NCBI GenBank assembly: GCA_964036045.1
Contig: OZ038378.1
Span: forward strand, 183,272,001-183,336,000
Reading direction: 5' to 3'
DNA from: Eutreptiella sp. 'Long Island Sound 2002'
Lineage: Eukaryota > Protista > Euglenida
DNA length: 64,000 bases
In this document: one piece after another, positions 1 through 64,000 of the stretch
Position numbering within the stretch: the first letter of the stretch is position 1
Layout: each line of letters opens with the position of its first letter
Notes under the pieces: generated by a model
What the model saw: only the letters and a program-made list of their open reading frames with translations
Database searches by the model: none
What the model was told of the DNA's origin: nothing
Position numbers and translations under genes: made by a program

Positions 1-153
1 CTTTATGTGCAATTTGGACAGTTCTTGTGATGCTACAAGCACACTTCATAGCCCTTGCTTGATGGATACGTACAAAGGTCTTGTGACAGGCCCTCTAGGT
101 CCCACTTGTGTGAGCTCAATGTTGCCTTCCTTCATTGATCGTCCTTCCTGCAG

Positions 154-217
154 CATCAACATCATTCTTTCAGTTCTGGCAATACCTTGTTTTGTTACTT
201 TGTGGAGCCCCTTGCGT
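154..217 (+). CDS. Possible internal exon of an upstream gene (hydrophobic: INIILSVLAIPCFVTLWSPLR)
   Basis: Pyrimidine-rich acceptor ccttcctgcAG at 152-153 and GT donor (GTGCGA) at 218; transmembrane-like translation. No homology recognised. Confidence 0.25.
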
Positions 218-649
218 GTGCGATGTTGGTTGCACAGCAGAGATATCGTTTGTTGTCAGCCCTGCCCCTTCTTGCTTTTCTGCACTGAGACCTGAGCTGT
301 CACCTTGACCTACCGGGGGTGGTGTGGGGGGGGGTGGGCAATTCAAAATTTGGAATGGCAAAATTTGGTGCGGAGAAAATACCAATGAAATATTCGGTAC
401 AAAGTTCCCAGATTGTGGTACAACAAGTGTAGACCGTGAATGGTGATTGTTATTTCCTAAGGGCCTTTGGGTGGTTGCTGTTATTTCCGAGAGGCTTTTG
501 GATGGTTGCTGTTATTTCTGGGAGGCTTGGTGCCCGCCAAAGGGGACATGGAGTGCGTGGCACAAGGGAGACGTGCATGCCAAAAGCGCTACAAATGACA
601 CCTAGAAAAATGGTGACCTACCTTGAACATGGCATAATTGGCACACTCT

Positions 650-1700
650 TATTGTGCCAAATGATGCTGTTTCAAATATCGCCTTTTCCAAACCCGCCCC
701 CTCACCGGTAATATGGCCATGGCCGTTTCATGTCCAGTAATTTGGGACCAATTACTTGTCGCAGGAGAGGGTGCCTGCCAATGATGGTCCTTGCACATCT
801 TGCAGTGGTGGCACATAGGAGCGCTTACTGCGCGCCGCATGGTAAGGGTAATTAGCTTTAGTGTACATTGTCCAAGAAATATACGCCGGAACAGAAAAGT
901 TCTGTGCAAGTCAATGTGCTGACACCATCCTTGTCTATAGAGGAGAGACTCCTCCTAGTTCATCCCCAAAAAACCTTTGTGCTTGGGTCGCGGCACACAA
1001 CCTAAGTGTACAATTGGGCAAACGGATGCTCTCCACTGCCCCGAATGAAGGATTGCCCATCGTTGTACTCGGCTTGCCATCTTGGGTGATCCTTGTTCTG
1101 TGGCTTCGGATATGATATGATACCATGCTTTCTTCCGGGGAAACTGCCATCGAGTAGGATAACCTCCCCCTTATTGATCAGGCGGGGACACATGTGGGCA
1201 AGATGGCTACACAACCCCTGCTGTCTTGAGGGTCCCCAACGGCAAGCACGGGGATGAGATCGGAAAACGCTATTTGACCACTACCTTCTCCAGGGCCCAT
1301 GCCGTATTGAGTATGGAAAACAAGTGCACCATTCGTGAAGGAGGGAGGCCCAAAAAGGATAATGTGGCAATAAAATGGGAGAAAAAGTGGTGTATGGGGG
1401 CATATGGTATGTAAAAAAAGCGTGTATGTACGCACCACTGTTCCGACTGGATTCTGGGATAATTACCCAAACTGCACACGGCGGGTGCCATGGGATAAGC
1501 ACCCCCACGCTGTACTCGGGCGTTGTCAAGGGCAGAGAGACTAGCAGCTGCCCTGGACTCATAGCGAGCCTGTTTGGCTCGTATGTATGCACAGATTCGT
1601 GCCTGCGTGACATTTGCCACCCCAGAGGACGTGACATGCCAGGAATCATGCATACCACTGGTTTGATGCATCACCTGCAGGCCAATGCATAAGGTCCCCA
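650..1700 (-). mobile_element. Probable degenerate non-LTR retroelement ORF remnant
   Basis: Chain of protein-like minus-strand fragments broken by stops (FFSHFIATLSFLGLPPSRMVHLF; YPKPQNKDHPRW; CHHCKMCKDHHW). No diagnostic motif, so assignment is inference. Confidence 0.25.
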
Positions 1701-2105
1701 GTGGCGGGTGGGGGTCATTTAGGGCCCTGCCAAACTCCAGCCGCTGACCCACCCACCCACATCAGAAAACTTTTCCCTAGGGGAAAAATGAAACTCATTA
1801 AATGGGCCCGAAATTGAGGCACACAGACTTTTCTCTGGCCTCAGACCCCCTGGGGTGGGGTTTTTGCCACAAAGCAATAGCCTGATCACCTGTGGTACTT
1901 TGAGCTCAAAAAAGAACTGCCCCCGCAGCACCTGGACGGTGTTGTTGCAAGTTACAGTCTATGATAAATTCCCTGGACCAGGGTTGCAGCACCAGGGGGC
2001 GAGGGGCGTGACCACCCACTGGGTTTTTCGTTTCGGAAACAACGAAGGGCTGCAGAATGTTCCGCTGAGTGTAAGTCAGATTCCACGTCCAGTGCTGTCA
2101 TGCAG

Positions 2106-2207
2106 GTGATTCATGGTGAGCCTCAACCTCATGACAGACCAGACTTACTCAGTGGTGAAGAATGCAGCTGCAGCACCTGCTGCCCAGCCGCCAAAACCAA
2201 AACCTGA
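2106..2207 (+). CDS. Possible terminal exon (VIHGEPQPHDRPDLLSGEECSCSTCCPAAKTKT*)
   Basis: tgcAG acceptor at 2104-2105; phase 0 is compatible with the donor at 218; TGA at 2205-2207. Unverified. Confidence 0.25.
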   Translation: MIHGEPQPHDRPDLLSGEECSCSTCCPAAKTKT

Positions 2208-2835
2208 GCAAACATCACAGCAAATATCCATGGCTATTGTACAACAGCATAACGACCGAGTGAACACCTGTAACCGCGACTTCTCTTCAAACGGGCTGGT
2301 GCATGGCTCTTGGGGAGCTGCTTGGGAGGCTCGTGTATATATAGTGGGCGCCTTTGAAGAGATTTTGCTGATGATGGCGCAAAGCGTATCAGTGGACAAA
2401 GCAATGGCGCAGGGTGGGTAGCAGCAGTCCTACAGCCCCTCCAAACCACTGACCTCGAGCAAGGCGTCCCGTCGGAGGCGATCTGCATCGCATACTTGTA
2501 CACATGCGCATTCGCATACACATACACATACGCATTCGAAATCCCTGGCGATCTGTAACACAAAGATCTGATCGTCGCAAAGACAATTGCTGTACAGCTT
2601 GATCCAAAAAACAAAACAAAACGTGGGCTGCCGTGCACTCCTATGTGGGTGTGTGTCTCTCTGCGTGTGCATATTTTTGGTTGCGTATAGCATCATTTCG
2701 AGAGATGCTGGGCGCTCAGTTGAGCGTCATGTTCTCACTAACGCACTAGGCCCTGCTTCATCAGCGGTATGCTCTGCTTTATGTATGAGAACCGCTTCCT
2801 TCAATGTGCCGACAGTCACCAAAAGAACTTCGACT

Positions 2836-3033
2836 TTATGGAGCAAGCACGATCATCTTCTGGCCCTGCCGGGGCTGTGCCATCATATCTGCCACCGTCT
2901 CCCGCCATTTCAAGTAGTGGGCTGTCTCTTTGTGAGCTGCCGCCGCCTCCTCCGATTCGTACATTTCGTACAGAATGAACTTGCAGGGGTCTGCCGCATC
3001 TTGGATAACATCAAACCGCAGGTTGCCGGGCTC
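2836..3033 (-). CDS. lsrG: LsrG-like ABM (dimeric alpha+beta barrel) protein, last exon
   Basis: Translates [65 protein letters not shown], matching the LsrG pattern (GNLRFDV, YE.Y, HK.T.HY). Acceptor ctgtAG at 3034-3035, TAA at 2836-2838. Missed by the ORF track in this form. Confidence 0.9.
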
Positions 3034-3194
3034 CTACAGGTATGACGCGAAGAACATAATCCTGCCTGCTTTATCCTCCTGCCGCCCTTGGCCTTACGTG
3101 AAACTGACGAGCAACAGCAAGGATTCGAGGCTGGGGGTCAAACGAGCAAGCAACAGCAAGCAAACATGCGCCCCAACATCTCAACGGCATTTAC

Positions 3195-3446
3195 CTTAAT
3201 GGATTCGGCGTGGTTGGCCAGCGAGGCTGCTTTGAACTCCTCCACTTTCTCGGGCGTCACCCAAACGTGCACCATGGTCAAAGCAGCGGATGATGCAGCT
3301 CCTGCCATAGAGGCCATGTTGATGACTGGTGGAATGCTCAGGGACAAAACTTTTTTCTGCGAAAACACTCTGTGCCCCAGTGCGCCCAAGAGGGCACAAA
3401 GCGACATGATCAGCACCGTCAGCACCGATAGACTGGTATTGTTGAC
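3195..3446 (-). CDS. lsrG: LsrG-like protein, penultimate exon (hydrophobic presequence segment plus N-terminal ABM strand/helix)
   Basis: VNNTSLSVLTVLIMSLCALLGALGHRVFSQKKVLSLSIPPVINMASMAGAASSAALTMVHVWVTPEKVEEFKAASLANHAESIK; GTAAAT donor at 3194-3189, phase 0, joins ...ESIK|EPGNLRF; 161-nt GT-AG intron; acceptor cattAG at 3447-3448. Upstream exon not located. Confidence 0.85.
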
Positions 3447-3695
3447 CTAATGAGAGAGGGACATAATGATCCACAGTTGTAGGCAGGACGGTCCTGCAGC
3501 CGCACCCAGGGTTCCAACAGAAGGCGGGAAAGCATCCCCCTTCCGCAGCCCGAGCCTGCCGCCCAGCCACGGGGTCCTTTTCCGGCGCTGTTTCCTTTCT
3601 TTTCAAGCTGTAGACAGTGAAAAGCAAACTCCTCAGATGATCATGATCATTACGCCGCGTACGCCGCGAAGGTACAGGATCATATGTGTGTGGTA

Positions 3696-3808
3696 GGCGG
3701 TCCGCGGATCACTGATCCGCGGGGGTCCAAAAACCCCCCCTCCCCCCCCCACCGAATGATCCGCGGATCACGGATCACCCACCCCATAAACCCCCCCCCC
3801 CCACTGCC
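3696..3808. mobile_element. GATCC-rich MITE-like element, TA|GGCGGT...ACTGCC|TA
   Basis: 6-bp imperfect TIR flanked by TA (3694-95, 3809-10); perfect 14-bp palindrome TGATCCGCGGATCA at 3757-3770; same right end recurs at 5800-5807; related GATCC/poly-G blocks at about 13600-13640 and 13995-14100. Confidence 0.5.
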
Positions 3809-4046
3809 TAGCAAAATGATCCGCAATTTTCCGGATCACTAATTCGGACACGTGGACAGTCCTAGGGGCTCAAGAACCCGTGGTCGTGATGCGTACACAT
3901 ATGGAGTCATGTCAACACAAAGAAGGCGGGCACATGCAAAGCAAAGCAATGGAAATGTTGGATAACCTGGATAAAAACCCCGCCACCGGCATGGGAAAAA
4001 AGGTCTCCACTGTACATACACTGTACATTTTAGTTTTGAGTTTTTG

Positions 4047-4233
4047 TAGGGGAGTGGGAAGTGGGTATAGGGTTAGAGCGAGGCATTCGCCGAATCCGTT
4101 GTTTCTAAAGCGATTCCGATGACCTACTGTTAGTTTCGATTTTTTATGCTGGGGAGTAGGAAGTGGGTATAGGGTTAGAGCGAGGCATTCGCCGAATCCG
4201 TTGCTGTTCTCCTAAAGCGATTCCGATGACCTA
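4047..4233 (+). repeat. Tandem near-perfect duplication of an ~82-bp unit (period ~102 bp)
   Basis: ggggagt(g/a)ggaagtgggtatagggttagagcgaggcattcgccgaatccgttg...ctaaagcgattccgatgaccta occurs twice. Confidence 0.9.
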
Positions 4234-4361
4234 GAGGATTAGGAAATGGGTAAAAAGGTTAGACCTTCCGGACAAAGAGGGATGGGTGACCGCGTGAGCG
4301 ACATCGTAGTCGCCTTGCACGGACGCAAACATGGCGCGCCGCACGTCATCACTTTCATCAA

Positions 4362-5249
4362 TTAAAGACATGGGCTATATGGCACATATTGCAAATACAA
4401 CGTGCGTTGCACGTTGCACACACTCGCCAACACCCGCACGCAGTCACCCAACCAAAACAAATCGCGGCCCCGGTAGTGCTTACTCACAATGTCAAACTCA
4501 TTGAGCCGCGCAAAGTTTTTTTCCACACGTGCCCGATAGAATTGGTGGACACGGGTGAATTCCTTCTCCCAAAACGTCAAATTGCTACCTTTGTACGGCG
4601 GCAACGTGTTTGGGATTGAGATGTAGGCAAGATCCGCAAGGAAATATGCCTTGCCAAGCCCATACAATGCCAAATTTGGCCTATAAATGCGGGCCAAGGT
4701 GGCATCGCTCATTGCACCGGGATGCGGGCCCGAAAGATACGCATATAGTCCCAAGTGCGTCACGAATGCCTGGAATTTTGCTACATTTCCGGCATATTTT
4801 GGTTGGTACCTACTAGGCCCGCACGCTACATGCACCGGAAATGTATCAACACTCCCAACACATTGACCCGGAAAGTGCGGGATGTGATTTGATGGGTGCA
4901 ACAAATGTTTGGGTGAGATCTCAACCATGGCACGCACCAAATGTTGCACCCCGCAATGAATCAAGTGCCGTGCCCACCTATCACCGTACTTGCGTTGCCT
5001 TGGTGAAATGTCATCATAGGCACCTTGCCTGGGGCAACGCTTAAAGTACGACAACACCAACCAAAGCACTTCACGGCTGAGACCAGGCACATTGTCCATG
5101 TACTTCAAGTACACGGCCTCGCACACCGTTGGGTTGAAACCAACCTTGGGGATTACTGATAGCTTCCCGCCGGCGGCTTGAACCCACCAAGCCTCATCGG
5201 CAACGAGCAACCATTGCCAACGCAATTGCAAATGGGATGGCTCCGACAT
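4362..5249 (-). CDS. PIF/Harbinger-IS5-type DDE transposase (DDE_Tnp_4-like), intact, intronless, 295 aa from ATG
   Basis: Open frame without stops; catalytic-triad contexts GSVDTF, FLADLAY and RARVEK; G.H.G...D motif (SGPHPGAMSD); N-terminal helical segment WLVLSYFKRCP. Confidence 0.85.
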   Translation of the reverse strand: MSEPSHLQLRWQWLLVADEAWWVQAAGGKLSVIPKVGFNPTVCEAVYLKYMDNVPGLSREVLWLVLSYFKRCPRQGAYDDISPRQRKYGDRWARHLIHCGVQHLVRAMVEISPKHLLHPSNHIPHFPGQCVGSVDTFPVHVACGPSRYQPKYAGNVAKFQAFVTHLGLYAYLSGPHPGAMSDATLARIYRPNLALYGLGKAYFLADLAYISIPNTLPPYKGSNLTFWEKEFTRVHQFYRARVEKNFARLNEFDIVSKHYRGRDLFWLGDCVRVLASVCNVQRTLYLQYVPYSPCL

Positions 5250-5279
5250 TACACAAACTAGGCCACTAGTAGAAAAAGT

Positions 5280-5680
5280 AGAGAACACAAGGGCAAATGA
5301 TCCACCAAATCATAAGCAACAAAAATGATCCAAAGACGGAGCATGCACAAAACAAGATAGTGATTGACCAATTTGTGTTGCAAAAAATGATCCGAAAATG
5401 CAACCCCCAATTGTAAGCATCACGTAGAGCACGCACAAAGCAACATATTGATTGACCAATTTGTGTTGCAAAAAATGATCCAAAAATGTAACTTCCAAAT
5501 GTAAGTATCACGTAGAGCATGCACAAAACAACATATTGATTGACCAATTTGTGTTGCAAAAAATGATCCAAAAATGTATCTTCCAAATGTAAGTATCACA
5601 CAGCAACATAAAAAAAAAGGAACCAAAAATGGAAGTTCACTTGTTCCATCAATTTAACTTGCAAAAAATGATCCACAAGT
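5280..5680 (+). repeat. 88-bp tandem array (~3.5-4 units) directly upstream of the transposase
   Basis: tgattgaccaatttgtgttgcaaaaaatgatcc starts at 5361, 5449 and 5537 (period 88); partial units at both ends. Confidence 0.9.
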
Positions 5681-6288
5681 CCACACGACCATTGACACAA
5701 AGTTCAAAGTGCAATAAGCAAAATGGTCCGGAATGGTCCAAGAATGATCCAAAGTGATCCACGGATCACCACCCCCGAAACCCCCCCCCCCCCCTCCCCA
5801 CTGCCTAGTGTTTGGATCAAAAATGATCCGGATCACCCACCCCGAAAACCCCCCCCCCCCCCTGCCTGCCGCACAAACTACATGCAAACAGTTTGTCCAA
5901 GAGAGAGGGGGCTTCTGAACTACCTCAGCAGTGACAAAGCAACAAAACACTCATCAGTGATCATAGACTGCAGAGAAGCGTTGGGCAACGAATGTCCTAC
6001 TCTTATCTCAGTCCTTCATCTTTCGTGTTATGTACCCTCAATCCAGATTATGTATACATACACACATGTCACACCGGTCGAACCATGTCATAGCAAAAGG
6101 GGCTAGAAGAAGCTCAGGCACTTGGAACCTGTTTTCCCTCGTGAAACCAACCTATCAAACGTTTGAAACCTACAATCCTGTGCAATCTGAACCCGTGGAA
6201 AAGCCGGTACAGGATGGGGCGCCACCACTGGTCAGGATACCTTCGTACACCACATCCCCATAAAAGGGACCTCAGATTTACAACCACA

Positions 6289-6700
6289 TCAAGGCGTATA
6301 GGGTGTAAGGGTCAAGGCGTATAGAAGTGACTTGTAAAGCAAGGCAGGGAAGAGAGAGCGTAACACATTTCGGGCATTTGGAGAATGGGTATCTACCCAT
6401 TGTTCCCATTCAGCTGTCACGTGCCCACTCATCACCTCACTCAATTTCTGGACCACTCCTTTCCGTTGTAGACCAAATTTCAAATTCGCACCGTGTTGCA
6501 TTTCTGGGGGCTGTACATGTAAGATCATGGAAGCTTCGCCCCAAGTCGTTATTTGGCCGTGTGGTTCCCACTTCAACGGAATACTATATAGCACTTCAGT
6601 GATTTTTTCAATAACAAACAAGATGGGGGCCTCAAGAAAGGGGGAGATTCCCACCATAGCGAAATAAACATTATCTCGATACCTGGACATGATGACAACG
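6289..6700 (-). mobile_element. Reverse-transcriptase C-terminal remnant (RYRDNVY motif), possibly Penelope-like
   Basis: VIMSRYRDNVYF resembles RT motif C (RYxDD) followed by thumb-like LYSIPLKWE..WGE..; family assignment is inference. Confidence 0.45.
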
Positions 6701-7208
6701 GGTGTAGACTGTGCACTACATGTGTGTACACAGCACACGCCCAGCCATTTGCCACTGCTCATGCCAACTGCCCGGCCTCAGTGCAAGTTGAGGGAATCCG
6801 GAATCGGATGGTCTAGTTGGGTCTAATGATAGTGCCATGCGCCTTGCCCATAAAACTCGACGTGACGCAGGATCGGATGATGGGCAACGGGTCGCATTCC
6901 GAAGAAAACGGGGGCTGCGAGGGCTAGGCCATCAAGGGCTGCGAAGGTCTACAAGCGCGTGCAAAAACTCCTTAGACATGATCATATCCATTAGGCTGGT
7001 GCAGAAAAACGTGATGTAGTGCAAACATGCCCAATGTTGCTGCACCTGTTGTGTGTGGGCCGTTGTTATGTACACCGACACTATGCATAACCCCGAGCTT
7101 ACCATGAATTCCGCACATGCATGGGCGTGTCCAACATGCCCCGTGTATGCCTACCCTGTAAGCGCCCACTCTAATTTTTAGCAAGTTGTTTTGCAAAAAT
7201 GGATATGT

Positions 7209-8475
7209 TCATATAGGATCACACGAAAATGCATATGTTCATACAGGCCTGTTTAGGCATGCATGTTCACACATGTCCAAGTGTCAGATGCAAGTGAAGA
7301 TGCAAGTGAAGATGTAGAAAATTTGGTTCTTGTTGAGCCAAAGGGCTTTGTTGAACTCCCTCCAAAAGTGAAAAATGGCTAAATGTTGGGTCGGGTTGGG
7401 GTGAGTGTAGCTCCAATTGCTCGGAGCCCCCTTTTCCAATAAAAGGTGCCCCAAGGGTTGGGCTACGAGGCGAAACTTGGCAACGTGCCGGGGGATGGCA
7501 GTGGAGGGACCTATATTTGGCCGACGGGGTACTAGGGTAGCACGGGTAACAAAACTGCTCAGAAGTGCATCCAAGATTGAAGAGAGCAGCAGTGACTTGG
7601 TGCAGCACACCAAGGTTGACCGTTGTCATCAGACCTTCGTGCTTTGTGCCATGTACACCGTACCATCCAAAGAGGACCTCAGTCCTTGTTTTTCGTTGTT
7701 GCCTAACCATCGGCCATTATTATGTTAAACACCACGGACTATTTCTGCATGTCACGGCACACATGCATAACTCAAATTGCAAACACCACACGATCCTTTG
7801 GACGTGTTTATTGCACCATCGCCAAATGCACGAATCTGGCTTATCTCGTTCCATCACTTGCTTCAACATGCTGCCCACAGTTGACATAGTGCAATAACAC
7901 AAGAAAGCGAAAACCACATCCGCCAACACGGGTTGGTGATCAAGTTCAAAAAACAAAAATAGACACTTAGAAAATTGGGACGCCCTTTGGGGTTGCTGGC
8001 AATGGAGCCCTTGGGAGGACGGGGGTCTTGGGAACGCCGCTCTTTGGGTTGCCATGCGCACAAGAGAGCTTAAGTTGAAAGGCAGAACAACGCTAGCAAG
8101 AAGAGATACCTTGTGGCCAAAAACTTGACTCGGCGGAGTGTATCGTGGAATTGCATTTTGAGAAGTGTGAGTGTTGTGCGCTGCATTCTTGGAGCCGAAT
8201 GTGGCGGAGGGTAGAAACGGGGCACCGTCTGGGAGGGTTGAAATTGGTAGAATAGTTGGCAAGGTTGTTTGGGAGGTTGGTGCCGAAGTGACGTACTTAT
8301 TCTCAGCGTTCACTGTCGCGTGAAAGTGAAAGGCCATCAAGCAAAACAATCCCACACACCCAAGCCCGAAAGCCCAACGGGAATGGGTTGGGTCTTGAGA
8401 GTGGACCAAAAGGGTAGTGCTTGATCGGGTCATGGTGCAGAGCACAAGAATTGCTATGACGTATGATCCGTATGA
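7209..8475 (-). mobile_element. 1.27-kb segment bounded by imperfect inverted repeats and carrying a disrupted ~390-codon frame
   Basis: tcatataggatcacacg (7209-7225) vs reverse complement of 8460-8475, tcatacggatcatacg (14/17). ORFs 7720-8445 and 7267-7710 are the same frame separated by TAA TAA. No TSD seen. Confidence 0.35.
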
Positions 8476-9108
8476 GGAAAAAGGCCCCCCCCTCCCCCTA
8501 GCCTTTGGTACATTAAGTTAGTGCTTGCACCGAAGCCCCTTTATGAAGGAGTCGCATAAGTACGACGGAACTTAGGACCGCAAACCGCTACATGCAATTA
8601 TGCACGAAACAACCAAGCGAAGCACCCAAATGCACTTGCACGACACAAAGAAAAATGCCACAAGGAACTTTCTGGAATATGTTGGGCCCTTGTGCTCAGC
8701 AGAGGGTTGGTAGCAGGGCGCAGGCAACTTGTCAAAGAAGAGACATGTCAGTTCTAACCTGTGCATAGTTGCATAATGCGAGGCGTAAAACATGGGAAGT
8801 GTTTTTCCTGCACACTATGGTTCGACACACAGTCGGTTTCAACCTGGGTCCTTGGACATTTTTGTGCTACACTATTATTCTACACAAACTTACACTTTTT
8901 AGGAATTGTACCAAGATAGTTGAACCTCAAAATTCTTCATACATGTATGCATGAATGTTTCGATTCATTATGTGAAAATGTGTGGTGACATAATGATGAT
9001 GTCATTGCCCCCAAAAACAGTTTTTTTCGGTTGAAAAAAAAATGGATAAAAGTTGCGTCACCGAAACCGGCATTCTTTGGTGGCTGAGAAAATAGGTCAC
9101 AGTGTGCT

Positions 9109-9372
9109 CCGTATCAAAGAAGTATAAGACCCACTTCAAAAAGACCACTATATAAGACCCACCCGACATGGCTCGGGAAAAAAATTATAAGACCCGGGTC
9201 TATAGTCGGGGGGGGGGGGGGTATTCCCTCAACCGAGCGAGTAGAGGGAAGGAGAGGAGACAACGCGGAGCAACAAGCGGGTTCTGAAGGTACCTCCAGA
9301 AGCAGCTTGTTGCGAAGCCGCGTCTCCCGTAACATAACATTTTAGGGCGACTTACAAGAGAGTAAGATACGT
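9109..9372. mobile_element. pogo/Tc2-like non-autonomous element (MITE), decayed
   Basis: Left end CCGTATC...GTATAAGACCC with three TATAAGACC repeats; right end GGCGACTTACAAGAGAGTAAGATACG. Resembles pogo/Tc2-type termini from general knowledge. Confidence 0.45.
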
Positions 9373-12179
9373 TAATTTGACCTTCATCAAAACCGCTTGT
9401 GCACCTGGGAGGAATGATGTCGAATGAATAACACGTGACTCTTGCATTTGTTCAATCTTTGAATCGCAAATGCACTTAACAAACAAAAGCTATAGCAAAC
9501 ACGGTTGCCAACCTTGGATCAAGCTCGTTTCCCTACATACGAAGTGATGCCACCACTCCAAAAGGTTCAAGAGCGCACTTCAACAATGAAGTATGGAACC
9601 TTTTTTGGCCCATCTTTTTGTTCGTTCGTTTTGTGGGGTTGAGCATGCTCGTGTAAGCTACTCATTGCATCACAGGGGGGGGTGGTCTATCACCCCCGTG
9701 TTGTGCTACATGGGGCTAAAATTGGGGGGTCGACCCTCCCCGGGCCATTTCGTGGATCGCACGTGAATCCTTGGTGCCACGGCCCTGCGGCTCAAAAGAA
9801 AATGAAAGCCCATGGGGCTCCTAGCTCCATCTCTACCTCAAGCCCTACAGCAACTTAGTCCACCTACCTTGACCCCCCTTTGCATGCTTCCAACCCACAA
9901 TGAATTGCGGCACCTTTCATTCAAGGACGGATTTGAGAGTATCCAAGACTGTTTGCTCTGCCTATTCTCAATGGTATCACATTTCGCTATGCATGGTGTG
10001 TATTCGCATGCACATTTCTTTCGGTCTAAAGAGGGTTTGGACCCCAGTTACTCTCTATTACAGTAACTACAGGGAGTTCTAGACAATGACACGCAGACTG
10101 GAAGATCTCGTCAATGGCACGGCAAGCGGAGCATGAACAATAGTGGCTTGCGCCCATAAACTGTGAGCAAGTGATAGCGTTTTTCAATCAACCAGAATGT
10201 ATCACGTGTCATACAAAGAGCTAAATGGCTAGATCACTCCTATGGCTTATGCATTACATCCCACTGCATGGCCCCCACATAAGTGGTGGCCCTGTGGTTC
10301 GTCCCGCATTGCATGAGCACCCCAGAGACATGGGGTTGTGGATCACACTTGGCATGCACCGAGTTTCCCGGGTGTACACGTGTGGGGGGGGGGGGGGGGG
10401 GGGGGAACAACAAGGTGGAGAGGAGGTGAAGGATGACTCAGTCTGTGGGTGCAATACATGGTGGGTACAGGACACGCAATATGTCGGATTTCTGGCACCG
10501 TCCACTACGTGTGACCCCGACGAGTAGAGGGGCCCGCCACCTGCCCCAGCGCACATCGTCTTCATACACAGGGCTTGAAAAATTGTCTTGTTCCAGTTGC
10601 ACGAAGGAAGATGCAAATATCCCGGGAAAAATTCCCGCAAAAGCTGTTCTCGCCAACGGTGGTAAAACCACAAGCTAGTGTCGCATGCGGTACATGGAGC
10701 ACGTATGCTGTGTCGCAACCACGCCTCTGTAGAAGTTGAAAAAATCTACCTTGCACTACGTATAGTGAAGACTTCAATTCAATTCAAGACTCAGATTGCA
10801 AGCTACCAAGGCGGCGTACGGCGCACGCGGCGGTCTCAAGCTGCAGTTACTCCATTGGAGTAGTTCTGGTCTCATTTCTGCGGTTGCTTCAGAATGGGAG
10901 AACCGGTTGGGAAGGTAGCCTTGAATTGATTTTTGATCAGGGTCCAGGCTGCCCGCACAAAGTCGAAATTTATTGTGCGGCGAAACGTCCACGATTTCTG
11001 TGCGTATGTCCTCATTTGCATGCACAGTACGCGTGATAATTACATGGCTCGTGGTGCATTCTCTTACAGCTGACAATCAGAAATCATTGTGGTGTCACGC
11101 CTTGACAACATTCACACTAAAATGAAGGTTGCCATGCACAAATTGTTATAATGGGATTGTCTGGGATTTGGGGCGTCTAACGATGTCACAAGGGGACCTT
11201 GATGGTATACGAGGACGCCTTCGTGACTTGGGTGTAGATGACACCGTTGTGGACAGTGCACCTGTGCTGTCCGACCCCTTGCTGGGGTCCATCAGTACAC
11301 TTCATGGGGCAAGTGTGTATGACTGATTGGGTTTCGTGAGGGCCCCTCTCAAGGCCTTCTCACCGGCCGGTTGCGCTTCGCGCTGCCACGGCCGGCTCGA
11401 AGCCCTTGACTTTTTCCTTTGCATACACATGTGCATGTTGTTCACATGAAGTGTCATGCTTACAACCAATTACGTTTGATGTCCAAAAGCGGCATGCATT
11501 ACTTTGCAGTGTGTTGTTATGGGCGCAAGCCTTTCTTCATTGCTGCTTGCCATTGTTGCCCGCTGAAGAGGTCATCAAATTTAGAATTGGAAGTATTGTG
11601 GTAATTGATTTCATCGTTGATTGACACTTTATACAAAATAGTTTATGGCTTTGGTGGCCAGCAATATACGTGTAAATGCGGTGTTTGTGTAGCCAATTGT
11701 TCGCGAAGGTGCGTGACATTATCACGGCTTGCATGATGAAAGTGGTGACACATAAGAGAGGTGCTTTGCCAATGAGAAATGGCGAATGGCGTTGTCGTGG
11801 CAAGCAAGAGACCACATGAAGGACTTAGGGGCCAGATCACGACCGGATGACTTGTGGAAAAAGGTGGGAGGGGTTGGGGTCCTACGTCCTACGTGCCTAC
11901 GTGCCACTTGGTGCGCTCTCTCCCGAAAATGCGATGGAGGTAAAACGGTGAACGTAGCGCTGAGACCGAGCAAGTTTGCAAATGGTGTTTGAAGATGAAA
12001 GGCGATGGGCGAAAGAAGTTTTGGACATTGCGCCATGTCATATCTTCCGGCTTACATCAATGAGCATTGCCCTCCGCTTTTTGCTTGTACGGACTTTCGC
12101 AACACTTCTGGTTGCAATTGGTGCACCTTTGCCAGGTTCGTTGAGTGCACCTCCGTTTGCTTTCACTTTGTGCCCCAAT

Positions 12180-13090
12180 GGAAATCATAAGTAAAACCGA
12201 ACGTCGGCGCAACGATTTAAACTCAACGGAGGTGTGATTTATGCGAAGAATGTGATTCATGCACTCACTAAAGCTGACAAGAGGTGCAACAATTCAAACC
12301 ACATCGAGGTGCAATGATTGAAACCAACGGGAGCTAGAGCCAAACGGAGGTGCAACGACGAGAAGAAAGAAACGTAACGTCGTTGCACCAATCCAAAACA
12401 TAAGGAAGTGCAACGATTCAAGCAAAAGGAGGTGCCTCAATTGAAACTAAATGGGGTATTAGAAGCACGACATTACAAAATGAAAAGTGAAACTAAAAAG
12501 AGCATTTTGCTCTTGGTGCCTTGCCATCCTCTCAACACTTTCCGTTGTGCACTTCTTCCCTTTTTCCCTCCGTGCACTTTGCACTTTCACTTCGAACTTT
12601 TGTTGTCTTTTCCTCTCCTTTTGCATCTTTATACTTTATCCTTTTGCACCAACAAATGAGAAAGTGCACAATGGAAAAGTCTAAAGATTGAAAAAGTCAC
12701 CGAGAAAGTGCAAAACGCATAAAAATAGCTCCAAGGAGAATGTAGGTAGCCTGGAACCGGCTAACGCGACTCACGGGCGACACTCACTTGACATTACTGA
12801 CACTTGACACGGCCGAGCCGTGCTTGTTTGCTTTTGCATTGTGTACTCGCGGCCATTCCACAGTATGATCTATTTACACGCTGCGTGTTTGCTATCTTTG
12901 CCCACGCCGCCCCTCGTTACGCAGGGAGGATAGTGAGTGCACCATGGAAAACTTGAAGGCACAACAAAAAAGTAGTGAAAGAAAAAGTGCCAAGTGCACG
13001 ACAAAAAATTACGGGGAAAGAAGAACCGCAAAGAGGAAGTGCACGACGGAAAAGTGGAATGAGGAAAATGCACGATAGAATTGCACACTG
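12180..13090. repeat. Degenerate short-motif array (GAGGTGCAACGATT and AAGTGCAC units in both orientations)
   Basis: Repeated gaggtgcaa motifs at about 12281, 12306, 12347 and 12405; gtgcac(tt) units at 12545-12650 and aagtgcac units at 12985-13045. Confidence 0.5.
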
Positions 13091-13227
13091 ATGAACCTTA
13101 GTGGCATGCACATTCTCACCAGGGTAGTGCAGTGCGAGGCGTATTGGGTGAGGGACCGAGGGGAAAGCCTATGAGGGCAAGCATATTCGTTGGTCATGAT
13201 CGCCCGGTGGCCAATGTTGATCTTTGG

Positions 13228-13520
13228 TAAGGTAAGGTAAGGTAAGTTGCTCGGGCGATCTCCGAACTCCAGCGTATCAGTGATCCCTACCTGTCCCTCG
13301 CAGCATCCCTTCCGGCTCGCGGGGTCACCGACACCCTAGCGCCTAGGACACTGCGTTCCTCCCCCACCGGGGTTCGAACCGACGCTGCATCCCTTCCGGC
13401 TTGCGGGGTCACCGACACCCTAGCGCCTAGGACAGTGCGTTTGGCCTCCACCGGGATTCGAACCGAGCACCTTTAGTTCAGGCGTCACGTGCATGACCGC
13501 TGAACTACGAGACCTTGGTT
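13228..13520 (-). mobile_element. Dimeric tRNA-derived SINE with (CTTAC)n tail and 14-bp TSD
   Basis: Minus-strand head GGTCTCGTAGTTCAGCGGTC...GGTTCGAATCCCGGTGGAGGCCA (A box, B box); body duplicated with a second B box (GGTTCGAACCCC); tail (CTTAC)4; ATGTTGATCTTTGG at 13214-13227 and 13521-13534. Confidence 0.85.
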
Positions 13521-14277
13521 ATGTTGATCTTTGGGGACCGTGGGGGGGGGGGGGGGGGGGGGGCGGGCGGGTCCTTGACCTGCCATCTGCGGGGTGGGTA
13601 AGGGGGGGGGTTTTCCGGAACTCGGATTTACGATCCATGCCAATTCACTGTTGCCTACATGGACCGGGCTCTTTTGCATGTGCTTTGTTGCTTTGTGAGT
13701 GGTGGAACGTGAGCCTCCATTGATGCAGAGGTGGATTAGCGAGAGATAATGGTTTGGTGGTGGAGCCAAGAGACAAGCTGTGCATTGGATGGTACTTGCA
13801 CATTACATAACATTTTTCTTTATCCACAATGACATGCGTGGATTGTTTTTTGCTTTGTGCTACGTCACACCACAACATCGGGGCGCGGGGTGCGCTTTGA
13901 ACTTTTTTTTCCAACAAGAAGCATTTGTGGATCGTTTTTTGCTTTATGCTTGCATGTCACACGGCAACGTTGGGTTTTCGGACATTTTTTGTCCGGGCAC
14001 CTGTGGTTTCGTTGGACCTCCGATCCACGATCCGCTCCGATCCCGGGTGCTGGGGGGTGGGGGGTTGCGGACATCCGATCCACGTGGATTGGATTGCCTA
14101 GTCCCGTTTGGCCCAGGATGACACCAATCGTCTGACCCAATATACCCAAACCTACACAACAAGAACACCGCCGAGGGGGAAAGGCGAGTCGCGCTCACGT
14201 GTGTGGTTCTTCACACATCCGCACGGCGGACACCTACTGCAAGCAGCCTCAACCTAGAGTGTTGGCTCTATACAGTC

Positions 14278-14637
14278 ATGCACAATTTGTCGTTGCTCTA
14301 TTGTGCCCGCAGCCTGCACCGTGCCTGCGTGCGCACCTGTGCTCGGGCAGCGCACATGCAGGGTTTGGCCCCACGCCCTCATGCTTGTCCACGCACCGCC
14401 CTCCCCAGGGCTTTCTTTGCCGCCACAAGAGAGATGTCCTTGAGCTGCTCTGGGAGTGACCTACCTGAGGCACTGGTGGTGGCATACATCACTGTGCCCA
14501 ATATGGAGGTGGGCAAGAAGCTTGCCCATCATCTAGTCGCTTCTAAGTTGGCAGCTTGTGTAAACATCATGCCCAAGGTCGTGTCGGTATTTGAGTGGGA
14601 GGGCAAGACAGAGGAAGATACAGAGGAGCTGCTCATG
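14278..14637 (+). CDS. cutA: CutA divalent-cation tolerance family protein, exon 1 (Arg-rich N-terminal extension)
   Basis: VVAYITVPNMEVGKKLAHHLVASKLAACVNIMPKVVSVFEWEGKTEEDTEELLM is typical CutA; ATG follows tacAG|tc; GT donor at 14638, phase 0. Start codon is inferred. Confidence 0.88.
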
Positions 14638-16152
14638 GTGTGGTTGCTCATCCCCTTCACAATTGCGACATTGTGCAATCACCACCCCCTCGTCAGACGG
14701 CGTGCATAATGCAAACGGGATGTGTGCCATAAAGGCTGAAAGAGTATGCCGGGTGGTACTTCAGGGTGTATGCGCATGTTCGCCTTTTGAGGAGGGAATC
14801 CTCCACTTGTGGATAGGTGGGTTGGGCATGGGTGTGCCGTTCCGTTCAAGGGGGAGGGAGGGGTCCAAATGCTGTCGCATAGTTCACCCTCTTGGCTGGT
14901 TGAAGTAGGAAGGCGGAATCTATATTGGGCAATGGTGTATTGGAATTGCATTGATAGCAAGAATTCATGCTTTAAAAAATTTTAGAGAAGAACTTTGTCA
15001 TCAGTTGCTCGCATGTATGTCCCCACCACATCACCGGGTGCGCTTTGAAACTTTTTTTCCCGAGAAGTTTCATGGGCCATTGGTTTGCTTTTGCTTGTAT
15101 GTGGCACACTTGCGCCTTTGAATAATTTTTTTGACAAGTCTCCATGGATTATTGGTTCACTGTTGCTTGCATGTTGCACCAGCATGTCAAAAGGAGGAGG
15201 GTCAACCCCTGTGCCCCCTTTCTAAAACATTCCTGGGTGTAGATAGTTCGGTAATTGGGAATGGGACACTTCCGTTTGCGCCATAGTGTGTTGGGAGTTG
15301 GTTTGGGTTTTCAGGGGTTGCAACCGGGGGGAGCGGGTCGGCAGCTGCCGTGCTGTGCCCTGCCCTGCGAGGGGTTTTGGCATGATGCCATGGTGTGTTG
15401 TTCTCGTCTGCAGCTGGCGGCGCCTACTGGCCAATTGCCATTCGCTGCCTTCCCTTGGACCCTTTCCCTCCGTAGGCGGTGGTGCCCATCCGCTTCTCAC
15501 CACCCTGTGACCTTCCTCTTCCTCCTTGCCCTAGCCTTCCCTCTCTACTTCCCTTCCCTTTCCCTTGGCCTTTCCCTCCATAGGCCGTGGTGTCCATCGG
15601 CCTCTCACCACTCCTTCCCTTCCTTTCCCTTGGTGGGGTGTGCCAACGGAGCGGACTTGCCGTGTTTCACTTCTCTGTGCCGAGTCCACACAGAGGAAGG
15701 CACCTGCCTTCGCCGTTGGCCAGGTGTGTCCAAGCGGCCATCCCAAGCCGGCGGTGAGGTACCACTCCCCAACAGCGGCTGCTGGGCCCTGGGATGTCCA
15801 CTTGCGGTGTCTTTTCCCCGACGGGGGCACATAACAACCTCCTGCCTCCAAATTCCCGCGCTCAGTCCTCCCTTTGGCGAGCGCATCACGCCCTGCCGGG
15901 GGGTGGGGTTGGGGGGCGTCCAGGCCTTGTGCGCTGTGCATGGCGCTTTATGCCGCGTAAGCTCGTCCAACAACCACACCCTGGTCAGATGGTGAACCAT
16001 TGTGCTCGTTGGGCAAGAAGCAGGGGGGCTACACATTAATCGGTGTCGCAGAGCCAGCCATGTTGTGTGAGCATTTAAGTGCATTTGGCATCCGGCAACT
16101 GCCCCTAAGTATCAAAAGCCGTGGCTCTTCCCGGCTCCCCGGCTCTTCACAG

Positions 16153-16311
16153 GTGAAGACACGGCAGGCGCATTTGGAGGCCATTGCCAAGGTCTTGAAG
16201 GACAAAGAGTACCACCCGTACGATTGCGCCGAGCTCATTGCGTTGCCTATTGTGGCCGGCGCTAAGGACTACATGCAGTGGGCCATCGACCAAACAGCCC
16301 CTGCGAGCTAA
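16153..16311 (+). CDS. cutA: CutA, exon 2
   Basis: cttcacAG acceptor at 16151-16152; VKTRQAHLEAIAKVLKDKEYHPYDCAELIALPIVAGAKDYMQWAIDQTAPAS* (KT, HPY and Y..W motifs). Intron 14638-16152; protein 172 aa. Confidence 0.9.
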   Translation: MKTRQAHLEAIAKVLKDKEYHPYDCAELIALPIVAGAKDYMQWAIDQTAPAS

Positions 16312-16366
16312 GAGCCTGCATGACTGAGTGGCTCAGGGCAATGACTTCATCTTGTGGTAACAAAGT

Positions 16367-16730
16367 TCAATGGCCCCCCGATGTGCCCTGTGCCTCCAAC
16401 AATGAGCTGCTTGCCACATGCTGCGGCGCATGGGGTAGCGTAAAACCCTCCGCGTGTCCTGGCACCTGCGCAGGACCGTCACCTAGATCTACGTTAGATC
16501 GACGCAAGCAGCTCCGGCAGAGTGTCGAGGGAGGGCAGCCTCGCATACTCCTGTTGCAGCACCTGAATGGTGCGTTGTTGTCAGAGTACAGTGCTTCCAC
16601 TAAAAAGTCCCGAACCATCTCAGCTAAAGCCCATGTCCGCTGTTCCAACTCCGAGACTTCCGAGATCACGCTGGGTTGCCGCCATTCCGGACCCAACTGC
16701 ACTGGCAAGAGCTGATGAGCTACTGCAGCA
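16367..16730 (-). CDS. Possible terminal exon of an unidentified convergent gene
   Basis: Open frame with amphipathic helix-like EVSELEQRTWALAEMVRDFLVEALYSD and candidate AG acceptors near 16735-16745; could equally be antisense to the CutA 3' UTR. Confidence 0.2.
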
Positions 16731-16874
16731 CGGTCTGGTCTTTACACGAAGTGAAATGAACGGTTCGGTCCGGTCGGTTCGATCAGTTCGTCTCGTTTTA
16801 TGCAGTTGGCGCAGAAGAAGTAAAAACCTTGTAATCCTTGTATCCCTTTTTCGTTTGAGTTCGTTTGAGTTGGT

Positions 16875-17065
16875 ACAAAGACCGGTCTAGACCGGTCTTG
16901 TGATCTGCCAAACTGGTCTACATGCAAAACTCTAATCCTTCGTCGAATCATCAAAAAACACCAAAACCACAAGATCCGCCACATGCAAATACCCCTGACC
17001 CAACTTTTCACACAAAAGTCACAATTTGCACAAAAATCCAGACCGGACAAGACCGTTGTGCTAGT
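16875..17065. mobile_element. Small MITE-like element with AGACCGGTCT palindromes
   Basis: Perfect 20-bp palindrome AGACCGGTCTAGACCGGTCT at 16879-16898; inverted related copy ccagaccggacaagaccg at about 17039-17056. Confidence 0.4.
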
Positions 17066-19080
17066 AGCCAAAGGAATATTTCAACACCAAGATGACAAAA
17101 ATCGCTGGACAGTGCAAAATATACCTCCATCAAGATACTAGGACCCAGAGTGTCGCTCAGGCACAGGAAGATATTTGCATTTCATGTCAGGTTCAGGGGG
17201 AGCGGCGCGGTGTGCGCGCCATGCGCACACCGTGCATGTATGTGTTGGCAGGTATAGTGTTTTTTTTTTTTCCATGGTGGCTCACCCTGGGGCAGGAAGT
17301 GGGTCTGAGGTCCAACTGGGTGGATGGGGCAGCTGGGAGTCACCTCGGCTTGCGTCTCTACTCTTACACACCGCCTTGGGTAACCTTGCAGATAGGGAAA
17401 GCAACTGCCTTTCCATGCGTACCGTAGCTCTGATGTGCAAATCTCCCAACCTCTTCGAAAGTACTTTTTGGGCTGAAGGATGTTGGCATCAGCATTTGCA
17501 GGGTGGTTGACAAGGCAATCCAGTTTGGCCCCTCGCAACCCCTTTGAAGTTGTGGCATACCATACCCCCCCCGCCCCCTCCCCAATTTGAAGCGGTGTTT
17601 TCTGCTGTGCCTGCCTCCTTTGTTCTTTTCTTCAACAATATGACTGCAATTTGGACGAAAGGGTTTGAATGGTATTTCGGTGACAAAAGACACTGGGAGG
17701 ATTTTGCAGCGTTCTTGTCGGGATTTTCCTAGTACTCTACTGCCCAGAGACTGTATTCCTTTCTCCTTTGTGCAGTCCAGGACTAGGCTATTGGCGAGGG
17801 ACAGTCCGCACAAGAAGTCTTTCAATACCTTGGCACCTTGGCCCCTTGTTTACGCACCATGGGTCTACCAGCTCCTTTACGCCTGCTCAGCATTCCTGGT
17901 GCTATTCCTGGTGCTAAGGAACACTCCCCCGTTGTGAAGGGGGGTAACTTCCCGACCGCAGTCAATTTTTTCTCTGGCCAGGAAATGACGCTTGCACCAT
18001 CCCTATCTCAATTTTTACACACGTACACAAAGTGCGCACACCAGATTTTTGAGCCGCAAGGCACAATGGCACTGACCTTTTTGCCTTTTCTTTGTGTGAT
18101 GTTCTGTCGTACAGTGACTTTGACCTCTGCTTCAGCGACGCCTTTGTATTTTGCAAGTTAATTCCAAGAAACAACTGTGCTGCTGGAGCTTGTCTGTGCA
18201 GGCTGCAAATCCCGTTTTTCCAAGACACACCACTGTGCAGGTACCATGAAAATTCTGGTACGGTGTCTGCAAGCCATAGGTTTTTGCAACTGTGCAAACA
18301 AGTGGGAACAGCTTTGGGAATGAAATGGACAGTCGAAAAGCAAGTTTCTGAGATCCCCTTTTTGGGGACTAAATGTGTGAATACACCCGCCCAACACAGG
18401 GATGAACAGTAGCCCTCAGCTCCACTTGTGTTGTGTGAACACAGTCCCAGACCTGGAAACCCTCCCCATCCTCAGCCTTATGGCACACACATCCTGAGGT
18501 AACATGCAACCACAAACAGTTGAGCAATACCCACTGAAAATCAGGTCTCACCTGCAAACAGTTGAGTCACATCCACTATCAGTAGGCCTCACCCATAACG
18601 TTCGAGTCATTTCCACCAAGTCAGGCCTTCCCACGCACAGTTGTCAAATCATCAGGGAGGGTAAGAGGCATGCAAAAACCAACTCTATTCACAGATACAT
18701 TAGAGCTCCAGAAAAACCAGTGGCTACAATGTTTTTACTGTGCACTGTGTCACCCCAGAGTGTCCTCCCACAATGCAATCATGTTACCATCTACATATCC
18801 CAGATCTACATCTACACATGGTCACTATGTCTGGTTGTGTCACTTGTCACACTTTCTACCTGAGGCAAAGAAGAGGCACGGGGCGGGGGGGGGGGGGGGA
18901 CTCAGCGGGTCTCAGGAACCCAACTACCCTCACCCCCCTCCCAAGGGACCTCCAGCCAACAGTTAGTTGCCAAAGGTGCTGGCCTTAGGAGTCCATGGGT
19001 GTCAAAGGCACCCGACACTCCACGGGCACGAAAGGCGCTCAAAGGAATTTTTGTCCACTTTGCACCCAAACACTATCCTT

Positions 19081-19163
19081 AAACCCAACCCTGACCTGAA
19101 CTCCCACCCCAACCCTAAGCCTAGTCCTAACCCTACTCCTAGCCTTGGCCCTAGCCCTAACCA
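19081..19163 (+). repeat. Degenerate telomere-like (CCCTAR)n tract
   Basis: aaccctaagcctagtcctaaccctactcctagccttggccctagccctaacc; a similar tract lies at 20741-20790. Confidence 0.7.
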
Positions 19164-19255
19164 GGATTGAATATTGGGACCGAGCTGGTGGGGGAAGGAA
19201 CATTGTCTAGGATTGAATATTGGGACCGAGCTGGTGGGGGAAGGAACATTGTCTA
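19164..19255 (+). repeat. Perfect 46-bp tandem duplication
   Basis: ggattgaatattgggaccgagctggtgggggaaggaacattgtcta at 19164 and 19210. Confidence 0.95.
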
Positions 19256-19312
19256 GGAGACTTCAACGACAAATGAGCCATGCACTGAAAAGCGGATGAG
19301 AGCGGCTCAAAA

Positions 19313-20060
19313 GGGGCTCAAAATGAGCTGTGTTCAGTGGTTTGGGCACGACAGATGGATTAGGATCATTCTTGAAAAACCATGGTTTTGACCCGTTTTT
19401 GAGCCATTTGTGGTCCCCGATTGGCCCATGTTTAAGGCCCTTTCGGCCTTGAGAGGGGCCAAAATTGCTCAACATGGGCTCAAAATGGGCTCACTCCACT
19501 TGTTTGTGCACCCCAAGTAGTCCAAAAATATCTTTGGAAAAACACATTTTTGATCCATTTTTGACCCATTTTTGGTCCCAAAACAGCCCATTTTCAAGGC
19601 ATTTTGTGACTTTGGAGTGGCCAAAATGGGTTGCAATGGGCTCAAAAAGGGCTCATTTCACTTGTTTACGCAACCCAAATGGTCTAGGATCACTTTTGGA
19701 AAAACACATTTTTGACCCATTTTTGACCCATTTTTGGTTGCACACACCGCATTTTCAAGGCATTTTGTGACTTTGGAGGGGCCAAAATGGCTTGCAATGG
19801 GCTCAAAATGGGCTCGTTTCACTTGTTCAGGCACCCCAAATGGTCTAGGATCATTTTTGGAAAAACACAATTTTTGACCCATTTTTGACCCATTTTTTGT
19901 CCCAAACAGCCCATTTTCAAGGCACTTTGGGACTTTAGGGGGGCCAAAAAGGGCCACTGCGAGCTCAAAACGCGCCAAAAACACTTGTTTTGGCATTCCA
20001 TGTGGTCCACGATCATTTTTCGAAAAAAATGCATTTTTTTTGCACCTGGTGGACGTTGTT
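19313..20060 (+). repeat. ~162-bp minisatellite array (4.5-5 units)
   Basis: gggctcaaaa unit starts at about 19313, 19476, 19638, 19799 and 19961; internal (gacccattttt) repeats. Confidence 0.9.
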
Positions 20061-21150
20061 GACCCATTTTGGCACCCACCTAACCGCAGCCCATTGGGCC
20101 TAGGTACGGGGGTCCAGGCATCGGTTAGGGCAATTTTGAGGGGTGGAAACCACCAAAAGTGGGTGGTTGTGGGTGGATTAGGTGCACTCGAAATCGTGTT
20201 TTGAGCAACATAGCCCAAGATATATTTTTGGTTTGCGGTTGTGGGCGGCCAATGTGCGCAAATTCCGGGGGTTTTTGGGGCCTTTTGGGGGCAGTTCGCA
20301 GACATATTGTGGAGTTAGAGGGCCCTCGAGGGCCCTTCGGCACGGGGATATCTAGCTGCGTGTGTAGAGTGGCCACTATTTCCCTTCATTTGGCCATTTT
20401 CAGCAGGTTCTAGGGCGGTTTTGGGCCAAAAAAGGCAGATTTTGGCCCTAAATTGCAGATTTTGAAATGGAGGTCCGCCACTTGCAACGCCCGTTCCCGG
20501 CCGCCACCGTTGAGTTTCTGGCTCATACTTTGTGTGGTTGTCCCTCAGGTAGCATCCACCAAAATTTTGGCCGAATCCGAAGCACCACGATGGAGCTGTG
20601 ATTCCCCATTTTGCGCGTGCTTGCTTGCTGCTTGCTTGCTGCTTGCTTGCTGCTTGCTTGCTTGCCTGCCAAACCTATTAGGTCCACCCTAGACACTAAA
20701 GAGGATTATAAAACCAAGACTGATTCCACCAGCTCGGTGACCCTAGCCCTACACTAGCCCTACCCCTAGCCCTAGCTCTAACCCTAGGCTAGGGTCACAG
20801 GTAGTGTTGGGTCACAGGTAGTGTTGGGGTCCAAAATGGAGAGCAATGATGTGACAAAGAGGGAGCGTTAGCGCGCAGGGTGTGCGCAAGGCGTTCGCAG
20901 GGCAACTTTTTGGGCTATTGCCAATTCCTACCCCTATGGGACCCCTAAAAACGCAGCGGTTATGTAGCCAATCCGCCCATTTTTGGTCCCCCGAGAAGGA
21001 GGGGTTAGGTAGCTATTGGGTAGGTCCGATTTTGTCCCTGCGGGTTCTAAGGCGCCAACCCGGCGGCCTATGGGTACCACGTTTGCTTCCTCTACACTTT
21101 GGTGCATTTGAAGGGGTTAGTACAATCAAAAGCGGCCCGAAGGCACGCCG

Positions 21151-21549
21151 CTGTATTCCGACAGTAGCCTCCAAACGGTGGAAATTGCGGGCCCCGAGTA
21201 CCAAGCCGCGGGAGTTGCGGTGACAAAAGGACCCCTACGCATTCTGGCCCGGGTCGTGGGTCCGCAGCTGTCATATAGAGCCAAAATGTACGGCGCGGCC
21301 ATCGGGACGGCGATAGCATCCAACGGTGACAAGCAGTACATCGACAACATGGCCGTGACCAAATGTGCCGAAAAACGACCCACGCGGGAGTGCTCTTATT
21401 TTGACGTCCGCCACAAGGTGTGTAATTACACACAACACAAGCGAGTCATCATGGAGTAGATCCCTAGTCACCGTCAAGAGTCTGGGGCCCATAGTGCACA
21501 GGAACGTGAGCAAACCCGGCGCAATGGGGAGGTGGACTTGCTCGCCAAA
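21151..21549 (+). pseudogene. RNase H domain remnant of a non-LTR retroelement
   Basis: LYSDSS...AAGVAV...GPQLSYRAKMYG...YIDN...ME*IPSH...RNGEVDLLAK follows the RNase H motif order (DGS, RAE, D, WIPSH, N..AD..AK) with a W-to-stop change. Confidence 0.75.
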
Positions 21550-22949
21550 ATGGCCACACGGCTACCGGTCCCAGACTACGATCCCATCCGTCCGGAGGAT
21601 ATAGCAGTCCGTTCAATGTTGTGCACGGATGGTTTGTTGCTTCATTTGGGAGGCAAGAGGCAGCTGTTGGTCTACTTGGGGGCTTCATACGGTAATGGCA
21701 AACTCGGGGACTCAATTTGGGAAAGTCATCATAAAAGTAGCGCGCCCTGCGCGCACAAGGCAAACACTCCCCCAAAAAGCAGCCATGAACGAAATTTTGG
21801 GTATCTTGTTCAGCCTAATCCACATGGCTGGCATGGCCGAACCGCCGTGCGGCAAAGGTCAAGGTTAGGTTTAGGGTGATGGTATGGTTAGAGGTAGGGC
21901 AAGGGGAGGTAAGGGCAGCCTGTGATTGAATAACATTTGGCCACCCCCCACCCCACCCCACCCCAAATCGCCCCACTTGGACCCCCTCCCCCCAAACCGA
22001 CGCTCCCGGACCCCCCTCCAAATGCCCCTCCCAGCATCCCCCCCCCCCCACTCCTAGGGGGCCTCCGGCTAATGGTTAGTGGGGGGGGGGAAGGTAGTTG
22101 GCGTCCAAACCCGAGGAGTCGGTCCTCCCGTGAGAACAGGGCTGATGCAAAGTGCATAGTGCAAGCCGGCCCACTTCTTTCCTTACCTTGTATCCCCTCC
22201 ACCAACTGCTGTCATGCTGTGGAAATGGAGGGCCAAAGGGACGAACCTTCAGCGACCCACCCCAGCAATGTGTCAAACCCAACCACCATGAGAAACGTGT
22301 ATTTGTGATACGATCTCCACAAGCAAGGTCGCTGCCACACTTCTTGGCACCAACACCATGCAAAAGACCAGAGGTCCCGCCTCCTTGGCACGGGGAGGCA
22401 CACCTGGATATTGTAACCCTAGACGAAGATGGGTGGATTGTCCCCTAATGTCAGGCAGTCTGGAGATCGCACGTTCCATCCTCTGTTTTAACTAGGATGT
22501 GGCAGGTGTTTTCTGTGCACTTTCTGCTGACCAATTTCGGATCCTGCTGCCCCAAACTCCAATCGTGCTTCTGGGAGAGTGGTATTCGTAACAAGAATAA
22601 TGGGAACACTATTCGGTGTGGTGAATTCCAGGTGTGCCTGGTTCCTTCTCCCACCTGAGATGGTTCACTGGTTGGTCCGGTATGGGTGGTGCTCAACAAC
22701 TGCCCAAAACAGCAATGCTTGTTACTTGAGACATTTTGTTTGGGGTTTTTCCGCTGTTTCCAGCCTACATGCAGACATTGCAGAATCGTTCAACTGAAGT
22801 GCTTCAGTCCTTGCAACTGGTGTGTACACTGTCACTTCTTAGTTTGAACCGCGAAACAACCTGAACAGACAACCTCATGGAAATGGGCACCCCACGAGGC
22901 CGTACAACGAACTGCGGAACGTCCGAATCAGCTCCGCAGAATTGGGCAC

Positions 22950-24240
22950 CCTGTGGGGCACGGGCTCCAGTCTGGGCTCTTCAGTCTGAGTGGCAGTACC
23001 GGAGAGTTTTTCTCCCTCATCTTCCTGATCTCATGGCCCTCTCCTTGCTGGGCATCATATTCTCCCAACGGTCGAATTCTTTTGCTGGCACATTGGGGTC
23101 CTCGAAAAAAAAAAGGAGGATCTACTAGTTTTGTAACAATGTAACAATAAGAGCATAGCAAACACAAAACGCAACCGCACAAAGCACACAACACACTACA
23201 TACTACTCCGGTCCTCAAACGTCTAAGAAAAGGAACAACTGCAATACAATTGCATGTGCACATGCAAGACAAGTGCACCGCACTTGTGAGTTCATGGGAT
23301 GCAATGGTCACACATGAGTGCAAAGCATGATGTCAAATGCATCAGAACATCTATTTACTCGTGTGTATGCCATGTGCATAATTACATAGGACTCACATAT
23401 GACGCAAATGCATCATGTGCTAGCCAATATGTATTACACACGTAATGTGGTCAAACTACCCTCAATGGTTGAAACAAGTGCGCAAAGCTTCCAAATGACC
23501 ACAGATCCTGCTCAATGCACTCATGTCAGGCATGAAGTGGCAATTGTACTTGTGTTTTGGTAGTTTTACTCAATACAATACGGAGTCTCAGGCTTGAGGC
23601 TTGGTGTGTGTGTGTGGGGCATTTGGGCTGAAAACAGTGATTCCTACATTTGCTTTTTCTTATAGAATTATTGGAGTGTCCTGTGTCCGGTACAGGTACC
23701 CAAGGGTTGTGGTGTTGGATCATAATGAACTCATCAGCACATTGCCCTCGCAGTGGTCCGCACTGCAGGTCCTGACCACCATCTCCCTCAGCCACAACGC
23801 ACTCCAAGGAACCTTACTTTCGGAAATTCCTTAACAATGGTCCACGCTGGTGCTACAACCACCCTTGGTGAGGAGGCAGATTGGAGGCCTCCATTGTTGT
23901 ATGTTGACCCCTTAGGGCGCCAGGTCCCTGCCATTGTTAAGTTTAGCAATTTCTCCAAAAACAAATACTTGCACGCGGTGCACACGTGTCGCACAACGTG
24001 GTGAGCGTGGTGCACATGCTTTCCTCATAGGGAAGTTCATGGCCCTATCCGCCAAACACGCAATAAACCCTCTCCTCTTGCAATGTGCTCCGTGTGTTCA
24101 CCCCTCCCGTGGCTACCAGCCTGAGGTGTCTCGAGCATAACCTGCCAGCCTTTTCCTTCATTTCTGGCTCATTGGAATGTGGCACCTCCCAGGACCTGGC
24201 TAAAAGATTAGAATACCTCCCCCTGTCCGAGCTGCAACCC
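22950..24240 (+). pseudogene. Fragmented extracellular-type LRR (GP46/PSA-like) pseudogene
   Basis: LPDLMALSLL...SNSFAGTL (about 23015-23095); LDHNELISTLPSQWSALQVLTTISLSHNALQGTLLSEIP*QWSTL (23714-23850); HLNANNL (about 24184). Stops and frameshifts present. Confidence 0.55.
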
Positions 24241-25228
24241 CTCATTTGAATGCTAACAATCTAGCCACAGCCTCAGGTGGATCACCCCCGGTTTTTTTAT
24301 GCGCCAGATTTTTTGTCATGGCTCCTGCCTATCGTCGCGTGCTCGCTTAGGTCCCTCATCATAACCCTACTTAGGGCCCACACAGTGCCATGCAAGTTAC
24401 AGGCCTTTGTGCCATACCTGGGGTGGGTGTGGTTTCAGGTGTGTTCCTGGCTGGAGTGGATGTATGGCACCACCTTTTCATTTACCGGGACAGGGCAGGT
24501 GGGCATTGTGTTGGCACTTAGTGGTGGTTTCTTTGGCATCGCTTTCCACCTGGTGGCAGGGAATTCGAGTATTCTCGCATGTGAAAGCGAGCAAAATTGC
24601 ATGGCATGAAATTGCTTCCCCCACCTTGTCCCGCCCCATGGGCATGACCCAGTTGGCTTAGATACATGAAGGTCTAAAAAACTACTTTCGCTTTTGCGCA
24701 TAACAGCATTCGCCGCTTTATTACGTCTGCAACAGAGTTATGGCCATTTGAGATTGTTTGCATCACTGGTCGTTGTAGTATATGATATGCAATTTTCATG
24801 AGCATCGAATGAGTCAATCAAATGACCTTTTTAAACACTTGAAATGGTGAATTTTAAACATCTTGTTCCGCTGTGACAGGGTTTCTTGCCGGACCCGACT
24901 GATAGAAAAATTTGTCCCAGAGGTTTTATGATGTTGTACATCCGCACACCGTCTCCTTTTCATCTTCGGATTCCACAGGATTCCACGAGAGGATTGCTAA
25001 TGTACCTGCCACTAATGCAACTTGGAAAGTACCCAACAAAAGGACAACCACCGCCATCCAAGCGGGAAAACATTTCTTTCCGCGGTCCTTTACCCGAGCA
25101 AATCGTCGCCCGGCATATTTTGTTCTCCTGCAGTAGCATGTCATGCCAAGGTTCACCACAAATGTGACGAGTTGCCAATGTGTAGTCGCTCACGTGCTGC
25201 CGGTCGTGGTGCTCCCAGGCTCTGAGAC

Positions 25229-28200
25229 ATGTCAACCAACTCCGATGGTGTCGATGTGGCCACGCGGGTCGAGGAGTTGGCGGCAGACCTTAAGGAGCAG
25301 ATCGAGGACGTGAAGAAAGAAATTGCACGGTCCAAAACCCCGAAAATCACGCAGCGCATGCCCGCCGCCCAATTGGAGGCCGTGCAGACGGAACAGCACG
25401 CGATCTTGCATGACCTCGAGCACATATTGGCCACGCTCAAGGAGAAGGAAGGCCACTGGACGCATCCTGAGCTCGACCAGCTCGAGGAAGACTTCCTTGC
25501 TGTGGACCAGCGCGAGGAGGCCGTGGACGATGCCATGCACAGCCTCCCATCCACTCCACCGGCTAACGGTCCCGCGCCCCCCGCGCATAACTCCGCACTC
25601 AATTCCAGGGCAGGGACCCAATCCCAAGCCCCGGAGGACGTCCTTGGGCCTGCGGGGGTTGAAGCGACGCCTTCGGTGGTCAGCGGACCGACCATTGCCT
25701 CGAAGGATCCCGTGAGCCCGAACCCGATGCCCGAGGGGGAGCAGGCACAGGGGCATCAACCCTCCGTTGTGCATGCTCAGGGTCAGGAGCAAGGGCTGCC
25801 TGTACCCGGGACGCAAGCGCGTGTCCATCCTGTCGCCCAGGCCAACGGTCAAGGGCAAAGGCCGGAGACGGGGTCTTTCGTTGGGGGGCCACCCCCAGTG
25901 CCGGTGCCGGAGGGGGCGTCGGAGGCCCGGCGGCTCGAGGTCCCCGTCAACTCCGAGAAGGGACTGCAAGACTCGCTGCTGAAGTTCCAGCAGCAGCTGG
26001 ACAACATGGATTTGGACAGCTCCACGGACACCGTGCCCCAAGTCGTCTCCGAAATCCACCCCTCAGACCTGCGGCAGGACATCCGCCTCAGTGACGAGGT
26101 GCCGCAGACCCCCGGGTCTTCGTCAAGCGCTGTACCGCAGGCCGCACTCGCGTCCGAAGGCATCGCGGCCCCGGAGCCGGACGCTGTGAGCCCCGGCCCT
26201 GCCCCGGGCCATGCGCCCGACCAAAGTCCGGCGTCGGGGGACGCACTGCCTCCCCCGCCGCAGGCCGGCCCGCCGGCAGCAACCCGGGCAGACCCACACA
26301 GCCCTCCGGATGCCGACGGGCTGCCGCTGGATGGTGCAGCGGAGGTGGATGTTGGTCCCGCAGATTTGCCAGAGGGTCCGATGTTCGCAGACGGGGCATG
26401 GCCACTGGAGGTGGTGCCTCAGGGCACGGCGGACCCGGACCCGCCAGCGGCTCCCGAGTCGCGGGCACTCCCACAATCGCTGCCTCAGGGCCAGTGCGTC
26501 GAGGCAGAGGCAGTGCACACGGGCGGTGCCGGACACACGCAGCCACAGGCCGGGGCTCAGGAGCAGCAGAGCGGGCGCTCGGAGGACGCAAGTGTACCAT
26601 CCCAGGCCCTTGCAGCAGCAGCAGCAGGGGAGGGGCAGGCCCCAATGGCCGGGTCCGTTGCGGAAAGCGAGAGGCCAATGCAGGAGCCACCGCCGCTGCA
26701 GCCGCAGTCGGAAGCTCCTCGCGATCAGCGGCTGCCTCAAGAAGTGCCGGCACCGGACGCCGCCCTACCGCCGGAGGTACCGGCGCCACCGGTGCCTCCA
26801 GAACCGCAGCACCCGCCACCGGCCCCGGCACACCCACCGCCCGAGTCACAGGAGCGGCACGTGTCAGAACAACACCAAGTGTCACAGCCACAGCCCGCAC
26901 CACCACCACCGCCAGAGCCAGAGTCACAGCCGCCCCCGAAGCAGCAGCCACAGCCACGGCTGCAGCAGCAGGCCCTGCAAACCGAGCCCCCGCCGCAGCC
27001 GCAGCCGCAGCAACCGTCGGAGTCCCCACAGATTTTGCCAGATTCATGTCACACCCAGCCACATCTCCCCCCACAGCCTCACTCTCGCTTGCAGCCCCAG
27101 ATCCAGATGCAGCCTGAGCCAGAGCCTCATCCACATGCACAGCCACAGCCTCAAGCACAGCCACAGCACCCTGCACAGCCCCTCCATGAGCCAGAGCCTA
27201 CGCCGCAGCCACAGCCACAGGCACGACCCGAACACGTGGACGGGCCCTCCAGCCCCTCCTCCCGCGACGCTGGCCCTGATGCGGCGCCGCACCACAGCGT
27301 CCCCTCGGGTCCCACCGACCGCAGTGACCCCCCGGGCCCGGCAGGTCTACCGGACACCGACAGTGCACCGCAGGACACCGACAGTGCACCGGCAGGTCTT
27401 GCGGACACCGGCGCCTCTCTGGAGGCCCCCTCCGCGCCGCTCCCCCCGGGGCCGCAGCCGTCGGGGTACTCCCACGCGCTGTTCGCGCACGGCCTGTTCG
27501 GGCCGTACCCCTTGGCCGGCCTCCCGCCGGGCGGCCCAGCGGGCGCTGTGGCGCCGGCCGGTCTGCCGCTGGGCCCGGGCCCCGTGCCCCCGCTCGGCTT
27601 TCTGCCCCCGCCGGTGCTGTTCGCCGGTGTCCCCTACGTCCCGGCCCCTGCCCCCCACACCCCTCCGTCCCCGATCCTCCCCCTGGCCCCGGCAGAACAC
27701 ACCGACCCGCCTCCGCCCCCCGACGACCACCGCCCGGACTCTCGGCCGCAGCCTCAGGACGTCGGCCTCCCCGAGGGCGAGCCGATCTCCGCCGCGCGCG
27801 CGACACCCCCGCCGCACGCACCGCACCCCGCGGCCCTCCTCCCGCAGCCGGGCATGCCCCTCGTTACGCTGCCGCCCGCGTACCCGCCCGCCCCGCAGCC
27901 CCTCGGGGCCGGCTTTCCGCCGGCCCCGTTCCTGCCCGCGTGGCACCCGTGGGCCCCCCAAGGCCAGTCCGCGACCCCCACGGCCTCTGCCGCGACCCAA
28001 ACCCCCGAAACCCCCCGCACCCCGTCCGACGCCCCGCCGTCCCCGACGCCCGCCGCGGCCGTCCCGGCGACCAAGGCCCCGCCCCCGCTCCGCGATTCGT
28101 CGGCCGTGAATGAGCCGGGCGCCCGGAGCGACCGGGAGAGCGACCTGGACCAGCGCGAGGCGGCGCTGCGGGCGCGGGAGGTGCAGTTCGAGCAGCTGCT

Positions 28201-28677
28201 CACGCTGTGGCACCGGTCGTCCCAAGGCGACTTCCTGCGGGTGCTGCAGCAGCTGCGCGGCGGGGCCGGCCCCGAGGAGCCCCCCGCGACCGGCCCCGGC
28301 CCCGCCGCCCCGGCCCCCGCGACCGCGCTGCCGCTGCCGCGGCAGAAGCGCGCGTCGACCGGCGTCTCCTCCCGCGCCGCCGTGGCCCTGCCGCGCGCGG
28401 CCCCGCGGCAGGAGCTCATGGACGCGGCACAGCGGGCGCTCGCCTGCCACATGGTGACGACGGAGATGGGCGTCCCGCTGGCCGCGCTGCGGCTGCGGCG
28501 CTCCATGGCCCTCGAGCCGTACCGCGCACGGCCAGTGCGGCGCCGGAAGGCCCGCCCGGTGCCGAAGCTGCGGGCGGCCGACGCCTGCGATCGGACCCCC
28601 AGCGTCGCGGAGCTCAGCTCGGCGGTCCAGAGCCCCTCGTGTGCCCCGTGGAGCATGCACCGCCAGCCTCCTTTCGG
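25229..28677 (+). CDS. Large Pro/Gln/Ala-rich orphan protein, exon 1 (N-terminal coiled-coil/helical bundle)
   Basis: 3.45-kb open frame with strong GC3 bias; heptad-like N-terminus (VEELAADLKEQIEDVKKEI); PQ repeats at 26860-27230; GTAACG donor at 28678. Confidence 0.8.
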
Positions 28678-29226
28678 GTAACGCCCAGCGGGCGGTTGGG
28701 TACAGATTCCCACGCGCGCACGCGTCCATGTGTCCGCGGGGGGGGGTCGGCTGTCGGTTAGTTTAGGGTTGTGATCAGGGGAAGGCTAAAGTTTTGCCTC
28801 TTTGTTGCTGTTTATGGGCTCCAAGGGTGTGCATACACGGCGAATCGAAGGAGGAGGGTGCTTCCTTTTGCAGCCATCCCCAACAAGTTTTTTCTGGAGG
28901 CCACACTTTTCTAGGAGCCTGTTGCTGCAAGGGCCTGGTGGGATTGTGGGCTGTGCGTTCAGCAAGAAACCCTGACCCCATATTTTTTTCCAATGGAGTG
29001 GCCTGTTCAACCATCACCAGGTGCTGTTTCCGCAGCTTTGGGCTGATTTTGTACCGCTGTGTGCGCAGGCGGGGGGAGGGAGTACATAGGCCATACAAAG
29101 CCATCAGAGCAACCGAATCCAAGTCATTGCGGTACCTCGCTCCATCCCAACCCAAACCGACGTTTTTTCATGCGTTCCATTCCCACCCACCCCTGCCTTT
29201 CCGCCGCTAATCTGACCCTGTGGCAG

Positions 29227-29275
29227 GACGAAACAGTTCGATCCCACAGTGTACATACTCCGGTGCTTTGCTTGA
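29227..29275 (+). CDS. Predicted terminal exon of the 25229 gene ((G)TKQFDPTVYILRCFA*)
   Basis: ctgtggcAG acceptor at 29225-29226; the phase-2 junction gg+g matches the donor at 28678; TGA at 29273-29275. Confidence 0.5.
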
Positions 29276-30394
29276 GTGTATTTACCGCAAGGGCTGGTGG
29301 CTGACAGATCTTCGAGAGGGTTGCAGCCCATCAGCCCTGATCATGGTTGTAGCACGGCATTGTCGAAGCACCACGACCGCGTCTGACTGTGATTTGTTGG
29401 CCGCAGCTTTTGTGGTCGCGCCTGCAAGACGACATGTTTGTGATCTGGTTGTCGCGGGAAAAGGGGCCGGGTCATGCTTGTGAAGAGTCGCTGCTCCTCG
29501 CAACAGCATTTGTGCCTGCGACTGCAATCCACTTCTATTTGTTTGCATGTGGTTGCATGAAGCGACAGGCAATCGTAGGCCCAAGAGGTCCAGGGTGGCC
29601 CCAAGGGATACTAAAAGGATACGTCTGCAGAGGCGGGGCGCAATAATCGTGGGACGTTGGGGGCTCTGGGGATCGCCCATGCATTCTAGATACCTCTGCC
29701 CTTCGTCGCCCTGTTGATCTTCCTCCCCCCCGTTCCCCTCCTCTTGACCGTGGTAATCCCCCTCTCTCTTGCACAAGCACTGCCAAAGTCAGGGAAAGCG
29801 ATGGACAGAGATCCTGTCCTTCGCCCATCTACTCGAATTGGGGGCCATTGATTGACAGCATAACCACTGAGACAGGAGCGTCCATCGGGTGCTGAAGGAA
29901 GGGAGGTGCAATCCCCACACTGTGATTGAATCGCCAGCTGCACTGGCCCTTGGATGCCACACCTTGTGTGGCGAATATCACCTGTGCCGGCCTCATGGTA
30001 CGCCCCCCCACCACCACAAAGTGGATCACCAGGTCCATGTCCGCAAGGTCGGCAAGTAAGTATTGGTGATCATTGTGTAGAGGGGGCAAATCTGCAAAGT
30101 CTCTGACAGTAACACTTCTAACTCCAATTGAGACCTACTTACAAGGCCATAGACTCGTTATGCCTCGTACCCCATGCAATTATTGACCTCATGTTGGATT
30201 TGTTAATAGTTCCGCTGCAGACCACAGTATTTTGCACCATCTTGGCACCACTTTAGGTGGCAAGATGCGGCGTTTTCTGTTTCTTGTGGTATGTTGGTTG
30301 TGCTTTGCATTTAAATTGGGCAATGCTATTCACGCATTCCCATGTGCCCGGAGCAAACAAGTAGGAGAGCAAAGATACATACTTCCTTCTGATG

Positions 30395-30895
30395 AAAGGT
30401 GATTGCCTTTTCAACATTGCACTTTTAGGATTTCAAGGTAAAAACCCCTCCGCCCATTTGATGATAGTACAGTGAGTGGCATGGGATCACCGACAATGCG
30501 AATTCAATTAAACATTTTCATCATAGTTTCAGCAGCAATGAAAACGATGCCTACTTCCCTGTAATGAAAGCTAATTGCCTTTTCACTGTTGCAGTTTTGG
30601 GATTTCAAGGTAAAAACACCTCCAGCCATTTAATGGTGGTAAAGCTGAGCCGCATGCAATCTCCGACAGTGAGATCAAAAAAGAGGGCATTTTCTCCAGG
30701 GTGTGCAGTTGTCGCTTTTCATCAGAGTTTTGGCATCAATGAACAAAGATGCCTATTTTCTTTTGATGGAAGCCGTTGCTCGATCAATGTTGCAGTTTGG
30801 GGTTTCAAGGAAAAAACACCCTCTGACCATTTGATGGTAGTAAGCTGAGTGGCATGCAATCTCTAACAATGAGATCATAAAAAGGGCATTTTCTG
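30395..30895 (+). repeat. Degenerate tandem repeat, three ~170-200-bp units
   Basis: gca(c/g)ttt(t)(a/g)gg(a/g)tttcaagg(t/a)aaaaac at about 30420, 30592 and 30792. Confidence 0.8.
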
Positions 30896-31429
30896 TAGAT
30901 TGGAATTGTATCTATGGGTTTCCACATGGGAGGAGTGGAGCGATTATGCAGCGGATTGTTGGGTGAGGATCACCGATCCTGACCTCGACCATGCATCATG
31001 TCTCCATATTCCACAATTTATCTGTGACCGGATGCCACCGGACCACGGCGTTGAGCTATGGGAACGCGTGGCTTGGCACCAATACCACATCTTGCTGCAG
31101 GTTGGCAAGCTCCAACAACGGCTAGCTATGCCGCCACGCGACGCACTGGCACCGCTATCACCTCCGCAGGCATACCGGTATGGTATACCAAGCTGTGGCC
31201 CTGCACCGTCCAACCTAATCCTACTGATGCCATCCTACACCAACAGGCATGGTACACCCCAACGTGCACCAAACAACATAAAGGTGCCGCGTAATGTGAC
31301 CCAGGAGGATTGCTATGGCGAACACGCCTTGCAGCAGCCACCGGGGTACTACACCAAGGCATAGATGGTGCGTTACCTCAATCGTTGCTTTTGGGAGTTC
31401 CCATTGACAAGCTTCCCCATTGCAGTAGG

Positions 31430-32875
31430 TGTCATGGTACCTAGCCCAGCCGTGGTTTCGGCACTACCAAGGCACCATGCTACAGGACGCCCTCAACACC
31501 GGTAGGTGGCTATATGATTCCCAATATGATTTCCAAGGCGCAGATCTAGGGTCCATTTTCAAGCTAAGGCCAGTTGACGTTGAGAAGAAATGGATGATAT
31601 CCATTGTAGCGTTATACGTAGAGCAAATCATCCAACGGCTGTGACAACGGCAACAAGTTGATTGCATTAAAGGACGACACATGATACGGCACATTCGGTG
31701 GGTTTAAGGGCGGGAGGAAAATTGGCTTGCGCGGGGGGGGGGGTCGTGGGAGCCCCCCGAAGGAGGGGGGGGGGGGTCTGGCAATGGGGCTCCTGTGACA
31801 GAACCCTTGGTAAAGTACCAATCACCTCGAAGAGAGGTTGTTCGATCAAGCGCGGGACTGGGCGTTGTATACCCCCCCTTTTTTGGGGTCATTCACGTAG
31901 CATACCCCAAGGCATGGTGTAATAATTTGTAAGCAGAAGGCTCCAAGCAGTGGGGATGCACTATCAGCTGCAACAGCCCACGGTAGAATGGTAGCGCAGC
32001 CGGCTGCTGTTTTTGCGGTCGGCGGTTCGAATCCTGGTCAGTCGAATGCCATCGGCGGCGTCGCCAGCATGTGGACCGGACCGGGGTTCGAACCGCCGAC
32101 CAAAAAATCCACCACCCGCTGCACTACCACTCAACCACTGCCTGTAATGGTGCATGTGGTCTCCCCACTGCTTGGATCCAAGTCTGCCACTGACGAAAAC
32201 CCATTCTATGTGTTTCTCTCTAACCGGACATAAATACCACCACTGCTCCCCCCCCCCCCCCCTCAATGGAAGTTCCACTTTATTTGCCACCATCTATGAC
32301 CTTTTTCAAGGCCCCGTCACGGGACCCAAGGAGGGGGGGGGTCCGGGAAAGGGGCTCCAACGACCCCCCCCCCCCCCCCGCGCAAGCCAATTTTCCCCCA
32401 CCCAAGAGAAATGGATCCTCATCAGCTTCGACTTTAGTAATGTCTTTCCCATGTTGTCGCATGTGTTTATTGAAGCTGGCATGCATAAGATACAACTGCC
32501 ACCCTTTCATATCCGATTTATCCTAGTGACATTGGTCATCCCGTTCCAACCCTGTGTTGTTTCACTCCGCGGGCGGGCGGGCATCGGGCAATGGGATCCC
32601 TTCTCACTGCTCATCTTGTCTTTCTGTGCTTCATTTCTCCTCTTTCTTTTTGACACCATCCTCTCTGCTGAGTGTTTGCCCACTTGAACCCACATAGCTC
32701 TGATTTTGGGTATATTTGTGCATTATATTCCCCTTTCTTGCACCACCTCACCATGCAATCTTCTCTTTTTGAACCTGGGCATCTACAGCTTTGTCCAAGC
32801 TACAGTAGGTGTAGGGACCATATTAATTTGGGACTTTTGCGTCGGGGGGTACATCGATGATTTGTGTGTTTTGAT
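31430..32875 (+). pseudogene. LINE reverse-transcriptase remnant split by an insertion at 31705-32403
   Basis: Left part ADLGSIFKLRP...QRL*QRQQVDCIKGRHMIRHI; right part ILISFDFSNVFPMLSH...GIGQWDPFSLL...YIDDLC. RT motifs are in the correct order across the insertion. Confidence 0.75.
31705..32403. mobile_element. ~700-bp nested inverted-repeat (fold-back) insertion with two tail-to-tail tRNA-like heads
   Basis: Outer arms 31705-31815 vs 32301-32403; inner arms 31940-32040 vs 32073-32178, each with an A-box-like motif and GGTTCGAA(T/C)CC; symmetric about ~32056. Confidence 0.7.
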
Positions 32876-32939
32876 CCTCGAAAGCCTTCTCACCGGCGCG
32901 AAGGTATGTCATAGATGGGGCACATCAGCCGGTGAATTG

Positions 32940-33040
32940 CCACTCTGGGATACTGGTATTTTTCGCAATGTTGATCATCTCACATACTAGCCACTCTGGC
33001 ATACTGGCATTTTTCGCAATGTTGATCATCTCACATACTA
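32940..33040 (+). repeat. ~51-bp tandem duplication
   Basis: gccactctgg(g/c)atactgg(t/c)atttttcgcaatgttgatcatctcacatacta occurs twice. Confidence 0.9.
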
Positions 33041-33253
33041 TTGTCTGAGCCTAATTCAAAAAGGAATTCTCACCATTTCTGATACTATCCTTTTAGGTAC
33101 CCCCCCTTGTGTGGGCTACGGCCTTGTCCAGGCTACAGCGGGCGTAGGGACCGTATTATTTTGGGACCTAATTTGATTCGGCATCAAATGTAGTGCAGCC
33201 ACATAAGACATAGGTTTGGTGGCAAATTTGCCAGCTAGAACAAGGAATAGGCC

Positions 33254-33626
33254 CTACCTGTAGATAAGGCACCGATCATGGTCTTCAACTACCCCAAACC
33301 TGCAGGCCCACCATTGAAAAACATCAGAGACGAAAGGAGGGAAACCCGTCTGGTGATGGGAAAAGGCCGCAAAATCCAAGCCCTCCAGCATATGCAGCCA
33401 TGTGTCTGGGAGGGGGAAGGGAGGGTAACACATGACCTCCCACATCCTTGGGCAAGGACTTTTGTGTGAACGTGACGCTAGCTGTCAAGACGCAGGGCAG
33501 TAATAAACAGTGTGGAGCGATTGTTCCTCCTGTTTTTTGGGCCTTGTAGGCCGTGGAGGTGAGAAGAACAGGGAGCACCCAGATTTTTAGAAGCCGAACC
33601 CTCTCCGTGAGAGAAAGAGGGAACAA
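33254..33626 (-). mobile_element. LINE ORF2 post-RT remnant
   Basis: LSLTERVRLLKIWVLPVLL resembles the LINE thumb-region LSL..R..L.K...LP pattern. Confidence 0.45.
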
Positions 33627-34329
33627 TGCTGTTAGAGAGGTCCTCCTTCAGGCCTCCCCTGACGCTTCGGAAAAGGCCTGAACGACGGCCACATACCCAG
33701 TAAGTACCCTCGGGTATTTAACTAATTGTGACACTGGCAGGCCAGAGTTGAGAGGAGCATCCTTTTTTGACTACGAAAAGCCAGCTTTGATCACCAACGC
33801 CGACATGGAAAGATTAAGTCTTAATCCTGACACCAGCCTGAAAGCTGTCATGTGCTCTACTATGGGCCTTAGGGACCGAGGGGGGCGGCCTGTTCGAATT
33901 CCAGCCCCCCCCCCCCCCGACCACCCAAAGTTTTCGAACCCGTCTTTCTCCAAATTGAGATTTTGGTGGAAAGTGTTGGCGCCAAAGGCGCACAAAAATT
34001 TTTGTTGGTCTCCTAAGGGGGTATTGTTTTTTTTTTTTACCCTACGTGTCTATACTCAAAATACTCAGAATTTCGTAGAGAATTCAAAAATGGGTGAAAA
34101 ACACACAAAAAAATTTGACCCCCAACCTGACCTCCAGGTCGGACCTTGGCTCATGGGAGCCTGAGCTATGGGGCAAATTTTTTCTGAAATTTTTTCACCC
34201 TAGTTGTGTATGTTCAAAATGATCAACTGTATGTTCAAAATGATCAGCGCGTCATGGGGTTTCACTTTGAGGTATCTATGTTGGGTTAACGACCCACCTG
34301 GCCCCCCCCCCCCCCCACCTACCCCCCCC

Positions 34330-34980
34330 CGTCGCCATGACTGGCAAGGGTCGGCAGGGCCAGTGGGGCATGTGGACCTCTGGACCCAACTGCTGCACGA
34401 AAATGAGTCACAAGGGACAACCATACAGTGGCTGCACGTCCCCTCGCACGTAGGCGTGGATGGTAACACGCTCGCGGACCAGCTGGCTGACATCGGACGC
34501 CGGCACTCCCCCGTGCTGAAGGGGCAAGTCACGGTGTCACTGGCGGGAGGGGAATCACTAGACGAGTTGGAATCGGAACCGGAGTCCGACCTTGAAGCCC
34601 TAGTTATGTGGACAGCAATGGAGGGGGTGGGGGACCACGGCACCCCCCTCCCCCCACGGCAGGCGGCGAGCAACGAAGAAAGGGAGGGGAGGAGGGAACA
34701 ACCCCTGCTCACCCCCCCCCCCCCCCCAGCCAGCGACCACTCCACAACCCAAACGCAGTTGTCGCCACGCAGATTATGTCACACCCCAAGTCCATGGGCC
34801 ACGCGGTGGTCTGGTGGACATCGAAATTTGCACCCCCCCTTCAAGGGCGCCATGTCCATCCACGGGCCGCTCCACCCCACCCTCCCACTGGCGATCTCGG
34901 GCCCAGTCTCGGGCACCAGCTCCCCACTCCCCTCCGACGAGATCGCCTACACGGATTGAGTTTCACTCCCCTGACACACT
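34330..34980 (+). mobile_element. 3' part of a retroelement with RNase H C-terminus
   Basis: HVDLWTQLL...IQWLHVPSHVGVDGNTLADQLADIG is a clear RNase H signature; followed by an acidic/Pro-rich tail and (CT)n at about 34980-34990. Confidence 0.75.
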
Positions 34981-35182
34981 CTCTCTCTCCACGGACACAA
35001 CGTCGACCTGCAGCACTGAAGGCTCTCGATGTGTCACGCCGATCAAGATTTCTCCCCTGTTCTAACACACTCATACACACACGCCCACGAGACACACCAC
35101 GGCCGCAAGTACGACCCCGCCCCGGGAACACCCCCCACCAAGTGGCGGAGCTAGAATACTGGTAAGAGACATAGACGGCCCA

Positions 35183-35240
35183 ATAGCGAGAGCGGTAGTC
35201 TCCAGTCGTCCAGTGCGGGGGTTCGATTCCCGGGAGCTAC
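35183..35240 (+). mobile_element. Degenerate tRNA-derived (SINE-like) head followed by an internally duplicated body
   Basis: B box GGTTCGATTCCC at about 35219-35231; body duplication (gcagc..gcgccacc.ccggtac) at about 35300 and 35415. No clean cloverleaf and no TSD. Confidence 0.4.
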
Positions 35241-35692
35241 GGCTCTTGGGTCCCTTGCGTGTAGAGCTCTCTAGTGGGCATCGTTGGAACCACCCACCCC
35301 TACAGCAGCCCGCGCCACCGCCGGTACCGGCGGATCGGGTGGAGGTCTCGTCTATTTTTTGCACCAATGAAAACCCCCGCCCCAAAAAGAAATCGCATTG
35401 TGGCACCACACACTTGCAGCAGCGTGCGCCACCACCGGTACTTGAAGGGATCGATGGGAGGTCCCACCCATCGATCGGCGGCAACGGGACTCGAACTGGC
35501 GCCGAGTGCGCCGCCGCTCGGACATCGGCCGCCACAGATGGATAATGCCCCACCCCAGTGCACGGCTAATAGTAATCCCCTCACAGACTCTCTCTCTCCT
35601 GTCCACACAACAACGACTTGCGCCTTACACACCCAAACACACACATGTATGTGCCTGGTAACTCTGTATGTCACCCTGTACCCACTAGGCCT

Positions 35693-35860
35693 TTAGGCCC
35701 AAGGACCAACATCAGCAAACAGGGGGAGGGCATGGCCGAATGGGGCCAGTAGCAGCAAGTGCCCGCCCACTGGTGACCCCTGACCTATGCACGCCCCTGA
35801 TCCTATAGAAACACGGCCAGGCGTACGGGCGTGAGCCTGGCTGCATGTTTGCCAACCTAC
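35693..35860 (-). mobile_element. RT remnant (QG.P and FADx motifs)
   Basis: IGQGSPVGGHLLLLAPFGHALPLFADVG resembles RT motifs B (QG.P) and C (FADD). Confidence 0.5.
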
Positions 35861-36381
35861 ATTCCAACAGGCGACAGCTGACCTGGTACAGTGCTGCAGG
35901 GAGGAAGGGACCTTGGCCCTCAACCCCAGCCATCGAACACTCGGACAGCAAGCACAGCGAACAATGATCTGTTACACTGAACTGAGAGCAATGAAGACCG
36001 TCGGGCAGGCGTGGTTGGAGCTAATTGCGGTGAACCAAACCTGACCCATTGTGGCCCCCCCTTCAGACCCCCAAAAGTTTTCGCACCCGGTTGGGGTCTA
36101 GAGTTCGAACAGGCCGCCCCCTTGTTAGGGACTGCTTGAAATCTCCGGAGAATTGCCAGGGCGCAACAGCAACTGGCAAATCTGGACAAGTCGGCAAGCA
36201 GAATGCTCGAACTTCTCCCAAGCGGTGCGCACATCGAAGCCACCCCCTTCAACTCAGAGCCACACGGTAGTGTGAGGGAATGTGATGCCCTGTGTCCCAG
36301 GTCCGATATTATCCACACCAGTTTGGCTGGTCCGCGATCTTTGAGCGCGTACCTGTTTATCCCCACGGTTTGCACGCCGCA

Positions 36382-36701
36382 ATGGATGACCAGGACCATA
36401 TCACGCGTGACCAGACCGTCCCCACTTTCGAGGATGACCTTGGCTCTTGCCCCGACCCCGGATCTGGAGCTACCTCCAGCCCCTGTGTGGCTGGGCGCTT
36501 GCTGCCGTGCCAGGATGGGCACCCGCACTATCACATTGCCCCGGACTCTGCGCTCACCCTCGGCCGCTGCAAGGACCTGCCGGCGCAGAACCGGTGGGCA
36601 GACCCGCGCATGTCTTCACGGCACTGCACATTCGAAGCACGGCAGGAGACCCTTTGGCTGACTGACAGCAGCTCCAACGGCGTTCTGGTGAACTCAGTGA
36701 G
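36382..36701 (+). CDS. CHFR: CHFR-like E3 ubiquitin ligase, exon 1 (FHA N-terminal part)
   Basis: LTLGR...DPRMSSRHC...LTDSSSNGVLVN are the FHA motifs GR, SxxH and NG; donor GTGCGG at 36702, phase 2. Confidence 0.85.
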
Positions 36702-37067
36702 GTGCGGTGCGGTGCGGTGCGGCTCGATGTGGTGCAGTGCGGTGCTGTGCGGTGCTGTGATGTTTCGCATCCCACTCTCTGATTCCATTTATTCTTGTAT
36801 TTTTCCCTCTACTCACGGTGCTTGTTGTGCCCTGAGAACTTCTTTGCAATTCTCACTCTCTGGCTTGATGTCACTCCCGTGGCATCCTCAGCCTTGTTCC
36901 ATTGTTGGCTCTTACTTGTGTGTTGCTTTCTGAGTGCTCTTGTGACTGATGCGCGCACATCCGATGGTGCGGTGTGGTACCATGTCCTATACAATCCCGT
37001 GCCCCACTTGGTTGCGATGATCTGTTCCAAAGCGTAGCCACGCATTGCATTGCGTCCAAATGTGCAG

Positions 37068-37611
37068 GGTGCCGAAGGGGGAGGCTGTGAAGCTTGCGCA
37101 TGGGGACGAGGTTGCGCTGACGCGGCGGCAGGTCAAGGACGACGTGGAGCGCGCCCCGATTCTGTACATTGTGCAGTTGCCAGAGGGAAGCCGCCCGGCC
37201 CCTGCGGCACAGTCAAGACCGGCGCCAGTCCTCAGCCGCAGTGGCACTGTTGTGCTGCCCACTGCAGCGCCTCTGAGTCCCCCTGCGGCGCGCGCCACGC
37301 CCGCCACGCCAGATGCCTTACCGCCCACTCCCCCGCAGATTGCGACGCCCCCGGCTCATCCGGCAGTGCCGCAGAGAGAGCCATCCCACAGCAGCGGTGC
37401 GAGCGACGGGAAGCCTGCCACCGGCCCTGCCCGCCCCCGCAGCCCTACGCGCTCAGGCACTGTGGTCATAGACTTGGAGCGAGATGCAGACACGGACGCT
37501 CCTCCAGCCAAAAAGCCCCGTCGGACCCCATCCCGGAAAGCCGCAGTCCCGCGCACAACGGCCGACATGTCGTCCATGGAGGAGAACCTGCAGTGCGGTG
37601 TATGTCAGGAG
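37068..37611 (+). CDS. CHFR: CHFR-like, exon 2 (FHA end, linker, RING start)
   Basis: tgtgcAG acceptor; (R)VPKGEAVKLAHGDEV completes the FHA; ends MEENLQCGVCQE; GT donor at 37612. Confidence 0.85.
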
Positions 37612-38605
37612 GTCATCACCCCCAACCCCCCAACCACCACCTACTATTTGTCGGAGTATTCATTCTGAACTGCGGAACCCACCCACCACCACAACCTCTC
37701 CCACTGCAGTGTGGCATGTGTTGGGAGTTATCTGCCCCCCCTTCCCCCTCCCAGCCCTCCCCTCCTGACATACACCACACTGCAGTGGGGAACGGGGGGA
37801 GTGAATATCTCCTGACTGTCTTCACTTGCGTTCTGGGCATGATGCAGTGCAAACGGTCTCAAGCGCGTTGTGCTTTCTTTGTGTGACCTACTTGATACTT
37901 GTTGATGGAGTTTCTGTCTGTGTCAACAGCGTGGTTTTTTGAGACGGAGCGGAAGTTGGTCCCAATGTGCACCAAAGCAACCCACAACGCGTCCGCACGG
38001 CGGCAACTTTCCCCCGCTGCATTGTGGCATGTGTCATAAACTATTTCGCCCTCCTCCCCTCCCCCTTTGCATTGTGGCATATGTCAAGAGGTGCCCCTGC
38101 CCTACCCCTTTTCCTATGTGGTATGTCAGCTGGTGTTCACCCACTCTTCCACCCTGCAAGAAAAGGTGCATCGGAGAAGGAGGATATGTTTCTCAGCATT
38201 GAGTACTTACACGGTGAAAAGTTGGCGAACCACCCTTGTGCTCCCTTGGGGTGAATTGAATTTCCCATTTCATCTTCCTCACCATCACCATCATCACCAC
38301 ATCATCACAGAGGCTTCAAATGGCACAGTCGTTGTTTACATGCCTCCGCCTTTGGCTGCACTCGCACCCACACCCAAACCAACAAGGTTGCTAGTCCCAT
38401 GGGCCCCACCCCCCTAGCAACCCATGTTGCTTGATTCTGCGCTCTGAAGAGATTCAGGCACTTGTGATGGACCTGCCCTCAAAATGAGGTGCATTGAGGT
38501 CTCCAAGGTTGCCACAGAGTTGGATTGTTCTTCATTGAATTCCAAGAGGCGGCACTCAAAGGTGGAGGTTGCTGCCAAGCTTTTTAGTTGCATCGTGACA
38601 CCGCT

Positions 38606-38830
38606 GTCAAGCTAAAAATCGTTGAGTATGCCACAGAATTTGTGTGGTCCAAAGTTATCGGCTGCCCCTCCCAAAATGTTCAGGATTGGGTGGTCAAATG
38701 GGCGCCATTGAAGAAGCTGGCTCACCAAAAGGGTGGCACAAAGAAGCCTTTACACCCAAGCAAAATGTTGCGTCATCATGAAATCGAAGGTCGCAAATGC
38801 AACTGCTTACTCAATGGGTGGACTCATGCC
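38606..38830 (+). mobile_element. pogo/Tigger-like transposase N-terminal HTH remnant in CHFR intron 2
   Basis: VKLKIVEYA...NVQDWVVKW...LKK resembles the BrkDBD/HTH_psq-type start of pogo transposases. Confidence 0.45.
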
Positions 38831-39733
38831 ATTGTGGTTGCAGAAATGATGATGATGAAAAAGGCCCAATTTCTTCATGACGATGATTATCATCCCGATG
38901 AAGTGAACATTGTTTGGGCCTGGGGTGGTGTGGGGTGGGGTTTGGCCAAAGCATTTGAAATCACCCAGGAGGGAAATCATTGTGGAGGGATATTATGGAG
39001 CCCAGTTTCATCGCTAAGGATTTCAAGATCTCAGAAGATGTCCTGTCCTCACATGCTTCCAAGCCCAAGCCCAAGACCAAGCCCAAAGCTCAGGCCAAGC
39101 CCACGCCCAAAGCAGGCAAGGGGCTTATGCAATTGTGCAAATGAGGAGATTGTAGTAAAAGGATTCCCCGCCAAGAAAGTGGAACACACTGTGCAAACTG
39201 CTGCATTTGTTTGTTGTGTTGTGTGCTTCACTTCTCAAAGGGGCATATGGGTGGATCTTCTACACACCACATTTTGGTTTTGTGCACAACCTCGTCTTGT
39301 CTAAGCCCCACCTCATGTGGATTGTAATTTTCTTTCCATTTTCAGGAGGCTTGGACCGGGGTGGTCGGGGGGTGCCCCATATGTGAGTCACATCTGCCTG
39401 CCCCATGCACATCCCATGCACATCACGCATGTCCTCCACACCTACGTTGCGTGTGCCTTCCTCATGTACATCAAGGGTACAGCCTCCGTATGCCTGAACA
39501 TGCATGCGGCAGCACACGTGGGAACATGGGACACATGGGATGGGTCGGACTTGTGCTACAGTACAGAAGTGAGAGCAACGCCTGAGAAAGCGTCCCAGAC
39601 TCGGCAACTGTCATAACACATGTACACTCTGTGCCCAGCTGATGGCCTGTGAGCCGGATCGGTCAGCGAAGGATCTGACTCTGTACCTGAACCATGTTTT
39701 CCATCTTGCCTCTCCTGTTCGCGCGTACCACAG

Positions 39734-40042
39734 GTGTTCTACAAGCCCGTCACTTGCATCCCCTGTATGCACAACTTCTGTGCCGCATGCTTCAGCCAGT
39801 GGATGGAGCGCAGCGATGCCTGTCCCCAGTGCCGCGTTAAGGTCGTGGAAGTTCGGCGCAATCACGCCATCGCAAATGTTGCGGAGGACTTCCTCAAGTC
39901 GTACCCGGACCGGCGCCGCTCTGAAGCGGAGCTGAAGGAGCTCGACGCAAAGAACAAGATATTGGATGAGATGCTGCGTGTGTCTGGCAAGCGCACCCGT
40001 TCTTTCTCTGACTCGGAGGACGAGGAGGACGAGGAAGAAGAG
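39734..40042 (+). CDS. CHFR: CHFR-like, exon 3 (RING)
   Basis: VFYKPVTCIPCMHNFCAACFSQWMERSDACPQCR completes a C3HC4 RING; acceptor cacAG at 39732-39733, donor at 40043. Confidence 0.92.
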
Positions 40043-41477
40043 GTCTGTCGGGCCCCCATTCTTTCCTCTTCGTTGGATACGGGGGCAAGGTCGCTGTTCC
40101 GAATACCACGCCCTTATTTGAGCCTCCCCCAATACTACAAGAGATCGAGGTCCAGAGTTCCGCTGAACAAAGGAGTACCAGCGAGGGGTAGGGGTGTGTG
40201 TGGGGGGTCCCAGACCACCCACAACCTCCACCCTGTTTCGGGGACCTGGGTCCCCCGAATGCGCTTGAATCCTTTGCCTGAATCAGTAGATTCCTGGCTG
40301 CAGCAGTGAAAAGGACGTTTTTTAAGACAGGTGCCTGTGCTGTAATGAGAGATAACTCTGTGTAACTGTGTTCACCTTTTCTAAGCAGACGATTCTCATG
40401 CAAAAGTGCGCTGCTTGTGGCAGCAAGGTGTCAGTTCAATCATGGACCTTGATGCACCTCAGCAGGCCCAGTTTGAGGAACAACACCCTGGCATTGCAAC
40501 CGGGGCTGTTGTGTTCACTGAGTGTGCAGTACCTTCAACCATCACCGTTTTTTGCAACGACAGCTGCAGCCTCATCAGTACAAAGGAACAATGGAAGCAG
40601 TGCCAAGACTCCTGTCAAGATGCCGACACCTGCTGAACCTAGGCCAGCCGCTGCCAGAAGGCATGTTGCTAAACATGTGACGGTGGACCAAAGTTTTGAA
40701 AAGTTTGGCAGGTGTGGGCTGTGCAACAACAAAGGGTTGTTCGTTTTCAAATATTGTGGGGCAAAGGTGGCTTGGATACCAGGTATATACCATTGAGCTA
40801 CCACCCCTCTCTGACAGTGAACTGCTGAACTGTGACATACAGACCAGCGACTGTTTTATTAGAAGATTCCAACAAATGAGGGGTTTGCTAATAACCCTAA
40901 CTCCGCAACAATCAGAAAAAACATATTTTTTGGGGCTGTGACTGGGCACTTGGCCAATTTATGACCGTTTACCCCAGCCCGGATGAGCCCGAAGCACTGG
41001 ATCCCCCCCCCCCCCCCCTCCAAAACGGGGTGCCCCCCAGCCCCCCAACACGCTCTAAGTGATTGGGCCAAATTCCTCCGCGTCTTCGGCGCAATCTTTC
41101 GTCATGTAGTTTCCAGCATACACGGCACTGCAGCACGTGCGATTGAGACGATGCAACCGAGGATCTTGGTCAGTCAGATTCCGCCTTCGTTCTCAACTAT
41201 GTTGGCCAGGGTCTCGAGGCAGGTCATCATGACTGTGCTGATGGCGGGAGTAACATTGTGAGTCTGGCCACCAGCCCGCGGGTCCAAGGGGAATGTGCGC
41301 TCCATAGCACTACCCCCCCCCCCCCAGCCTGGTGCATCCAAGACTCAGTATGATCCACTAACGTCTGATGTGTGCCGGAGTAGGAATCAGACCCAGCCCC
41401 TCGATGCACGATGCAGGTGCTGACTGCAGCCCTTCACCTCCCACCACCGTCCTCGCTCTCACTTTCCTCTCTCGCAG

Positions 41478-41818
41478 GACGAAGAAGATGTGGACTCTGC
41501 GGACGGGTCAGACGGCGGCGTGGCTCACGGAGGTGGGCACTGGCCCCCGCTGATGGGGGGCTTCACCTTCGGGGCCCCATTCGGGGGCCCCATCCGCCCC
41601 GCTTTCGGGTATGGCATGGGGGCATGGCACGCAGGAATGCCAGACACGTGCCGCGCGTGCGCCATCCCGGACCGGCACGGATACCAGTGCCCTACGGAGG
41701 GCAAGCGCCACAAGACGTGCGTTCTTTGCCGTCAGCGCTTTCCAGATCGCGAGTGTGGGGTCGCGACGGAGTGCGCCCTGTGCAAGAAGGCCTTCTGCGA
41801 CCCGTATTGGGGCTGTCG
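41478..41818 (+). CDS. CHFR: CHFR-like, exon 4 (Cys-rich domain)
   Basis: CRAC...YQC...HKTCVLCRQRFP...CALCKKAFCDPYWGC matches the CHFR cysteine-rich region; acceptor ctcgcAG, donor GTATGC at 41819, phase 2. Confidence 0.9.
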
Positions 41819-43074
41819 GTATGCCGCTGACCAACCGCCTGCACGCCTGCACCCTCTGCAGCCTCGGCAAGCCTCCACACGCCTCTTTACCCTCCACAGG
41901 GCGTTTTTCAGTGGACAAGTTCTTTTCGTTTTTTTGCCACTCACAAAGCGTTGACCTGCCTGGCCGTTGGTTATCCTCCGTCCGCCATCGCTTACCTAAA
42001 CTACTGTTGGTTGCCCTCCAACCGCCGTTGGTTGCTTTTCAAGGGCCGTCCAATTGTCTGCCTAAATAATGAGCTGGAGGACGGAAGTTTTTTTATATTT
42101 TAATCAAAACCTTCCTGACCCTCCACTGCCCTCAACATTCATCCTCTCCATCACCGATGTCAGCTCCTGCTGTAGCTGCTGCTTGATCATATGCCTGCCC
42201 CCGTGGTCCGTTTGGTTCCAGCCGTATTGGTTTTGTCAGCGCGGAGATGCACGCACGTTGATGGCTCGCCGCATGATTATGGGCCATCGCAGTCCCTCAC
42301 TGCCCCTGTGCAGTCCCATGCCCATCCCTCCAAGCGACCCTCCAAGCGCCCACACGGCACCCCGTCCCCTCCATGCCCTTCCACGGCGCTCCGGAGCACC
42401 CCACACACCTGCAGTACTCCGTGCCTCCCTGGGCGCACCCACAGCAACCGCTGCAGGGGTAGGGGGGCACTGCGGCTGGGGCAGGGTGCACAGCTGCAGG
42501 GGGCAGCGGCCATGCGCAGGGGCTGGGGGCTCTGCCGCTGGGGTGGAGCGCTTCGCTGCAGGTGGCAGGGTGCACAGCTGCAGCGGGTAATAGGGCAGGA
42601 TGCACTGCTGCTTGGGCTGCCACGGGGGGGGGGGGGGGGCGCGAGGGTGCAACCTCCCCCTGCAGCGGTGCACCGCGCACCCATGCCGAGGTACATCCTG
42701 CCCCGGCGGTAGCACACCCTGCCCCTGCAGCAGTGCCTCATGCCCTTGCAGCTGTGCATCCTGCCCCCGCGTCACTACATTCTGCCCTTGCAACAGTGCA
42801 CCCCCACCCCCCAACCCACCAAGCAATAGCACAGTGTGCAGTAGCCCCATGCGGCAGCACAGTGTGCAAACCCGCTGCACCCTGCCCCAGCAGCAGTGCC
42901 CCATGCCCCAGCGACAGTGCATCCAGTCCTTGTGCATCACACCCGGCCCTAGCAGTGCACTCCAGCAGCAGTGCACCTTGCCCCTGCCCCTGAAGCAGTG
43001 CACCCTCCCTCAGCGCCACTGCATCCTAACCGGCAACAGTGCGCCCTGCCCTTGCAGCACTGCACATTGCCCCC

Positions 43075-43205
43075 CTCACAACCCTCCTCACAACCCTCTA
43101 CACAACCCTCTACACAACCCTCTACACAACCCTCTACACAACCCTCTACACAACTCTCTACAACCCTCCACACAAACCTCTACACAAAACCCTCTACAAC
43201 CCTCT
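43075..43205 (+). repeat. 12-bp microsatellite (ACAACCCTCTAC)n, with degenerate cagcagtgcaccctgcccc repeats at 42700-43070
   Basis: About 6 near-perfect tandem units plus decayed units just before the exon 5 acceptor. Confidence 0.9.
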
Positions 43206-43250
43206 CTGGCCCTCAACCCTCCACACTTCTCAACAACCTTTACACGTTAG

Positions 43251-44253
43251 GTCTATGGAGGGAAGGGACTCGCTGCAGCCCTTGTGGCAGCGGCGCATGG
43301 GTATGTTCCCGCCACGGGCCTTCGGGGGAAACCCCGTGGAGATGCAGATCCTGGTCACGCACACCCGCAGCAAAGCGCTGAACGCCAACGACGTGTGGCA
43401 AGTGTGCATGGGGCACATGAATCGGGAGTGGGTGTTGCAGGCGAAAGATCTGCCGTCCTTCGTTGCTGCATCCTCTACGTCGCTCGCTGGTCCCGGCTCC
43501 GCCCCGATCCCACTCGGTGTCGCAGCCCCAGCGCCGGCCCCAGCGCCGGCGACCGCGACCGGCCTGCCTCCAGCTGCTACTACCGCCCCAATCGCCGGCA
43601 CTGCCACATCAGACGAGACAGCCGCGGTGCCCGCAGCCACCAATGCCGCAGCCCCAGAGGGCACAGCAGCATCAGCCGCCGCCACCACAAGTGGAGCACC
43701 CGTAGCCTTGCCCAGTACGTCCAGCTCTACCTCCAGCTCAGACCTGCCCCGGGCTGCCGCTGATGAAGATCCTGCAGCAACGGCCGCCGCCTCCCCCGAC
43801 CCCTCCGCCCCGACTGACCCCTTGGCACCCGCTGCCTCCGCCTTGAGCGGCGGCTCCGTCACATCCGCGGCCACTCCTCCGGACGCTCCACCGTCCTGCT
43901 CGACAGCGGCCTGCGCCTCTGCTGCATCCTCCGCCTCCGCCTCTGTCTCCGCGACCGCCGCGACACCGGCACCAGCAGCGCCTGCGGGCTCCTCCGGTGC
44001 TGCCGCCGCCCCGGCGCTGGGCCCGGTGCTCGAGCCCAGCAGGTTAACACCCGAGCACCCGTGCTGCCTGCGGTGTGCCGGGGAGGTGTTCGCGGAGCTG
44101 GTGTTTCAGTACCGCGTGGCCCTGCCCAGCTCGGAGCTACCGGCGGCGGCGTCCAGTCGGCCCTACTGCTGGTACGGCAAGGAGTGCCGCACGCAGAAGC
44201 ACAATCGCGCGCACGCGGAGCGATACAATCACGCATGCAACTCCATACGGTGA
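43251..44253 (+). CDS. CHFR: CHFR-like, exon 5 (rest of Cys-rich domain, Ala/Ser/Pro insert, PBZ finger)
   Basis: CCLRCAGEVFAELVFQYRVALPSSELPAAASSRPYCWYGKECRTQKHNRAHAERYNHAC parallels the human CHFR C-terminus (F.EL..QYR..IP.SELP...SRP.C..G..CRTQ...HA...NH.C). Exon sum is 2517 nt = 838 aa plus stop. Confidence 0.92.
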
Positions 44254-46409
44254 GGGCGTGTGTGTGGTGTGTGGAGGAAGGGAGCCAGCCCCCTCCTCGT
44301 GCCCTATGCATGGGCCCCTTCCCCCTCACCACCCATGCGAGGGGGGGGGGCTGTTCTCAGGAGAAATGTACTGTCAACGTGTCCTTGTGCTACGCTGCTG
44401 GGCAGCCATTGTGTGCAATTGTTTTCCCTTGGTGTCTTAAAGACGAACCAGGCCCTCCATATTTCTTGCTGGGGCACACTTTGTGTATGCGAGGGCTCAG
44501 CAAGCAGTGTGCCTTTAGTGGTTCATGGGCCTCTGGCCAGAGGGGACAGAATTGTGGCCATCGCAGATGCAAGTGCTTCCCCGCGAAAGACCGGCCCACA
44601 ATTTTATGCAGAGTGGGGCTGAGTGTTCACTATGTGTGCCCCTTTGTGCAGCCCACGCAAGTGTACGCCGGTCGGCTCCCGTGTGCGGTCGTGTTTGTCC
44701 CCACTACAGTTCTTGCCACAACGGCTTCCATCTCACCTCCACCCGCGGCAGTAATGTAAATGGGGTTGAAGGCTCTTTTGTGATGTAAAACCACTTTTTT
44801 GCGAAATGCATCTTTCGGCATTTTTTTTTTAACGGATCCTAACCTTCTGAGCTTACACATGTTTTGCACGTTTGGGCCCAGTCTGGGCATTTTGACCTCT
44901 TTTATATGCCTTTCCCTGTGAATCCTCGGAGTATGCAAGCAATGCAAGCGATATCCGGCATTCCGCGCGGTCAGAATCAACAGTTCTCCACATTTTGCCA
45001 TCGCTGACGTTCATTTCACGTGTAGAACCGGGGCTCAAGTGCTGCAAAAAGTGGTACTTAGGTTGGTTCAACACCCGTATTTTATCCGTCTGCAAAGGGA
45101 CCGCATGCCGGCCTGGCACGCGAACCTTTGTGCTCGCTCGGTTCCTATGGTCCCTGTGGAGGTGTGCTCAGGATTTGGGTGGCCATGGCCTTGAGGGAGG
45201 GTGCAAGAGGCGGCGTACCGAAAATACTCAGCCATTCAGGCGGCGTTTTGGCGGAAATTGGTCATGGTTGTCTCTCTGGCTTCACATTAGGTCACTTACC
45301 TCTGTTGTTTTGGCAGTGTTTGGCAGTGTTTTGAGCTATTGGTAGGTTATCGGATTGCTTAAGTTGTGGGTCTTTGTACACGTGGTACTGTGGCGTGCCT
45401 AAGCTTCACCGGGCCACCAACCAAGTGTAGTTAAGTTCATTGGGCATGAATGCACGGGGCTGGCCTTTGGTTTGTGCCATGAGGCCTCATTCACTACTAC
45501 TCTCAAGCCTTGGGGGTTTGGCATTTTGATTGTCGTGGGTCGTGGTTTCGAGATATGATAGGTTCAGGTTTTCAGCATCCTGAAATTCAACAAACGTGGC
45601 CGTTCTTCCAAGTGATATGACTGCAAACCCACATTCCTATGTATGATTTACCAAGTATAGTTTGTTCATTTGCACATAATTGATTCCACTAAGCCCCGTT
45701 GGCTACCTCTTCCATGCGTTGGGAGTTTTTCCATTTTGGCTGAAATTGCTGTTGTCACGGGCCGTAATTTCGTTGGTCGTGTGGCGGCCAGCTGTGGAGA
45801 TTGAACGTAAGTCCGTCGTCATTTTCTAACTTGAAACATGTACGTGACATACACAAGGAGGACAAATGGTGCCTCACTGCCAACCCTGAGCCAAGACCTG
45901 AATCAGTGAACCAATTGAGGCTTTTGTTTTGGTGGCTGGAGTTTGCGCTACCAGACACCTCTCATCCTCCACCCCTACTACAGCGCCCTTAGAGGCAACT
46001 TTGAATCAGCCAATGAAGCATTCGAGAAACTCATGATTAGGTGAACTCAACACAACATTCAGCATTGGTTCAACGTGATCACCAGATCGCTTATGTCATG
46101 GATGCGTTTGGTACCTTCGTATCCGTGGCTTTATCCCTGTTCTCCACACAGGGCACGAAGGCACACAGCAGGCTGCCACGTCATGGGCAGTCTAATGGCC
46201 GTTCCATCGATGGATGTGATACCAGCACATGGCCTAGGGGGGATTTCCGTTTGGCGCCATAAATCCATTTGATTGCTGCTCAAAATGCCAGCTTGAACTG
46301 AGATACAGCGAAGCGCTTGTTCAGGTCCAGGTTGCACCAGAACGGCATCCTTAATGCCTGCGCAAGTTACTTGTGTCAGCAAACATCCTTCCATCCCTTC
46401 CCTGTACTG

Positions 46410-47750
46410 TCCTCTAGGGGCAGCGGAGAAAGTAGCTGGAGATTTTGCAAGGCCATAGGCTTTGGCTCACCTGTTCGTTGTCTCATGCTTTGCCATTGGC
46501 AAAGAGTAAAGGACCCACTCTACCGTGTTTTCAGCTCTGTACCTCAGCTTGGCAGCTGGGAAAGAACTTCGCACAGATGCATTTTGCACGATTCGAAGAG
46601 TCATACTGCTTATTTCCTCCCATCTAAAGGGCAATCGCAATCAGAAATTTTGTGGAGACTGGAGGCAAGGGTTTGCTGTGTTCATTTGCAGGAGAGTTGC
46701 ATGGGGTGGTTCGGTCTGGGATATCTTCTTTTGTTGGATCTTGAGAAGTGACGGATTGGATCATCCGAAGTGATAGTGAGTGCTGATTGTGTTTTTCCTG
46801 TTCCATGGTGTTCCATGGTTCCATGGTGTTCCCAGCACACCTTTTGGCCTTTTTCATCGGAGATTGGGGTCCTGCCCTATGTCTGGCGTAACCTGCCTTT
46901 GAAGACTGACTGGGGAGGGCAAATGAACGTGGTGAGAGCGTACTGATGCTTCAGTCTGATTGAACTGCCAAAGATTGCTGCATATGCATCCCAGGGCGTG
47001 CATGTGTGGAGCGCTTTGTGATCTGCATGTGGCCCCCTCTCCCCCGAGCCACCTGCCAAAGCAAGGGGCGCCAAACGGTAGCAGCTGTAGACATGAGGAC
47101 ACCTCCTCGTTGGTACACTAGTACTGACCGGCGGCACTGATACATTCCGTGCCTTCTATGAGAGCCGCTTTGTGAGGTACAAACCAAGGGTAGTGAGGTA
47201 CATAGGGTGTTGCCCCCTTGGTAAGACCTTGTTTCTGAATTGTCAAAGGATGCCTGAGCTCCCAAAGACACGTACCAACCCAGCTTTCCTCCAAGGGTAG
47301 CGGAGATAGTAGGCGCAGATTTTTCAAGAGCCATAAGCCTTGGCATACCTGCACATTGTCTCATGCTTTTCCATTGGCAAAGAGTAAAGGATCCACTCTA
47401 CCGTGTTTTCAGCTCTGTACCTAAGCTTGGCAGCTGGGGAAAGAACTTCGCACAGATGCATTTTGCACGATTCGAAGAGTCATACTGCTTATTTCCTCCC
47501 ATCTAAAGGGCAATCGCAATCAGAAATTTGTGGAGACTGAAGACAAAGGTTTGCTATGTTCATTTGCAGGAGAGTTGCATGGGGTGGTTCCTCTCGTAAA
47601 TTGAAAAACGTTTCATGGTATGCCCAGCAAACATTTTGGCCTTTTTCATCGGAGATTGGGTTCCTACCCTGTGTCTGGCGTGACCTGCCTTTGAAGACTG
47701 ACAGCATTGGGAGGGCAAATGAACGTGGTCAGAGCGTACTGAGAGCACTT
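46410..47750 (+). repeat. Tandem segmental duplication (~880-bp period, second copy with internal deletion)
   Basis: 46482-46710 is nearly identical to 47367-47590, and 46835-46950 to 47630-47745. Confidence 0.9.
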
Positions 47751-48083
47751 GCATCGAGCTGGTAGCGATTGGATTGACTGATGGCCGTTGAAACTTGCCA
47801 ACGATCCTCGAGCGACTGACAGGCCAATGGCCAACCAATGGCCGCTCCAGGGCTGCTCTGTGGCAACCAACGGCGGCGTCACGGAAGGCAGTCCTTTTGT
47901 CCTTTCCTCAAAATGCACCTTTGGAGCGTTATGCATTGCCACGTCCCTTTTCTCAGTGTCATGGAATACTTCTGCCATGAGGTATCGGATGCCCAAGGCA
48001 ACACACAGGAGCGATGCTCTTGAGGCCTGTTGACCCCCGCTGTCATGCCCAACGACTAAGCGGTGAGGCCGGTGTTGGAACCG

Positions 48084-48212
48084 ATGGAACCGATGGAGGA
48101 GGAAGAGTGTCCTCGCCGCAATAGCGATGTGTTTGCCGGCCTCAATTGGGAGCTCACAGAGCAGGGCAAGCGTCTGCAAGAGGCGCTGGACCTGGCGCTG
48201 GACAACTTTCAG
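48084..48212 (+). CDS. TPR-repeat protein, exon 1
   Basis: MEPMEEEECPRRNSDVFAGLNWELTEQGKRLQEALDLALDNFQ; donor GTGGGT at 48213, phase 0. Start codon is uncertain. Confidence 0.65.
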
Positions 48213-49179
48213 GTGGGTTTGCATCACCCACTTCACGACAACAGCATTGGTACTGGGACCAGACTCGTGGGGATGGGAAACTGCGCAGAGGATGCACTCT
48301 TTTCACAACGTGCACTCTGCACTTTGGAGGCATCGAGCTTTCCGCACATTGCAAACCGCATAGTGCACATCGCACATCGCACACCGCACTCATCCTCGAG
48401 CAACCTGCACCGTATGGTGCACTGTTCACACTGTGCTGCACGGCCTGCAGGCCCCCTGTGCGCACTGCACACACGCACTGCACACAGCACGCTGCGATGA
48501 TACTGGTTTTCAGAGTTGCTGACGGCACCTCACACATGTCTCATGGGGCTTTATACAATCTCAGGGGAAATCAGTTCTTCCACGCAAGCCAGCCCCCTCT
48601 TCAGTCCCATTTGGCGTGGGCCTTGAGCAAGTCAACCAAAAGACAGCGGGAGGGAACCTTGGGCCTTAGTCTACCTCTGTCTGAGACTAGAGCGGAAGCA
48701 CACAGGCGACTTTTTGTCCTTGGACTATTTGTCTCATGCTCCGGTGCCTCCTGCAGGACGGTGACTGAGCGTCACCCGGGCAGACTACTGCTGCGAAGAG
48801 AGACCTGACATCCCCGCACTAGCGTCCGGCTCTGCCCCCGCACCCACGTGGCATGGCTCCGCGATGCGCATTGCCCTGAGTGGGGTCAAGACGATACTTG
48901 AACTGACAAACAGCAGCAAAAGGGTGGGGCGGCTCCCATTGCGCGGTTGGTCCCCCACGCCCCATGTGCCCTCTTTCATGAAGTCATACCAGCAAACACA
49001 GACCCACAGACGAATGAACAGCAAGAGCTTAAGGCGGTCGCAAGCCCCGTGAGTGCCCGTTGCATTCGGTTGGGGTCCAAGTCCGCAACAAATCGGATGG
49101 CTCTTTTGGAGACCCTGATGGTGGTTTTGTGTGTCTCCGCCCTCTGCTCCTCTTTGGGAGCATGTCCAATCGGTGTGCC

Positions 49180-49760
49180 ACAGGGGGCTTACGTGTCGGG
49201 CCGGACTGCAAGCCCCCCCCCCCCCCCCTCCCTCAGGACCCCCCAACCCACACCGATGGTGAACAATGAGGAACAACCGACTTGGGCCCCAGTGGGATCA
49301 TCGTAGCACTGGACAGCTCTGAACCTTGACCCCGAGGGGTTGCCTCGAGTACTGTGACGTGAGCAGGCTACGCCAGCTCATCTTGGTCTCGGCAAAAAAA
49401 AAAACAGAAAACAACCGACTTGGGCCCCAGTGGCGCCCGGAACATTCTTTTGGCCTCTGTGGACCAGGGCACAGAATCACCCCCCCCCCCCTACCCCCCC
49501 CATTTGTGGGGAATGGTCAAAGGGAATTGTACCCCCCCGGACTTGTGTGATTTCCAAATGCTCCGAATGAAACAGGGAATTGAACAATTCCCCCAAAACC
49601 CGAAAAAAATCGACCCCCCTCTGGACTTCCCTGCCCACACCGCGAGGGTTGGGGCGCAGGACTGCACTGACCCCCCCCCCCCCGCCCATTGGCGAGAGGC
49701 CAATAGGCGCCGCCACAGGCTAACAGAGCCAACCACCAAGGCCTTGTGCCAAACCCCCCC
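49180..49760 (+). repeat. Interspersed repeat family copy (gtgaacaatgag..aacaacc..ggcgcccgga); further copies at ~55420-55700 and ~55960-56360
   Basis: Direct in-window similarity, e.g. ggaacattcttt..gcctctgtggac...catttgtgg.gaatggt..caa.ggg.attgta.cccccggactt at 49440-49545 and 56076-56180. Confidence 0.85.
49296..49409 (+). mobile_element. 114-bp retroposed insert with poly(A) and 24-bp TSD
   Basis: AACAACCGACTTGGGCCCCAGTGG at 49272-49295 and 49410-49433; A11 tract at 49394-49404; the empty site is represented by the family copy at about 56048-56075. Confidence 0.85.
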
Positions 49761-50158
49761 CCCCCCTGTCGGTGTGCGCAACTCAACGTCTCCTTTTCCC
49801 GCCAACGACGATGAGTCCTCTATCACTGGTATCGGCTGGCAGGCACCGTGCTTCCAACAGCGAGCTTTGGGGCACGCTTGTTGGGTTCTCCTGCCCCATT
49901 CTGCGGCGCCTGTTGGTCATTGGTGGTATTGGTGTCAGCTTCTTTACGTCTGCTGCGGGACGCATCAGGGCAACCAGGATGATCCCGGGAACAGCCGGTG
50001 ACGCGGGGATGATGAGACGGTGCACAAGTTTCAGGTGGTACGGCAAGCACCGGTGCCAATGTGCGCGCGCGCGCGCGCGCACGCACACCCCTCCCGGCTC
50101 CTCCCGCCCCTCGCCTCGTGCGCACCGCGCGCCACTCACCGCGCACACTGCACGCCAG

Positions 50159-51358
50159 GCAGCCAAGACGAAGGACCAGCTAAAGGACAAGGTCAAGGCC
50201 GGGCGGATTTGCATGCAGGAGCTGAAGGAGATGGGGCTCCTTCAGGAGGAGTTCGGGGGCTTCACGGTGTTGCCCACCCTGACCATCTGCAAAGCCCAGA
50301 TCTGCAACATCGTGTTCCAGCAGGCCATGGCCCTGGAGAGCCACGGCAACCTCATGGAGGCGGCGGGGCTGCTGCAGCGGCTGGTCGCCTATAACGGCGA
50401 CTACATGTACGCCCGGCTCGGCTGGGCGTGGGTGCTCCTGAAACTCGGGAGGAAGGACCCCAGTAGCCTGCGGAGGGCACTGGCCGTGCTGAACAAGGCG
50501 GTGCAGACCGACCCCGACCACCCGGGGGCCTACGCCCTGTCGGCCGTGGCGCACTGCCGCCGGGGCGAGAACCGCGCGGCCCTGGCCTCGCTCGGGGCCT
50601 ACGCCGCGCGGCAGCCGCAGCTGTGGCGGTCCGCCGAGGCCGGCCCGAGCCCCACGGTGGCCCTGATGTACCTCCTCCGCGGCGAGATCAAGCGGGCCCT
50701 CGCCGACGGGGACGCCGCGGCCGTCGCGGACGCCGCGGCCGACGCCGACGTGGCCCTGCGGCTCGACGCCGACGGGGCGCAGTACGTGGGCAAGGGCCTG
50801 GCGGACGACGGGCACGTCTGGGCGCTGCTGACGCGGTACGTGGACCTGCTGCCCCCCGCCCTCGCGCACTGCCTCGACGGCCTGCCCCCCGACGAGGCCG
50901 ACCCGGACTCCGTCTCGCGGCTCGAGGCGCTGACGGACTTCGTGCGGCTGTTCGCCGGGGCGCCGCCGGCGGAGGAGGACGATGGGGACGCGCTGCAGAT
51001 CGGCGACCTCCCGGCGCAGCTCGGCGCCGCCGAAGCCGTGTTCTGGGACGAGCTGCGGATGTCGTCGGGCGGGGCGGAACCGACGGGGGAAGGGGCGGGG
51101 CAGTCGCCGGACCAAACGGCGCAGGTGGACGCACCGGGCGCAGCAGCCGTGCGCAGCAGCAGTGCGGGGGCCGGCGACCGCATGGCCCTCGCCGTGACTG
51201 AGGCGCGCGCTGAGGACGACCCCCGCTTCACTTATAGTCAGGGGAGGCGCCTGACGATCCTGGAGCGGCGGCTCAGCAGGTCCTCCTTCTTTGCCCCCTC
51301 TGTGTCGCGGCCGGGCACTGTCCCCCCTCCTGCCCCTTCAGATTCCTCGGGGGGTTGA
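50159..51358 (+). CDS. TPR-repeat protein, exon 2 (gene ~442 aa)
   Basis: cgccAG acceptor at 50157-50158, phase 0; TPR-like helical pairs (AAGLLQRLVAYNGDYMYARLGWAWV; ALAVLNKAVQTDPDHPGAYALSAVAH); very high GC3. Confidence 0.8.
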   Translation, partial: AAKTKDQLKDKVKAGRICMQELKEMGLLQEEFGGFTVLPTLTICKAQICNIVFQQAMALESHGNLMEAAGLLQRLVAYNGDYMYARLGWAWVLLKLGRKDPSSLRRALAVLNKAVQTDPDHPGAYALSAVAHCRRGENRAALASLGAYAARQPQLWRSAEAGPSPTVALMYLLRGEIKRALADGDAAAVADAAADADVALRLDADGAQYVGKGLADDGHVWALLTRYVDLLPPALAHCLDGLPPDEADPDSVSRLEALTDFVRLFAGAPPAEEDDGDALQIGDLPAQLGAAEAVFWDELRMSSGGAEPTGEGAGQSPDQTAQVDAPGAAAVRSSSAGAGDRMALAVTEARAEDDPRFTYSQGRRLTILERRLSRSSFFAPSVSRPGTVPPPAPSDSSGG

Positions 51359-52077
51359 AAGAAGGTGGATGCTTCTGAGGGGATTCGATGCTTGCACTGC
51401 CTATGCTGCCAGTGCTGCAGGGGTGTGTGGTCGTCCGCCTGCTGCCATGCCTTGTGCACTGTCACGTCACTCGAAGGCAATGTCAATGCCATCGACATAT
51501 GCCCTGTGTTGTGTGACCTGGACGTGTAGACCATGTGGCATTGTGTTGTTGCGTCTTTGCCCTTGAGATCCCCAAGAGCGAGCAGCAGGGCGTCCAGCTG
51601 TCCCATCGGGCTGTGCCTGACCGTCAGCCCGGGGCACCCGCGTGGTCCACCGCTGGATTCAAATCACCTGCGGTTGGACCCTGCCTGACCATCGATTTCC
51701 ATGAGCCCGATGGAGTCGGATCGAGAGAGGCCCGTGCCCACGTCCGAGGCACGACCGCGTCAGCGACCACACAAGGAGACCTCGTGCCGGAGCAGGCCGA
51801 GCCTCTGCAACACTTGTTGCTGACGGCTTCACAGCGCCCTGTGACAGTCGCAGCAACACGCTGCCGAGCACGCCCCTGCCCCGCCCTCCCTCCTTTTCTC
51901 CGCGGCGTTTGAGGGTTCTGTCCACACGGTCCTCTGGATTTGCGCTGCGGGTCCACGGTGCCCCTCATGTTCTCGTGCCACGAATACTTGTGCCCTGCCT
52001 CTTTGCTAGGGGCCTTACCCTCCATCTCCCCTCCGTCCCTTTTTCCCAGGCAACCGGGATTGGACGGGCCGAACGCC

Positions 52078-54045
52078 ATGCAGGACAAGCCCGAAATATT
52101 GCCACTGAGCCGGCAGGACGTGCAGAAGGTGAACGCGCTGATTGACGGCAAACCGATCGGGGTTGATGGTCACAAGCATTCGCTGAGAAAGTTCAAGCGC
52201 CTGGCGTTGGCGGCCCGCAGAGAGGCACTGGAACCCAAGCGGGGGAGCACTGCCAGCGGTGGAGGCGGTCCGGCGCGCAGGCCCAGTGAAGTGAAGCAGC
52301 AGCAGCAGCGCAGGCCCAGTGAAGTGAAGCAGCAGCAGCGCAGAAGCCCTGCGGAAAGGTGGCACCAGGCCATACACATGGTGCAGGAAAAGGGCGCGAA
52401 AAGTAAGAAAAAGCGCCCGTCGATGGACCACGCGGCGAAGTCGGACCCGAGGTCTCCCAAGAGGGCCATGAGCCCCAAATACAGATCGGACCCGGGGAGT
52501 CCCAAGCCCAAGCACAAGCCGTGGAGCCCCCGGGCCGGCCGGCGCTGGAGAGGGATGAGGGTCGTGGTGTCCGACGACTCCAGCAGCAGCGAACCGGAGA
52601 CGTGGTGCGGGCCGCCGGTCCCGCGCGTCCCGCCGCGGGTGCCGGTCCCGCCCCTCAAACTGTGGGTGCTCGGGATCGGGAAGTCGCCCTCGGAAGCGGG
52701 GCTGAGCGAGCGGGAGGCGGGGCTGAGCGAGTCGGACGTGAGCGAGTCGGACGTGGCGCCGGAGCCGGCGAAGAAGGCGGAGGAGGCCCTGGAGCCGCTG
52801 GTGTCCCCGATCGACGGGGCGAACACCCCCGAGGCCCCGAAGGCGCCGTCGAAGGCCAAGGGGGACGACGGGGGGCTGCAGGCACTGATCTCCGACTTCT
52901 CCTTCGGGTCGACCATGCTGGCCAGCGAGGGCAGCAGCGTCCTCTCCGGGCGGAAGAAGGGCCGGCACGACGCTCTGAAGCGGCGCATCATCTCCAAATG
53001 GGTGAAGCAGACCGCCCCGAAAGGCCCCCCGGCCTTCCCAAAGCCCGCGCCCTCCTCCCCGAAGCCCGCGGGCAGCCCCGTGCACCCGCACGGCCCCGCC
53101 CGCACGCCCAAGCGCGGCGCCCACGCGCGGCCGCCCTCCCCCGCGGGGCCCGCGCCGGACATGTGCACGGGCGACATGGCGGACGCGGAGGCGGAGTGCG
53201 CGGCGCTGGCGCTGCACGACGCGGTCGTGCGGGACACGGACTATGCGGCGTTGCTGGCGGTTGGGGCCAACGGGGAGCAGATGCTGGAGGTCATCAGCCG
53301 CCAGGCCGCGTGCTGGGCCGAGAAGGTGCGGCGCGAGACGCGCGCCGCCGCGCCCCGCAAGGGGCCCCTGAGCCCCCCGGGCCTGAGGGTCCCCCGCTTC
53401 GGGCCCCCGGACCCAACGCCGGGGACCCACATGTCCACCGCGGACCCGCAGGTCCGGGGGCAGCACCTGCAGCCGGCCTTTGTGGCGCACCGGCGGCCGC
53501 TCGTGCAGAAGTTCAACACCGTGGGCTGCCTGGGGGGGGGCTGGCGGCGGCTGGAGCAGGCCAAGGGCAAGGGGGGCCGCAGCCCGTCCGTCGGGGCGGC
53601 GCCGCTGGACAGCACGACCCCCGACGAGGCCGAGGCGTCGCAGGAGGAGGCGTGGCTGCGGCAGCACATGCGGGGCACGCCCCTCGGCGGTGCAAAGAGG
53701 TACCCCATTGGGACCCCGGGCCAGACCGACGCCGCGTCCCGGGCCGCGGCGCCAGGGTCGAGCCTGGCGGAGGGCGCCGCCGGGCCGGCGGTGGCGGCGC
53801 CCACCGCGGCGGCGGAGGTGGCGCCGGCCGCGGTCGCGCCGGTCAAGTCGGCCGCTGATGTGGCGCCGGGTTCGGCTGGTGACGTTGGCGGGGGCCGGGG
53901 CCGGGACAAGGTGCAGGTGTTGGGGGTCAGCAGCCAGGCGGCGCAGCGCGTGCCGCTGAGGCGGCGCCGCCGGTGGATCTACCACCGTTCCAGCCTTGAG
54001 CTGATTGCGGTGCCGCGCGTCGCAGGGGCGTGCCCGGCGGGTTAG
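52078..54045 (+). CDS. Low-complexity Pro/Ala/Ser/Lys-rich orphan protein (~655 aa)
   Basis: 1.97-kb open frame with GC3 bias; ttttcccAG acceptor at 52048-52049 upstream (cis exon or trans-splice site unresolved); internal duplication RPSEVKQQQ(Q)R. Confidence 0.7.
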   Translation: MQDKPEILPLSRQDVQKVNALIDGKPIGVDGHKHSLRKFKRLALAARREALEPKRGSTASGGGGPARRPSEVKQQQQRRPSEVKQQQRRSPAERWHQAIHMVQEKGAKSKKKRPSMDHAAKSDPRSPKRAMSPKYRSDPGSPKPKHKPWSPRAGRRWRGMRVVVSDDSSSSEPETWCGPPVPRVPPRVPVPPLKLWVLGIGKSPSEAGLSEREAGLSESDVSESDVAPEPAKKAEEALEPLVSPIDGANTPEAPKAPSKAKGDDGGLQALISDFSFGSTMLASEGSSVLSGRKKGRHDALKRRIISKWVKQTAPKGPPAFPKPAPSSPKPAGSPVHPHGPARTPKRGAHARPPSPAGPAPDMCTGDMADAEAECAALALHDAVVRDTDYAALLAVGANGEQMLEVISRQAACWAEKVRRETRAAAPRKGPLSPPGLRVPRFGPPDPTPGTHMSTADPQVRGQHLQPAFVAHRRPLVQKFNTVGCLGGGWRRLEQAKGKGGRSPSVGAAPLDSTTPDEAEASQEEAWLRQHMRGTPLGGAKRYPIGTPGQTDAASRAAAPGSSLAEGAAGPAVAAPTAAAEVAPAAVAPVKSAADVAPGSAGDVGGGRGRDKVQVLGVSSQAAQRVPLRRRRRWIYHRSSLELIAVPRVAGACPAG

Positions 54046-54409
54046 GGCGGGAGGTCTTGGCGCATGGGCCGAGGGGATACGGGGGATGAGGGGGAAGGGG
54101 TAGAGCCGGAGGAGGGACGTGTACGCACCGACAAGCCTCCTCGGTATCCGGTTTGCCGGATACCTTGCATTTCCCCCATTTTTCCATGCGGATAAGGGCA
54201 TACGCATACGCATTTCCTCTTTTTTTTTTGGTAATCAGAATCTGGTGACACCCTGGGCCTGGAGCGCATGGGAGAACGCCATGCCACCGCACGACACCAC
54301 CCTCCCACACCCGCTCTGGGGTAGCCAGCAGCCGCCGCCGTCCTCCCGAGAGGGCGACCTGATGCGGATCTTGCGGGACCTTGCCGCCCCGCCCCCATAA
54401 CCCTTTTCT

Positions 54410-54715
54410 GCGCCTTCCCATGTTCCGTAGATATCCCGGCGCCAGGCTCCAGCCTGCATGCCCTTGTTCTGTGCATACCTGGGCCCCAGGCTTCAGCCTC
54501 TAAACCCCATCTCTGCCCTCCATCCCTCACTCTCGCCTGACCTCCTTGGCCTTTTGTTATGTTTTGTGCTCCAGAATGGGGGTTTCGTTTGTAGGGCTGG
54601 TCTTGGGACCTTTGGACAGGGCACACCCACACACACAGAGGTATCCGTGCAGCCCGTCCCCTTGTGCCAGCCTTTTGAAACTGTCCAGGCAAGCCCCTGC
54701 GCTGGGGGGGCTTAC
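54410..54715 (+). repeat. High-identity direct repeat; second copy at 55707-55968
   Basis: gcgccttcccatgttc.gtagatat.ccggcgccaggc...ccaggcaagcccctgcgctg shared between the two sites. Confidence 0.9.
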
Positions 54716-57514
54716 CCCCCGCACCCACCCCCCGTGCAAACACAGGCTTGCCTAAGCATGGGGACCCCGTCTGACCGTCGCTTTTCTGGATTTGTTCTGA
54801 CCGCGGTTTTTTTGGTCAGAAGTGTACCGGGACGTGGTTGTGTTCCGATCGTGGAGGGAAAGAGGGGGTGTGTCATGCTTGTGGTAGTTCCTCCTGGTGA
54901 GCTATGTGTTTGAGGGCAAGCTTTCCTTCACCAAAGATACTGTGGAGGACAGCTTTGTACCAACGACTTAGAAGCCCAAACCCATTCCAAAACCTCCAGC
55001 CAAGGCCGCTCCAAAGCCTGCCCCAAAGCGCAAGCCTGCAATTGCTTACGATGAGGCGCAGGGTTGGAAAGGGCTTCCATTCTACAGCTCCTGATGCCCC
55101 TCATGGGCAGTGAGGACATCAAGAGCATGCTGAATTTTGCCTGCACATTGTGTTGTGGTGCCCGGTTATGACGATTCTGGTTGGGGTGAGGTATGGGCAG
55201 GTTTTCGCTACACCTACCACCGCCCCCCCGTGTCAATGGCCCGGGCCATGTTTCTTCTTTCGAGAGGGGGGGTCCATTGGCATGGGGGGTCCATTGGCAT
55301 GGGGGGGGTGGTACTTTTCGTACCACGTGCTGCGCACAAGCACGGCCTTGTCTGAGAGGGAATCCCGTCTGACCATTGGTTTCCAGACTTTCAGTGTGCT
55401 TGTCCAAAGGTGGGCGTACGTGTTGCCCCCCCCCCCCTCCCCCGGACCTCCAACCCACACCAGCAGTGAACAATGAGGAACAACCACCTTGGGCCCAAGC
55501 GGCGCCCGGATATTTTTCTTTTTGCCTCTGTGGACGGGGGCTCAGAATTTGCCCCTCCCTCACCTTTCCCCCCATTTCCCCCAATTTATAGTGAATGGGC
55601 AAAGGACTTTTTAACCCCCGCCCTTAGCCCCCCCTCCCCCCCAGAACCCCTGCCCACGCCGAGGGGGTTGGGGCCCAGAACTGAACTGAAGATTCCCCCG
55701 TGTCCTGCGCCTTCCCATGTTCTGTAGATATGCCGGCGCCAGGCTTCAGCCTGCATGCCCTTGTTCTGTGCATACCTGGGCCCCAGGCTTCAGCCTCTAA
55801 ACCCCATCTCTGCCCTCCATCCCTCTCTCTCGCCTGACCTTTCGTCTGTAGGGCTGGTCTTGGGACCTTTGGACAGGGCACACCCACACAGGGGCATCCG
55901 TGCAGCCCGTCCCCTTGTGCCAGCCCTTTGAAACTGTCCAGGCAAGCCCCTGCGCTGCGGGGCTTACATGTCGGGCCAGAACCCCCCCCCCCCCCCTCAG
56001 GAACCCCCAGCCCACCAGTACCAATACCAGCAGTGAACAATGAGTAACAACCAGTTTGCGCCCCAGCGGCGCCCGGAACATTCTTTTCGCCTCTGTGGAC
56101 GGGGGTTGCAGAACCCCCCCCCCCCTATCCCCCCCATTTGTGGTGAATGGTACAAGGGGATTGTAACCCCCCGGACTTATGTGTATTCAAAATGCTCCGA
56201 ATGAAACGGAGAGCTCCCCCCAAAACCCAAATAAAGTACCCACCGCTTGGAGAGGGCAACCGACCGGGCTCCTGGGTCCGCCCCCCAGGCCCACCCCACG
56301 CCACGGGGGCTGGGGCCCAGAACGGAATTGAAGAGCCCCCGTGTGAGCCCCAATTCTCTCTGTCCCTGACAGGCATGGCTGGGGCAGGCGCCGCGCAGAT
56401 TTTCCCTCTGAAGGTGCTGCATCACACGGATCGGGATGTGCTCCTCGTGTTTGAAGGGGCTTCCATAGGAGAGTGGTTCGTGTTTCGCCGCGAATGGCCC
56501 ATTTTATGGACAGTGCTGTTAGGGTTTGCCGCAGACAGCCCCCTCTCCTGCAGTGAAGGGGTGTGCCACACCGGACAAAACAAGTGTGCCACAGTTGTGT
56601 GCCCTCTGAATGAATGGATTCCTGGCTTTGACAAACAAGGCCATCCACACGGTTTGTCCGCCAGCTGGACGTACATGTCTAACCTGCGTTGCAGATGTGC
56701 TTGTGGCTCTGCCGGGGGAATTTACCCCACGCCCCTCCCCTCAACCTCTATGCCCCCCCCCCCCCCTGTCTTGACCCAACACCACTCAGGGGCTGATTAG
56801 GAGGGCATGGGGAGCTGGAGGCCGGCAGTTTGTCTGGGTCAGGGTTGCTTTCGCATAGCGGAGGTGTGATGGCGCCCCTGGTGTTGGAGGGGTCCTTAGT
56901 GCCAGTTCCCACGGCTTGACAGGTCTGCAGGGCACCAGAGCACGGGTGGCAGCGGTAGCGGCGGGCGGTGGCAAAGCTGGGGACTAGGCCCAAGGGTCGG
57001 CCAGACTCCCCTCCCGGCGGCCCCTCCCACAGGGCACAGCGGGAGGGCGGGCACAACGGCGGGCTGTGCCAAGAGGCGCACTGGCGGTCGTGCCACGGCA
57101 GTCGAACTGCAGCTGAAGTCTCCCATGGGGCTAGCGCAGCAGAAGCCACAGAGTCTCCCATGCACGTGGCCGACAGTCCGAACACGACCAGCACCAGACG
57201 ATGGCCGCGTTCCTGCTTGCCGCTGACGGGTCAAGTTCAGCATTAGGACCAAGAGGGCCGACGCGGCACGGTGGTATGCGGAAGCGAGAAGGGCATGTGC
57301 TTTCCCACGTATGATAGTGCTCACCTGCCGTACCCAGATGTGGGTGGCCCAGAAGGGCGGGGGGAGGGGAACACTCCCCTTCCCCGGCAACTAGAGCCTA
57401 CCCCCTTCGCGCAAGCACTGCCTTGTCTCAGCACGGCAACCCCGTCTGACCGTTGTTTGTCTGACCACTCCTTTCCTGTTTCCTCTCGTGGGCACTGCCT
57501 TGTCTAAGCACGCC

Positions 57515-57639
57515 CACCATGACCGTGGCTTCGCCGCGTTTGGAACTATTCGTGGCCGTGGCTCTGCCGCATTCCCTGAATACGCACTGATGAGTTACCG
57601 GTGTGATGCCGGAGGGTGACGACCATCGTCGAATTATGG
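57515..57639. mobile_element. 125-bp structured insert flanked by an 11-bp direct repeat (CTAAGCACGCC)
   Basis: Repeat at 57504-57514 and 57640-57650. The host repeat (gcactgccttgtct.agcacg...accc.gtctga, uninterrupted at 57415-57450) resumes after the insert. Contains CTGATGA and three hairpins. Confidence 0.7.
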
Positions 57640-58899
57640 CTAAGCACGCCGACCCAGTCTGAGTGTTGTTTTCCTGACTTTAAGCGTGCTTATGCAAGGG
57701 GGGCTACAATAAGGTCCTGGGCCTCAAAATCCACGCACCCTTCCTAATATGGCGTCCGTCTGTCCCGCCCGTCTGTCCGTCCCGGCCGGCCGGCGGTCCG
57801 TTCTGCCCGTCCGTCTTCCTTTAACACGGCGCTCCACCTTCGCTCACCCCCGGCTGGTTGGCCTCTGTAGCGGCAGGAGCACCAATGATATATGTTAACC
57901 ATTGACCCAAGCTGACCTCCCTCCTCGATATGATCTCCCTAACCTGCACTGAACCCCTTACACAGCCATTCAGACCGCACTGGGCTCCTTCATACCCCCC
58001 CCCCCTCCCCCCGCTGGGGAGGGGACCGTCACTTGGCCGTCTTCTGGGTTCGGGCCGTTGTTGGTTGTTTGATCTTCCGGTGCTATTGAAGATTCGCTGC
58101 CCAAACGGATAAAGGATGCTCCAGCTACTCCTGAGGTGAAATCCTGGAAACATCAAAAAGGTCGCACTATGTGACAACACTTGCAGCCGGCATGGATTCG
58201 CAATCCGTGATGCTGGGTGCCCAAAGTGCCGTTGGACGGTGGAACGGCGAACAATAGTTAAATAACCCTCGCCATCCGAGGGACCCCTTGGTGGGGAGGC
58301 ACACAATGGTCGGTGGGGTCATGAGGAATGGTGACAAATGTTGAGCGATGAGGGTAGCCATTGAACGAAACCCACTAGGCTGAGATTTCCATTGGGTGAA
58401 ATACCATCACATGCATATTTCGGACGGGAAACAATGAGGCACATTGATTGGTTGAACTTGGCCAATCACAACATCCCATCTTGCCACCACAACATGTCGT
58501 TGATGACTTGCCCATGATATGTTGATGACTTGCCCATGATATGTGCCCATGCTGATGTTGACACCTTTTGAAAGGTTGATAGGAGTGTCCGCTGTCAACC
58601 CTTACCCTCACAATCCATCCTAGCCCTCACAATCCACCCTGGCCAAGACCTAAGGCAAAATTTGATGCTAAACAAAAGTGAAAAATGTCTAAGGCGGAGA
58701 CTTTTAGCATATATTAGAACTCATCATATGAACCCGAAGATGCAAGAGGGGAAGGGAGCAAGTGTGGGGGGGCGATGGCAGCTTTGCAAGCTTTGATGGT
58801 TCAAGTTTTGACGGTTGAACAATATATACCGGGGGCAACAAAGGCAATGACCCATGCCAACCAACAACTATGAGGTCCCTTAGCGGCATTCTTTTGATC

Positions 58900-60600
58900 T
58901 GGGTACTCCACACGGGGAGAGAGAGTGTGTGAGAGAGGGAGAGAGAGAGAGAAAACTATTCTTATAGAGAAATCCCTTCAAATATGATGGAACCAATATT
59001 GTGGAGGCAATGCATGGTGAGGGCAAGAATAGAGGCCTGGGATGGACGTCCCTTTTCTCCCGGATACGGAGTTGGGTAGGAGAAATTCTGCCCACAATGG
59101 GTTTTTTTGAAGGGTGAAAGTGGGTTTGTGAGGGGGGGCAGGAGGGGGGGGTTGAAAGGGGTTGCCGGGCCTATGGGTTGTTTGCAAGGGCTTGTGGGGT
59201 TACCTAGAAAACTGTGTGCAGGATTGTAGCCAATTTGTCTCATCCCTCGCTTTGGGGTGGTTATGTAACCACCTTGATTTCTTTCCCTTCTTTGGGGTCC
59301 TGAGACGGCAAGGGTTGCATATTGGGGGCGGGGGGTGGGGGATGGGCCTAAGAGGGAGGTTGGGGTGAACGGTGTGTGGTGGGTGGCACTATTCCCCCTA
59401 TATGCCCCCACAAGAGGGAGAGGACATTCCCTTCCCCTCTGAGGCTTGTATTTGGTTTGTCGATGCAACATGTATACCAAAAGATGTGTGAGGCCACGGC
59501 CAAGCAACACCACAAGTCATACGATTCTCAAAAGGTAGATCCTCGTAACTACTAGGTAGGCTCCCCTCCAAGATGCAGCTCTTTGATCTTGCAAGGAGGG
59601 CACCTTACAAGATTGTTGAAGGCCTATGTTTGATGAATTGCTCTCTACATAGGCCTGGTACTTTTTGTAATTTGGTAGTTTTTTGTGTATGTAGCCCGCT
59701 CTCCATGCGAGAGGTTGCCTACAGTGGAGAGTGTGCCAGTGTCAAGTTTGGCCACTTTTTGGTGAAGGTGAGCTAAGCCCTGAAGAAGGTATTCCTTCTC
59801 CACCTAGTCATTGATGGCTCAAAAACAGATTCTGATCATCCTAAGGAGGGAGCAGGACGCAATGTGTGCGCACCATGCATCTTTTTTTCCCTTAGATATC
59901 TCCCCCGACCCCATTTGTTTTGCTTGATTGTTGCCCCATGAAGTGCTGTGTTGCTGCGCTGTTACCCCATTTCACACTAACTTCCTTGAGTGTTGCCGTG
60001 TACGTGTTATCCCTTGGTCTCTAGCTCAGCAACACAATGTCATTGTTTTGGCTTCAAGCTGGTACCCTTCTATCACCGCAACAGTGCAAATGAGTGAGTT
60101 CCTGCTATTGTTCTTGGCTCCTCACATCACCCTAGTGATTGCTTTAATTGCTCAAGTCATGTAGGGGGCGCACTTAGCGCAGTGCAAGCGCAGTGCAACT
60201 ATTTGGGCGTGTGGCCGTACTGGAGACCCATACTTTGTGATACTGAGAGTAGGTTTTGATACTTCTTCCACTTTGGGGATCTGGCATTTTTGGATTTTCA
60301 CCTAGTTTCACCCATTTCCACCTTTTTTCACCCTTTTTTGCTCATTTCCACCACATCCACTCTTGCCTAGGTTGATTTCTCCCCACCATGGGACCTCCAG
60401 AAGCAGAGGTGATGCATCCCTGTTGTTTTCCCCCCATCATGGGGACCCCGAGCAGGCACAGTTGATGTCGGACCTCAGGATCATGATCAAGGCCGAGGGA
60501 CAATGCAGCATCCTCTCCAAAGGCTGTATCTCGTCCAAGTACTATAATCCAAGCCTTCCAAGCATTCCAAGGTGACTTCATGGGCTTGATCAACGCCAAG
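58900..60600 (-). mobile_element. Highly decayed LINE-like remnant
   Basis: Scattered motif-like fragments (WIIVLGRD, endonuclease-like; RECPLPL, QGCPLSP-like) among many stops. Confidence 0.3.
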
Positions 60601-62096
60601 GATCCTTCGTGCTAGCCAAGACGTATCATGCCGTCACCCCGAGACGGTCGGCAGCGGGGCTATGCTAGACGGCCATACGTAGCGCCCCCGGGTCCATCGT
60701 CCCACTCCCATTCGTGGAAGATGGACCACCTCCCACCCCCACTGAAGGAGGTCTCCCAGGGTCTATAGTGGGACCTGCTCCCGAGGCAGGGGTGATATAA
60801 GGGCGTTTGGAAGGGGTGTGCTTGAGGACTCTTCAGGGGGAACCTGGTCTAAAAAGTAGCGCGCAGTGCAAGGGAGCCCCCATAGCACATATGCACATTG
60901 TGCTATCAATTTTGGTAATGTGATTGCAGCATGCATTTGAATATCTATATGTTCTACAGCACTTATTGTTCTATGTTCCAGATTCTTTGCCGCTTTTCAC
61001 ATTCTGCAAAGCTTTGATCGCAGAATGTCAGTTCAAACTGTGAGAACCTGATCAGACGCCCGTTTAGTGGCTGTTTTCTTGGTGCCCATGTTGCTATCTA
61101 GGGCCTTTCTGTGAGGGTCCGTTTGGGGGGTGAAAGTTGTGTAGTTGCCCTCAAGGGTGAGCTCCATGCGCCCCTTGCCCCTAAGTGGCCTGCAATCAGT
61201 TTCGGAACACCCTGTGACCCTACTCTGGCACATGCACAATGTGCCACAAGTTGACCTGGGAGCATCCCCAAATATCCCATTTCCAAGCCATTCTTAGGTT
61301 TACAGGGACACAGCAGGGCAACAACATGCCAACAGTGGCCGTTCATGGTGTTAAAAAAAAACACTTCTTCCATCTTAGGTGGGCTTGATCACTTTTCTTG
61401 TTGGAACCTTTGGAACCAAATATTTTGTGACGCATTTTTTTTCACCACAGTGATGCGCATAAAGCCCTATGCTGGCATTCCCACAATGCAACACTCCCAA
61501 TTACTAAAAGTGTGTTGATAGGCGTGTTGTGCATGTGGCAGAGCAATGTTCTTGTGTATTGTCAGCCACCCCAAAGATGCTTGCAGGGCAGTGCAGGGCG
61601 TTCCACGCTGTCCAAAGCAGCCCATGGTGGACAATTCGAGCAATGGGTCATTTTAGTGCATCTATATACCATTTTGGGCTCACAATGGGTCGCGGAGGGT
61701 CACAACAAGGTGCCAAACAGTGAGAACAGGTGTGGGTCCATGGTGTACGTGGGTCTGAATGCATCAGGCATCGACCGCACTGCATCTGGCTCTCCCATAC
61801 TTGAATCCGTCAAAAAGCAGCAGTTTCTGCCCATTCTTGACAAGTTTACAACCCGCCACCTCTATTTGCTCATGACCGGCTACCGCTGCTCAAAATTTTC
61901 GTGATTCAATTCATTTTCTCAGGTGTTGTCTGTCAAAGTTCAGGCACTTCGTTGCCGAATGCTTTCTTGGTCTGCAGTCGGACGAGGCATTACAATCAGA
62001 TCAGATACAAACAACTGCCGTGTTGCTGTGTTACATTCCATGTGTGCGCGTGTCTGATGCCTGCACGGACTTGCTGTCAGCAGACCACTTGGAAAG

Positions 62097-63650
62097 ATGT
62101 GTGCAAATGTGAAACTATCCGAGTTGCCTGAGGATGTGTTGCTGCTCGTCACTGATTTCACGGGCACCGCAGGATGCAGTCACGTGTGTGCACGAATGTG
62201 GAATATACTGCATCATCGACATGTATGCCTCGTAATTTGCGAAGAATGGTACGTTTCAATTATGATCAAAGGCTTCTGCACGGAGGCACTGCACACTGTG
62301 ACTCTGCGTCTTCACAATGTGGGAGACGTTGGTGCCCAAGCACTAGCTGGATTGAAAGATGCGCCCGCACTGCATACTCTGGTTCTTGACCTGAGCAACA
62401 ACAATATTGGACACAGTGGTGCCCAAGCTCTGGCTGGACTGAAGGATGCAGCTGCACTGTATGCCCTGACTCTGAATCTGAGTTTCAACGATGTGGGACA
62501 CATAGGTGCGCAAGCACTTGCTGGATTGAAGGATTCAGCTTTGCTGCGTACTCTGGCTCTTAGTCTGGGCGCCAACAACATAGAAGACCTAGGTATCCAA
62601 GCATTGTCTGGACTGAAGGATGCGCGTGCACTGCACAGTCTAACCCTGAATGTCCCAGCCAACAATGTGGGATACAGCGGTGCACAAGCGCTTGCCGGAT
62701 TGAAAGATGCACCTGCACTGCATGTGCTGGCTCTTGATCTGAGCTTCAACGCTGTGGGCGACAGTGGTGCCCGGGCGCTTGCTGGATTGAAGGATGCACC
62801 TTCACTGCACTCTCTAAGTCTGAATCTGTGCAACAACTCTATGGGAGGTAGTGGTGCCCAGGCGCTTGCTGGACTGAAAGATGCACCTGCACTGCACTCT
62901 CTGGCGCTGATTTTGGGTGCCAGCAACGTGGATGACAGTGGTACCCAAGCACTATCTGCGGTGAAGGATGCAGCTGCATTGCACCCTGTGGTCCTTAATG
63001 CCACCACCAACAATGTAGGGGACAGTGGGGCCCAGGCTCTTGCCGGATTGAAAGATGCAGTTGCGCTGCGCACTCTGACCCTTGATCTGAGCTTCAACAG
63101 TGTGGGAGACAGTGGGGTGCAGGCGCTTGCTGGATTGAAGGATGCACCTGTGCTCCATATCCTGACTCTTAATCTTTGCAACAACGAAGTGCGAGTTTGT
63201 GGCGTGCAAGCGCTTGTTGCATTGAAAGATGCACCTGCACTGCACACCCTGACTCTTGATCTGAGCAACAACCTTGTGGGACACCGTGGTGCCCAAGCTC
63301 TTGCTGGACTGAAGGATGCATCTGCACTCCGCACCGTGATTTTGAATCTGAATTTCAACAATGTGGGGCGCATCGGTGCCCAAGCGCTGGCTGGATTGAA
63401 GGATGCGCCTGTACTCCATACACTGACTCTGAATCTGTGCAACAATTCCGTGGGAGGCAGCGGTGCCCAGGCGCTTGCTGGATTAAAGGATGGAGCTGCA
63501 TTGCACTCTCTAACTCTTGATCTGCGCAACAACAACGTGGGACACAGTGGCGTGCAAGCGCTATCTGGATTGCGGGCTGCATCTACATTGCGCACTGTGA
63601 CTTTGAAACTTGATGCAGATGAAGATGAGGATGGACGACGCTTGAAGTGA
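62097..63650 (+). CDS. Intronless F-box-like plus RNI-like leucine-rich-repeat protein (about 15 x 29-aa repeats), 517 aa
   Basis: N-terminal LSELPEDVLLLV...CSHVC..MW is F-box-like; repeat ALHTLTLDLSNNNVGDSGAQALAGLKDAP has an 87-nt period (ggattgaa at 62349, ggactgaa at 62436). Confidence 0.88.
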   Translation: MCANVKLSELPEDVLLLVTDFTGTAGCSHVCARMWNILHHRHVCLVICEEWYVSIMIKGFCTEALHTVTLRLHNVGDVGAQALAGLKDAPALHTLVLDLSNNNIGHSGAQALAGLKDAAALYALTLNLSFNDVGHIGAQALAGLKDSALLRTLALSLGANNIEDLGIQALSGLKDARALHSLTLNVPANNVGYSGAQALAGLKDAPALHVLALDLSFNAVGDSGARALAGLKDAPSLHSLSLNLCNNSMGGSGAQALAGLKDAPALHSLALILGASNVDDSGTQALSAVKDAAALHPVVLNATTNNVGDSGAQALAGLKDAVALRTLTLDLSFNSVGDSGVQALAGLKDAPVLHILTLNLCNNEVRVCGVQALVALKDAPALHTLTLDLSNNLVGHRGAQALAGLKDASALRTVILNLNFNNVGRIGAQALAGLKDAPVLHTLTLNLCNNSVGGSGAQALAGLKDGAALHSLTLDLRNNNVGHSGVQALSGLRAASTLRTVTLKLDADEDEDGRRLK

Positions 63651-64000
63651 CGGTCAAGACTGCAGTGGGAGGCGCTGCATAAGCGGTCTGCCAATGTTTG
63701 CGGGGCACCAGCAATTCGTTGGGTGTACCATACGGGGCTCTCATGCAACTGAAATTCATCCATTCTTCGTAAAGTCTAGAACGGACTGCTTCTCAACAGC
63801 ATCTCCTCTCAAGCCACTTTGGAGGGTGTGAGCAAGACGGTATACCAGACTGGAGCATGGGCTCCTGCGGGGAATGGGCAGGGAGCGGTACGTGGGTGGC
63901 ACAGGGTGGGCTGCTGGAAGATTTCTGCCTGTGGCAACTAGTACTTTGTGACCTGAAGGTGGCAGGCATCCTCTTTGTCGAAGCCATGCCTTTTTGTGTG

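Follow-up and report, generated by a model that had tools for sequence, protein, structure and literature searches.

What is a gene that resembles bacterial lsrG doing in the genome of the marine euglenid Eutreptiella, where did it come from, and where in the cell would its product act? The initial annotation of this locus, which lies in a 64-kb stretch of DNA that we call the window, proposed a GT-AG-spliced gene encoding an LsrG-type isomerase with a euglenid-style plastid presequence, and suggested that a quorum-signal-degrading enzyme had been acquired horizontally and retargeted to the plastid. Our analysis leads to an account that keeps much of this structure and assigns a different role: a class I plastid presequence would precede an enzyme domain of Bacteroidota-like origin, which would work as an isomerase or tautomerase beside a carbonyl reductase rather than in AI-2 processing. 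We put the probability of this account, taken as a whole, at about 0.55.

Gene structure and expression

The gene comprises three coding exons that together specify a 257-aa pre-protein (Table 1). The range originally proposed, 2836-3446, delimits the last two of these exactly but misses the first. All three exon translations are identical to the corresponding parts of a public Eutreptiella protein, P0279 (EukProt Eutreptiella braarudii / MMETSP0809, 257 aa); the exons were searched singly, and P0279, which equals exons A+B+C, was used for full-length comparisons. Intron 1 separates the transit-peptide-like region from the second hydrophobic domain, and intron 2 interrupts the conserved ABM domain, the remainder of which, with E215, H226 and H231, is supplied by exon C.

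Table 1. Features of the Eutreptiella LsrG-like gene, in window positions and in the order in which they are transcribed
Feature	Position	Strand	Details
5′ UTR	extends to about 8453-8463	minus	from RNA contigs
Coding exon A	8110-8433	minus	residues 1-108; start codon 8433-8431; translation equal to P0279 1-108; contains the N-region, a signal-peptide-like helix (residues 20-39, 8317-8376) and most of the transit-peptide-like region
Intron 1	3447-8109	minus	4663 nt, GT..AG, phase 0; RNA contigs jump from 3448 to 8112
Coding exon B	3195-3446	minus	residues 109-192; translation equal to P0279 109-192; contains the end of the transit-peptide-like region, the second helix, the linker 133-163 (with NMASMAG) and ABM residues 1-29 (3195-3281)
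Second hydrophobic domain	3375-3431	minus	residues 114-132; stop-transfer position of class I presequences
Intron 2	3034-3194	minus	161 nt, GT..AG, phase 0; between K192 and E193
Coding exon C	2839-3033, plus stop TAA 2836-2838	minus	residues 193-257; translation equal to P0279 193-257
3′ UTR	2032-2835	minus	about 730-800 nt; RNA contig ends vary (2032, 2083, 2110)

Intron 2, the intron noticed in the initial annotation, is removed in one RNA contig from each of three runs (two studies) and retained in DNA run X8. The AG at 3448-3447 likewise serves as a genuine 3′ splice site: at this point the RNA contigs diverge from the genomic sequence, and the loose end maps uniquely to 8112-8141. Rather than beginning at MASMAG and lacking a presequence, as had been envisaged as an alternative, the RNA contigs extend for about 352 nt past 3448, which accounts for exon A plus little more. 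The gene is thus real, nuclear, expressed and spliced. We take the predicted M1 as the start codon because an in-frame stop (8520-8518) lies upstream of it with no in-frame ATG between the two. The transcript evidence consists of contigs, which extend upstream to about 8453-8463.

Several minor observations concern the surrounding DNA. The Euglena spliced-leader sequence is absent from the 64-kb window when up to 3 mismatches are allowed; the nearest approach is a spliced-leader-like 18-mer in intron 1 (7955-7972). The same intron contains a Harbinger-type transposase ORF (4362-5288, with a DDE_Tnp_4 match), and the window gave no match to Rfam. Bacterial contamination was considered as a source of the gene and ruled out by the two spliceosomal introns that are removed from the RNA, the intronic transposon and the eukaryotic presequence.

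The N-terminal extension and its predicted role in targeting

Residues 1-163 form an N-terminal extension that the bacterial homologues do not have. From its hydropathy and composition, we infer that it is a euglenid class I plastid presequence. [quoted passage not shown] The region between the helices (S+T 27%, P 12%, A 9.5%, net charge +2, and D+E 2.7% vs 16% in the mature part) agrees in composition with the published class I transit-peptide-like region, which is S/T/A/P-rich, acid-poor and net positive. The hydrophobic helix followed by NMASMAG that had been noticed initially is present, and exon A completes the predicted euglenid-style arrangement: a signal-peptide helix, a transit-peptide-like region and a second helix. 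Class I pre-proteins of Euglena gracilis and E. longa share these three elements but differ in their spacing: about 74 residues separate the helices here (40-113, from hydropathy boundaries rather than TMHMM), outside the published 60 ± 8, a rule that was derived in Euglena and not in Eutreptiella. Exon A itself has no detectable relatives besides the gene it belongs to.

If the extension works as it does in Euglena, the first helix would take the chain into the ER and the second would hold it in the membrane of transport vesicles, leaving the enzyme part on the cytosolic side; the S/T/P-rich region would then drive plastid import, and the presequence would probably be cleaved at about residues 150-163. 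The topology predicted for such a precursor in transit is, however, identical to that of a type I secretory membrane protein of the ER, Golgi or cell surface that never reaches the plastid, with a signal peptide that is removed, an S/T/P-rich stalk in the lumen that may be glycosylated, a single helix and a cytosolic ABM domain. The basic residues that follow the helix (HRVFSQKK) and the long helix spacing would suit such a protein, and in silico plastid prediction is unreliable in E. gracilis, where 25% of predictions were confirmed in the plastid proteome. We nevertheless consider a secretory fate unlikely, given that both helices lie in the published ranges, that the intervening composition is transit-peptide-like, and that the homologues from Vitrella, Corethron, Guillardia and a green-type picoeukaryote have N-termini that look plastid-type by eye. 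[quoted passage not shown]

The enzyme domain and its probable source

The C-terminal 94 residues (164-257) form an ABM domain. Exon C alone matches Pfam ABM (PF03992; 2.4e-11, 44.1 bits vs a gathering cut-off of 23.1) and, in the PDB, 2omo (1.5e-23) and the LsrG structures 2gff (8e-13) and 3qmq (5e-10). Exon B alone has no meaningful family or PDB match because the presequence dominates it, but its last 28 residues align to residues 26-53 of 2omo, directly preceding the stretch matched by exon C. AlphaFold predicts the enzyme domain with a pLDDT of 97 and the secondary-structure order E-H-E-E-H-H-E, that is, a ferredoxin-like ABM fold, and Foldseek superimposes the model on 2omo with a TM score of 0.96 (rmsd 0.7 Å), on E. 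coli LsrG with 0.95, and on many other ABM structures with 0.8-0.9.

The best solved match, 2omo, is NE0621 of Nitrosomonas europaea (labelled ‘DUF176’, putative antibiotic biosynthesis monooxygenase), which is 54% identical to our domain and belongs to the same subfamily, but is bacterial, about 100 aa long, and has neither presequence nor introns. Identity to LsrG is 39-44% for the E. coli (3qmq) and Y. pestis (2gff) proteins, with E. coli LsrG at 39%, and LsrG is the closest characterised relative. N186 (in ANH), E215 (LYE), H226 (AHK) and H231 (AHY) are invariant in our 24-row and 39-row alignments, as the initial annotation had proposed, and align with N25, E54, H65 and H70 of E. coli LsrG, reportedly its catalytic residues. 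The sole NCBIfam match is the LsrG equivalog NF007791 (EC 5.3.1.32), against which we obtained 84.8 bits with the mature domain and 81.4 with the whole protein, vs 191.8 for E. coli LsrG and a cut-off of 135. We therefore describe the domain as LsrG-like: that part of the original ‘LsrG-type’ assignment stands, whereas equivalence to LsrG does not.

Membership of Pfam ABM also raises the question of whether the protein might be an oxygen-dependent monooxygenase of the plastid, of the quinol, heme-degrading or polyketide type; some sources name its relatives ‘quinol monooxygenase YgiN’, and the ABM-fold protein in the E. gracilis plastid proteome is described in such terms. This seems improbable to us. 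Generic ABM structures are at most 30% identical to the domain, below LsrG and 2omo, and the conserved polar tetrad is the one common to LsrG. Moreover, the NE0621-type subfamily is found in Bacteroidales, Smithella and Desulfobacteraceae. These groups are known as strict anaerobes, and the presence of the subfamily in many such lineages speaks against an oxygen-dependent reaction.

A bacterial origin of the enzyme part, from a Bacteroidota-like donor, is the favoured reading of the sequence comparisons. The domain shares 63-73% identity with 102-aa bacterial proteins, with values up to 73% for those of Bacteroidota type (71% for P0006, a named Bacteroidota protein), and is 34-62% identical to eukaryote-type homologues and unassigned longer relatives, with at most 55% for those of named eukaryotes. 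In our trees it nests in a Cytophagales-rich clade with SH-aLRT values of 96 (quick tree) and 91/86 (careful tree). With an alignment of about 100 columns, short for phylogeny, the AU test rejected a grouping with a 12-row algal clade (p = 0.0005) and did not reject a sister relation to the homologue of the diplonemid Namystynia (p = 0.30).

The latter result leaves some room for vertical descent from the euglenozoan host, with the Bacteroidota likeness reflecting slow evolution or a transfer in the reverse direction. We give this scenario little credence: the Eutreptiella domain is 53% identical to that of the diplonemid vs up to 73% to the 102-aa Bacteroidota-type proteins, the diplonemid protein consists of tandem ABM domains fused to an AKR, and the bacterial clade surrounding the Eutreptiella protein carries the operon typical of the subfamily, in which the ABM gene is accompanied by an Fe-ADH gene. 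The horizontal acquisition proposed at the outset thus appears the better explanation. The enzyme part would derive from a Bacteroidota-like donor, with a history separate from that of the tandem-domain homologues in other algae, and would have acquired its intron and presequence exon later. Seen this way, the gene itself represents an ordinary euglenid event, in which a bacterial gene acquires introns and a plastid presequence.

Genomic partners and possible function

An uncharacterised Fe-ADH gene lies directly downstream of the ABM gene in 57 of 71 bacterial loci, spread over many phyla, and this includes the N. europaea locus from which 2omo derives. The context expected of lsrG comprises lsrK, lsrR, lsrACDB and lsrF; among 83 loci of the nearest bacterial relatives, we found no homologues of lsrK, lsrR, lsrB or lsrF, a comparison that bears only indirectly on a eukaryotic gene. 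Neither Fe-ADH nor AKR similarity was detected in the 64-kb window around the Eutreptiella gene; eukaryotic partners need not be linked.

The same pairing recurs in eukaryotes. The family is not unique to Eutreptiella: homologues occur in a chromerid, a cryptophyte, a diatom, a chrysophyte and a green-type picoeukaryote. The tandem ABM proteins and fusions of Vitrella (CEM19686.1), Guillardia (XP_005838089.1 and A0A6U5WJ66), Epipyxis and Namystynia belong to the same LsrG-like subfamily, with ABM-ABM-Fe-ADH and ABM-ABM-AKR fusions in Vitrella, Epipyxis and the diplonemid. They share their reductase partner with the bacterial operons, and the Fe-ADH portion of the fusions is 48-49% identical to its operon counterpart. 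Unlike the Eutreptiella protein, which has one domain of bacterial type, these proteins have two ABM domains and are in many cases joined to the reductase; their identity to the Eutreptiella domain is 35-53%, and the trees put them in separate clades.

On homology and gene context, we infer an isomerase function for the mature domain. It would be a cofactor-free isomerase or tautomerase whose substrate is an alpha-dicarbonyl or a ketol, perhaps a sugar phosphate, with catalysis through the conserved N186, E215, H226 and H231, and would have an NAD(P)H-dependent carbonyl reductase for a partner, as its relatives in bacteria and algae appear to. The task of the protein is probably to deal with reactive carbonyl compounds, and a carbonyl- or diketone-handling role in the plastid is plausible.

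Some observations would suit a true LsrG, isomerising phospho-DPD derived from bacterial AI-2: no characterised protein is closer than LsrG, no other NCBIfam model matches, its four polar positions are kept, and the automatic JGI protein name is ‘autoinducer 2-degrading protein’. We judge it very improbable all the same. The score falls well short of the equivalog cut-off, and identity to E. coli LsrG is only 39%. The substrate of LsrG is made by the kinase LsrK, and no LsrK-type kinase was seen here. The AI-2 reading is unlikely also because the relatives lie outside lsr operons and are instead neighbours of Fe-ADH genes in bacteria and fused to Fe-ADH or AKR in algae. The proposed retargeting of a quorum-signal-degrading enzyme is therefore not supported. 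Damage control of 2,3-diketo sugar phosphates, the other suggestion made with it, would fit the reductase partners.

A bolder version of the damage-control idea would make the ABM protein and its NAD(P)H reductase (Fe-ADH or AKR) a widespread, undescribed two-step repair module for P-DPD-like 2,3-diketo sugar phosphates, which pentulose phosphates would yield spontaneously and Rubisco as by-products, recruited to plastids several times independently by algae and, in Eutreptiella, by way of the separate Bacteroidota transfer. We regard this as speculative and unlikely. To judge from titles and abstracts, the papers mentioning ABM together with Fe-ADH dealt with unrelated subjects, as did those mentioning LsrG and chloroplasts, and our search returned no paper pairing LsrG with Euglena.

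The wider interest of the locus lies in what it says about a large LsrG-like subfamily that is automatically labelled ‘autoinducer-2 degrading’ in databases. This subfamily is tied to a carbonyl reductase across many bacterial phyla, and has reductase fusions and plastid-type signals in several algal lineages; together, the coupling, the fusions and the signals suggest that carbonyl metabolism or metabolite repair includes a two-enzyme step as yet undescribed. Concrete test proteins are at hand, among them one with a solved structure (2omo) and one that is a short plastid-type version in an alga.

A partial parallel is provided by ArqI (PA0709) of Pseudomonas aeruginosa, an LsrG-like ABM protein encoded in a glyoxal-induced operon with the glyoxalase gene gloA2, which forms a hexamer and inhibits PQS synthesis. 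Like the proteins discussed here, ArqI is coupled to an enzyme, in its case one of alpha-oxoaldehyde detoxification; it differs in being only about 29-30% identical to the Eutreptiella domain, in its hexameric state and inhibitory activity, and in having a glyoxalase rather than a reductase as its partner.

Gene structure and transcript evidence

In the reverse complement of positions 2600-3900, one open frame runs from 3446 to 3195, ends ...ESIK and is followed by GTAAAT, and a second, from 3033 to 2839, is preceded by a CTGTAG acceptor and closed by TAA. One sequencing-run search found about 55% of the sampled words of 2700-3700 in RNA-type runs and all of them in DNA runs. We placed contigs from three RNA runs (X1 and X3, from the same study, and X4, an estuary metatranscriptome) and one DNA run (X8) on 1800-3690. 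From one contig of each RNA run exactly 161 nt are missing, bounded by GT..AG on the minus strand, and X8 keeps that stretch, which bears out the initial annotation of a GT-AG-spliced gene. All three RNA contigs depart from the genome at 3448 and continue for 352-353 letters, 30 of which have a unique match at 8112-8141; as that match lies in an open frame with an ATG and a GT donor, the gene has the three coding exons and two introns listed in the table. An in-frame stop lies upstream of the ATG, at 8520-8518, with no intervening in-frame ATG, and the AG at 8455-8454, behind a pyrimidine-rich stretch, could serve as a trans-splice acceptor.

Features of the gene, in window coordinates
Feature	Position or extent	Strand	Evidence
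Coding exon A	8110-8433	-	ATG 8433-8431, GT donor 8109-8108; open frame
Coding exon B	3195-3446	-	RNA contigs and translation
Coding exon C	2839-3033	-	RNA contigs and translation; TAA next
Intron 1	4663 nt, between exons A and B	-	RNA contigs leave genome at 3448, resume at 8112-8141
Intron 2	161 nt, between exons B and C	-	GT..AG, skipped in RNA contigs
3' UTR	reaches about 2032-2110	-	RNA contigs

Each exon was searched separately. P0278, a 225-aa protein carrying the JGI name 'autoinducer 2-degrading protein', was retrieved by a word search for which the genomic ORF beginning in exon A was the query; its cluster includes the 257-aa protein P0279 (EukProt Eutreptiella braarudii P007166, MMETSP0809). 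Residues 1-108, 109-192 and 193-257 of P0279 are the translations of exons A, B and C with zero mismatches. This identifies the genome as that of a Eutreptiella, a marine euglenophyte, in keeping with the matching estuary metatranscriptomes, and P0279 was the whole-protein reference in all later analyses.

At position 2229, in the 3' UTR, the contigs from X1 and X3 (organism A) have G and the genome, X8 and X4 have C, probably a strain difference. Intron 1 contains, on the gene's own strand, an ORF of 308 aa (4362-5288, within 3694-5807) that encodes a DDE_Tnp_4 (Harbinger-type) transposase domain; by eye, a stretch of about 75 nt, with ...GGGTATAGGGTTAGAGCGAGGCATTCGCCGAATCCGTTG... in both copies, is directly repeated at 4040-4230, near one transposon end. 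The same intron holds the 18-base TTCTAAGTGTCTATTTTT (7955-7972, minus strand), about 140 nt past the donor site of exon A, which resembles the euglenid spliced leader; it is unique in the window, where none would be expected by chance, and may be a remnant of either a spliced-leader sequence or a retroposed copy. G+C content is 64-73% at 26001-30000, 42001-44000 and 50001-54000 and about 50% in the rest of the window.

A predicted plastid-type presequence

Bacterial homologues begin, in the alignment, at P0279 residue 164-166, and residues 1-163 are therefore an addition. The Kyte-Doolittle profile, computed with window 13 as in the E. gracilis plastid-proteome study, has a peak of 2.21 centred on residues 26-33 and another of 2.82 centred on 118-127; in that study residues 9-60 hold the signal peptide and residues 97-130 the stop-transfer signal, and class I proteins, with both domains, make up 47% of the well-supported plastid set. 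The composition of residues 40-113 (S+T 27%, P 12%, A 9.5%, D+E only 2.7%, net charge +2; D+E is 16% in the mature part) agrees with the published inter-peak region of E. gracilis plastid pre-proteins. The helix spacing of about 74 residues, taken from the hydropathy boundaries, is slightly longer than the published 60 +/- 8. The transit-peptide-like region and the second helix are separated by intron 1. The initial annotation had only the last part of this region in view, and its guess of a euglenid-style plastid presequence fits the class I layout of the whole; the hydrophobic helix LSVLTVLIMSLCALLGALG, the ...NMASMAG stretch and the motifs ANH, LYE, AHK and AHY that it listed are all present. 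The Eutreptiella protein is thus predicted to be plastid-localised; in E. gracilis, only a quarter of the plastid proteins predicted in silico were detected in the plastid proteome. In the E. gracilis plastid proteome supplement (bioRxiv 10.1101/573709, file 2), sequence 13092 is entered as a plastid-proteome protein of unknown function; its HHpred match is ABM-type (monooxygenase-like), a signal and a transit peptide are predicted for it, and it may be an orthologue of the Eutreptiella gene.

An LsrG-like domain and its bacterial neighbours

Exon C alone matches Pfam ABM (2.4e-11) and, in the PDB, 2omo from Nitrosomonas europaea (1.5e-23), followed by the two LsrG structures. The last 28 residues of exon B correspond to 2omo 26-53 and exon C to 54-110, and as these matches abut, the ABM domain is collinear across intron 2. 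An AlphaFold model computed from a 39-row alignment reaches a pLDDT of 97, and generic ABM proteins come after the closer matches, at identities of at most 30%. Residues N186, E215, H226 and H231 are invariant and correspond in the alignment to E. coli N25, E54, H65 and H70, reportedly the catalytic residues of LsrG. The LsrG equivalog is the only NCBIfam match of the mature domain; its score there is 84.8 bits, under the cut-off of 135, and E. coli LsrG reaches 191.8. Judged by sequence, then, the domain is LsrG-like, as the initial annotation proposed, with the N/E/H/H positions kept, and falls short in the one curated LsrG test.

In the first two bacterial contigs inspected, the ABM gene and a downstream iron alcohol dehydrogenase (Fe-ADH) gene overlap by 7 nt. 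We surveyed 80 genome loci, 71 of them with enough downstream sequence: a Fe-ADH homologue lies directly downstream in 57 of the 71 and elsewhere in the locus in 2 more, and in the exceptional loci the neighbours are unrelated. P0088, the nearest bacterial row in our tree, has the same arrangement. The operon Fe-ADH scores 170-200 bits in NCBIfam, where equivalog cut-offs exceed 420, and reaches no equivalog; among solved structures it comes closest to methanol dehydrogenase and lactaldehyde reductase (about 130 bits). Across many bacterial phyla (loci L001, L002 and L006-L084), a 102-aa LsrG-like ABM gene overlaps or abuts a Fe-ADH gene of about 390 aa, a two-gene cassette of which we found no description in the literature searched.

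Origin, eukaryotic relatives and possible function

A word search with exon C returned more than 3000 proteins, the best of them 102-aa bacterial proteins, whose identity is 72-80% for the exon and 63-73% for the domain. A species-representative genome scan placed relatives in Bacteroidota, Nitrosomonas (N. europaea included), Thiobacillus, cyanobacteria, Chloroflexi, Planctomycetota, Verrucomicrobiota and others. Many longer proteins that carry two ABM domains came in addition from an exhaustive search of representatives, and cluster look-ups assigned them to Guillardia theta, MMETSP transcripts, Vitrella brassicaformis, the chrysophyte Epipyxis and the diplonemid Namystynia; further such clusters lie on compact eukaryotic contigs resembling green picoeukaryotes, and a further word search found homologues in the diatoms Corethron and Helicotheca.

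In a quick tree of 145 rows the Eutreptiella domain groups with Roseivirgaceae, Cyclobacteriaceae and other Cytophagales in a clade of 11 rows (SH-aLRT 96), and in a careful 53-row tree it stays in a Bacteroidota-rich clade (support 91/86). Trees and AU tests share an alignment of only about 100 columns, and the tested groups were named after the tree was seen: grouping with the 12-row algal clade was rejected (p = 0.0005), grouping with a green-type domain weakly so (p = 0.015), and grouping with the long-branched diplonemid sequence was not rejected (p = 0.30). That last result would allow the gene to be inherited from the euglenozoan host with no bacterial transfer, which we regard as improbable. 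These sequences are best read as the product of a separate gene transfer whose donor was Bacteroidota-like, and the initially proposed horizontal acquisition is to that extent retained, qualified by the unrejected diplonemid union.

Among long eukaryote-type proteins we found six ABM-ABM-Fe-ADH and three ABM-ABM-aldo-keto-reductase fusions, with Vitrella, Epipyxis and the diplonemid among the carriers. In the Vitrella fusion, the Fe-ADH part shares 48-49% identity with its counterpart in the bacterial operons and is closer to it than to any solved ADH. By eye, plastid-type N-termini are present in the Vitrella fusion (a signal peptide to ...ALA, then F), the Corethron homologue (...ARA, then F), the Guillardia homologue (signal peptide plus long extension) and the green-type homologues (extensions rich in S/T/R/A), which suggests, as a lead, a plastid role for the family beyond Eutreptiella; the homologue of the plastid-less diplonemid has no extension.

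The same ABM domain adjoins two unrelated kinds of NAD(P)H carbonyl reductase, which suggests that the pair handles a carbonyl compound in two steps. Some lineages carrying the subfamily are strict anaerobes, which speaks against an oxygenase. In the genome scan the subfamily is common in Bacteroidales and Rikenellaceae, which are not known to have Rubisco, so the substrate is not Rubisco-specific. The P. aeruginosa protein ArqI, an LsrG-like ABM protein in a glyoxal-induced operon with a glyoxalase, ties this branch of the fold to alpha-oxoaldehydes by a second route. The weakest of the functional readings is the suggested action on bacterial AI-2: homologues of lsrK, lsrR, lsrB and lsrF were absent from all 83 loci searched, and this, with the sub-threshold LsrG score, tells against a quorum-signal enzyme. 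The chemistry invoked for the plastid is in the literature, DPD arising spontaneously from ribulose-5-phosphate (PMC2443158) and pentodiulose bisphosphate being a Rubisco misfire product that CA1Pase can dephosphorylate (PMC9833046). The damage-control idea survives in generalised form, as a putative isomerase that would act on dicarbonyl or ketol compounds together with a reductase.
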